A stretch of 64,000 bases of DNA. Origin: Geosiphon pyriformis uo1. Lineage: Eukaryota > Fungi > Glomeromycota. The position numbers were made by a program, and so were the translations under genes. Location of the stretch: assembly GCA_016748015.1 (NCBI GenBank), contig JAAOMT010000776.1:366305-430304 (forward strand), read 5' to 3'. Below the pieces are notes generated by a model that worked only from the letters and a program-made list of their open reading frames with translations, ran no database searches and had not been told where the DNA came from. Positions 1-64,000 of this stretch are shown piece after piece (position 1 is the first letter of the stretch; each line of letters starts with the position of its first letter).

Positions 1-702
1 TCTCTGACCCAGTTAAAGTTGAAAAAGTTCAAAACATTAGACAACCAATAAATGTTTCTAAACTATGCTCTTTTCTTGGTTTGGCTTTTTACTATCATAA
101 ATTTATTAAGAATTTCTTTAAAATCATCTTTTCTTTCAATCAACTACTCAGGAAAAATGTCAATTATTACTAAAACACTTATTAACAAAAAGCTTTTGAA
201 ATTCTGAAGGAAAAACTTGTTATTGAACCAATTCTCAAGCAACTTGATTTGGACCAACCTTTTATTCTCTACACTGATACATCTGACTATAGACTTGGTA
301 CTATTTTTTCACAAAAAAATGAAAATGGCAGAAAACATATTATAGCATATGCCAATAGATCCCTCACACCAGCAGAAAAAAACTATTCAGTTACTAAACA
401 AGAATGTTTAGCAGTAGTTTGGGCTACTAGTTACTGGGATCAATATTTTTTTGGTGTGAAATTTCTAGTAGTAACAGATCATCAAGTCTTGGTTTGGCTG
501 CATAATAAAAAGAAGCTAGAACACAAACAAATAACTTATTAGATACTTCACTTGGATAAATTTAATTATGATATTCAACACTACAAAGAAACAAATCATC
601 AAAACACTAATGCTCTCTTTAGACTTACTATCTAGTGATAATACAACTTTTCAAACCAAACCAACCTAATTATTAGTAACTTTTTCACAAACAAACATGA
701 TA

Positions 703-2015
703 ATGGACTTGGACAACTATTCTGCCTTAATGAAATTTTTGGGTAAAGGACAATATTCACTAGAATATACTCAACAACAAAGAGAACATTTGTGCAAACA
801 ATCAAATTTCTATTTGATTCACCAGAACCAGCTATATAAAAGAAATAGAAAAGATTCTAATCATTCTTAGAGAATTATCAGATTTGAAGAAAGAGAAATT
901 GTAATATACAACATGTATACTAATCCATTAGCTGGACACTTTGGAAAAACAAAAACAATTCAAAAAATTTTAGCTTGTTATTATTGGCTTACCTTAAGAA
1001 AAGATATTGCTGAATACATCAAAATCTGTAATATCTGCCAAAAAAGAGGCAAACCAAATTACAAAGAAGATATTCATTCAATCTCTGTTAGTCAACTATT
1101 TGACCAAATTGGTATAGATGTTGTTAGACCATTAATAATAACTCTTAATAGCAATAAATATATTATTACAGCTACCAACTATTTTACAAAATAAGTAGAA
1201 ACAAGAGCCACTTCAAACCAAACAGCAGTATCAATAGCCAATTTTATTTATGAAGATATTATCTGTTATTATGGGTGCCCCAAAAAACTTTTATTTGGTA
1301 GAGAAAAAGCTTTTCTCAGTACACTGGTTAAAGAACTTTGTAGAAAAATGGGAATATGTTATAAACTTTCTTCTTCTTATTACTCTCAAACAAATGGCTT
1401 AGTAGAACATCTTAATAGAACACTATGTAAAACCCTGGCCAAAACCAGTGAAAAAACAAATTTATGAGACAAAATACTGCCTTTAGCCTTGTTTGCTTAT
1501 AGAACTGTAAATCATGACATAACAAGTTATGAACTTTTTTATCTGTTTTATGAATGCATAGCAACACTACTAATAGAAATTGACATTGAAACAATACTTT
1601 TTGAAGAAATTACAATAAAAAATTACAAAAACATTTTGCAAAGAAAACTTGGTACCATTCTTGACTTCTTGGTAGAAACACAAATAATTGCTTTTAAAAA
1701 AATAAAACAGTTCTAAGAAAAGCTTAAGAAAAAAAAAATCTATAAAATACTTTCTTTAAGTATTAGTGACTTGATATTGGAATATCATTCTGACAGAGAC
1801 AATGTCTATAATAATAAATTCTCTAGCCAATAGAAAAAACTCTTTATAGTCAACAAAGTTTTGAACAATGGTTCTTATATTCTTTAAGATAATTCTGGAA
1901 CAATCTTCAATAATTGTCTTGTTCATGGTACACAACTAAAAAAATATCATAAACGACCTGATTAATTGCCTATTGTGGTAATACTAATTCAAATAATCAG
2001 CAAAAATCAAGTATA
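703..2015 (+). pseudogene. Family A integrase as a separate ORF (ATG 703)
   Basis: Starts MDLDNYSALM after the RNase H stop at 633-638; ORF fragments 913-1194 and 1489-1716; C-terminal GPF-type region. Confidence 0.85.
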
Positions 2016-2057
2016 AATAAATGTATTATTTTCAAAACAGAGATATTTTTAATCAAT

Positions 2058-2703
2058 ATGAACAATTATTTTCTGGATCAAAACATTTAAAATGTTTTCT
2101 ATACTCTCCATAAGTATTGGATTAAAAACTACCCAAATATTACTCTGACTATTGGAAAACAGATCATCATAACTAATAACAGTGGAACATATATTGTTAT
2201 TAGACCCAAGAAAACCACTACCAGAAGAGAAAAAATTGGTAGCAAAATGGATAAATATCTGTTAAAAAGTATAACAACAGCTATACTCCTATCTTCTAGT
2301 ACAATTGGAAAAACAATCTAAGAAATCTTGCCCATAGACAAAAATTTGTCATATAGAAGACAACTAAAACTCTATGGTTGCCTTGGAAAAATCATAGAGG
2401 ATATAAAACTTATGAAGAAAACAACTTCAGAGATACAGGCAGAAATTTTGGTTAGATGTTCCAAGAGTTTTAACTATTGCTAAAAAAGCCAAAACTCTAA
2501 TACAAAGATTTGGTCTCTTGGATACAAAACTCATTTTGTCTCAAGTGTTATATATCCTATTCACAAAAAACTTCAACAAACTAGTTAGCTTTGAGTTAGA
2601 TAAAACCCTTCAAATAGATTACACCATAAATAGCTTGATTTTGCAGAAGTTCAATCTCTTTAGAAAGGATAATATTATAATTGAAACTTATACTTCTTAT
2701 TAA
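2058..2703 (+). pseudogene. Family A accessory ORF-X (unknown function)
   Basis: Homologous to the intact copy at 53803-54459; ends inside the LTR (ETYTSY*). Confidence 0.8.
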
Positions 2704-3410
2704 TTATTACATGTATTAGCCACTAATGTCATATAAATTAGCCACTCTATTTTTAGAAAGTGATCATTGACCTGATCAATGACCTGACCATTAACCTGAT
2801 TATTGACTTAATTATTGACTTAATTATTAACTTGATCAATGACCTAATCATTAACCTAATTATTGACTTGATTATTGACTACTTTTGATAACTATATAAG
2901 TGTTGAATTTCTTAGCTGTAGAAAAGTATGTAGAAATTAAGGAAATCAAATAAATAAAATAACAACTTTCATCTTAATTATTTTCTTATTGCTAATTTCT
3001 CTTTCTCTATCTTTGAATATTTAAACATCTTGGGATAAAAAATTACTTGTTGGTTATTCTTACCTTTTTCCTAAAACATATAATTGCAACATTTGAAAAT
3101 TATTGAATAAAACGTGACTGAAGAGTACATCTAATATCTAATATTGAATTCTAAGAGTGCTAACATGAGGCATAGAATTATACCAGTGTGTGTTCATTTG
3201 TTGATAGTATAGACTATCTCTTTATCTTCAGATTCCTGGTTATCTTTAGAAAAGTACAATAACTGAGATATTTTATGAGACTAATCTTGCACATTGAATT
3301 CATACTCATTTAATTCACTCTTTGAAATTGAATTCTCTTTGATTTCTTTCATTACCCTACAATCTTGTTCTCCCTTGCTATCTGTTAGCTTGTTACTCTA
3401 ACTCATAACA
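2673..3410 (+). repeat. Family A 3' LTR
   Basis: T(A/G)TTAT...CATAACA termini; purine-rich PPT immediately upstream; matches other A LTRs. Confidence 0.92.
2761..2900 (+). promoter_or_regulatory. U3 12-bp tandem array (TGACCTGATCAT)n followed by TATA box (TATATAA ~2893)
   Basis: About 10 degenerate units directly upstream of ctatataag; same layout in all A LTRs that include U3. Confidence 0.6.
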
Positions 3411-4762
3411 ACATCAAAATTGTTCTTGGCATTTTTGGTGTTATTACTTTTATTAAGTTAAAGCCTGCTGGTTTATGGCAATATGCTGTGGTTTATTTCA
3501 AAGACACTTCTTCTGTCATTGCTGCTTTTATTCACTGGTCTGTGCTGGTTAAGAAAGACAATGTTAGGATTTTCTTTGTTATTAACCAAAATGATGTTAT
3601 TTTTTCAAAAAATATCTTTAAAGCTAAGTTGGTTAATCTTCCCTTTGGCTGTACTGTCTTTGAGATAAGTGATTTGGTCTTCCAAGTTGGTGGCTGTACA
3701 TGTTTCATTTTTCGCTCCTCCAAATCTTACCAACATCAATGCTTTGCTGTAGTTATCTTTGATTCCTTGGAATTTCTAAATATTGCTGTGTCAAAAACTG
3801 ATATCTTGTATAGTTGCTGCATTTGGTGGAAAACTCCTGGATGTTGCTGTGCTACAGGTATTAAAACTTGAATCATTTGGCTGTGGACTGCAAGGTATCA
3901 CCTTCTCTTTCACCCAAATTTTCTTTCAATTTTTCTGGTGGTTCTTAAGTTTTCAAACCTTCATTTGCTGGATCTAAATTTTATGCCAAAGCTGCTGCCT
4001 TTATGGTTTCTCCTATTGTTGCTACTACTGATATGGACTTGAATCTTAGTGGTTCCTCCAAAACTACAACTCTCATGTTGCCTGCTGTCTCTTCTGCTTC
4101 CAATTTTGCTGTTAAATTTAGGTTGGCTTTTTTGAAATCCCACTTTAGTAAACTGTCTGTATTGATAAAATTCTTGGTTAAATCTGTTGGTGCTTTGGTT
4201 GTATTGGTTACTAAATTGCTGTCTATTCCAACTGTCATGGATGTGTTAGTTAAAAAATATGTGGCTGGGTTGGCTAAGCAAAATAAAAACTTGGCTGCTA
4301 TTGCTTTCATAATGCAAAAAAGAATAACACGTCTTGAAAAAAAATATGAATAAATCTGCTTGAAGGATGGATCAAATAATAATAACATAGTTAATAATAA
4401 TAATAATAATGATAATGATAAAGATTTTTCAGTCTATGATAACACTTTTGATGTTATGATGCACCTATAAAAAGATTAGTCTTCCAGAATCAAATCCAGT
4501 TCTAATCAGACTGCTAAGTAAATAAGTGGTATGGTTAAGAATAGTCATAAGCTTGTTAGCATTATAAGTAAGATGTATGAATTAGATATATTTAATACAT
4601 TAGATAGCAAAAGTAGTACTAGTGTATAGTTAGGGCTTTTTACTTGTGGTTAGCCACATCTTGTGATTTGTATTATTGGGTGAGCTGACTTTATAAAAGC
4701 ACCACATTATTGTGAACATAACTAATAAATGACCAGTGTGGCTACACATTAACAAAAAAAAA
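3411..4762 (+). mobile_element. Family C ORF1-only non-LTR element, 3' part with poly(A)
   Basis: ORF fragments 3488-3871 and 4003-4353 match the ORF at 39902-42172; ends ...ggctacacattaac(A)9. Confidence 0.85.
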
Positions 4763-5298
4763 TTTAAAGGTAGAGGAATAGTTTATACTGTTAACAAATA
4801 ATTACACATTGGTATAATTTTATGGCTTATGTCAGCACTTTTAGAATTCAATATCAGGTATTAGATGTACTTTTCAGTTATGTTTTATTCAATAATCTTC
4901 AAATGCTACAATTACACATTTTAGGAAAAGGTAGGAAATAACCAACAAGTAATCTTTTATCCCAAGATGTTTAAATACTTGAAGATAGAAAAAAAGAAAT
5001 TAGTAATAAGAAGAAAATTGAGATGAAAGTTGTTATTTTATTTATTTAATTTCTTTGATTTCTGATATGCATTTCTACAGCTAAGAAATTTATTGCTTAT
5101 ATAGCTATTAAAAGTAGTCAATGATCAAGTCAACAACTAGGTCAATGATTAAGTCAATAATCAGGTCAATAATCAGGTCAATGATCAAGTCAATAATTAA
5201 GTTAATAATTACTATCTAAAAATAAGGTGGCTAATTATATGACATTAGTGGCTAATACATATGATAACTAATAAAAAGTATGGGTTTCAACCATAACA
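4763..5298 (-). repeat. Family A LTR fragment interrupted by the C element
   Basis: Reverse-complement LTR with 12-bp array, ending gtttcaaccataaca; flank atat. Confidence 0.88.
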
Positions 5299-7395
5299 AT
5301 ATGATTAATACTGTTGTTGAGCATGCAAAAAAATTTGTTAATGAGACTTGGTTTACATTTCAGGACATAAAAAAGACATATAACTCAGTGGAATAGAAAC
5401 TAATGAAAGCTGCACTAAAAATTTTTTTTTTGTTAATGTGTAATCATGCTGGTCTTTTATTAGTTTTGCCACACTCAAAAGCATGGCTTTTTCATAAAGC
5501 CAACTTATCCAATAATCTAAATTATAAGATGTGGCTAACCACTAAGTAGTTATGTCTAACTACACGTTAGTATAACCAAAAAACCTAAAAAGTATCACAC
5601 AATTACTTAAAATACCTCTACTATCCAAAACATTAGTCAATATTTTATTACAACATTAAAATTCATCACTTATTTTAATATTGGAATTACTATTACCAAT
5701 ATCACTATTCCTTGATATTTTGTATATGCTGGTCACTTATGATGAGTTTTTCTTAACCCTGTTATCAATACTCATCAATTTTTCCCACTTAGTTTGTAAC
5801 TTACAATGTTTTTTCCATAATCTATTTCTTACTTGAGTTATTGCCTATTTACACATCTTAATTAAGATATTATTATTAATTCTCTAATCAATGTTAGCAA
5901 AAGCATTGATTCTTTCAAATTGCTTATTGATCAGTCCTTTGCATAGCAGATTTATGTTGGGTGTTAACCTAATATACTCATTAGACAAAACAACCCTCTT
6001 ACCAAAGTCCAAGATTTTATGTTTCCCTTTCACAGTTTTTGATAAGCATTGCATCCACTTATTCCTTATATTATCTATTAGTGTCTTGCCCTTTTGAATA
6101 TTCAGAAAACATTCTCAAAAGTGTTGGTTGGTTTCTACTTCTGTGTGGCATACTTTACACAAGTTGTTCATATACATTAAAAGACATCTGTTGTATAGCA
6201 CCTTCACTATTGGCAGCATATTGTGAAATGATTTCATGATAAATGTATACATTACAGAAGAACCAGCTAAGATGAATCTTAATAACATTTTACCATTCTA
6301 GTTCCACACTCTGGTTGTGCACTTCCAGTCTATCCTCTGGTCCAAAGACCCTACTGTTTTTTGTATTTTGTCATTGTCAATTCAATTCAAGACTCCTTGA
6401 ATTCCAGTTTGTTGGTTTAGAAAATGTCTAATGTTCAGATTGAATTCAACACCTTTATAAGAGAAAATATAACTGATATTCTTAGCATTGTAGGCCCACC
6501 TCACTGTGTCAAAAGCAGTAGCTTCTTTGGCTAGTTTGTTAGCCATCTCATTTTCAAATATATCAGTCTGTATAGCCACTTTGTTTATGTTAAGATCAAT
6601 TTCTTTTTCCCCTATTACTGCTTTAATTGCATTTCATATGTACCAGTTAAAAGTTTTGAGCTAATTCTTAATAGACAAGGGAAAATCTTTGAACAATCAT
6701 TTTTGAGCTGTTGACACTACTGCCTGACTATTTGTGTTCAATGTCAGTTTGCATTTGTAAGATACTGCTTCCAAAGCCAATAATACAGCTTTTGCTTTAG
6801 TTTTTGTTGATAATAATGTTCCATCAACTGCTATACCAAAGTTGGCCTCTATTTCATGTGTCACAAAAGCGGCTGCTCCTTTAGTATCCTCAGTACCAGC
6901 TTTTACCAATAAGCCATCTGTTGATATTTTTATTTCCTTTTTGAGTCTCAACTTATCTTACACATTTTTTTATTGTGGTAATAAAACATCAGAAATTTGA
7001 ATATAAATAGAGTCTCTTTGCATTATATCTAAATCATTTGGTATTTGGTTATCTATTTTGAGCTGCACTAAAAAAAATTTAGATAAACAATAAATTTACT
7101 AAGCTATTTGGCTTAATACACAACAATAAAAGCAATAAAATTATAACTGGATTTGGTTTAAGTAATAAATATTAAGTACAAAATGGACTAGATCAGAGGG
7201 AAACAAGCCTACTTATCATGTAAAAGATTTTCTATAACCTCTTATTGTGTAAAATAAAACAAACCAATTATAGTCAAGGATATAATTTAATAGCTGAATG
7301 GAAGAAATAGGACAACTAAACAAACATGCAATCCTTATTGGTATTAGTAAACTACCTTGTTTTTGTAGATGATACAGTATAGATAGCTAACTCAA
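5299..7395 (+). pseudogene. LINE family L RT fragment (5299-5421 and 7061-7395), split by an antisense LINE copy
   Basis: VINTVVEHA..WFTFQDIKK and YLVFVDDT match the RT at ~21050-21900. Confidence 0.8.
5422..7060 (-). mobile_element. 5'-truncated LINE family L (RNase H, C-terminal Cys region, 3' UTR, poly(A))
   Basis: Poly(T) at 5422; RNase H ISTDG..AVLLALEAV..NSQ; 14-bp TSD agctgcactaaaaa at 5408-5421 and 7061-7074. Confidence 0.92.
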
Positions 7396-8293
7396 GCTTT
7401 GTTTGCTTATAAAACTGTTAATTATGACTAAACAAGTTATGAATCTTTTTATCTGCTTTATGAACACATAATAACACTACCAATAGAAATTAACATTGAA
7501 ACAATACCTTTTAAAGAAATCACAATAGAAAATTATAAAGACATTTTGCAAAGAAGACTTGATATTATTCTTAACTCCTTGGTAAAAGCATGAATAATTG
7601 CTTTTGAAAAGATAAAACAGTTCTAAGAAAAGCTTAAGAAGAAGAAAACCTATAAAACACTTTCTTTAAGTGTTGGTAACTTGGTATTGGAATATCATTC
7701 AGATAGAAACAATGTCTATGGTAATAAATTTTCTAGCTGGTGGAAAGAATTCTTTTTAGTCAACAAAGTTTTGAACAATAGTTCTTATATTCTTCAAGAT
7801 CAATCTGAAACAATCTTCAATGATTGTCTTGTTTATGATACACAACTCAAAAAATATCATAAATGATCTGATTAGTTGTCTGTTGTGATAATACTGACTC
7901 AAATGATCAGCAAAAATCAAGTATAAATAAATGTATCATTCCCAAAACAGAAGTATTTTCAATTAACATGAACATTCAAAATGTCTTCTATACTTTTCAT
8001 AAATATTGGATTAAAAACTATCCAAATACTACTCTGACCATTGGAAAACAAACTACCATAATTGATAACTGTAGAACACATACTATTATTAGACTCAAGA
8101 AAACCACTACCAAAAAAGAAAAAATTGGTAGCAAAATGGATAAATATCTGTTAGAAAGTATAACAGCAGCTATACTTTCATCTTTCAACACAATTGAAAA
8201 AACAATCCAAAAATTTTTGTTTATAGACAAAAACTTGTTCTATGAAAGACAATTAAAACTCTATGATTACCTTGGTGAAATCATAAAAGATAT
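7396..8293 (+). pseudogene. Family A integrase C-terminus and ORF-X N-half (continues at 35546-35605)
   Basis: ORFs 7681-7866 and 7968-8306; the sequence resumes after TSD atat at 35546. Confidence 0.85.
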
Positions 8294-8702
8294 TGTTATG
8301 GATTAGAGTAACAAGCTAACAAATAGCAAGGGAGAACAAGATTGTAAGGTGATGAAAGAAATCAAAGGGAATTCAACTTCAAAGAGTGAATTGAATAAGT
8401 ATGAATTTAATATGCAAGATCAGTCTCATAAAATATCTCAGTTATTGTACTTTTCTAAAGATAACCAGAAATCTGAAGGTAAAGGAATAGTTCATACTGT
8501 CAACAAATGATTACACACTGGTATAATTCTATGCCTTATGTTAGTACTCTTAGAATTCAATATTAAGTATCAGATGTACTCTTCAGTCATGTTTATTCAA
8601 TAATTTTCAAATGTTGCAATTACACATTTCAGAAAAAAGATAAAAAATAACCAACAAGTAATCTTTTATCCCAAGATGTTTTTTTTTTTTTCTTGTTAAT
8701 AT

Positions 8703-9690
8703 TGTTACCAGTAGGATTTTAGCTATTAATTAGCATAAAATTACCCTTATAATTTCTATAATTAATTAGTATAATAATATCATTCAAATTATTATTTATT
8801 ATTTCATCAATTATCACATATTACGATTTAATTAAATAATCTAATTAGTATAACAAAAAGTAGAATGATCAAATTACACAATACCCTGAACTTTGTAACA
8901 TTCAAAAATTTGCCGAAATTTACAAAAATTTGCCGAAATTTGCCGAAATTTGCCGAAATCATGAATAGTTCACCCAAATTAATCAATAGTTCAGCAAAAT
9001 AACTTGTAGTCCATCAAAATATATCTTTAGTTTGCCGAAATTTGAGCAAAAAGAAAAAGTGCAAGTTCATAGACTAGTACTACAACAAGTTGTATAAAAA
9101 AAGAGCTTTTCTCTTCAAGAAAATGTATCTTACTTTAGATTTATCACTTAGAACCATTTCTACACACACAAAAAGAAATAAATATTAAATAATTCAAAAA
9201 ACCAAATTTTTTAAATTATTGCACTTAGAAAATCCCCAAAACCCAACTAACATTTTGAAATTGATTAGCTACCAATTTTAGTAAACCATTAGTGACTCCA
9301 GGCCTGGATAGAAAACATTCTCTTGATAAAATCCTATTTCTTTTACATTTTTTTATTTTTCTTTTCTTTTCTTATTATAATCATTAAGGTAGCCTACAGA
9401 CAAGATTTCTGTAGAAGAGTTGACTTTCACAACAAAGTAACTACACATTTTTAGTGAGCTTCTAGATGAGCAATTTCTGGAAAAAAGTTGATGTTTACTA
9501 CAATGTAACTATACAAAATAACTGGTACAGAATTGGCCATTCCACTCATAAGCCCAGCAGTTCAAATTATAGGAGATAATTTGAAGATAAATTCAGTTAT
9601 TGGAGGTTCAACTACTTCTAGAAAACGTGAATTTGCAACCAACAGACATTTACAACATTCAAGAAAAGAGACCAAAAACCTCTGGTAACA
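8703..9690 (+). repeat. Family B 5' LTR
   Basis: Direct repeat of 17617-18606; 10-bp AAATTTGCCG array at ~8906-8959; TATA-like tgtataaaa at ~9091. Confidence 0.95.
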
Positions 9691-9735
9691 TTTGGTGTTC
9701 TCTTACAGAAACAACACAGCAAAAACAACTTCAAA

Positions 9736-12700
9736 GTGGTGACCACACTAGACACAACAACTCTAAAGTATTACCAGTCAATTTACACCCACTGCAAGCA
9801 AAGATTCAACATCTCAGACGGAATTGAAGTTATCAAGAAATCAGTATACTAATATATTGAAAATCACATCAACAATTATCTTTTTAGAAATTACAACATC
9901 TCAGAAGTTAGAAGCAACCTTTACAATAATTTAGTGCACTATTCACAGTTGGAAACTGAAGACCTTAACAGTGAAACACTTGCCACTTACTTTCAAAAAC
10001 TTAATTTTAACATTATCAAGTACTGTGAAGAAACATATTCAGTGCAGTCTCAATACTCTATTGATTTTGAATCAGAAACAGAAACAAGCAACAAAGGCAA
10101 ACAAAAATTGAAGCAATACTCAAGAACCACTCCAAATACTCCAATACTACCAAAAACAACTGCCAAACATTTGCAAACACCTGAACAAAAAACCAGTGTT
10201 AAATTACCACTTTCTATTACACCATTTCCAATTTCATTTGTTCAACTACAAACACCAAGTTCACTACTTAAATGTTTCTCCAGACCAGAAGATTACCAGT
10301 TACCTAGAAATCCTACTCAACAGCAGAAACCAATATCAACAAGTGCCAATATCATTAATTACTTACAAGAAAACAAAAGTAATTATTCAGAGAGTCTGGA
10401 AAGTAAAGAAACTGAATCAAAACAAAAAAAAACTACAGAAAATGAAGAAAAAATGGCAACTGCTTACATTGCAAAAATTCCAGAATTTATTGATGAAAAT
10501 AATAATACCAGTCCTCAAAAATGGCTTGACAAAGTTCAAAAAGCAGAAGATGCAAATGGTTGGATTGCAGTAAGAATGCTTAAAGCAATTCCCTACTTTC
10601 TCCAAGAAACAGCAAGAGAATGATTTGAAAATTTAGAAAAATCATTTGAAAACTGGCAAGCATTTAAATATGCTTTCTTACAACAATTTACTAACAATAA
10701 CATCTCTATTACTCTTTGCAATTGCTTTTACAATATCAAACAAGAAACATTTGAAACTGTTATGATTTATCTTAGAAGATTTAACAAACTTCTTTGACAG
10801 ATTTAACAATTGGAAACCAATGATTATTATTCTGATGCTCAGATTCTGGACCAGTTTATAGCAGGGTTAAAAGACAAACTGATTAAAAAAATCCGCCCAT
10901 ATGCTCCAGCAGACTTAGCAACTGCCATCAGACATGCAAAGAACTATGAAATGGCTATGAAAGAAGCAAACCACACCAAACTCGTCAACCTAGCTATTGG
11001 AGAAACCAGTTCAGCAGCTGAAAAGAAGATAAATCAACTCACAAATAAGGTTGAAAGCTACTTCACAAACTAACAACAACAGCAACAACAACCACAAAGA
11101 TATCAACTCCCACAATGATGCAACCAAAACAATTTTGGATCACCCTCCAACAACCAACCTCAAAATTGTCATTATTGTGGAATTCCAGGACACTGGAAAC
11201 AAGATTGTAGGAAATTACAAAGAGACCAACAAAATAGGAATAATCAACGTTACTCTTTACCACAACAATCTTATTACCAATCTTCACCACCAATCTATTA
11301 TTCACCAAGACCACAAAATCAAAACAGTTACTATCAACCAGTTCCACAACCAATGCAGCAACAATATCAGCAACCTTTACCAATTCAGCAATATCAGACA
11401 CCACCCACTTAACAATATCAAGTACCAGCAAAAAAATTGGTTCAACATAACCAATTCACACTCCAAAATCAATTGCAGAGTAACAACAACAGACTCAATC
11501 CAAATAACCAGTTGGTTCTCCGAAATTTTGGTCAGCAAAGACCCAATCACTATCACACCCAACCCAGTTATCTTACAATACCAGAGAAATCGGATTTTCA
11601 ACAAACTGCACTTTCTGAAGGTAAAGTTGCAACACCAAGATCAAACTCTTCCAACCACACCATTCTACTAGCTCAAATTGCCCAAAATGCCAATCTGTCA
11701 AATATATTTCCATTTGAATTTAAAGCAAATGAATCACCATTTCTGCTTAGTAATGCAGCAGTCAATGAACAGAAAGCAATTACTGCTATGTACACAGAAG
11801 CTACAGTAGAAGAAAAACCCATTTGCTTAATCTTAGATAATAGATTGGCTGGAAGTATCATCACTTACTAGCTGATACAACAACTCAAACAAAACATAGA
11901 CAGACCAGCTCAAACAGTTATTGTTACAGCTGATGGTATGAAGAAGACTCCAGTAAGAGAAATTGATGATTTCCTCTTTACAATTGATGGAATCACCATT
12001 CCAGTTAAAGTTCTTGTTATGGATGCATCCCAATACTAAACTCTAGTCGGAAATAATTGGCTTCTCAAGGCCAATGCAAACCTGAACTGGGAAACTCAAG
12101 AACTTAAAATCTCATATCAAGGACAATATATCATAGTACCTGCAACCTGTGGTATCTTTAACAAATGATCAGAAAAAGCTCCAGTATTTGAATTTGAAGA
12201 AGAAAAGAAAATACCATTTACTGAAACCTACATGGCTCTTGGATCACCATCCAATTGGGCTGAGGAAACAGAACAAGAGATTTTCAAAGAATCAAGAGGA
12301 TGGAAAAAAGTTAGATATTTCACACCAGAACCATGAAAAGAACCACCATATATTTCACTAAAATGCAAAAATTGCAAAAAGAAGCTTTCATCAATGGGAG
12401 CATGTATTTTTCCAGAAGAAAAATATGAAACTCGTATCTGTTACTTTTGCAAAGCATGCTATAGAGAACAATTTGGATCTCCAAAAAGAAGTGAAAAATG
12501 GAACAACACACCTTGCCTTACATATAGAGATATGTTACCAGAAGAATGCAACTGGATTGATATTGCAATGAAAGGAGAAGTATGTGATCAAACATGTCAA
12601 TATGCTTTATCAATTTCGGAAAAAGTCAGAAAAGGAACATCATTTGATGCAGCATACAACAGTGCTCTCAATAAACTTTACTACTACCCTTATGATGCTG

Positions 12701-15339
12701 AAATGATTTTTGACCTAGCAATGGCATTGATCAATAGAGCCACCCAAGAAGATGTCCGCCAAATGAAAGAAGCTGAATATATTGAGTATACCATGGAATT
12801 AGCTGGATTTAATTATGAAGATAAAGTAGAAACCTACCACCAAATTGCAAACCACACATATCCAACCAAAGAAGCTCAAATTCAATGATTAGAGCAAATA
12901 AACATTTAATTGTGTGAAGAATGTGTTATGCCTTGTGATGACCAATGGTGTTTAGAATGTTATGCTCTTAGTATTCCTCTGCCAGATGAGAATGATGAAA
13001 ATGAAATCGAATTTAGAGTATTTGAACTAGTAGAAAAACTACCAACCTCCCCTATCTATCTTCTTGAAAAGCAACCACCTCTACAACTTAAATATTTTGA
13101 CAACCATGGCCAAGGAATTAGACCAGAAAAAGCACACGAAATTGATGCTAGATATGATCTAAAATACCCAGAAAAAGATACTTTGGTTCTTTAACCAAAG
13201 TCCTTGACAAAAATCAATCTCAAAATTGCTCTTGAAATTCCACCAGGAGCAATGATGCAAATTGCCTTCAGATCATTATTGGCAAGCAAAGGAATCAATA
13301 TTAGAGGAGAAGTTATAGATGCAGAATACACTGGAGACATTACCATCATGTTACAAAATGAGACAGACAAACCATTCAAAATTGAACATGCTGAAAAAAT
13401 TGCTCAAGCAATTTACTTACCCTTAATCAACATTTCGAGTTTACAATCAGTAAACAACAGAGAACAATTGGGAAAAAGTAAAAGAAGAACTCAAGGTTTT
13501 GGTTCAACTGGACAATTTACAGTTCCAGTAAACATAGCTCTTAATACACAAAATGAATCTCACCAGATTCTTCAACTTCTCCAGCCAATTACCATTTCAC
13601 CTTTTGGAGAACATCACGAAATTTACACTTGCTCAAAACCCACCACTACACAACAAATCTTTGAATCCAATGAACAAATCTGTTTAAAGCATGAAATCTC
13701 AATTCCAAACGTTTATATTCCCAAAGGAATGAAAAAATTTTGAGTTATATTCTACAACCTCAATAATTATCCTATTGTCTTATTAAACAAACTAGAGATT
13801 GAAATCATACACAGCAATATTTTTCAAGATGAAAACCCTTAAATTGTAAGGCACACTCTACTCCCAAATCCAAATATCATTCCCACCACTGAAAACTACT
13901 ATCTTGTGGAAGAAAAACTCTCTCGTATCAACATGGGTCCCTTAGAACCTCAACAACAAAGACAATTGAAACAATTGATAGCTGAATTTGCAAATATATT
14001 TGCAAAAGACAACAATGACTTGGAAAAAACGGACATTGTTCAACATCAGATCTATACAGGAGATGCTCCACCAAAACATCAACAAGCTTATTGAGTGCCA
14101 CCTGCTAGCCACCAATTCATCAGAGAAGAGGTCCAAAGAATGCTTAATAACAGATTAATTTAATCATCAAGAAGTTCTTGGGCCTCACCAGTAGTTTTAG
14201 TTAAAAAGAAAAACGGAAAAATCAGATTCTGTATTAATTATAGACAACTGAATAGTGTTACAATTGGAGATGCCTACCCTCTTCCAAAAATTGATAACAT
14301 GCTAGATGCTCTAGGAAAAGCCAAGTTTTTCTCAACTTTAGACTTGGAAAGTAAATACTGGCAAGTCAAAATAGACCCAAAAAACCGACCCAAAATAGCA
14401 TTTACCACCCAAGAAGGAAACTATGAGTTCAATGTTATGTCTTTTGAACTCTGCAATGTACCAGCAACATTTCAGTGACTCATGGATGTTGTATATGAAG
14501 AGCTCTTGTGGCAATCAGTAGTTGTCTATCTTGATGATACTAATGTATACTCACCAAACTTTGAAGCCCACCTCATTCACCTGTGAAAAGTTTTTCAACA
14601 ATTATGGAAAGTAGGATTAAAGTTAAACATTGAGAAATGTTACTTTGGAAAAACAAGCTTGATCTTTCTTGGATACATAGTTAGTAAAGATGGAGTCAAA
14701 CCAAATTCAAGAACAATCAGTGCTGTCAAAAACTTTCAAACCCCCAGAAATACCACAAAACTAAAAGGATTTGTAGGATTAGCCTCTTACTATCGAAAAT
14801 TCATAAAAGGATTCTCAGAAATTGCCAAACTACTCAATTATCTTATCAACAAAAACGTGCCATACAAATGAACTGAAGAACAACAAAAAGCTTTTGAAAC
14901 TCTCAAAACAAAATTGACAACAGCCCCAGTTCTTGTTTATCCAGACTTCAACAAATAGTTCCAATTAGCCACTGATGCTTTACACATAGCATTTGGTGCC
15001 ATCTTATCACAATTAGATGAAAATAGACAAGAACAAGTCATTGTCTATGCTAGTAGAATACTCAAACCAACAGAACTAAAATACAGCTCAACTGAATTGG
15101 AAGCTGCTGCAGTCATCTGGGCTCTTAAACATTTTCAACAATATCTGAAAAATAGAAAAGAATTTGACATAATAATGGACAACATTGGCCTCAAATGGTT
15201 CAATAAAAAGAAAATTGAACAAAGTGCCAAACAGTCTCAATGGAATGACTTCCTAGCAGACTACAGATATATTGTACACCACAAACCAGGAAAACTACAT
15301 ACCAATATTGATAGCCTCTCAAGAATAAGACAAGATTAA
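9736..15339 (+). pseudogene. Family B Gag-PR-(Cys-rich insert)-dUTPase-RT-RNase H polyprotein in a single frame, interrupted by point-mutation stops
   Basis: ORF fragments 9934, 10810, 11437, 12394, 12910, 13204, 13906, 14659 and 15097 share one frame; CCHC CHYCGIPGHWKQDC at ~11167; PR LILDN(S)R(G); YLDD at ~14527; RNase H ends DSLSRIRQD*. The start position is approximate. Confidence 0.9.
13120..13512 (+). pseudogene. Trimeric dUTPase domain within family B pol
   Basis: Five motifs in order: DARYDL, RSLLA, EVIDAEYTG, KIAQ, RRTQGFGSTG; one stop at 13192. Confidence 0.93.
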
Positions 15340-15397
15340 TACCAACAACAAATTCCACCACAACTTACCAACCTACCAACAAAATAACCAAACAAGA

Positions 15398-16783
15398 ATG
15401 GATCCCAGAAATTACAGCAATCTTAAAAATTATTTGGAGACCCTTACCATGCCAGAAAACTGGTCTCCAAGTAAAAAACATCGTTTACAACACCAATCAA
15501 AACAATATTTCATACACCAGAACAAAATCTATTATAAAAATTACAGAAACCCAAACCAACCACTCAGATTAGTACAAGAGAATGAAAAAGAAACAATTTT
15601 ATACAACATGCACACAGATTTGTCTTCAGCACACTTGGGAAGAGATGGAACAATTCAAAGAACCCTTGAACATTACTTTTGGCCTTACATGCAAAAAGAC
15701 ATTTGACAATATGTAGAATTTTGTAATAGTTGTTAAAGAAGAGAAGGAATTTGCCCCACAGAACCTTTAAATCCAATCAAAGTTGGACAATCTTTTGACA
15801 GAGTTGGAATTGATTTAGTCAGACCATTACCTATCACAATCCAAAAAAATTGTTATATTGCAGTAGTAGTAGATTATCTTACCAAATGGCCTAAAGCTAG
15901 AGCCATTCAAAGAGCAGATGCAAAATCAGTAGCAAATTTCATCTATGAAAACATTATTTGTAGACATGGATGTCCAATTGAACTTTTATCTGATCAAGAA
16001 ACACATTTTGTGAACAACTTGATACAAGAAATTTGTGAATGATTCAATGTCAAAAGATCTTTATCATCACCTTATCACTCTTAAACAAATGGACTTGTAG
16101 AATGTTTTAACAGAACATTGTGTGAATCTCTAACCAAAGTCTCAACAGACTTTGAGCAGGAATGGGATATCTTTATTCCATCAGTGTTACTAGCATACAG
16201 AATGCTAAAACAAGATACTATGAAACACACACTATTTGATCTTACTTATGGAAAGACAGCAACATTACCAATTAATTTCACAATGGAAACATACCCAGTG
16301 CAACCAATCAATAAAGAAAACTTTCAAGAAACATTCCAAAGAAGAGCCTACACTCTTTTCAGTACACTGGAAGGAAAAAAAAGGATAGCAGCAACTCACA
16401 TTGAACATTCTCAAGCTCAACAAAAAGAAAGACATGACAACAAATTACCACTCATATTTAACAAATTTAAAGTTGGAAATAAAGTTCTCTTACACAGAAC
16501 TAAGGCTGAAAAACAATGGAATGGAAAATTTGAAAACAAATGGGATGGACCATTTTATATTCACGAAATTCTAGGCAATGGATCATACAAGTTAGGACTT
16601 GATGACAAAATACTAGCAAAAGTTGCACATAAAGACAGATTGAAACATTATCATTCCAGAAACAATTCTGAAACATTAATTCCACAAATTGGTACACATT
16701 CCCCTTTAATTAATCCTGAAGATATTCTCCGAAATTTAGAATCAATAATTATAATAGAACAACAACCAAACTTGAACACTTAA
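15398..16783 (+). pseudogene. Family B integrase as a separate ORF with its own ATG
   Basis: MDPRNYSNLKNYL start; H..HLG..CNSC; VGIDLV; SDQ; TNGLVE; WDGPF; +1 frame relative to RT/RNase H; no chromodomain seen. Confidence 0.9.
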
Positions 16784-17135
16784 ATTTTACAATAATTTTT
16801 TAATAAAAACACAAAGATGAAAAATAGTAAATAATTACAAAAAACACCCAAACCCAAAAACAAATAAAAACCTCATATCCAAAAATAATTTTCTTTATTT
16901 TCCTTTTTCATAATTAGTCAATTTTATTATAATTATTCTCCGAAATATTCAACAAATATCTCAAAAGTTAATATTAGTCTTGAAAACACTTTCTGACTTA
17001 TCCATAACGATTAATAGAAGTCAAATTAATTACATTTAGAAAGAAACCACAGCCCCAGTAGTAAATCATCCACAGAACTATCACCCCTATAGAAAAAAAA
17101 CAAGAAGTCACTTTGAAAATAAATTACCAAGACTT

Positions 17136-17636
17136 TTGAAGCAAGCATTGGAAGAAAATCTTTTAATTGCTCCTATTGACATTCCACCAAATGCTACAAT
17201 ACAACAAAAACTTCTACTACTTCTCAATGAACAGAACAATAAACACACCTCTATCTATAAATACTTTCACATTGGAAAGACACTTTATGAACGAAAACTG
17301 GAACTTGAAACAACAAATTTTACTCCTAAAGCTATACAAAAACAAATTCATAATGAATTCAAAACAGCAGCTGAACCAACTAACACTTGCTACAAACTTA
17401 GAGCAGCTTTTAGACTCTATGATTTGTTTAATACTTGTGAAAATGTTCTACAAAATCCAATACTACAACCAATAAAAGTTCAATACATTGGCAAACTCAC
17501 AGAACTAAAATTTCAACAATTTTTAGACCAGATTACTTCAATTATTTTGGATCACTATCTCAATATTACAGATAGTGCTTGGACTTCAACAGAGCTTAGT
17601 TTTGAAGAGGAGATTATGTTACCAGTAGGATTTTAG
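17136..17636 (+). CDS. Family B accessory ORF-X; the true start probably lies upstream and is decayed
   Basis: 166-codon open frame running through the PPT and 20 nt into the 3' LTR; no transmembrane segment seen. Confidence 0.65.
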   Translation: MKQALEENLLIAPIDIPPNATIQQKLLLLLNEQNNKHTSIYKYFHIGKTLYERKLELETTNFTPKAIQKQIHNEFKTAAEPTNTCYKLRAAFRLYDLFNTCENVLQNPILQPIKVQYIGKLTELKFQQFLDQITSIILDHYLNITDSAWTSTELSFEEEIMLPVGF

Positions 17637-18606
17637 CTATTAATTAGCATAAAATTACCCTTATAATTCCTATAATTAATTAGCATAATAATATTATTTC
17701 AAATTATCATTTATTATTTCATCAATTATCACATATCACGATTCAATTAAATAATCCAATTAGTATAACAAAAAGTAGGATGATCAAATTACACAATACT
17801 CTGAACTTTGTAACATTCAAAAATTCGCCGAAATTTACAGAAATTTGCCGAAATTTATAGAAATTTGCTGAAATCATAAATAGTTCATCCAAATTAATCA
17901 ATAGTTCAGTGAAATAACTTGTAATCTATCAAAATGTATCTTTAGTTTGCCGAAATTTGAGCAAAAAGAAAAAGTGCAAGTTCATAGACTAGTACTACAA
18001 CAAGTTGTATAAAAGAAGAGCTTTTTTCTTCAAGAAAATGTATCTTACTTTAGATTTATTACTTAGAACCATTTTTATACACACAAAAAGAAATAAATAT
18101 TAAATAATTCGAAAAACCAAATTCTTTAAATTATTGCACTTAGAAAATCTCCAAAACCCAACTAATGTTTTGAAATTGATTAGCTACCAATTTCAGTAAA
18201 CCATTAGTGACTCCAGGCCTGGATAGAAAATGTTCCCTTAATAAAATCCTATTTCTTTTACATTTTTTTTATTTTTCTTTTCTTTTCTTATTACAATCAT
18301 TAGGGTAGCCTACAGACAAGATTCCTGTAAAAAAGTTGACTTTCACAGCAAAGTAACTACATATTTTTAGTGAGCTTTCAGATGAGCAATTACTGGGAAA
18401 GAGTTGACATTTACTACAATGTAACTATACAAAGTAACTGGCATAGAATTGGCCATTCCACTCATAAGCCTAGCAGTTCAAATTATAGGAGATAATTTGA
18501 AAATAAATTCAGTTATTGGAGGTTCAACTACTTCTAGAAAACGTGAATTTGCAACTAACAGACATTTACAATATTCAAGAAAAGAGACCAAAAACCTCCA
18601 GTAACA
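17617..18606 (+). repeat. Family B 3' LTR
   Basis: Direct repeat of 8703-9690. Confidence 0.95.
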
Positions 18607-21600
18607 ATGTGTAGCCATATTGGTCTTTTATTAGTTTAGCCACACTCACAGAACATGACTTTTTTATAAAGCCAATTTACCCAATAATCTATATTACAAG
18701 ATGTGGCTAACCACTAAGTGGTTATGTCTAACTACACACTAGTATAACCAGAAAATCTATGGGATATCATACTACTATACATAGTACTCTTATCACAAAA
18801 GACATTGGTCAATATATTATTACACCATGTAAACACTTTACCTATTCCTACTATGTGTTTGTTATTATCCCTACTGCCATCTTTTGATGTGTTGTGTATG
18901 TTGGAGCTATTATATAGATTTTTCTTAATTCTGTTATCAATACTCTTGGATTTTTCTCATTCAGTTTGCAATTTGCACTATTCTCCCCATAATCTATTCC
19001 TTGTCTAAGTAACCACCCATTTACATACCTTAATTAATATATTATTGTTAATCTTTAAGTCAATGTTAGCAAAAGCATTAATTCTCCCAAATTGCTTATT
19101 GACCAATCCTCTACATAGCAAATCTATGTTGGATAATGACATAATGTATCTACTAAACAGAGCAATCTTCTTATCAGTGTTTAGGGATTTTTGTCCACCT
19201 TCTACAGCCTGTAATAGGCACTGTATCCACCTATTTCTTACATCATTAATCAGTATCTTGCTCTTTTGGAAATTCAGAGAGCATTTCCAAAAGTGTCAGT
19301 TGGTTTTCACTTTTCTGTAACATATTTTGCAAAGATTGTTTAGGTATATAAGGGGATATTGGTTGTATAACACCTTTGCTGTTGGCAGTATGTTGTAAAA
19401 TGATTTCATAAGAAATATATGCATTGCTAATAAACCAGCTAAGGTGAAGCCTGATGACATTTTTTCATTCCAGTTCCAGATCTTGGTTGTGCACATCCAA
19501 TCTATATTTTGGTTTAAAGATGCTATTGTCTCTTGAATTTTGTTGTTATCTATCCAATTTAAAGCTGCTTAAAGACTAGTCTGTTTGCTTAGAAAATATT
19601 TAATATTTAAATCCAATTCAATTTCTCTGCAAAAGGGAATATATGTAGTTTCCTTAGCATTGTAGGTCCACCTCACAGTGTCAAGAATGATAGACTTTTT
19701 GGCTAGTTTGTCAGCCTTCTTATTTTCCAATACACTAGTATGAGCAGTCACTTTGTTTATGTTGAGATAAATCCTCTTTTCACTAATAATCACTCTAATT
19801 GCATTCCATGTGTGCCAGTTCAAAGTTTTGAGCTGATTCCTAACAGACAAGAGTATATCTTTAGACAACCATTTCTGAGCCATTAACATTATTGCTTGAC
19901 TATCTGTGTTTATCGTTAGTTTGCATTTGTAAAGTACTGCTTTCAAAGCCAATAACACAGTCTTTGTCTTTGTTTTTGTTGACAATAATGTTCCATCAAC
20001 TGCTATACCAAATTCAGCTTTTATTCTATGTGTTATGAAAGCAGCTCTTCCTCTTGTATTCTCAGATCTAGCTTCTACTATTAAGCCATTTGTTGATATT
20101 TCTATTTCTTTTCTGAACCTCAACTTCTCTCGTATTTCTCTTTATTGTGGTAATAAAGTGTCAAGAATATGGATGTAAATGGTATCTCTTTGTATCATTT
20201 CAAAATCTTCTGGAATTTGATTGGTCAGTTTGTGCATCCCTAATACTTTATATTGTGCTACATTAATGTTTCTGTATTCATTCATAATGATTGTAGACTC
20301 TAAAATCTTAAACCATCTGGGAATTTTACTACTATCATTTTGTCTGTACTTCCTTGTGAAGTCCATTCATGTTATCAATATCTTGTTTTTGTTTTGTATC
20401 TGATGCAGGTACAAAATGTTTTCCTTTCTTAGAAAACTTCTAACTTTAGTGTAGATTGTATCTAAGAGTATAACAGTCTCAATTAAGTACATTTGTGATC
20501 TTGAGGATTCAGTTAACCCATGTATGTTACTATTGTTCCTGAATGAGATGCTCTTTTCCTTCATAATCTGCATAATATTAGCTATTAAATTAATGCCTGG
20601 TCTAGATCGTTCATTGGTGGAATATTCAAGTATATTATGGGCTGATTATCTTTGTGTCTGTAAGTTGGCTAGTCTGATTTTTGTAGCCATTCCAGCAATA
20701 TTAGCACTGTTCAATCTAACCAACAAATCTGTGATCTTGCTTTTTGCTTGTATATCATCAACTTTGAACAAGTTATATAAGGCTGAGTGATACATAGTGC
20801 TGGCTGAGAAATCTACTGAAAGTTTTGTCTTTTTCTTCACAGTAGCTGAAATCTTTAAAGTTCATTTTCTAGCCCAACTGTTTAAAATATGGGTCAATTG
20901 AGATCTGAATTCTATTGCTGAACTGAAAACACTGTTAAAAATGTAAATGACCTGTTTCTTAGTGATGTGTTTTTTTCTAATAACTGCACACACTGCTTCA
21001 ATGTCAGATCTTATCATTTTTAGAACAGTGTCATTTTTCTATTTGCTCTAATCCATACCTCCAAGTATTAAATACATATAGATAGATCCAGCAATTTCAA
21101 GATTTGTTTGTTTGGACCAAATTTCAGTGGCTCAACCATTAGTGAATTCTCTTTGGAGGATCTGACTACTATTGTTTCAATTTTATCTAAATTGATTTTT
21201 ATATCCACCATTCTAAAGAAGAAGCTAGCTGTGTTCAGAATACTCTGCATGCCTTGTTTTGAGTTAGTTATCCACACAGTGTTATCAATGAAGGCTAGGT
21301 GATTCACTGATACCAACAGAGATTGTGTATCTGATTGATTGTCCCACTTTTTCTAAGCAGTTGTTAGTTTGTATCCATAACTATAATTGGATTGTTTTAC
21401 TTCACACAATAAGAGGTCATAGAAAATCCTTCACATAATAGGTGAGCTTGTTTTTCTCTAATCCAGTCCATCTTGTACTTGATATTTGTCACTTAACCCA
21501 AATTCAGTTATGATCTTATTGCTTCTATTGTTGTACATCAAGCCAAACAGCTTAGTAAACCTATTGTTCATCTTAATTTTCTTTAGTGTAGCTTCTATGG

Positions 21601-23930
21601 ATTTCCATCCCACTAAATCATATGCCTTTTTTATGTTCTGAAATGTAAACCAGGCCTCATTACCAAATTCTCTTGCATGTTCAACAACAGCATTAATCAC
21701 ATGAATTGGCACTGCTGTGGAGGTATTTTTTAACACTAAGATATTGTAACTTTTTAGAACATTGTGAAGTTTATATGCTTTTGATATCCTTGCAGTTAGA
21801 ATCTTTGTTAAAATTTTTCTAGTGCTTTCAATGAGTGTAATTGGCCTGGTAATGTCAATATTGCCACTCCATTCTTTTGGCTTTGGAATCAATATATCTT
21901 GTGCTACTCTTCACTTCTCAGGCATGTTTGCTGCTTTAATATAAGTGTTGAGCAATGTTTTTAGTTTAAACTTGGTATTAGGCCCAGTCTTCCTCCAAAG
22001 TTTAGCTTGAATGTCTGATGGGCCAGGAGCTTTTTTATGAGGTGTGTGGCCCAATATGTGTTCAAATTCCTCATTTGTTATTTCAGCTATTACACCATTA
22101 AAGGCATGGTCTAGAATGTTCTCAATCGGCTCAAATCTGTATTCCCAACTTTTTCATAGGTTAGGCTCAAGAATTTTTGTTCTAATTCACTCTTGAGCTT
22201 TTTTGTTTACTATTTTTTTAATTTCATCAGGATCATTATGAAATTTACCTTCTTCAATAATATGGTTTAGTACAATTTTTTGTCTTTTTCTGTCTAATAT
22301 GCTTTTGATCATAGCTTCTTTGTTTAGATCAAAGTTTTGTTGTCTTTTGATGATATTGTTCATTATTTGTCTCTGTTGTTGTAGCTTGATCCTAGCACGC
22401 AGTGTTGATCTGTATTTTTTCTTAATATTGATTAATTCTGTAATAAGCTTATTTTTTGGGAGAATCATCAGATATGCATTTACAGTTTCAGGTTTTAATT
22501 GTTTCCATTTAGCCAACAACTATATAACATTGTTATTATGCATATCTGCATTGTTTACTCTTATTTGTTTAATTATATTAGCAACAATCTTAACAAGCTT
22601 GTAATCCATGCATTCTTTTTTTGTGTATGCAAATTAGGCTTCTACTTTCCTCTTTGGTAAGCAATCAGCAGCTTGTAATACAGCTTCTTTGATTGTAAGC
22701 CACATCAGATTTAGATTATCATTGCTGTTATCTACTGATTTTTTTTGTGCTTTATCTGTCAATCAATCAGTTTTTTTTGCATAAATTTTCCATTGCTTTC
22801 TAAATGCTTTTTTAACATCAATTATAGTTGTGCTACTTTTTTTTCTCCCAGATTTAGATTTTTTATTGCCTGCTAAGATTTTGTCAAATTGGATAATTGT
22901 TACTACTGCTTTGTGATTAGTGCTAAATGATTTATTAACATCAATCACCCCAATGTTTGTGACTAGTAGGGCTGTATCTGCATCAGTAAACACATAGTCT
23001 AGTCTCCTTTGTACTCCATTTAATGCCCATATCTTTTCTGGATTGTTTGTTGCCTACACTTTATGTGTATCTACTAAATTCATATGTTGTAGTGTTGTAG
23101 CAATAGAACAAGCTTTGACCTTATTTGTAGCATATGTTTCTTCAAGTAATTTAAATGACAGATCTTCATTTAAATCACCTGCAACTATGATTATCTCTTT
23201 GTTTTACACAATGTTACTCAAAAGTTTTCTGATTTCTTTAGCTACTGCTCTCTCAGTAGGCAATTTGGAAGCAGGCATGTATAGTCTTATTATGTGCACA
23301 CTGATTCTATCTTTAAATTTTAACTCCAAATGTAAAAGCCTCTCATAATATTCATTAATTGTTTCTATATAGTGTATTCAACATTTTTTTACCAGTATAC
23401 CAACACCAGTTCTTATTTGCTTTTCTGCACTTGACTCTCAAAAGGCATGATATTCATCAGAACCAAAGAATACACCTTTTTCTTTTGTTGGAGTAATTTT
23501 TGTTTCTGTAATAATCACAAAGTCAAATTGTTCTTTAATAATCCAATGTAGCACCTCTTTAGCTTTACCAAGATCATTAAGCTCTCTAATATTAACAGTA
23601 CCAATTTTCCAAGTGTTATTATTGGAGTAGTTCTGTTCTATGTTGGAATCAGATGTGTTACACATCATTTGTTTCTATAGATTTAGATTCTCCAGCAGAG
23701 GAACTGCTCCAGCTATCTTGTTTTTTCACTTGCTTCAATAACTCCAGAATGGGTTTCAATGTTTTTTTAATTTCTTTGATTTCTAATTCCAGGTTGTATG
23801 CTTCTTTTCTTTCTGCTGGGGTAGACTTAACTGTAGTACTTTGGCTTGGTAACCTACTCTCCACCTCTTTTTTTTCTTCTGAGATATTACTTGGCAGTTG
23901 AGTAACTATTACTTTTTTCTCCTTCTTTAT
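18607..23930 (-). mobile_element. LINE family L with near-complete ORF2 (APE-RT-RNase H-Cys) and ORF1 C-terminus; its poly(A) end lies at 8679-8702
   Basis: APE WKIGTVNI..TETK; RT IPKP..RPITLIE and HLAFIDNT; RNase H NTDSQ..KVTAH..NKKADKLAK; C-terminal CKIC. Confidence 0.93.
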
Positions 23931-24446
23931 TGTTACTTATGTCAGCACTCTTAAAATTCAATATCAAGTATCAAATGTGCTTTTCAGTTATATTTTATTC
24001 AATAATCTCCAAATGTTGTAATTACACATTTCAGAAAAAGACAGGTAAACACCAACAAGTAATTTTTTATTCCAAAGATGTTTGGATACTTGAAGGTAGG
24101 AAAAGGGAAATTAGCAATAAAAGAATGATTGAGATGAAAGTTGTTATTTTATTTATTTAATTCCTTGATTTTTTGACATACTTTTCTATAGCTAAAAGAT
24201 TCATCACTTATATAGTTATCAAAAGTGGTCAATGATCAGGTCAATGGTCAGATCAATGATCAGGTCAATGATCAGGTCAATAATCAGGTCATTGATCAGA
24301 TCAATAATCAGGTCAATGATCAGGTCAACAGTCAAATTATTGATCAGATCAATGATCACTTTCTAAAAATAGAGTGGCTAATTTATATGACATCAGTGGC
24401 TAATACATGTGATAATTAATAAGAAGTATAAGTTTCAACTGTAACA
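23931..24446 (-). repeat. Family A LTR with an apparent internal deletion
   Basis: Terminal tgttac joined to mid-LTR sequence; ends gtttcaactgtaaca; counterpart of 47652-48401. Confidence 0.8.
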
Positions 24447-24713
24447 ATACAAAGGACTTCATGATAAAACCTTCAGATAAAACAATACCTTCAGATATTA
24501 CCAACAACATTATATTAATTGAGCACTAAATTACAGATTTGTTATTTATTCCAACAACCAAGTAAACACCTATAACATTTGGTGCTCCCTGTGAGATATA
24601 ATTTAACAGAAAACCAGTACCAACAACAACCATGCAAGAAAATGGCAGACCAAGAGAAAACAAGAGAAAATCATTTAGGATTTGCAAAATCCTTATTTCA
24701 CCATTACTTTTGA

Positions 24714-25300
24714 AAAACTCATTAAATTAAAACTCTGATTATTCAAAACCCAATTATTAAAACCCTAAACATTCAAAAATTACCATTGATAAATTCATTA
24801 AACCTCATTAAATTAAGAACTCCAATTATTTAAAACCCGATCATTAAAACCTTGAACATTCAAAAATTATCATTGATAAATTTGTTAAAAATTCGTTAAA
24901 TTAAAACTCCATTTATTCAAAACCCGATCATTAAAACTCTGAACATTCGAAACTTACTGTTGATAAATTCATTAAAAAACTCATTAAATTAAACTTCAAT
25001 TATTCAAGACCTGATTGTTAAAACCCTGAACATTCGAAACGTATCATTAATAAATTTATTAAAACTCTATTTATTCAAAACCCAATTATTAAAACTCCGA
25101 ACATTCAAAACTTACTGTTAATAAATTTATTAAAAACTCATTAAATTAAAACTTCATTTATTCAAAACCCAATTATTAAAACCCTGAACATTCAAAACTT
25201 ACTTTTGATAAATTTGTTAAAACTCATTAAATTAAAACTCTGATTATTCAAAAACCAATTGTTTAAAAAAACTCAAACATTCAAAACCCGATAATTTCAA
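24714..25300 (+). repeat. ~86-bp tandem repeat, about 7 units
   Basis: Unit approximately aaaactcgttaaattaaaactccgattattcaaaacccgatcattaaaaccccgaacattcgaaacttaccgttgataaattcgtt. Confidence 0.85.
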
Positions 25301-25613
25301 TCCTGCTATTGTACAAAAAAACTTACTGTCAATAAAACTCATTAAACCTCTAGCAATTCAAACTCTGGGAATTATTCAAAAACCCAAACATTCAAAGTCT
25401 GATAAATTTCAAACCCCACAATCATACAAAGAAACTTACCTCCGATAATCCAATTAAACCTAATTCTCACAGTACCAATAAATCAGCAAAACTCACCTGA
25501 TGGGCTTGAGTCAAAATATTGGGACGTAGTCACAATCCATTCCTATGTATCATATATTTGAAGAAGAGCCAATTAGCGAGAACAAATTGGAATTGAAATT
25601 GGAATTTAATTTT

Positions 25614-25780
25614 GATTCAAACTCCACTAATGACAGCAATGATTCAAACTTCACTAATGACAGCAACAATTCAAACTCCGTTGATGACAACAATGATTCA
25701 AACTCCACTAATGACAACAATGATTCAAACTCCGCTAATGACAATAACAATTTAAACTTTGCCAACAAATTCAAACTCTG
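25614..25780 (+). repeat. 24-bp tandem repeat encoding (DSNSTDDN)n
   Basis: gattcaaactccactaatgacaacaat-type units; ORF 25545-25793. Confidence 0.85.
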
Positions 25781-27011
25781 CTTCAAACACTGAACAATAT
25801 ATCACACTTCTAGATCTTACAATGAAGCAAGAATTAACTAAATTCAGTAATAATAATGAGGGCATTATGTCTGAACATGCACATAATACAGATGCAAGAT
25901 TTGAAATTGATATTCTGAACAGACCACTATAGTTAAAAATCCCAGTTACGTATAAAATTAGATTTACAAATAACAATAGAAATTACAGCAACAACATTGA
26001 TACAAAAGAAAAATTTAGAAGATTTTATAGGAGCTCAATATTAAAGGAGAGAATAATATTACTCATAGAAAAAAAATACAAGAAAATAGTAGGAAAAACA
26101 GATAGAGAAAATAGACCAATAAAAGAATAGTATTTAGCATATGAGCATATTGCTTAACAATGTGAAGCATTGTTAGAGAATCATGGCACATTGTTTAGCA
26201 ATAAGCATATTGTCAGAAATTACAGGCACATTGCTCAACAATATAAGCATTGCTTGAGAAATCATGGTACATTGCTCACAAATGTGCAGAATCTTGTATA
26301 ACATAAATTATATATATATAGTGAGAGTATTAAAAACAGAAAAAGTAATTTCTGGAGAATTCAGAGTTTTATTAATTTAGAACAATCCTCTTTCTTCTTT
26401 ATTTATTAATCCTTATTTCAAGAATAATTGCTATTAACTGAAATAGAATTATATAAATAAAAAATTTCTCCAATTTTTCAAATTCATATTATTGTCATTT
26501 GTTTGAAAATATAATCACTCTTCCATTTATCAACACTTCATGTTGATAAAATCCAACACTTAATCATACTAGAACAATAGCTCTTGATCATGGCTATTGA
26601 CAGATACTAACTTGTGCATTGCCTTGGCTTATTTCTTTATGTTATTTCTTTTATTTTTTTGTCTTAATTGTTGTTATTACTAACTTTATTGAGAATTAAC
26701 GTGTGCAGTACTGATGTCAAGATATAGCACTGGTAAAAGACCCAAAAATAAGAGTAGGACACTCAATTAAGATTAGCTTACCAGAAGAAACACCAGCCAT
26801 TATGCTGAAAAAAAAATTGACAAAACTGCAGTTTTGGAAAGCTACAGATAAAACTATTACCACTGAATCTCTGTCCATTATACAAAAGACTCCACTATAA
26901 AACCTTCAGATAAAACAACATTTTCAGATATTACCAACAACATTATATCAATTGAGCACCAAGTTACAGGTTTGTTATTTGCTTTAAGACTCCAAATAAT
27001 CATCTGTAACA

Positions 27012-29748
27012 ATAATAATGGACTTGGACAACTACTCTGCCTTAATAGAATTTTTGGGTAAAGGACAATACCCACCTGAATACACTTGACAACAAAGAGA
27101 ACATTTATGCAAACAATCAAATTTTTATTTGATTCACCAGAACCAATTATACAAAAGAAACAGAAAAAATCCTGACCACTCCCAGAGAGTCATCAGATTT
27201 GAAAAAAGAGAAATTATAATATACAACATGTATACTAACTCATTAGCTGGACACTTTAGAAAAACAAAGACAATTCAGAAAACTTTAGCTTACTATTATT
27301 GACCTACCTTGGGAAAAGACATTGCTGAATACATCAAAACCTGTAACATCTGCCAAAGAAGAGACAAACCTAATCACAAAAAAGATATCCATCCAATCTC
27401 TGTTGGTCAATTATTTAACAGAATTGGTATAAATGTTGTTAGATCTTTAACAATCACTCCTAATGGCAACAGATATATTATCACAGCTACCAACTATCTT
27501 ACAAAGTGGGTAGAAGCAAGAGCCACCTCAGACTAAACAGCAGTCTCAATAGCCAATTTCATTTATGAAGATATCATCTGCCATCATGGCTGCTCCAAAA
27601 AACTTTTATTTAATAAAAGAAGAGCTTTTCTTAATACACTGGTTGAAGAACTTTGTAGAAAAATGGGAATACATCATAAACTTTCCTCCTCTTATTACTC
27701 CTAAACAAATGGCCTAGTGAAACATTTTAATAGAACATTATGTGAAACCCTAGCCAAAACCAGTAAAAAAACAAACTTATGAGACAAAATACTGCCTTCA
27801 GTTTTGTTTGCTTATAAAACTGTGAATTATGACATAACAAGTTATAAACCTTTTTATCTGCTTTATGGATACATGGCAACACTACCAATAGAAACTAATA
27901 TTAAAACAATACCCTTTGAAGAGATCACAATAGAGAATTATAAAAACATTTTGCAAAAAAGACTTAGTACTATTTTTGACTCCTTAGTAGAAGCACAAAT
28001 AATTGCTTTTGAAAAGATAAAACAGTTCCAAGAAAAGCTTAAAAGAAAGAAAACCTATAAAACACTTTCTTTAAATATTGGTGACTTGGTATTGGAATAC
28101 CGTTTAGATAAAGACAATGTTTATGGTGATAAATTTTCTAGCTAGTGGAAAGGACCCTTTATAGTCAACAAAGTTTTGAACAATGGTTCTTATATTCTTC
28201 AAGATCAATCTGAAACAATCTTCAATGATTGTTTTGTTCATGGTATATGACTCAAAAAATATCATAAACGACCTGATTGGCTGTCTGTTGTGGTAATATT
28301 GACTTAAATAATTAGCAAAAATCAAGTATAAATAAATGCACTATTTTCAAAACAGAGGTATCTTCAATTGACATGAACAATTATTTTCTGGATCAAAACA
28401 TTTAAAATATCTTCTATACTCTCTATAAGTATTAGATTAAAAACTATCTAAATGCTACTCTGACCATTGAAAAACAAATCACCATAACTGATAACAGCAG
28501 AACACATACTGTTATTAGACCAAAGAAAACTACTACCAAAAGAGAAAAAATTGGTAGTAAAATAGATAAATATCTGTTGGAAAGTATAACAGCAGCTATA
28601 CTTCCACCTTCCAACACAATTGGAAAAACACTTCAAGAAATCTTACTCATAAATAAAAACTTGTCATATGGAAGGCAATTAGAACTCTATGGTTGTCTTG
28701 GTGAAATCATAGAGGATATGAAACTCATGAAGAAAACAACTTCAGAGATACAGGCAGAAATTTTGGACATTATACGATTAGATGTCTCAAAAGTTTTAAC
28801 TATTGCTAAAAGAGCCAAAACTCTAATACAAAGATTTGGTCTTTTGAATACAAAACTCATTTCGCCTCAAGTATTATATACCTTATTCACAAAAGACTTC
28901 AACAAACTAGTTAGCTTTGAGTTAGATAAAACCCTTCAAATAGATTACCCTATAAATAGCTTGATTTCACTGGAGCTCAATTTCTTTGAAGAGGATAATG
29001 TTACAGTTAAAACTTATACTTCTTATTAATTATCACATGTATTAGCCACTGATGTCACATAAATTAGCCACTCTATTTTTAGTAAGTGATCATTGACCTG
29101 ATCAATGACCTGACCATTGACCTGATCATTGACCTAATCATTGACCTGATCAATAATCTGATCATTAACCTGATCATTGACCTGATTATTGACCTAGTCA
29201 TTGACCTGATCATTGACCACTTTTGACAGCTATATAAGCAATAAATTTCTTAGCTGTAGAAAAACATGAAAAAATCAAAGAAATAAAGAAATAAAATAAC
29301 AACTTCATCTCAATTCTTCTCTTATCACTAATTTCTCTTTCCCTACTTTCAAGTATCTGAACATCTTAAAAATAAAAAATTACTTGTTGGTTATTTCTTA
29401 CTCTTTTCCTGAAATGTGTAATTGCAACATTTGGAGATTATTGAATAAAACATGACTGAAAAGCACATCTGATACTTAATATTGAATTCTAAGAGTGCCA
29501 ATGTGAGGCATAGAATTATACCAAGTGTAATTATTTGTTGACAGTATGGACTATTCTTCTATCTTTAAATTCCCCGGTTATCTTTGAAAAGTATAATGAC
29601 TGAGATATTTTATGAGACTGATCTCACACATTGAATTCTTACTCATTCAATTTGCTCTTTGAAGTTGAATTCCCCTTTGATTATTTCCATCACCTTACAA
29701 TTCCATTCTTTTTTGCTATCCGTTAGCTTGTTACTCCAATCTGTAACA
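27012..29748 (+). mobile_element. Family A 3' half (integrase, ORF-X, 3' LTR 28999-29748), copy X'
   Basis: ORFs 27309, 27804 and 28577; LTR termini tgttacag...gtaaca. Confidence 0.92.
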
Positions 29749-30589
29749 ATATTATAGTCAAATTCATCCAAGTGGAGTATCTAGTAAGTTATTTGTTTGT
29801 GTTCCAGCTTTTTTTTATTGTGCAGCCAAACCAAGGCTTGATGATCTATTACCACTAAGAATTTTGCACTAAGAAGATATTGATCTCAATAACTAGTAGC
29901 CCAAACTACTGCTAAACATTTTTGTTCAATAACTGAATAGTTCTTTTCTGCTGGTATAAGGAATCTACTGGCATATGCTATGACATATTTTCTGCTATTT
30001 TCATCTTTCTGTGAAAAGACAGCACCAAGTTTATAGCCAGATGTATCAGTATAGAGAATGAAAGGTTGGTTCAGATTAGGTTGCTTGAGAATTGGTTCAG
30101 TAACAAGTTTTTCTTTCAAAATTTCAAAAGCTTTTTGTTGATGAGTACTCCAATAATAATTGATATTTTTTCTGAATAGCTGATTAAGAAGAAAAATGAT
30201 TTTGGATAAATTTGTGATAGTAAGAAACCAAACCAAGAAAAGAACATAGTTTAGAAACATTTATTAGTTGTCTAATGTTTTGAACTTTTTTAACTTTAGC
30301 TGGATCAAGAAAGATTTCATCTTTTATAATAAGATGACCAAGGAACTGAGTGGATTGGTGTCCAAAAAAAGATTTGGGTTGATCTTAAGACCAGCATTTT
30401 TGAGCAGGTCAAAAACCTTCTGTAAATGTTCAAAGTATTCATTCCAGGTTTTTGAGTAAACCATTATGTCATTTAAGTAGACCAGAACAAAGTTTTCTTT
30501 TACTGATTCAAATACTTTATCTATTAGGTATTGAAAGGTGAAAGAGACATTGGTAAGACCAAAAGACATAACTGTAAATTCATAGGTGC

Positions 30590-31460
30590 TGTTATGGGAT
30601 GGTTTTCTTGTTATATTTAATTGCTGATATCCTGTTTAAATTGCAATTAATCTCTTGTAAGTTCCTTAATTCTATTTGTGTGATAATATTACTGTTATAC
30701 TAAAAGCTTTCTCTTTAATGTCGTGATGTAAGTTATTTTTCAATTCTTGATTGTTGTGTGTTCATGTATTCCTTCTCAGAGGCTGAACTAAAATCTACCT
30801 GCTGTCTGGGGTTTTCTCTGAGACTATTCTTGCAATTGCCTGATGTGTTTCTCTAATCTAGAAACACAGAATGTTAATGGTCTTTAGTGCTTTTTTTAAT
30901 TCTCACAATAAAGCTTTTATCAATTAGTAACAATGTGAATAATCTTGATCAGAGATTATTCTTCCAAGAAATTCAACTGATGAATAATAGTTTCATTCAA
31001 TAATTAACACAAGTGAGTTTCTTATTACTTTGGGGTTGTGATAATTCAGTTTTAAATATTCTTTTTCATTTCTTTTTGATTTAAAGGTTTCTTGGGATAT
31101 TTAATTTAAAGATACAATTTAAAGTAGAGTTTGTTGGATAAATTGGATTTATTGCTTGATAAGTTATAATTTTTATTACTTGATTTTTTTTCTCAATATT
31201 AAAGTTACTGTATATATACATGTTTGTAGTTCTACAAAAAAACACATTGTAATACTTTCTTTTTGATATTTCAACCTGGTGTTTGCTGCTATCATCAGTT
31301 GGTGTTGGCTGCTATTGTAAACTGGTGCTTGTCACTATTGCGAGATGGTGTTTGCTACTATGTTAATCATTACCTTTCTAAGATTATTATTGTGCTATAT
31401 TATGATTGAATAGTTTATATTATTTTTATGATTTTTTTGCTAAATTCTTAAACCATAACA
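30590..31460. mobile_element. Solo LTR of a further family (E), inserted in the RT of copy V
   Basis: Perfect 8-bp terminal inverted repeat TGTTATGG...CCATAACA; 4-bp TSD gtgc (30586-30589 and 31461-31464); RT sequence resumes after it. Confidence 0.9.
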
Positions 31461-34400
31461 GTGCCATACTTGGTAATGAAAGCAGTTTTTTTTCTGCTTT
31501 CTGGATCTATCTTTAATTGCCAAAATTTAACAGTTAAGTCAATAGTTGAGAAGAAAGCAGCACTATTGAATTTATCTAGCATTGTATTAATTTTGGGGAG
31601 TGAGTACATGTTTCTTATTGTGATGACATTTAATTGACAGTAGTCAACACAGAAGCATAGAGTTCAACCTTTTTTGAATATCACTACAACTGGAAAAGCC
31701 TATTTACTCTTGGTTTTTTGTATAAATCCAAGATCTTTCATCTGGTTTATCTCTTTCTTGATAAACTCATCATTGTGTCAATTGGATTGATAAGGCTTCA
31801 AATGGATGGGACAAGTTTCTTTTGTGGTAATAGTGTGTTGTATTACATAGGTTCATTTAGGAGTATTACCTTCTTTTGAGATAACTGGGCTATTCCTAAC
31901 CAACAGATTTTCAATGTCCACTTTTCTTTCTTCAGGTGAAGATTTTTTTTGTTCTACAACTAGTAATTGGATTTCAGGTAGTTCACTTTCAAAAGACTTT
32001 TGTACTTTTTTTAGTTCTTCTCTGGGTATCAAACTAATTGGCTCCCAATCTTTGTAATAGATTAGGCAGGACTTGTATTCATTACTAGGGGAATACAAAG
32101 GTTTATTGCACCAGCACCTGACACAAAGACCATGCCACCAATAACTGTATTTTGCTTTTTTGCCAGGTTTTCTATCAAAGATTCTTTTGAGGATATCATA
32201 GTAGGGCCAGCTGATTAGCTTGCTATTTATCATGATTCCTTTTTTGTCAGCTTTAATATTATCTAGTGGCTTGCTGTTGCTGGTAAAATAGTATAGGTAA
32301 GTTTAGCAGTTTCTTCTTGTTTTTTTTTGGTTTTCTTTTTCATCACTTTCATCATTATCTGATTCATTTGATTGTTTTTCTTCTTGGTTTTGCTTGAGTA
32401 CTAGAGAAGTTGTCCAATGGTAATATTTAACCACAATGGGTTTTTTACCACATCTGATGGTTAGCTCACAAAGTTTATAATCAAGTAGTGCTTTAGCTTT
32501 TTTAAGCCACTTGTTGCCAACAATTATGGTGTATTCTTTTGCTTCAGATACTTCTATATCAGTTTCAATGCTAATACTATTGATGCAAACAGAAATAGCT
32601 TTGGCTATGCCCAAGCCTTTTTTCTTGTTACCATGTATGTTGATCATTGGTTGAGTGAAAAGCTCATCAATTTTTCTGCCAATTGCTTCAAGAAAGTGTT
32701 TGGCAATTATATTAACAGATGATCTACTATCTAGAATCAGATTAATAAAGTAACCAGCCACTTGAGCTTTACAAATCAGAGAGGTGACATTGCTGTTATC
32801 AATGAGTCTAGCTTGGTGAGATTGTTTGTTGGTCTTTGGTGTTTTCTTCTTTGGTATTAATGATTTGTAAAAATCTTTTCTGAACTGTGGATGGGTTATT
32901 AGTTGGCCAAATGTAATGTGTGCTAGGGTTTCCAAAAGATCTTTAACAACAGAATAAGGGCCAGATTTTTGTACTATTTTTGGGAGTTCCAACTTTGGAA
33001 AATTTTTAAAAACTTTAGCCTTTGGGGCTTATTGTTATCAGCAGTTAATGTGGAGGCTTTCTTTGGATTTATAACAAAATCAATCTTGGCTTTTTTCTTT
33101 TTTCTTGTTGATTCAGAAGTGTTAATTGCTAGTTTATCCATGTCATGGTCATTATTAGTTATGTTAAAAGCATAAAAAGGGTTTTTTTCTGGTTGGCTTG
33201 CATTCTCACCCTTTGGAGGTGCACCTACCAGTTTAAAGACTGATAAACAGTGGCTTCAACTAAGGGATCCTTTCAAAAGAAATTAATGTTGGCATAATTG
33301 GGTCTTTGGTTGGGGAAATTATTATTAATGGTCCTGTTATTTTGATAATCATTGTTTCTAGAAGCTGGAGGATTGTTGCAATCTCTGGTGAAATGTCCAG
33401 TTAATCCACAGTGATAACATACAGGTGGACCACAATTTTGTTGTCTTTAATAAGAGGGTTGCTGGAACTGATTAAAATGGGGTTCAAATCTGGGTCTTTG
33501 AGTTTGTCAATTTTCTCTGACTGCTTGAGCTAAGAGTTCTAATAACCAGACAAGATTGGCTGTAAGTCTATTTATTAATTGTTTATTGGGATCTGAAGTT
33601 TGGGCAGCAAAAGAGTTAGCAGCCATTTGGAGAGCAGGAACCATAACAGAAGCAAAAGCAAAAACTAGAAGTGTGGATCCTAGGTGCATTCATTGATTGT
33701 CTTCTATTCTCTGGGCAAGTTCAATAGCCATATTCATTGTGGGATTGTCTTTTAATGCCAAGAGAGACCAAAAAGCATAGAAAAAATCAGTTCTTAATTT
33801 TTTTGTAAAGGAATAAATCTTTTGCTCTTCTATTTAGTTTCTTCTAAAATCTACTTACTTGATTAATTTTCTGATTGCTTTGGCATACTCAATTACAACT
33901 TTACCAGGACCTTGGGTTTTTTTTTCTAATTTCATACATCATTTGGATATTAAGATAGAAGTTCTAAATTTAGTTTCAAACTGAGTTGTGAAAGAAGTGT
34001 TTTCTTTTCCAACATTTGTTGGTGCCCATCTAATAATTTTTTGGTGAGCACTAGCATCAGTTTCTTGTGAAAACCAAGTAGCAGGAGAGCTTTGAAGGTA
34101 GCCACTAACGATTTGTAACTTGTATTCATTATTATATTAATTGGCTGTGGCAGTTCTTTCAAAATCATCTAACCATTCAATTGGATCTTGTGTATTGCCT
34201 CTGAATAATAGTAGTGGAGTATTGTTTCTTCACCCTAAAGCAGTTTGTATGCCTTAGAGGGCAATTAGGATGTTTTGTTGTATGGGGTTATTAGCCATTG
34301 GTTCAGAAATAACTGTTTGTATGGATGAATTTGATTTACTTGATAAAAAGTCAAAAACAAGAGCAGTTTGGTAGCTTTCTTTTTCTGTTTCAAAGAGAGT

Positions 34401-34818
34401 TTCAGTTGCTTGATGGGCAGCAATCCAATTGTGGATTTGATGATTCAGATATTCGAAATCAAAGGACTGTTGTTTAAAGGTTGTGGAGTATAAAAGCTGA
34501 TTAATACTGTTGTTTCTTTCTTCAAAATTGTCTTCAAAATAAGCTTGGTCAAAGTAATAGATTGTATAGGCTGTGTAGATTTCAGCTGAATGCTCATTCA
34601 GGAATCAGTTCTAAAAGTCTTGGAATTGTCTGCTGAATTGTTTTTCAATGAGGAAGCAAATCAAGCAGGAGGGCAAAAGATTAAGTTCAATAAAGTCTAG
34701 ATCATTTTTATTATGTGCTTCAAAGTGTTCTTCTGATTATTGTGGCAAGTATAAATAATTACCCATATAATAGAAAACAAAGTAGATTTTGACAACCTCA
34801 CAGGAAGCACCACTTTTA

Positions 34819-35545
34819 TGTTACAGGTTGAAATAACAAGCTAATGGATAGCAAGGGAGAACAAGATTGTAGGGTAATAAAAAAAATCAAAGGAAATTCA
34901 ACTTTAAAGAGTGAATTAAATAAGTATGGATTCAATGTGTGAGATTAGTTTTATAAAATATCTTAGTTGCTGTACTTTTCTAAAGATAACCAGGAATCTG
35001 AAGGTAGAGGGATAATCCATATTATTAACAAATGATTACACACTGGTATAATTCTATGCCTTACATCAGCACTCTTAGAATTCAATATCAGGTATCAGAT
35101 GTACTCTTCAGTTACATTTTATTTAATAATCTTCAAATGTTGCAATTACACATTTCAGGAAAAGAATAAGGAATAACCAATAAGTAATTTTTTATCCCAA
35201 AATGTTCAGATACTTAAAGATAGAGAAAAAGAAATTAGCAATAAGAGAATTATTAAGATGAAAGTTGTTATTTTATTTATTTTATTTTCTTGATTTCTAC
35301 ATGCTTTTTTACAGCTAAAAAATTCATTGCTTATATAGCTATCAAAAGTGGTTAATAATTAGGTCAACGATTAGGTCAATGATCAAGTCAATAATCAGGT
35401 CAATAATCAGGTCAATAATCAGATCAATGGTTAGGTTATTAATTAAGTCAATAATCACTTTCTAAAAATAAAGTGGCTAATTTATATGATATCAGTGACT
35501 AATACATGTAATAATTAATAAAAAGTATAAGTTTCAACTATAACA
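34819..35545 (-). repeat. Family A 5' LTR of copy V
   Basis: Adjacent PBS (cctcacaggaagcacca on the + strand) and gag start. Confidence 0.92.
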
Positions 35546-35605
35546 ATATGAAACTTTTAAAGAAAACAACTTCAAAGATACAGGTAGAAATTTTGGGCAT
35601 TATAC

Positions 35606-37490
35606 TTTTTTTTTTGTTAATATGTAGTCATACTGGTCTTTTATTAGTTTAGCCACACTTAAAAAGCATGGCTTTTTTATAAAGCCAACTCACTCAGTAT
35701 TCTAAAATACAAGATGTGACTAACCACTAAATAATTATGCCTAACTACACACTAGTATAACCAGAAAATCTAAGGGATATCACACTATTACATAAAGTAA
35801 TTGTACTATTCAACACATTAATTAATATCTTATTACAACATGTAAATCCATCACTTATTTTAATATTGGATTTGCCATTACCATTACTATTATTTTTTGG
35901 TGTTTTGTGTATGCTAGTCACTCATGATAGGTTTTTTTTAATTTTGTTATCAATACTCACCAATTTTTCTCACTCAACTTGTAATTTGCAACATTTTCCC
36001 CATAATTTATTCCTTGTTTAAGTCACTGCCCTTAATTAAAATATTATTGATCAATGTCAGCAAAAGCATTGATTCTTCTGAATTGCTTAATAATCAATTC
36101 TTTGCATAGCAGATCTATGTTAGATGTTGATCTAATGTACTCATTAAACAAAATAACTCTCTTATCAGGGTCCAAGGTTTTATGTTTCTCTTTTACAGCC
36201 TATGATAAATACCACATCTACTTATTTCTTATATCATCTATTAGTGTCTTGCTTTTTTAAGTATTCAGAGAGCATTTTCAAGTGTTGGTTGGTTTCTACT
36301 TTTATGTGGCATATTTTGCACAGATTGTTTAGATACACAAGGGGACATTTGTTGTATAGCACCTCTGCTGTTGGCAGCATGTTGTAAAATGATTTCATAA
36401 TAAATATATGCATTGCTGAGAAACCAGCTGAGGTGAAACCTGATAACATTTTACCATCTCAGTTCCACATCTTGGTTGTGTACTTCCAGTCTATCCTCTG
36501 GTCTAAAGGCTCCAATGTCTCTTGTATTTTGTTATTGCCTATTCAATTCAAAGTTTCTTAAAGTCCAGTCTGCTGGTTCAGAAAATGTCTGATATTCAAC
36601 TTCTCTGCAAAAGAGAATGTAGCTAATATTCTTAGCATTGTAAGCCCCATTCTACTGTGTCAAAAGCAGTAGCTTCTTTGGCTAGTTTGTCAGCCATCTT
36701 ATTTTCAGATATTCCAGTATATGCATCCACTTTGTTTATGTTGAGATCAATTCTTTTTTCACCTATTACTGCTTTGATTGCATTCTATGTGTGCCAGTTA
36801 AGAGTTTTGAGCTAATTTTTAATAGACATAGGAGAGTTTTTGAACAGCCATTTTCGAGCTGTTGATACTACTGCTTGATTATCTGTGTTCAATGTTAGTT
36901 TATATTTGTAAGATACTGCTTCTAAAGCCAATAACACAGCTTTTGCCTTGGTTTTTGTTGATAATAACATTTCATCAACTACTATACCAAAGTTGGCCTC
37001 TATTTCATATGTTACAAAAGCAGCTGCTCTCCTAATATCTCCAAAACCAGTTTTTATCAGTGAGTCATCTGTTGATATTTCTATTTTTTTTCTGAATCTC
37101 AACTTATCTTATACCCTCCTCCATTATGATAATAGAGTATCAGGAATTTGGATGTAAATAGAGTCTTTTTGTATTGTTTTCAGATTATCTGGTATTAGAT
37201 TAATTATTTTGTGTATCCCCAATGCTTTACATTGAACTATATCAATTTTCCTGTATTCATTCATAATAAGTGTAGCTTCTAATATCTTAAACTATCTGGA
37301 AATTCTACCATTGTCATTCTGTTTGTACTTCCTTGTGAAGTCCATCCATGTTATTAATAATCCATTTTTGTTCTGTACCTGATGCAAATACAAAATGTTC
37401 TTCTTTTTCAATAAGCCTTTAACTTTAAAGTAGGTTGCATCTGGAGTTATGACTATCTCAATTAAATGTGCATGTGGTCTTGAAGATTCA
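35606..37490 (-). mobile_element. LINE family L 3' part (RNase H, Cys region, poly(A))
   Basis: Poly(T) at 35606; ORFs 36234-36449 and 36812-37102. Confidence 0.9.
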
Positions 37491-39629
37491 GATACCAATA
37501 ATACTCTTTCTCTCCTAATTTTTATGACCATGACTAGAGCTAAGAGTAAAAAAGTTGCAAACATTACTTTTCCTATAGTAACTAATAAAGTTTTAACACG
37601 AAAAAGTCTCTCTGTTATTGAAGCAGTTAGACAAAACATTCTGGCTACATTTTCTTTAAAAAATATTAGTAAAAAGCTGTCTTTAGCGGCTTCTGGTTCA
37701 TTTTCTTCACCTTTGGCTGGTGGTTCTTCTCCAGTCAAAGTTTCTTTTAAAAGACACACTCAAGTTAGTCCCAATGTAGTCTCCATTATTTTTAAAAGCC
37801 CAAAAAATTTTAATAACAGACCAGTCAACAAGTTGGTCTTTTCTGCTCTCACAACTACTACTACTACTATTACTTTTACTTTACAAATAACTACAAAAGC
37901 CAAAAATTCCAGAAACCAGTAGCAGACAGTCACAACTGCTATGGTTACACCAAACCCCTTCATAATTCCAGATGAGATCTTGGATAAAATCTCCACAGCA
38001 GCAGCCAGCCCTCTTCCTAATATGAATAGCAATAACAATGGCTCAACTCCTAATATGAAACAAGATCAACCACTGGCTGTGTTTTCTAATGTGGTGATCT
38101 CTGACAGATCTTCTTCTGTCATGGAAACAAAACAGTTCATCATTTTCGATGATTTCAAAGATTGGGCTGATTAGATGGAAATAGAATTATCTACTTCTCC
38201 CCCAGTTTCTGGTGTTGCTGATGGAAGTGCTTGGTTGAATGTGAATGGTCAACAAAGGTTCTTTGGATGAGTAGCCTCTATTTTTGTGTCTGGTATCATA
38301 TTCAAAATTAAGATAGCCCTTCTTAGTTCCTTGTTTTAGCTTCTGTCTAGTTGTATTGAACTTAAGTCAGTTTTACAAAATGCTGTCAAGTTGTTTTGTG
38401 TAGAATTTGCATCTCAGGAGAGTTTAACTGGTGCCACCAAAGTGGCCATTGGTAATAAGATTTTTTTGATCACTCTTAAAATTGCATGGTCTTTTGATGT
38501 GGTCTCTGTTTTTTCTCCTCCTTTGTCAGTTGCACTTTGTAATATACCTTTGGATAACTTTTCTGATGACATCAAATCTGCTCTTGGTGTGTTTGGTGTT
38601 GTCATTTCTGTTAAGTTGAAATCTACTGGCTTATGACAATATACTATGGTTCATTTCAAAGACACTTCTTTTGCTACTGCTGCTCTTATTTACTGATCTG
38701 TGCTGGTTAGGAAAGACAGTATCAGAATTTTTTTTGTTGTTAACCAAAATGATATTATTTCTTCAAGAAATGCTTTTAAGGCTAAGCTGGTCAATCTCCC
38801 ATTTGGCTGCACTGCTTTTGAGATAAGTGATTTAGTCTTTTAAGTTGGTGGCCATATTTGTTTCATTCCTTACTCTCCTAAGTTGTATTGACATCAACAT
38901 TTTGCTGTGGTTACCTTTGAATCCTTGGAATTCTTGAATGTTGCTGTTTCAAAAACTGGTACTTTGCATAGCTGCTGTATCTGGTGGAAAACTCCTGGAT
39001 GTTGTCACTGCTACAAATGTCAAGGACTGGATCACTTGGCTGTGAACTGCAAGATATCACCACCTTTTTCTCCCAAATTTTTTTTCAATTTTGCTGGTGG
39101 TTTTAAAATATTCAAGTTGTCTTTTACTGAAACAAAATTTTATGCCAAAGCTGCTGTCTATGTGGTTCTTCTTGTTGCTGCTGCTATTGATATGGATTTG
39201 GGTTTTGGTGTCTTTCTTATAGGTATTATATCTCTGCTGCCTGTTGTTCTCTTTGGTTCTGATGTTGCTGTTAATGCTAAATTGGCTTCTCTGAAATCCC
39301 ATCTTAGTGAACTGTCTTTGTTAATAAAATTCTTGGTTGAATCTGTTGATGCACTGGTTGTTTTAGTTACCAAATTGCTGTCTGCCCTATCTGTTGTAGA
39401 TGTGTCTGTTAAAGAAAGTGTGGCCGGATTGGCTAAGCAAAATAAAGGCTTTGCTACTATTACTTCCATAATATAAAAGAGAATAGTATATCTTAAGAAA
39501 AAATGCAAATAAGCCTGCTTGGAAGATGTATCAGATAATAATGACATAAATGATAATAGTAATGATGATGATGATGTTAAAAACTTTTTTGTTTATGATG
39601 ACACCTTTTTTTTTTTTTTTTTTTTTTTT

Positions 39630-39649
39630 NNNNNNNNNNNNNNNNNNNN
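39630..39649. other. Assembly gap (N run) within a poly(A) tail
   Basis: 20 N flanked by poly(T). Confidence 0.98.
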
Positions 39650-39659
39650 TTTGTTTTTT

Positions 39660-39741
<82 letters not shown>

Positions 39742-39901
39742 TTTTTTTTCTTTTTTTTTTTTTTTTTTTTTTTTTGTTAATGTGTAGCCACGCTGATTGT
39801 TTATTAGTTAAGTCAACAGTAATGTGACGGTTTCATAAAGCCAGCTCACTCAATAATACAAAAATTACAAGATGTGGCTAACTACAGGTGGAAAGCCCTA
39901 A

Positions 39902-42172
39902 CTACATGCTAGTACTACCTATGCTACCAAGTGTATTAAACATATCTAATTTATACATCTTACTCATAATGCTAACAAGTTTATGACTATTCTTAATCAT
40001 ACTACTCATCCACTTAGCAGTTAGATTAGGACTGGATTTGATACTGGATGGCTGATCTTCCCATAAATGCATGATAACATCGAATGTGTTATCATAGACA
40101 GAGAAATTTTTATCTTTGACATTATCATCATTATCATCATTATCCATGTTATTATTATCTAACACATCTTTCAAGCAGGCCTGTTTACACTTTTTTTTTA
40201 GGCATGTCAATTTTTTTTGTATCACAATAGCAATAGCAGCCAAGCCTTTATTCTGTTCAGCCAACTCAGCTACATTTTTCTTAACAGACACATCTACAGC
40301 AGGTGGAGTAGACAACAACTTGGTAACTAAAACAACCAAAGCACCAACAGGCTCAACCAAGAATTTTATCAGCAAAGATAGTTCACCAAGATGGGATTCC
40401 AGAGAAGCCAACCTAGCTTTAACAGCATTATTGATAACAGAAAAAGCAACAGACAACATGAGTGTAGTAGTTGGGAGGGAACTACCAAGATCCAAGTTTA
40501 TATCAGCAGCAGCAGCAATAGGAGGAACCATGATAGCAGCAGCTTTAGCATAAGATTTGGATCCAGCAAATAAGGACTTGAAAACTTTAGGGCCACCAAA
40601 AAAGTTGAAAGGGACTTTGGGAGGGAGAGATAAGGACATTTTGCACTCTAAAGCCAAATGGTCCAGACCTTGACACCTATAGCAGCAGTGACATCCAAGA
40701 GTTTCTTATCAGATATGGCAGCCATGTAAAGTACCAGTTTTAGAAACAGCAATGTTCAAAGATTCCAAGGAATCAAAGATAACCACAGCAAACTGTTGAC
40801 ATCGATAGGAATTAGGGAAGTGGAGAATAAAACATATATGGCCACCAACTTGGGAGACCAAATTACTTATTTCAAATGCAGTATAGCCAAAAGGAAGATT
40901 GACCAGCTTAGCTTTGAAAATATCTCTTGAAAAGATAATTTCCTTTTGGTTGGTAATGAGAAGAATTCTAACACTGTCTTTTTTGACCAAAACAGACCAG
41001 TGAAATAGAGCAGTAGCAGCAAAAAAAGTGTCCTTAAAATGAACCACAGCATATTGCCATAAGCCAACAGGCTTTAACTTAACAGAAGTGACAACACCAA
41101 AATTGTTAAGAGCAGTTTTGATGTCATCAGAAGAGATACCCAAGAGTATGTTGCACAGTGCAACTGACAGAGAAAGAGAAGAAACAGAGGCCACACCAGA
41201 AGACTGTGCAATCTTAAGAGTAGTCAAAAAATTCCCATCACTAATGGCCATTTTGGTGCCACCAATTAGACTCTTCTGAAATGCAAATTCCACACAGAAC
41301 AACTTAACAGCATCTCGTGAAACTGACTTAAGCCCAATACAACCAGGCAGCAGCTGAAACAAAGAACAAAGAAAGGCCATCTTGATCTTGAATGTAGCAC
41401 CAGGTACTAGATTGGAGGCCACCCAACCAGAGAACCTCTAACAACCATTCACATTTTTCCAAGCACTACTATCAGCAGCACTAAAAACTGGAGGAAGGAC
41501 AGTTGATTCCATTTTCATCTGATCAGCCCAATCTTTGAGATCATCTGGATTGATGAACTGTTTTGTTACTGGGATTGGTAATGATTTGTCAGAAAATACC
41601 ATATCAGACAACACAGCCAGTGGTTGATCTTGGCCCATCTTGGGAGATGTGCTGCTGCTGTTGCCATTTATATCAGGAAGAGGGCTGGCTGCTGCTGTGG
41701 AGATCTTACTGAAGATTTTATCTGGAACCACAAAAGGGTTTGGTGTGACCATAACAGTTGCAACTGGCTGCTGTTGTTTTTTGGAATTTTTTGCTTTTGC
41801 GGCCATTTGTGAAGCAGTAGTAGTAGAAGTAGTAGTCAGAGTGGTTAGAGCAGGAAAGACCAACTTGTTGATTGGTTTGTTATTAAAAATTTTTGGGCTT
41901 TTAGAAGTAGTGGAAATAATACTGGGACTAACTCAAGTGTGTCTTTTGGAAGAAACTTTAACTGGAGAAGAACTACTAGCCAAAGATGAAAAAAATGAAC
42001 CAGAAACCGCTAAAAACAGCTTTTCACTAATATTTTTTAAAGGAAATGTAGCCAGAATGTTATGTCTAGCTGTTTCAATAACAGAGAGACTCTTTTGTGT
42101 TGAAACTTTATTAGTTACTATAGGAAAAGTAACATTTGCAACTTTTTTACTCTTAGCTCTATTTGTGGTCAT
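39902..42172 (-). pseudogene. LINE ORF1-like protein, ~756 aa (two RRM-like domains, CCHC knuckle, coiled coil, acidic tail)
   Basis: Four ORF-track fragments in one frame separated by stops; AKLVNLPFG..AVVIFDS RNP-like motifs; CYRCQGLDHLALEC. Confidence 0.8.
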
Positions 42173-42368
42173 GAAATTTAGGAGAGAAAGAGTTTTTTTT
42201 TTTGTATGAATTCTATAATGACACCTTCAATCTTATGATGAATCTATGAAAAGACCAACCCTCCAGTATCAAATCCAATCCTGATTAGACTGCTAAGTGG
42301 ATGAGTGATATGGTTAAAAATAGTTATGAGCTTGTTAGCATTATAGATAAGATGTATGAATTAGATAT

Positions 42369-45103
42369 TATTACGGGTTGGAGTAACAAGCTAATAGATA
42401 ACAAGAAAGAACAGGATTGTAGGGTAATGAAAATAATCAAAGGGAATTCAACTTCAAAGAGCAAATTGAATAAATATGGATTCAATGTGTGAGATCAGTC
42501 TTATAAAATATTTCAGTCATTATGCTTTTCAAAGTAACTGAAGAATCTGAAGGTAGAAGGATAGTCTGTACTGTCAACAAATGATCACACTTGGTATAAT
42601 TCTATGCCTTATGTCAGCATTTTTAGAATTCAATATTAAGTATCAAATGTGCTTTTCAGTCATGTTTTATTCAATAATCTCCAAATGTTGCAATTACACA
42701 TTTCAGAAAAAAGCAGGTAAATACCAACAAGTAATCTTTTATTCCAATGATGTTTAGATACTTAAAAGTAAGAAAAGAGAATTTAGTGATAAGAGAATGA
42801 TTGAGATAAAAGTTGTTATTTTATTTATTTAATCCTTGATTTTTGACATATTTTTCTACAGCTAAAAGATTCATCACTTATATAGCTATCAAAAGTGGTC
42901 AATAATCAAGTCAACAGTTAGGTCAATAATCAGATCAATGATCAGGTCAATGATCAGGTTATTGATCAGGTCAATGATCAGGTCAATGATTAGGTCAATG
43001 GTCAGGTTATTGATCAGATTAATGATCACTTTCTAAAAATAGAGTGGCTAATTTATATGACATTAATGGCTAATATATGTGATAATTAATAAGAAGTATA
43101 AGTTTCAACCATAATATCATCTTCTTCAAAGAGATTGAGCTCTGGCAAAATCAAGCTATTTATGGTGTAATCTATTGGAAAGGTTTTATCTAACTCAAAG
43201 CTAACTAGTTTGTTGAAATCTTTTGTGGATAAGGTATATAGCACTTAAGGTGAAATAAGCTTTGTATTCAGAAAACCAAATCTTTGTATAAGAATTTTGG
43301 CTCTTTTTGCAATGGTCAAAACTCTTGAAACATCTAATTATATAATGCTCAAAATTTCCACTTTTATCTTAGAAGTTGTTTTCTTCATGAGCTTTATGTT
43401 TTCTATGATTTCACCAAGACGACCATAGAGTCCTAGTTGTCTTCAATATGACAAGTTTTTGTCTATGGGCAAGATTTCCTTAATTGTTTTTTCAATTGTG
43501 ATGGAAGGTATAAGTATTGCTGCTGTTATGCTTTTTAGCAAATACTTATCTATTTTGCTGCCAATTTTTTCTTTTCTGGTAGTAGTTTTCTTTGGTCTGA
43601 TAACAGTATGTGTTCCATTGTTATCAGTTATGGTGGTTTGTTTTCCAATGGTCAGAGTAGCATTTGGATAGTTTTTGATCCAATATTCATAAAGAGTATA
43701 GAAGGCATTTTGAATGTTTTGATCCAAAAAATAATTGTTCATGTTGATTGAAAATATCTTTGTTTTGGAAATAGTGCATTTATTTATATTTGATTTTTGC
43801 TGATCATTTGAGTCAGTATTACCATAACAGACAGCCAATCAGGTCGTTTATGATATTTCTTGAGTAATGTACCATGAATAGGACAATCATTAAAGATTGT
43901 TCTGGATTGATCTTGAAGAATATAAAAACCATTGTTTAAAACTTTGTTAACTATAAAGGGTCCTTTCTACCAGCTAGAAAATTTATCACCATAAACATTG
44001 TCTTTGTCTAAACAATATTTTAATACCAAGTCACTAATACTTAAAGAAAGTGTTTTATAGATTTTTTTTTTCTTAAGCTTTTTTTGGAACTGTTTTATCT
44101 TTTTAAAAGCAATTATTCATGCTTCTACTAAGGAGTCAAGAATAGTACCAAGTTTTCTTTGCAAAATGTCTTTGTAGTTTCCTATTGTAATCTCTTCAAA
44201 GGATATTGTTTTAATATTAGTTTCTATTGGTAGTGTTGTCATGCATTCATAGAACAAATAAAAAAGTTCATAACTTGTTATGTCATAATTCACAGTTCTA
44301 TAAGCAAACAAAGTTAAAGGCAGTACTTTGTTACATATGTTTGTTTCTTCACTGGTTTTGGCTAGGGTTTCACATAATGTTCTATTAAAATGTTCCACTA
44401 GGCCATTTGTTTGGGGGTGATAAGGGGAAGAAAGTTTATGATGTATTCCCATTTTTTTACAAAGTTCTTCAACCAGTGTACTGAAAAAAGCTCTTCCTCT
44501 ATTATATAAAATTTTTTTGGAGCAGTCATGATGGCAGATGATATTTTTATAAATAAAATTGGCTATTGAAACTGCTGTTTGGTCTGGGGTGGCTCTTGCT
44601 TCTACCCACTTTGTAAGATAGTCAGTAGCTGTGATAATATATCTGTTGCCATTAGGAGTGATTGTTAAAAATCCAACAACATTTATACCAATTCTGTTAA
44701 ATAATTGACCAACAAAGATTGAATAGATATCTTCTTTGCGATTAAGTTTGCCTTTTTTTTGACAGATGTTACAGGTTTTGATGTATTCAGCAATGTCTTT
44801 TCCCAAGGTAGACCAATAATAGCAAGCTAAAGTTTTCTGAATTGTCTTTGTTTTTCCAAAATGTTCAGCTAATGGGTCAGTATACATGTTGTATATTATA
44901 ATTTCTCTTTCTTCAAATTTAATGACTCTTTGGGGATGGTCAGGATCTTTTCTGTTTCTTTTGTATAATTGGTTCTGGTGGATCAAATAAAAATTTGATT
45001 GTTTGCATAAATGTTCTCTTTGCTGTTAAGTGTATTCAGGTGGGTATTGTTCTTTACCCAAAAATTCTATTAAGACAGAGTAGTTGTCCAAGTCCATTAT
45101 TAT
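42369..45103 (-). mobile_element. Family A 3' half (3' LTR 42369-43116, ORF-X, integrase), copy X
   Basis: Integrase ORF 44117-44986 (289 aa); ORF-X fragment 43443-43838. Confidence 0.92.
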
Positions 45104-47651
45104 TGTTACAGATAATTATTTGGGGTCTCAAAGCAAATAACAAACCCATAACTTGGTGCTCAATTGATATAATGTTGTTGGTAATATCTGAAAATATTGT
45201 TTTATCTAAAAGTTTTATAGTGGAGTCTTTTGTATAATGGACAGAGATTCAGTGGTAATAGTTTTATCTGTAGCTTTCCAAAACTGCAGTTTTGTCAATT
45301 TTTTTTTCAGCATGATGGCCAGTGTTTTTCCTAGTAAGCTAACCTCAATTGAGTGTCCTACCCTTATTTCTGGGTCTTTTATTAGTGCTATATCTTGACA
45401 TCAGTACCCCACGCATTAATCCTTAATAAAGTTAGTAATAACAACAATTAAGACAAGAAAATAAAAAAAATAACATAAAGAAATGAGCCAAGACAATGCA
45501 CAAGTTAGTATCTGTTAATAGCTGTAATCAAGAGCTATTGTTCCAGTGTGATTAAGTATTGATAAATGGAAGAGTGATTATATTTTCAAACAAATGACAA
45601 TAACATAAATTTGAAAAATTGGAGAAATTTTTTATTTATATAATTCTATTTCAGTTGATAGCAACTATTCTTGAAATAAGGATTAATAAATAGAGAAAAA
45701 AGAGGATTGTTCTAAATTAATAAAACTCTATTGAATTCTCCAGGAATTACTTTTTCTGCTTTTAACACTTTTGCTATATATATATAATTTATGTTATATA
45801 AGATTCTGTACATTCGTGAACAATGTGCCATGATTTCTTAAGCAATGTTTATATTACTGAGCAATATGTCTGTAATTTCTGACAATGTGCTCATTGCTGA
45901 ACAATGTACCATAATTTTCTAACAATGCTTCACATTGCTGAGCAATGTGTTCATATGCTAAATACTATTCTCTTATTGGTCTATTTTCCCTATCTGTTTT
46001 TCCTACTATTTTCTTGTATTCTTTTTCTATGAGTAATATTATTCCCTCCTTTAATATTGAGCTCCTGCAAAATCTTCTAAATTTTTTTTTTGTATTAATA
46101 TTATTGCTGTAATTTCTATTACTATTTGTAAATCTAATTTTATACATAACTAAGGTTTTTAACTATAGTAGTCTGTTCAGAATATCAATTTCAAATTTTG
46201 TATTTGTATTATGTACATGTTCAAACATAATGCCCTTATTATTATCACTGAATTTAGTTAATTCTTGCTCTATTGTAAGATCTAAAAGTGTGATATATTG
46301 TTTAATGTTTGATGTGGAGTTTGAATTTGTTGTTGGCGAAGTTTAAATTGTCATTGTCATTAGCAGAGTTTGAATCATTGTTGTCATCAATGGAGTTTGA
46401 ATCATTGTTGTCATCAGTGGAATTTGAATTGTTGCTGTCATTAGTGAAGTTTGAATTATTGTTGTCATCAGTGGAGTTTGAATCGGAATTAAATTCCAAT
46501 TCCAATTCCAATTTGTTTTTGCTAATTGGCTCTTCTTCGAATATATGATACATGAAAGTGGATTGTGACTACATCCCAATATTTTGACTCAGGCCCATCA
46601 GATAAATTTTGCTGATTTATTGGTACAGTGAGAATTAGGTTTAATTGGGTTATCAGAGATAAGTTTTCTTGTATGATTGCAGAATTTGGAATTTATCGGA
46701 CTTCGAATGTTTGGGTTTTTGAATAATTTCTGGAGTTTGAATTGCTAGAGGTTTAACAAGTTTTATTGACAGTAAGTTTTTTTGTACAATAGTGGAGTTG
46801 AAATTATTGGGTTTTAAATGTTTGGGTTTTTTTGAACAATCGGTTTTTGAATAATTAAAGTTATAATTTAATGAGTTTTAACAAGTTTATCAAAGGTAAG
46901 TTTCGAATATTCGGGGTTTTAATGATTGGGTTTTGAATAAACAGAGTTTTAATTTAACAAGTTTTTAATGAATTTATCAACAGTAAGTTTCAAATGTTTG
47001 GAGTTTTAATGATCAGGTTTTGAATAAATGGAGTTTTAACAAATTTATTAATAGTACATTTCGAATATTCGGGGTTTTAACAATCAGGTCTTGAATAATT
47101 GGAGTTTAATTTAATCAGTTTTTTAATGAATTTATCAACAGTAAGTTTTGAATGTTTGGGGTTTTAATGATTGGGTTTTGAATAAATGGAGTTTTAATTT
47201 AACAAATTTTTAACGAATTTATTAATAGTAATTTTTGAATGTTCAGGGTTTTAATGATCGGGTTTTGAATAATCAGAGTTCTTAATTTAATGAAGTTTAA
47301 TGAATTTATCAATGGTAATTTTCAAATGTTCAGGGTTTTAATAATTGGGTTTTGAATAATCAGAGTTTTAATTTAACAAGTTTTTCAAAAATAATAGTCA
47401 AATAAGGATTTCACAAATCCTAAGTGATTTTTCTTTGTTTTTTCTTGGTCTGCCATTTTCCTGCATGGTTGTTGTTGGTACTGGTTTTCTGTTAGATTAT
47501 ACCTTACAGGAAGCACTAAATGTTACAGGTGTTTACTTGGTTGTTGGAATAAATAACAAATTTGTAATTTGATGCTCAATTAATATAATGTTGTTGGTAA
47601 TATCTGAAGGTATTGTTTTATCTGAAGGTTTTGTCATGGAGTTCTTTGTAT
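45104..47651 (-). mobile_element. Family D non-autonomous LTR element, second copy
   Basis: Reverse complement of 24447-27011 with the same junctions; 3' LTR 45104-45400. Confidence 0.82.
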
Positions 47652-48407
47652 TGTTATAGTTGAAACTTATACTTCTTATTAATTATCACATGTATTAGCC
47701 ACTGATGTCATATAAATTAGCCACTCTATTTTTAGAAAGTGATCATTGACCTGATCAATAATCTGACTGTTGACCTGATCATTGACCTAATTATTGATCT
47801 GATCAATGACCTGATCATTGACCTGATCATTGATCTGATTATTGATCTGACCATTGACTTAATCATTGACCACTTTTGATAGCTATATAAGTAATAAATC
47901 TTTTAGCTGTAGAAAAGTATGTCAAAAAATTAAAGAATTAAATAAATAAAATAACAACTTTCATCTCAATCATTCTTTTATCACTAATTTTCCTTTCCCT
48001 ACCTTCAAGTATCCAAATATTTTTGGGATAAAAGATTACTTGTTGGTGTTTACCTGCCTTTTCCTGAAATGTGTAATTGCAACATTTGGAGATTATTAAA
48101 TAAAATGTAACTGAAGAGCACATTTGATACTTAATATTGAATTCTAAGAGCGCCAATGTGAGGCATAGAATTATACCAAGTGTAATCATTTGTTGACAGT
48201 ATGGACTATCTCTCTACTTTCAGATTCCCCAGTTACTTTGAAAAGCATAGTGACTGAGATATTTTATGAGACTAATCTCACATATTAAATCCATACTCAT
48301 TCAATTTGCTCTTTGAAATTGAATTCTCTTTGATTATTTTCATCACTCTACAAACCTGTTTTTCTTTGCTATCCATTAGCTTGTTACTCCAATCTGTAAC
48401 ATAAAAG

Positions 48408-48424
48408 TGGTGCTCCCTGTGAGG
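48408..48424 (+). promoter_or_regulatory. Primer-binding site TGGTGCTCCCTGTGAGG (probably tRNA-Ile(UAU))
   Basis: 6 nt after the LTR end; the complement CCTCACAGGGAGCACCA resembles eukaryotic tRNA-Ile(UAU) 3' ends as I recall them. Confidence 0.7.
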
Positions 48425-51376
48425 TTGTCAAAATCCACTCTGTTTCTTATTGTATGAGTGATTATTTATACCTGTCACAACAATCAGAAGAACACTTTAA
48501 AGCACACAACAAAAATGATCTAGACTTTATTGAACTCAATTCTTTGTCCTCCTGCTTGATTTGCTTCCCCATTGAAAATCAATTCAGTAGACAATTCCAA
48601 AATTTTTGGAACTGGTTCTTAAACAAGAATTTAGCTGAAACCTACACAGCCTATACAACTTATTACTTTGATTAAGCTTATTTTGAAGACAATTTTGAAG
48701 AAAAAAATAACAGCATCAATTAACTTTTATACTCCACAATCTTTGAACAACAGCCCTCTGATTTTGAATATCTGAATCATCTAATCTACATCTGAATTAC
48801 TGCTTATCAATCAACTAAAACTCCTCTTGAAATAGAAGAAGAAAGCTATCAAACTGCTCCTGTTTTTGATCTCTTTTTAAATGAATCAGAACACTCTACA
48901 CAAACAGTTACACCTGAAACAATGGCTCAAAACTCTCTGCAACAAAACATTCTGATCGCCCTCCAAGGTATACAGACTGCTTTAGGGTGAAAAAACAACA
49001 CTCCATTACCATTATTCAGAAGTAATGCCCAAGATCCAATTGAATGGCTGAATAATTTTGAGAAAGCTGCCACAGCAAACCAATATGATAACAAATACAA
49101 GTTCCAAATTGTTGGTGGCTACCTCCAAGGCTCTTCTGCTACTTGGTTCTCACAAAAAACCAATGCCAATGCTCAACAAAGAATCATTAGATGGGTACCA
49201 ACAAATGCTGGAGAAGACAACACTTTTTTCACTACCTGGTTTGAAACAAAATTCAGAACCCCAATATTAATATCCAAATGGCGCATGGAACTGAAAAGAA
49301 AAACCCAAGGCTCTGGAAAAGTAGTGACTAAATATGCCAAAGCTATCAGAAAACTAATCAAACGTGTAGATTCTGAGAGAAACTAAACAGAAGAGCAAAA
49401 GATTTACTCCTTTACAAAAAGATTGAAAATTGATCTATCATATGCTCTCTGGCCTCTCTTGGCCCTCAAAGACAATCCCACAATAGATATGGCCATTGAA
49501 TTAGCTCAAAGAATTGAAGATAACCAAAGAATACATTTGGAATCCACACTTTCAGTCTTTGCTTCTGCTCCTATTTTGGCTTCTGCTCCCTAAATGACTG
49601 TTATTTCTTTTACTGCCCAAATTTAAGACCCAAATGAACAATTAATAGATAGACTTACAGCTAATTTTGCCCAGCTATTAGAACCATTGGCCCAAGCAGT
49701 TAGAGAGAATCAACAACTCCAAAGACCCAGATTTGAACTCTGTTTCAATCAGCTCCAACAACCACCATATCAAAGACAGCAAAATTGTGGCCCATCTATG
49801 TGCTATCATTGTGAATTAACTAGACACTTCTCAAGAGATTGCAACAATCCTCCATTGTCCCCTCTAGTTCCCAAAAATAATGACAATCAAAACAACAGAC
49901 TTATCAACAACAATGCTCCTAATCAAAGACCTAATCATGCCAACATCAATTTTTTTGGAGAGAATCCCCTAGTGGAAGCCACAGTTTATCAGCCTTTAAA
50001 CTGGTAGGCGCATCTCCAAAGGGTGAGAGTGCAAGCCAACCAGAAGAAAACCCCTTTTTTGCTTTTAACTTAACTAATGATAACTATAATATAGACAAAC
50101 TGGCAATTAACACCTTAGAATCAACCAGAAAAAAAAAGAAAGCCAAGATTGATTTCATACTGGATTTCAATAAAGCTTCCACATCAACAGCTGATAACAA
50201 TAAACCACCAAAAGCCAAAGTTTTTAAGAATCCTTCAAAGTTAGAACTCCCAGAAATAGTGCAAAAATTTGGTCCTTATTCTGTTGTCAAAAATCTCATG
50301 GAAACTCCTGCACACATTACCTTTGGCCAGTTAATAACTCATTCCCAATTCAGAAAAGACCTTTGCAAATCTTTGATTTCTAAGAAAAAGACACTAAAAA
50401 CCAACAAGTGCCTATGCCAAGCTGGATTTGCTAACAACAGCAATGTCACCTCTCTCATTTGTAAGGCCCAAGTGGCTGGTTATTTCATTGATCTAATCCT
50501 GGACAGTGGATCATCTGTTAGTGTCATTGCCAAATACTTCTTAGAAACAATTGGCAGAAAGATTGATAAACTATCTACACAACCAATGACCAATGTACAT
50601 GGTGACAAGAAAAAAAATCTGGGCATAGCCAAAGCTATTTCTGTCCGAATCAATGACATCAGTATTGAAATTAACATGGAAGTATCTAAAGCAAAAGAAT
50701 ACACCATAATAGTTGGCAATAAATGGCTTAAGAAAGCAAAAGTCTTGCTCGATTATGAACTCTGTGAACTGACCATCAGATGTGATGAGAAACCCATTGT
50801 GGTTAAGTGTCGTCATTGGACAACTCTTCTAGTACTCAAACAAAGCCAAGAAGAAAAGCAATCAGATAAGTCAGATAATGAAGAAAGTGATAAAGAAGAT
50901 GACAAAAAAAAACTGCTGAACTTGTCTACACTATCTTTACCAACAACAGCAAACCATTAGATAATGTCAAAGCAGATAAAAAAGAAATTATGGTAAATGA
51001 CAAGCTGATCTGCTGGTCTTATTATGATATCCTTAGAAGAACCATTGACCAAAAGCCTGGCAAGAAAGCCAAATACAGTTATTGGTGGCATGGCTCTTAT
51101 GCCAGATGCTGGTGCAATAAATTTTTGTATTCTCCCAGTAATGAATGCAAATCTTGCCTGATCTATTACAAAGATTGGGAACCAATCAGTGTGATACCCA
51201 GAGAAGAAATAAAAAAAGTACAGAAGTCCTTTGAGAATAAACCACCTGAGATCCAATTACTTGTTGTAGAACATAGAGAACCTTCCCCAGAAAAAAAAAA
51301 AATAGATATTGAAAATCTATTGGCTAGAAACAGCCCAGTTATCTCAAAAGAAGATAATACCCCTGGATGAACTCAT

Positions 51377-52675
51377 GTGATACAACACACCATCACAATC
51401 AAAGAAACTCATCCCATATATTTGAAGCCTTATCAATCCAATCGTCATAATGATGAGTTTATCAAGAAAGAGATAAACAGGATAAAAGATTTTGGATTCA
51501 TACAAGAAACCAAGAGCAAATGGGCTTTTCTAGTTGTAGTAGTATCCAAGAAAAGTGGAACTCTACACTTCTGTGTTAACTACTGCCAATTAAATGCCAT
51601 CACTATAAGAGACATATACCCACTCCCCAAAATTGATGCAATGCTAAACAAATTCAATGGTGCTGCTTTCTTCTCAACTATTGACTTAACTGCTGGATTC
51701 TGGCAAGTAGAGATGGATTCAGAAAGCAGAAAGAAAACTGCCTTCATTACCAAGTATGGCATCTACGAATTCATGGTTATGTCTTTTGGTCTTACAAATG
51801 CCCCTTCCACTTTTCAATGTCTAATAGACAAGATGTTTAAATTAGTAAAAGAAAACTTTGTTCTAGTTTACTTGGATGATATAATGGTATACTCAAAAAC
51901 CTGGGATGAACACCTTGAACATTTGCAAAAGGTTTTTGACCTGCTCAGGAATGCTGGCCTTAAGATTAATCCAATCAAATCTTTCTTTGGATGCCAATTC
52001 ACCCAGTTTTTTGGACATCTTATTACAAAAGATGGAATTTTCCCTAACTCAGCCAAAGTTGAAAAGGTTCAAAACATTAGACAACCAATGAATGTTCCTG
52101 AACTACACTCTTTTCTTGGTTTGGCCTCTTACTATCACAAATTTATCAAGAATTTTTCCAAAATTGCCTTTCTTTTCAATCAACTACTCAAGAAAAATGT
52201 CAATTACCACTGGGGCACACACCAGCAAAAAGCCTTTGAAATCCTGAAGGAAAAACTTGTTACTGAACCAATTCTTAAGCAACCTAACCTGGACCAATCT
52301 TTTATTCTCTACACTGATACATCTGGTTATGGACTTGGTACTGTACTCTCACAAAAAGATAAAGATGGCAGAGAACATGCTATAGCATATGCCAGTAGAT
52401 CTCTTACACCAGTAGAAAAGAACTATTCAGTAACTGAACAAGAATGCTTAGCAGTAGTTTGGGCTACTAGCTATTGGGACCAATATCTTCTTAGTGCCAA
52501 ATTTCTGGTAGTAACAGATCATCAAGCCTTAGTTTGGCTGCATAATAAAAAGAATCTGGAACATAAATGGATAACTCGCTGGATACTCCATCTGGATGAA
52601 ATTGACTATGATATTCAATACTGCAAAGAAGCTAATCATCAAAACATCAATGCTCTCTCTAGACTTACCATCTAG
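51377..52675 (+). CDS. Reverse transcriptase-RNase H portion of family A pol (open fragment)
   Basis: 432 aa; [38 protein letters not shown]. Confidence 0.92.
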   Translation: MIQHTITIKETHPIYLKPYQSNRHNDEFIKKEINRIKDFGFIQETKSKWAFLVVVVSKKSGTLHFCVNYCQLNAITIRDIYPLPKIDAMLNKFNGAAFFSTIDLTAGFWQVEMDSESRKKTAFITKYGIYEFMVMSFGLTNAPSTFQCLIDKMFKLVKENFVLVYLDDIMVYSKTWDEHLEHLQKVFDLLRNAGLKINPIKSFFGCQFTQFFGHLITKDGIFPNSAKVEKVQNIRQPMNVPELHSFLGLASYYHKFIKNFSKIAFLFNQLLKKNVNYHWGTHQQKAFEILKEKLVTEPILKQPNLDQSFILYTDTSGYGLGTVLSQKDKDGREHAIAYASRSLTPVEKNYSVTEQECLAVVWATSYWDQYLLSAKFLVVTDHQALVWLHNKKNLEHKWITRWILHLDEIDYDIQYCKEANHQNINALSRLTI

Positions 52676-53802
52676 TGACAGTACAACCTTTCAAACCAAA
52701 CTAACTTAATTATTAGTAACTTTCTTATAAACAAACATGATAATGGACTTGAACAACTATTCTGTCTTAATGAAATTTTTGGATAAAAGACAATACCCAC
52801 CAGACTACACTTGACAACAAAGAGAACATTTATGCAAACAATCAAATTTCTATTTGATCCATAAGAACCAGTTATACAAAAGAAACAAAAAAAATCCTGA
52901 CCACTCTTAAAGAGTCATAAGATTTAAAGAAAGAGAAATTGTAATCTACAACATGCATACTGATCTATTAGCTGGACATTTTGGAAAAACAAAGACAATT
53001 CAGAAAACTTTAGCTTGCTATTATTGGCCTACCTTGGGAAAAGACATTGCTGAATACATCAAAATCTGTAACATCTGCCAAACAAGAGGCAAACCTAATC
53101 GCAAAGAAGATATCTATCCAATCTTTGTTGGTCAATTATTTGACAGAATTGGTATAGATGTTGTTGGATCTTTAACAATCACTCCTAATGGCAACAGATA
53201 TATTGTTACGGGTTGGAGTAACAAGCTAACGGATAGCAAGGGAGAACAGTATTGTATGGTGATGGAAATAAACAAAGAAGGAATTACAATAAAGGAGCAA
53301 ATTGAATAAGTAGAAATTCAATGTGCATGATTAGTCTCATAAAAATCACAGTTGCTAATCTTTTCTTAAATCTGAAGGTAGAGAAATAGTCCATGATTAT
53401 CAACAAGATAACACCACTGCTATTATTCTATGCCTCAACTCAGCAATTCTTAGAATCAATAACAGGTATTGTTGTACTTTTCAATTGTTTCTTTATTCAA
53501 TGAATTACAAGAGCAAGCCAATTGCTTTTCAGGCTAATTCTAACAAATACAAATCAAGAAAGGGAAAAGATAAGGTATGTAAATGCCAACAATTAGATAC
53601 TTAAAGGTAAGGAAAGGGGAATAAGTGATTATGAGAGAAAGTAATTAATATTGTTTATTTCATTACTTTGATCATGTTTTTCTACAGCTAAGGGAATCAT
53701 CACTTATATAGCTATCTAAAGTGGTCAATGATCAGGTCAACAATCACTATCTAAAAATAGGGTGGCTAATTATATGACATCAGTGGCTAATACATGTGAT
53801 AA

Positions 53803-54459
53803 TTAATAAAAACTATGTGTTTCAACTATAACATCATCTTCTCCAAAGAGATTGAGCTCCGGCAAAATCAAACTATTTATGGGATAGTCTATGTAAAGGG
53901 TTTTGTCTAACTCAAAACTAACTAGTTTGTTGAAGTCTTTTGTGGATAGAGTATATAGTACTTGAGGCGAAATAAGCTTTGTATCCAAGAGACCAAATCT
54001 TTGTATAAAAGTTCTGGCTCTTCTTGCAATGGTCAAAACTCTTGGGACATCTAAACGTATAATGCCCAAAATTTCCACTTGTATCTCTGAAGTTATTTTC
54101 TTCATGAGCTTCATGTCTTCTATGATTTCACCAAGACAACCATAGAGTTTTAGTTGTCTTCCATATGACAAGTTTTTGTCTATGGGCAAGATTTCTTGTA
54201 TTGTTTTTCCAATTGTGCTGGAAGGTGAAAGTATTGCTGCTGTTATGCTTTCCAGCAGGTATTTATCTATTTTGCCACCAATTTTTTCTCTTCTGGTAGT
54301 TGTTTTTTTTGGTCTAATAACAGTGTAAGTTTCACTGTTGTCTGTTATAGTGGTTTGTTTTCCGATAGTCAGAATAGCATTTGGATAATTCTTGATCCAG
54401 TACTCATGGAGAGTATAGAAAGTGTTTTGAATGTTTTGATCCAGGAAATAATTGTTCAT
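53803..54459 (-). CDS. Intact family A ORF-X (218 aa from MNNYFLDQ), function unknown
   Basis: Uninterrupted ORF; homologues in six other copies; the last 10 codons lie in the LTR. Confidence 0.8.
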   Translation of the reverse strand: MNNYFLDQNIQNTFYTLHEYWIKNYPNAILTIGKQTTITDNSETYTVIRPKKTTTRREKIGGKIDKYLLESITAAILSPSSTIGKTIQEILPIDKNLSYGRQLKLYGCLGEIIEDMKLMKKITSEIQVEILGIIRLDVPRVLTIARRARTFIQRFGLLDTKLISPQVLYTLSTKDFNKLVSFELDKTLYIDYPINSLILPELNLFGEDDVIVETHSFY

Positions 54460-57378
54460 GTCGATTGAAGATATCTCTGTTTTGGAAATAGTGCATTTAT
54501 TTATATCTAATTTTTGCTGATCATTTGGGTTGGTATTACCACAACAGGTAACCAATCAGGTCGTTTGTGATATTTCTTGAGTTGTGTGCCATGAGCAGGG
54601 CGATTACTAAATATTGTTCCATATTGATCTTGTAAGATATAAGAATCATTGTTCAAAACTTTGTTGACTATAAAGAGTCCTTTCCACCAGCTAGAGAATT
54701 TATCACCATAGACATTGTCTCTGTCTAAACGGTATTCCAAAACTAAGTCACCAACACTTAAGGAAAGTGTTTTATAGGTCTTTTTCTTTTTGAGCTTCTC
54801 TTGGAACTGTTTTATCTTTTCAAAGGCAATTATCCGTGCTTCTACTAATGAGTCAAGAATGGTACCAAGTCTTCTTTGCAAAATGTCCTTGTAATTTCCT
54901 ATTGTTATTTCTTCAAAAGGTATTGTTTCTATATCCATTTCTATTGGTAGAGTTGCCATTCGTCCATAGAGCAGATAAAAGGGTTCATAATTTGTTATGT
55001 CATGATTCACAGTTCTGTAAGCAAACAAGGCTGAAGGCAATACTTTGTCCCATAGGTTGGTTTCTTCACTGGTTTTGGCTAGGGTTTCACATAATGTTCT
55101 ATTGAAACGTTCCACTAGGCCATTTGTTTGGAGGTGATAAGAGGAAAAGAGTTTATGACGTATTCCCATTTTTCTGCAAAGTTCTTCAACCAGTGTACTG
55201 AGAAAAGCTCTTTCTCTATCAGATAAAAGTTTTTTGGGACAGCTGTGGCGACAGATAATATCTTCATAAATGAAATTGGCAATTGAGACTGCTGTTTGAT
55301 CTGGAATAGCTCTTGCTTCTACTCATTTTGTAAGATAGTCAGTAGCTGTGATAATGTATCTGTTGCCATTAGGAATTACTGTTAAATGTCTAACAACATC
55401 TATACCAATTCTATCAAATAGTTAACCAACAGGTTTTGATGTATTTAGCAATGTCTTTTCCCAAGGTAGGCCAATAATAGCAAGCTAAAGTTTTCTGAAT
55501 TGTTTTTGTTTTTCCAAAGTGTCCAGCTAATGGATCAGTGTGCATATTGTAGATCACAATTTCTCTTTCTTCAAATCTAATAACTCTCTAGGAGTGGTCA
55601 GGATTTTTTCTATTTCTTTTATATAACTGGTTCTGGCAAATCAAATAGAAATTTGATTGTTTGCACAAATGTTCTCTTTACTGTTGAGTATAGTCCAGCG
55701 GGTATTGTCCTTTACCCAAAAATTTCATTAAAGCAGAGTAGTTGTCCAAGTCCATTATCGTGTTTGTTTGTAGGGAAGTTACAAATAATTAAGTTGGTTT
55801 GGTTTGAGAAGGTTTTACTATTACTGGATAATAAGTCTGGAGAGAGCATCAGTGTTTTGATGATTAGCTCCTTTGTGGTGTTGAATGTCATAGTTGAATT
55901 CGTCTAAGTGGAATATCCAGCGAGTTATCCGTTTATGTTCCAGGTTTCTTTTGTTGCGTAGCCAAACCAAAGCTTGGTGATCTGTTACCACCAAAAATTT
56001 CACACCCTTAAGATATTTGTCCCAGTAGCTGGTAGCCCAAACTATTGCTAAGCATTCTTGCTCAGTGACTGAGTAGTTTTTTTCTGCTGGTGTGAGAGTT
56101 CTACTGGCATATGCTATGGCATGTTCCCTGCCATCTTCGTCTTTCTGGGAAAGAACAGCACCAAGTTCATAGCCAGATGCATCAGTGTGGAGGAAAAAAG
56201 ATCGATCCAAATTAGGTTGCATGAGGATGGGTTCTGTAACCAGTTTTTCCTTCAGAATTTCAAATGCTTTTTGTTGATGAGTGCCCCAGTGATAATTAAT
56301 GTTTTTCCTAAGTAGCTGATTGAGAGGAGCAGCAATTTTGGAGAAATCCTTGACAAACTTGCGATAATAAAAGGCCAAACCAAGAAAAGAGCGTAGTTCA
56401 TGAACATTCATTGGTTGTCTAATGTTTTGAACTTTTTCAATTTTGGCTGGATCAAGGAAGATTCCATCTTTTGTAATAAGATGGCCAAGGAACTGAATGG
56501 ATTGATGTCCAAAGAATGATTTGATTGGATTAATCTTGAGACCAGCATTTCTAAGGAGGTCAAAAACCTTTTGCAAATGTTCAAGGTGTTCATCCCAAAT
56601 TTTTGAGTATACTGTTATGGTTGAAACACATAGTTTTTATTAATTATCACATGTATTAGCCACTGATGTCATATAATTAGCCACTCTATTTTTAGATAGT
56701 GATCGTTAACCTGATCAATGACCTGACCATTGACCTGATCATTGACCTGATCATTAACCTGATCATTGACCTGATCAATAATCTGATCATTGATCTGATC
56801 GTTGACCACTTTGGATAGCTATATAAGCGATGATTCCCTTAGCTGTAGAAAAACATGATCAAAGTAATGAAATAAACAATATTAATTACTTCCTCTCATA
56901 ATCGCTTATTCCTCTTTCCTTATCTTCAAGTATCTACTTGTTGGCATTTACATATCTTATCTTTTTTCCTTCTTGATTTGTATTTGTTAGAATTAGCCTG
57001 AGAAGCAATTGGCTTGCTCTTGTAATTCATTGAATAAAGAAACAATTAAAAAGTACAACAATATCTGTTATTGATTTTAAGAATCACCGAGTTGAGACAT
57101 AGAATAATAGCAGTGGTGTTATCTTGTTGACAATCACGGACTATTTCTCTACCTTCAAATTTAAGAAAAGATTAGCGACTGTGATTTTTATGAGACTAAT
57201 CACACACATTGAATTTCTACTTATTCAATTTGCTTCCTTATTGTAATTTCTTCTTTGTTTATTTCCATCACCATACAATACTGTTCTCTCTTGCTATCCA
57301 TTAGCTTGTTACTCCAACCCATAACATAAAAGTGGTGCTCCCTGTAAGGTTGTCAAAATTCACTTATTCCCTTATTGT

Positions 57379-58932
57379 ATGGGTGATTACTCATATCTGC
57401 CACAGCAATCAGAAGAACACTTTGCAGCACACAACAGAAATGACCTAGATTTCATTGAACTTAATCCTCTGCCCTTCTGCTTGATCTGCTTTCCCCTTAA
57501 AGAACAATCCAGTAGACAATTCCAAGACTTTTGGAACTGGTTTCTGAATGAGCATTCAGCTAAAACCTATACAGCTTATACGACTTATTACTTTGACCAA
57601 GCTTATTTTGAAAACGACTTTGAAGAAAGAAACAACAGTATCAATCAACTCTTATATTCTGCAATCTTTGAACAACAGCCCCCTGATTTCGAATATCTGA
57701 ATCATCAAATCCACATTTGGATTGCTGCCCATCAAGCAACTGAAACTCCTTTTGAAACAGAAGAAGAAAGCTACCAAACTGCCCCTGTTTTTGATCTTTT
57801 ATCAAGCAAATCAGACTCATCTACACAAATAGTTACTCCTGAACCAATGGCTAATGACCCCATACAAGCAAACATTTTGGCCACCCTCCAAGGTATACAA
57901 ACTGCTCTAGGGCAAAGAAACAACACCCCAATACCATTATTTAGAGGTGATGCACAAGATCCAATTGAATGGTTAAATGACTTTGAAAGAGCCACTACAG
58001 CCAATCAATATAATGATAAGTACAAGTTCCAAATTGTCAGTGGCTATCTTCAAAGATCCCCTGCTACCTGGTTCTCACAAAAAACAGATGCCAATGCCCA
58101 GCAAAGAATCATTAGATGGACACCAGCAAATGTGGGAGAAATCAACACTTCTTTCACTACCCGGTTTGAAAACAAGTTCAGAACCCCAATATTAATATCA
58201 AAATGGCATATGGAATTGGAAAAAAGAACCCAAGGTCCCAGTGAAGTTGTAACCGAATACACCAAAGCAATCAGAAAGTTAATTAAACAAGTAGACACTG
58301 GAAGAAATTGGACAGAAGAGCAGAAAATTCACTCCTTCACAAAAGGATTGAGAACTGATCTATCATATGCTTTTTGGCTCCTCCTGGCCCTGAAAGATAA
58401 TCCCACCATGGATATGGCCATTAAATTAGCACAAAGAATTGAAGACAACCAAAGGATGTACTTGGAATCCACACTACCAGTTTTTGCTCCTGTTCCTGTC
58501 ATGGCTCCTGCCCCTCAAATGGCTGCTACTTCTTTTGCCACTCATATTCAAGATCCAAATGAACAGTTAATAGACAGACTCACAGCAAATCTTGCTTGGT
58601 TATTAGAACCCTTAGCCCAAGCAGTCAGAGAAAATCAGCAACCACAAAGACCCAGATTTAAACCACGTTTCAATCAGCCCCAGCAACCACCTTATCAAAG
58701 ACAACAAAATCATGGCCCACCTGTATGCTATTGCTGTGAATTAACTGAACACTTTTCAAGAGATTACAACAATCCTCCACTGCCTTCACCAGTCCCCAGA
58801 AACAATGATGCTCAGAACAACAAGATCAACAACAACAATGTGCCCAACCAAAAACCCAATCATGCCAACATCAATTTCTTTGAAGAGAATCCCCTAGTTG
58901 AAGCCACTGTTTATCAGCCTTTAAACTGGTAG
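57379..58932 (+). CDS. gag: Family A Gag (open, 517 aa)
   Basis: FRGDAQDPIEWL, RTQGPSEVVTEY capsid-type motifs; degenerate CCHC CYCCELTEHFSRD. Confidence 0.9.
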   Translation: MGDYSYLPQQSEEHFAAHNRNDLDFIELNPLPFCLICFPLKEQSSRQFQDFWNWFLNEHSAKTYTAYTTYYFDQAYFENDFEERNNSINQLLYSAIFEQQPPDFEYLNHQIHIWIAAHQATETPFETEEESYQTAPVFDLLSSKSDSSTQIVTPEPMANDPIQANILATLQGIQTALGQRNNTPIPLFRGDAQDPIEWLNDFERATTANQYNDKYKFQIVSGYLQRSPATWFSQKTDANAQQRIIRWTPANVGEINTSFTTRFENKFRTPILISKWHMELEKRTQGPSEVVTEYTKAIRKLIKQVDTGRNWTEEQKIHSFTKGLRTDLSYAFWLLLALKDNPTMDMAIKLAQRIEDNQRMYLESTLPVFAPVPVMAPAPQMAATSFATHIQDPNEQLIDRLTANLAWLLEPLAQAVRENQQPQRPRFKPRFNQPQQPPYQRQQNHGPPVCYCCELTEHFSRDYNNPPLPSPVPRNNDAQNNKINNNNVPNQKPNHANINFFEENPLVEATVYQPLNW

Positions 58933-58981
58933 ATGCACCTCCAAAGGGTAAGAGTGCAAGCCAATCAGAAGAAAACCCTTT
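58920..58981 (+). promoter_or_regulatory. -1 ribosomal frameshift signal: T TTA AAC plus predicted H-type pseudoknot
   Basis: Heptamer is in the gag frame just before the gag stop; the -1 frame is open into ORF 59016 (protease); also present at 49995 and 33231-33237 (minus strand). Confidence 0.85.
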
Positions 58982-59015
58982 TTACGCTTTTAACTTAACT
59001 GATGATGACCATGAC

Positions 59016-59744
59016 ATGGATGAATTAGCAATCAACCCCTCTGAATCCACAAGAAAGAAGAAGAAAGCCAAAGTTGATTTCGTTCTAGACCCCAATAAAG
59101 CTTCTACATCAACTGCTGACAACAATGAGCCCCCAAAAGCCAAAGTTTTCAAGAACCCTCCAAAGTTAGAACCCCCAGAAATAGTACAAAAATCCAGTCC
59201 CTATTCTGTTGTCAAAGACCTTATGGAAACCCCAGCACATATAACCTTTGGCCAATTGATGACCCATCTACAATTCAGAAAAAATTTTTGCAAATCCCTG
59301 ATTCCAAAGAAAAAGACACCCAAAACCAACAAACGCCCTCGCCAAGCTGGACTTGCTGACAATAGCAATATCACTCCTCTAATTTGTAAAGCCCAAGTGG
59401 CTGGCTACTTCATCGATTTGATCCTAGACAGTGGATCATCTGTTAGTGTTATTGCCAAACACTTTCTTGAAGCAATTGGCAGAAAAATTGATGAACCATC
59501 CACACGACCAATGACCAATGTGCATGGTGATAAGAAGAAAGGGCTTGGCATAGCCAAAGCTATTCCTGTCTGCATCAATGGCATCAGCATTGAAACTGAT
59601 ATGGAAGTGTCTAAAGCAAAAAAATACACCATCATTGTTGGAAATGAATGGCTCAAGAAAGCAAAGACTTTGCTTGATTATGAACTCTGTAAACTAACCA
59701 TCAGATGTGGTGAGAAACCCATTGTGGTTAAGTGTCGCCATTAG
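59016..59744 (+). pseudogene. Family A aspartic protease region
   Basis: LILDSGSSVSVI and IVGNEWL; premature TGG>TAG stop at 59742. Confidence 0.88.
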
Positions 59745-60119
59745 ACAACTCCCCCAGTACCCAAGCAGAGCCCAGAAGAAAATGAATCAGATGAATCAGA
59801 TGATGAAGAAAGTAAGGAAGAAGAAGAACAAGAAGAAACTGCTGAACTCGCCTATACCATCTTCACTAGCAATGGCAAACCACTGGATAATGTTAAGGCA
59901 GATAAAAAAAAAATCATTGTCAATGGCAAGCTGATCTGCTGGCCTTATTATGACATGCTCAGAAGAACCTTTGACAGAAAGCCAGGCAAGAAAGCCAAAT
60001 ACAGTTATTGGTGGCATAGTCCTTGTGCCCAGTGCTGGTGCGACAAACCATTGTATTCTCCTAGCAATGAATGCATGTCCTGCCTGATCTATTACAAAGA
60101 TTGGAAACCAATCAGCTTG

Positions 60120-61850
60120 ACAAAAACAATTCAGAAAACTTTAGCTTGCTATTATTAGCCTATCTTGGGAAAAGACATTGCTGAATACATCAAAACCTGT
60201 GATACCTGCCAAAGAAGAGGAAAACCCAATTGCAAGGAAGATATCCATCCAATCTCTATTGGTCAACCATTTGATAGAATTGGTATAGATGTTGTTGGAC
60301 TTTTAACAGTAACTCCTGATGGCAACAGATACATTATCACAGCTACCGACTATCTTACAAAGTGGGTAGAAGCAAGAGCCACCCCAGATCAAACAACAGT
60401 CTCAATTGCCAATTTCATTTATGAAGATATTATCTGTTGCCATGGCTGCCCCAAAGAACTTTTATCTGATAGAGGAAGAGCTTTTCTCAGTACACTGGTT
60501 GAAAAACTTTGCAGAAAAATGGAAATACGTCATAAACTCTCTTTCCCTTATCACCTCCAAACAGAAACCTTAGCCAAAACCAGTGAAGAAACCAACCTAT
60601 GGGACAAAGTATTGCCTTCAGCCTTGTTTGCTTACAGAACTGTGAATCATGACATAACAAGTTATGAACCCTTTTATCTGTTCTATGGACAAATAGCAAC
60701 TCTACCAATAGAAACGGATATAGAAACAATACCTTTTGAAGAAATAACAATAGGAGATTACAAGGACAATTTGCAAAGAAGACTTGGTACTATTCTTGAC
60801 TCATTAGTAAAAGCACAAATAATTGCCTTTGAAAAAGATAAAACAGTTCCAAGAGAAGCTCAAAAAGAAAAAGACCTATAAAACACTTTCTTTAAGTGTT
60901 GGTGACTTAGTTTTGGAATACCGTTCAGACAGAGACAATGTCTATGGTGATAAATTCTCTAGCTGGTGGAAAGGACTCTTTATAGTCAACAAAGTTTTGA
61001 ACAATGGTTCTTATATCTTACAAGATCAATATGGAACAATATTCAGTGATTACCCTGTTCATGGCACGCGACTCAAGAAATATCACAAACGACCTGATTG
61101 GTTATCTGTTGTGGTAATACCAACCCAAATGATCAGCAAAAATTAGATATAAATAAATGCACTATTCCCAAAACAGAGGTATCTTCAATCGACATGAACA
61201 ATTATTTTCTGGATCAAAACATTCAAAACACTTTCTATACTCTCCATGAGTACTGGATCAAGAACTATCCAAATGCTACTCTGACTATTGGAAAACAAAC
61301 CACTATAACAGACAACAGTAGAACTTACACTGTTATTAGACCAAAGAAAACAACTACCAGAAGAGAAAAAATTGGTGGCAAAATAAATAAATACCTGTTG
61401 GAAAGCATAACAGCAGCAATACTTTTACCTTCCAACACAATTGGAAAAACAATACAAGAAATCTTGCCCATAGACAAAAACTTGTCATATGGAAGACAAC
61501 TAGAACTTTATGGTCATCTTGGTGAAATCATAGAAGACATGAAGCTCATAAAGAAAATAACTTCAGAGATACAAGTGGAAATTTTGGGCATTATATGATT
61601 AGATGTTCCAAGAGTTTTGATCATTGCAAGAAGAGCCAAAATTCTTATACAAAGTTTTGGTCTTCTGAATACAAAACTCATTTCACCTCAAGTGCTATAT
61701 ATTTTATCCACAAAAGACTTCAACAAACTAGTTAGCTTTAAGTTAGATAAAACCTTTCCAATAGATTACACCATAAATAGCTTGATTTTGCCAGAGCTCA
61801 ATCTCTTTGAAAAAGATGATGTTATGATTGAAACTTATACTTCTTATTAA
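60120..61850 (+). pseudogene. Family A integrase (N-truncated, frameshifted) and ORF-X of copy W
   Basis: ORFs 60165, 60823, 61098 and 61617. Confidence 0.88.
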
Positions 61851-64000
61851 TTATCACATGTATTAGCCACTGATGTCATATAAATTAGCCATTCTATTTT
61901 TAGATAGTGATCATTGACCTGATCAATAACCTGACCGTTGACCTGATTATTGACCTGATCATTGACCTGATCAATGACCTGATCATTGACCTGGTCGTTG
62001 ACCACTTTAGATAGCTATATAAGCAATGATTCTCTTAGCTGTAGAAAGACATGATCAAAGTAATGAAATAAACAATATTAATTACTTCCTCTTATAATCG
62101 CTTATTCCCCTTTCCTTACCTTCAAGTATCTAATTGTTGGTATTCACATATCTTATCTTTTCCCCTTCTTGATTTGTATTTGTTAGAATTAGCCTGAAAA
62201 GCAATTGGCTTGCTCTTGTAATTCATTGAATAAAGAAACAATTGAAAAGTACAACAATACCTGTTATTGATTCTAAGAATTGCCAAGTTGAGACATAGAA
62301 TAATAGCAGTGGTGTTATCTTGTTGACAATTATGGACTATTTCTCTACCTTCAGATTTAAGAAAAGATTAGCAACTGTGATTTTTATGAGACTGATCACG
62401 CACATTGAATTTCTACTTATTTAATTCGCTCTCTTATTGTAATTTCTTCTTTGTTTATTTCCATTACCATACAATACTGTTCTCCCTTGCTATCCGTTAG
62501 CTTGTTACTCCAACCTGTAACAATACCATTATGTCATCCAAGTAGACTAGAACAAAGATTTTTTTTACTGATTCAAATACTTTGTCTATTAAGTGTTGAA
62601 AGGTGGGGGGAGCATTTGTGAGACCAAAAGACATGACTGTGAATTCATAGATACCATACTTGGTGATGAAGGCAGTTTTCTTTCTGCTTTCTGGATCCAT
62701 CTCTACTTGTCAGAATTCAGCAGTTAAGTCAATGGTTGAGAAGAAAGCAGCACCATGGAATTGGTCTAGCATTGCATTAATCTTGGAAAGTGGATACATG
62801 TCTCTTTCAGTAATGGCATTTAATTGGCAATAGTCAACACAAAAGCATAGGGTTCCTCCTTTCTTGGATACCACTACAACTGGGAATGCCCATTCACTCT
62901 TGGTTTCCTGTATGAATCCAAGGGTTTTCATTCGGGTTATTTCCTTTTTGATAAACTTATCATTGCGTCAGTTGGATTGATAAGGCTTCAAATAGATGGG
63001 GCGAGTTTTTCTGGTGATGATGGTGTGTTGTATCACATGTGTATGTCCAGGAGGTTCACCTTCTTTTGAGATAACTGGGCTGTTTCTAGCCAGCAGGTTT
63101 TCAATGTCTACTTTTCTTTCTTCTGGAGAGAGTTCTCTTTGTTCTACAACCAGTGATTGGATTTCAGGTGGTTTGTTTTCAAAAGACTTTTGGACTTCTT
63201 TTATTTCCTCTCAGGGTATCAAGCTGATTGGTTCTCAATCTTTGTAATAGATCAGGCAGGACATGCATTCATCACTAGGAGAGTACAATGGTTTGTCGCA
63301 CCAGCACCGGGCACAAGGACTATGCCACCAATAACTGTATTTGGCTTTCTTGCCTGGCTTTCTGTCAAAGGTTCTTTTGAGCATGTCATAATAAGGCCAG
63401 CAGATCAGCTTGCCATTGACAATGATTTTTTTTTTATCTGCCTTAACATTATCCAGTGGTTTGCCATTGCTAGTGAAGATGGTATAGGCGAGTTCAGCAG
63501 TTTCTTCTTGTTCTTCTTCTTCCTCACTTTCTTCATCATCTGATTCATCTGATTCATTTTCTTCTGGGCTCTGCTTGGGTACTGGGGGAGTTGTCTAATG
63601 GCGACACTTAACCACAATGAGTTTCTCACCACATTTGATGGTTAGTTCACAGAATTCATAATCAAGCAAAGCTTTTGCTTTCTTGAGCCATTCATTTCCA
63701 ACAATGATGGTGTATTTTTTTGCTTTAGACACTTCCATATCAGTTTCAATGCTGATGCCATTGATGCAGACAGGAATAGCTTTGGCTATGCCAAGCCCTT
63801 TCTTCTTATCACCATGCACATTGGTCATTGGTCGTGTGGATGGTTCATCAATTTTTCTGCCAATTGCTTCAAGAAAGTGTTTGGCAATAACACTAACAGA
63901 TGATCCACTGTCTAGGATCAAATCGATGAAGTAGCCAGCCACTTGGGCTTTACAAATTAGAGGAGTGATATTGCTATTGTCAGCAAGTCCAGCTTGGCGA

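Follow-up and report, generated by a model that had tools for sequence, protein, structure and literature searches.

In two families of Ty3/Gypsy LTR elements of Geosiphon pyriformis, and in their close relatives, integrase is encoded by an open reading frame (ORF) of its own, which begins with an ATG downstream of the stop codon that closes Pol after RNase H. The earlier note on this DNA had proposed that such elements form a multi-cistronic LTR lineage whose integrase stands alone, and the same split was found in intact relatives. The split is very probably a functional trait of the clade rather than a product of decay. As judged from the sequences, integrase would be made by termination and reinitiation on one polycistronic RNA carrying Gag-Pol, integrase and a third reading frame (ORF3), a reading that we favour with modest confidence.

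Two families in the window encode integrase outside the Pol frame

The window, a stretch of 64,000 nt from contig JAAOMT010000776.1, is AT-rich, with a CpG observed/expected ratio of 0.11, and consists of dense, nested LTR elements. Two families, A and B, have direct LTRs with TG...CA ends (about 750 nt in family A; 93.7% identical to each other in family B), a purine tract before the 3' LTR and the domain order PR-RT-RNase H-integrase, all of which are Ty3/Gypsy characters. Pfam matches comprised Retrotrans_gag, RVP_2, RVT_1, RT_RNaseH, Integrase_H2C2, rve and SH3_Tf2-1, and RT and integrase grouped among Gypsy-type sequences in trees built without curated named reference elements. Placement of integrase within the Pol polyprotein, which is the typical Ty3/Gypsy layout and not a taxonomic criterion, was not found. 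A TGGTG-type tract lies 3' of each 5' LTR and is a candidate primer-binding site. The sequences flanking family B, where a target-site duplication would lie, are ATAT and ATGT and differ in one base. The following features were assigned.

6..638, plus strand: end of family A copy 1 RT-RNase H; TAG 633-635, TGA 636-638, next TAA at 639-641
639..702, plus strand: family A copy 1 spacer; 64 nt, 2 G, integrase-frame stop, CTAAT and TAG
703..2016, plus strand: family A copy 1 stand-alone integrase (MDLDNYSAL...), with in-frame decay stops
2058..2703, plus strand: family A copy 1 ORF3 (MNNYFLDQ...), decayed, frameshift near 2450
8703..9690, plus strand: family B 5' LTR; candidate primer-binding site next to it
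9691..15339, plus strand: family B Gag-protease-dUTPase-RT-RNase H in one frame; dUTPase 13195-13740
15340..15397, plus strand: family B spacer; 58 nt, 1 G, no ATG, no predicted structure
15398..16783, plus strand: family B stand-alone integrase (MDPRNYSNL...); H2C2, rve, SH3
17040..17636, plus strand: open part of family B ORF3, without ATG, ending within the 3' LTR
17617..18606, plus strand: family B 3' LTR
27018..28322, plus strand: family A integrase with the spacer replaced by the LTR end of an unrelated insertion; duplicate at 43793-45097 (minus)
47649..48401, plus strand: family A copy 2 5' LTR
49995..50001, plus strand: TTTAAAC in the family A gag/pro overlap; also 58920-58926 and 33231-33237 (minus)
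51371..52678, plus strand: RT-RNase H of family A copy 2, uninterrupted over 434 aa; TAG 52673-52675, TGA 52676-52678
52679..52742, plus strand: family A copy 2 spacer, 64 nt
52743..53204, plus strand: 5' part of family A copy 2 integrase (MDLNNYSVL...), truncated by an inverted LTR fragment
53803..54459, minus strand: ORF3 of family A copy 3 (218 aa), uninterrupted between its ATG and its end in the 3' LTR
54507..55755, minus strand: family A copy 3 integrase, one frameshift near 55440
55756..55820, minus strand: family A copy 3 spacer, 65 nt, without ATG
55821..56618, minus strand: end of family A copy 3 RT-RNase H; TAA 55821-55823, then TAG, TAA

All three family A copies end RNase H at the same stop position, as had been noted: TGA at 636-638, TGA at 52676-52678 and TAA at 55821-55823 (minus) in copies 1 to 3, respectively. 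Two of the copies contain an extra TAG one codon upstream, where the third reads CAG. In contigs of run X1, which is probably the same sample as the window, CAG at position 52673 predominates by depth (37482/48438). The spacer lengths given earlier were confirmed, including the 1-nt difference between copies 1 and 2 (64 nt each) and copy 3 (65 nt). The integrase then starts at ATG 703, 52743 and 55755 (minus) with MDLDNYSAL, MDLNNYSVL and MDLDNYSAL in copies 1, 2 and 3. A stop closes the integrase frame 12 nt 5' of the ATG in copy 2 and 33 nt 5' of it in the other two copies. A second in-frame ATG lies two codons before the integrase ATG in copy 1 (697) and copy 2 (52737), and copy 3 has ACG there. 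Copies 1 and 2 also share a branch-like CTAAT and a TAG 26 nt 5' of the ATG; copy 3 has TTG in place of TAG.

The family B junction, of which the window holds one copy in addition to the relatives described below, was likewise found as reported, with Pol ending at TAA 15337-15339, a spacer of 58 nt and ATG 15398 opening the integrase (MDPRNYSNL) in the +1 frame. The N-termini of both families thus fit the pattern MDxxNYSxL. The earlier statement that the spacer contains a stop in the integrase frame holds for family A, but in family B this frame is stop-free. It stays open for 69 nt, the final codons of RNase H included, which makes a frameshift formally possible there.

Upstream in family A, the heptamer TTTAAAC lies directly before the gag stop in the gag/pro overlap. 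We take this heptamer to be a -1 frameshift signal, and the overlap is likely a -1 frameshift site.

Several candidates for splicing in the window were rejected. A 42-nt GT-AG intron at 635-676 in the family A spacer would keep the RNase H frame and would not join integrase. The integrase copies at 27018 and 45097 (minus) are not spliced retro-copies, since the LTR of an unrelated element stops 6 nt short of the ATG and both belong to a composite unit that has been duplicated. A deletion at 60115/60120 in the copy at 56610-62525 does not have GT-AG ends.

Every copy in the window is heavily mutated, with C-to-T stops throughout, and the window alone can therefore not show that the junction stops are original. 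Family B has 22 in-frame stops in Gag-Pol and 4 in integrase. The stops and frame offsets could accordingly be the decay of old copies, and family B is moreover represented by a single copy. However, family B is free of indels over 5.6 kb of Gag-Pol and 1.4 kb of integrase, the sole offset being the one at the junction. Among about 3600 contig pieces of run X1 covering the family A junction, no indel was listed at 10% or more, with 96 substitution rows standing outside this listing. Since intact relatives share the split, decay is largely refuted and in our view extremely unlikely.

Close relatives share the split

A homologue search with the family A integrase yielded 394 near-length matches. 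Among the 120 homologues listed, 105 begin with MM?[DEN] at the position of the window methionine; of the other 15, 6 have this motif within 25 residues and 9 do not. The search admits only proteins of 239-762 aa, and two further tests were therefore performed, one on DNA loci and one from the RT side.

At the DNA level, 85 metagenomic loci were collected, 41 of which have RNase H upstream of integrase. All 12 loci at least 39% identical to the reference integrases, a threshold chosen after the data had been seen, are split, and 9 of them have full-length open integrase ORFs. Below this value 23 loci are fused and 6 are split, one of these intact (L038) and five apparently decayed. The distant loci L042, L044, L052, L062 and L068, flagged as split by script, were left out of the trees; inspection of L052 and L068 revealed no start methionine at the integrase position.

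From the RT side, 120 long homologues were listed for the family A RT-RNase H, and 80 of these were at least 45% identical over at least 380 residues. Integrase is lacking in 71 of the 80 listed, 39 of which end no more than 25 residues after RNase H while 27 run more than 100 residues into another domain. The nine proteins with integrase comprise three from outside the clade, five gene models of Rhizophagus clarus and P0520. A continuous RNase H-integrase frame, on whose absence from the youngest copies the earlier note had made its reading depend, does not occur in the 12 close loci (12/12 split) but is present in P0520. In this protein the end of RNase H is intact and runs on into integrase; the protein is nested among split elements and is a genuine continuous fusion within the clade. 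Named close relatives derive from R. clarus, R. irregularis, Cetraspora pellucida and Gigaspora margarita; no close relatives were detected in the viral contigs searched.

An ordinary Pol-integrase fusion might still be produced if the junction were spliced out, shifted in frame or read through. Seven gene models at NCBI, derived from R. clarus and C. pellucida (P0123, P0124, P0483, P0489, P0502, P0530 and P0532) do join RT-RNase H to integrase, and both the open integrase frame of family B and the in-clade fusion P0520 are compatible with such a product. Yet all seven models omit the last RNase H motif (DALSR-type) together with the first 3-24 integrase residues, and the joins differ between close relatives (P0124 versus P0530/P0532). 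As judged from the protein models, these differences suggest that the introns are artefacts of gene finders bridging the stop. Tandem stops in family A, integrase-frame stops in most spacers, three frame offsets and an invariant methionine would moreover serve no purpose in a fusion. We consider restoration of a fusion very unlikely.

Phylogeny of the split elements

An RT phylogeny had been suggested for deciding whether split-integrase elements form a clade. They do cluster, on the RT-RNase H tree and on the integrase tree, but the deep branches are weakly resolved. With FastTree, 14 of 15 split rows of the RT-RNase H alignment fell into one group (support 92), P0123 and P0124 being the only others inside. 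A free IQ-TREE search left the split clade unresolved, with an open backbone and bootstrap values that had not settled. When the tree was forced to keep these 16 rows together, a group defined after the FastTree result, the likelihood was 10.9 units higher (p-AU 0.64). On the integrase FastTree, all 29 stand-alone proteins sampled clustered with the same 14 loci in a single group (support 93), outside which fell two rows labelled Ginger1-like on the basis of OTU and Ulp1 domains. In a 100-row RT FastTree the split group stood in a polytomy with a fused lineage. L038 is split, yet it was placed outside the clade in every tree. A single origin of the split is compatible with these results but not proven by them.

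Spacers and start signals

Both spacers had been described as nearly G-free. This is true of the window families, with one G in 58 nt (B), two in 64 nt (A copy 1) and three in 64 nt (A copy 2); among segments of equal length from the respective element, only 1.5% (B) and 0.4% (A copy 2) are as poor in G as the spacer. It does not extend to the clade, as the spacers of relatives contain 3-20% G. The G-free spacer is thus a family trait and not a clade rule. The window spacers (58-65 nt) are unstructured, with predicted energies of 0 to -2 kcal/mol. Across the junctions, spacers range from 0 to 727 nt and place integrase in all three reading frames, which indicates that no fixed fusion is kept.

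The integrase starts carry the marks of true initiation codons. A purine is found at -3 in 24 of 27 starts and G at +4 in 23 of 27. Residue 2 of the 105 homologues starting with MM?[DEN] is D in 62, N in 25 and E in 18, presumably the NatB acetylation pattern of true N-termini. In 13 spacers shorter than 200 nt, ATG is the most depleted of the 64 triplets, occurring once against 13.2 expected, and none of 5000 shuffles was that low. In this test copy 3 represented family A, and four long spacers and one overlap were left out. Copies 1 and 2 of family A each hold one spacer ATG where copy 3 reads ACG. The four long spacers (278-727 nt) contain 3-12 ATGs each; the longest, in L016 (727 nt), has 12, which mostly open very short ORFs.

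Several junctions are tightly packed. In L024 the integrase start overlaps the Pol stop. In L026 the Pol stop is followed by a chain of an 83-aa ORF, an 85-aa ORF and integrase with overlapping ends, and in L006 gaps of 3-4 nt separate Pol and small ORFs. An AUGA overlap joins the integrase stop to the ORF3 start in L005. The spacers of L010 and L020 contain no AG dinucleotide, and that of family B only an AAG at -3. In caliciviruses and influenza B virus, the TURBS element has UGGGA shortly 5' of the stop and a start within a few nucleotides of it. UGGGA within 100 nt 5' of the stop was present in 1 of 13 junctions only.

Termination-reinitiation and subgenomic RNAs

In the reinitiation model that we favour, a ribosome that has terminated at the Pol stop after RNase H would not leave the genomic RNA but begin again at the next AUG 3' of the stop, and so make integrase. 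It might scan across unstructured spacers of 30-190 nt, as proposed for LINE-1, or restart directly where stop and start overlap, and in one sub-lineage a conserved hairpin before the AUG may assist initiation. The output would be stepped, Gag > Pol > integrase > ORF3. Free integrase could reach the cDNA with the help of ORF3, by attaching to Gag or to RNA inside the particle, or once the particle has uncoated. The overlapping stops and starts (L024, L005), the abutting ORF chains (L026, L006), the ATG-free short spacers and the AG-less spacers of L010 and L020 argue for reinitiation. Against it stand the 3-12 ATGs of the four long spacers, which plain scanning would not cross, the structured hairpin right before the AUG in nine loci, unlike the prediction of simple scanning, the presence of UGGGA in only 1 of 13 junctions, and the in-clade fusion P0520. 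According to PMC5972666, reinitiation after an ORF of 1500-1900 codons normally works poorly unless a dedicated element or factor assists it.

Alternatively, integrase and ORF3 might each be read from their own subgenomic RNA, generated by an internal promoter, by splicing of a 5' leader or as a stabilised 3' decay fragment, in which case the spacer would be a 5' UTR. Foamy virus Pol is translated from its own spliced RNA, and the precedent counts for this alternative. ATG-free, unstructured leaders and a good Kozak context at the start would suit a capped subgenomic mRNA equally well. The acceptor-like CTAAT and TAG that copies 1 and 2 of family A share would speak for splicing and against reinitiation, and long spacers packed with short ORFs, as in L016, would be bypassed more easily. 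Among the plant elements with extra sense ORFs, splicing of such an ORF is described for Bagy2 (PMC7264820). However, the acceptor is missing in family A copy 3, no AG is available in L010 and L020 and family B offers only the AAG at -3. Overlapping stops and starts and abutting ORF chains would be pointless if each ORF had its own RNA, and the window contains no spliced retro-copy. On balance, subgenomic RNAs appear to us a rather doubtful source of integrase.

A conserved hairpin precedes the integrase start in one sub-lineage

A motif of 39-41 nt was found 5' of the integrase ATG in an initial set of seven loci. It can be folded into a hairpin with an outer helix, an 11-nt purine bulge, a 6-bp inner helix and an 8-nt loop, and a 3-bp pairing between bulge and loop (pseudoknot) is possible. 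In the alignment 94.9% of cells are paired, as against at most 47% in slid controls, and two-sided changes occur in 7 of 14 pairs, a value equalled by none of 500 shuffles. A model built from the seven loci recovered two further members, L029 and L086 (E about 1e-14), as well as a variant in L003. In the nine loci the hairpin lies between a few and about 35 nt from the ATG. Those with a visible Pol encode an additional Cys/His-rich C-terminal domain. The best match of the model in the window (E 0.09) lies outside the elements of families A and B. Comparison of the hairpin in the nine loci with Rfam 15 gave no match at E up to 5, a description elsewhere being possible, and a search of viral and prokaryote genome contigs for the pattern gave 0 matches.

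ORF3 and a possible trans-acting factor

A third ORF, which follows integrase and enters the 3' LTR, is present in families A and B and in most of the relatives whose sequence extends far enough. In family A copy 1 it crosses the purine tract and reaches the 3' LTR (about 2669-3414). The ORF3 family comprises 489 clusters at 50% identity, and a soluble-looking protein of about 140 aa with an all-helical domain is predicted (pLDDT 95.8). The profile matched 11 loci, each of them a near relative, and no fused locus. L028 and L038 gave no ORF3, though downstream sequence was present. Searched against the window, the profile gave no match at a domain E of 0.01. Pairwise profile matches of the window proteins to the family were weak (B, E 8e-4; A, E 0.018), so that homology of the window ORF3s to the ORF3 family is likely, not firm. 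Pfam returned no consistent family, sequences of solved structures nothing below E 0.2 and Foldseek against PDB and BFVD nothing at E 0.001. The best hit in VIA (Z 5.1) was to generic helical repeats, and Atlas matches reached at most 0.94 with few shared features.

Independently of Pol translation, the spacer might recruit ribosomes by internal entry, through the hairpin in the one sub-lineage and through the unstructured A/C-rich tract in families A and B, or ORF3 might act as a restart factor in trans like the TAV protein of cauliflower mosaic virus (CaMV). The covarying hairpin before the integrase ATG in nine loci, together with the variant in L003, would fit internal entry, whereas its absence from the window families does not. 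A TAV-like role agrees with profile matches in 11 near-relative loci, none of them fused, and with spacers of 0-727 nt, which match the range that TAV tolerates as given in excerpts of PMC5972666. Against this, ORF3 matches no family or fold, which makes the analogy positional only, and it was not detected in L028 and L038. We regard both forms of this explanation as unlikely; a role of ORF3 in reinitiation or integrase packaging is speculation.

Comparison with known systems

The elements resemble canonical Ty3/Gypsy elements (Metaviridae) in their TG...CA LTRs, purine tract, Gag, domain order, H2C2/rve/SH3 integrase and, in family A, a probable -1 gag-pol frameshift. They differ in that integrase has a start of its own and is not part of the Pol frame, and that a conserved ORF3 reaches the 3' LTR. 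Fusion to Pol is taken to be the means by which LTR retroelements control the dose of integrase and package it. A successful clade without it shows that the fusion is dispensable and poses the questions of how a ribosome reaches a second or third cistron after 1500-1900 codons and how free integrase finds the cDNA. In the portions of PMC5911963 and PMC4427930 consulted, integrase is described as processed from Pol. We found no Gypsy clade with a separately initiated integrase in the full-text literature, a search with most subscription papers and Repbase/GyDB beyond its scope, so that a prior mention is possible. Lokiretroviruses were considered as a precedent for a separate integrase and ruled out by a passage of PMC7947760. 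The dUTPase of family B, between PR and RT, recalls the dUTPase-bearing Gypsy elements of fungi and rotifers (position according to part of PMC6431247). ORF3 matches, in position and orientation, the additional sense ORFs between pol and the 3' LTR covered in parts of PMC7264820, but it is not env-like, and integrase stays in Pol in the cases known from there.

The closest parallels in translation are found elsewhere. LINE-1 has two long ORFs on one RNA with a 63-nt spacer, as compared to 58-65 nt here, and SART1 has an overlapping stop and start as in some of the relatives (both from sections of PMC5972666). These are, however, non-LTR elements with an upstream ORF far shorter than a Gag-Pol of 1500-1900 codons, and coupling is demonstrated there and inferred here. 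Victoriviruses, hypoviruses and CaMV with its TAV protein share the polycistronic RNA, overlapping or abutting ORFs and structure near the junction. The same source, as far as its TAV passages go, states that TAV-driven reinitiation tolerates distances from a few to 700 nt. These are RNA viruses and pararetroviruses, however; the hairpin of the one sub-lineage lies between stop and start and not before the stop, and ORF3 showed no homology to TAV. The short natural junctions and the covarying hairpin are usable in fungal bicistronic reporters. The split also explains mis-annotation in genomes of mycorrhizal fungi, where gene finders splice across the stop.

Gmr1-like Gypsy elements carry integrase upstream of RT, unlike the downstream position seen here, and the rows with integrase before RT (P0216, P0224 and P0236) fall outside the clade. 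With Ginger1 the present elements share a free-standing Gypsy-type integrase of about 420 aa, whose N-terminus carries a Y/F-P-Y/F-Y/F motif directly before the zinc finger, as worded in PMC2836005 for Ginger1 and some Gypsy integrases. Of 88 integrases compared here, 83 have Y/F at position 12, 59 have P at 19, 84 have F/Y at 37 and 84 have Y/F at 45. In contrast to Ginger1, the integrase described here ends after SH3, is part of an LTR element downstream of RT and is accompanied neither by terminal inverted repeats nor by OTU or Ulp1 domains. The elements are neither Ginger1 nor Gmr1-like, but they provide a plausible path connecting Gypsy integrases with the transposases of Ginger1. A broader interpretation, which is tentative and as a whole doubtful, would be that they form a large, old and undescribed fungal Gypsy clade that abandoned the fusion. 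Its polycistronic RNA would encode Gag-Pol, integrase and ORF3, sometimes with extra small ORFs, and be translated by stop and restart via a new class of RNA structure, possibly with ORF3 as a reinitiation or packaging factor. Its integrase with the YPYY motif would then be a living intermediate between LTR elements and Ginger1.

RNA motif upstream of the integrase start codon

In relatives of the window elements, an RNA motif composed of two covarying helices and an 11-nt bulge, possibly with a small pseudoknot, is located shortly upstream of the integrase ATG. The DNA locus L003 carries a variant form of this motif. The motif is not present in the window and had no match in Rfam.

Two-helix RNA motif in loci carrying related integrases
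L002, 586-623
L008, 4463-4502
also L005, L012, L018, L019, L027, L029 and L086

The L086 element belongs to the eukaryotic element clade, although its contig is assigned to a genome bin of a bacterium, which probably reflects contamination.

ORF3 and additional small ORFs

A conserved ORF located 3' of the integrase (ORF3) crosses the purine tract and extends into the 3' LTR. The ORF3 family comprises 489 clusters and is predicted to be helical.

ORF3
window, 2058-2703
window, 17040-17636
window, 53803-54459, minus strand
window, 61194-61847
relatives, L002, L004, L005, L008, L012 and L016

The Pol-integrase intervals of L026 (903-1399) and L006 (2493-2781) contain chained small ORFs of 67-85 aa with overlapping or abutting ends, resulting in four- or five-cistron elements.

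Gag and Pol organization

A TTTAAAC heptamer immediately precedes the gag stop codon of family A, and the protease follows in the -1 frame. Family B encodes both Gag and Pol in a single frame, with a dUTPase between protease and RT.

49995-50001, 58920-58926 and 33231-33237 (minus strand), TTTAAAC heptamer, family A
13195-13740, dUTPase, family B

Several relatives of the window families also encode a dUTPase. The window families carry Cys/His-rich inserts in the protease-RT interval (59745-60110, 12337-12990); in other relatives, such inserts measure 300-580 aa and lie C-terminal to RNase H. A long N-terminal extension of Gag displays a C-x2-C...FWNWF motif, which is kept in distant relatives.

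L008, 3500-4441; L016, 4950-6705; also L002, L012 and L027, Cys/His-rich inserts
window, 57325-57700; L004, 3157-3783; L008, 6801-7439, Gag extension

Other repeats in the window

A non-coding 2.6-kb element (24440-27011; copy near 45104-47651, minus strand) exhibits LTRs of about 135 nt and an internal 87-nt tandem repeat, and its primer-site tract is identical to that of family A. Its LTR end lies 6 nt upstream of a family A integrase ATG, and the 5.8-kb composite is duplicated (89.7%). Repeats at 19569-20141 and 40709-41437 (both minus strand) encode an RNase H domain of the cellular type as well as an RRM-like domain and are probably LINE-type elements.

Placement of L038 and P0520

L038 is an intact split element with a 278-nt spacer and an integrase starting with MN. 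None of the trees grouped it with the main clade, and its split might have arisen independently. The homologous protein P0520, a continuous RNase H-integrase fusion, is nested among split elements and possibly represents a secondary re-fusion.
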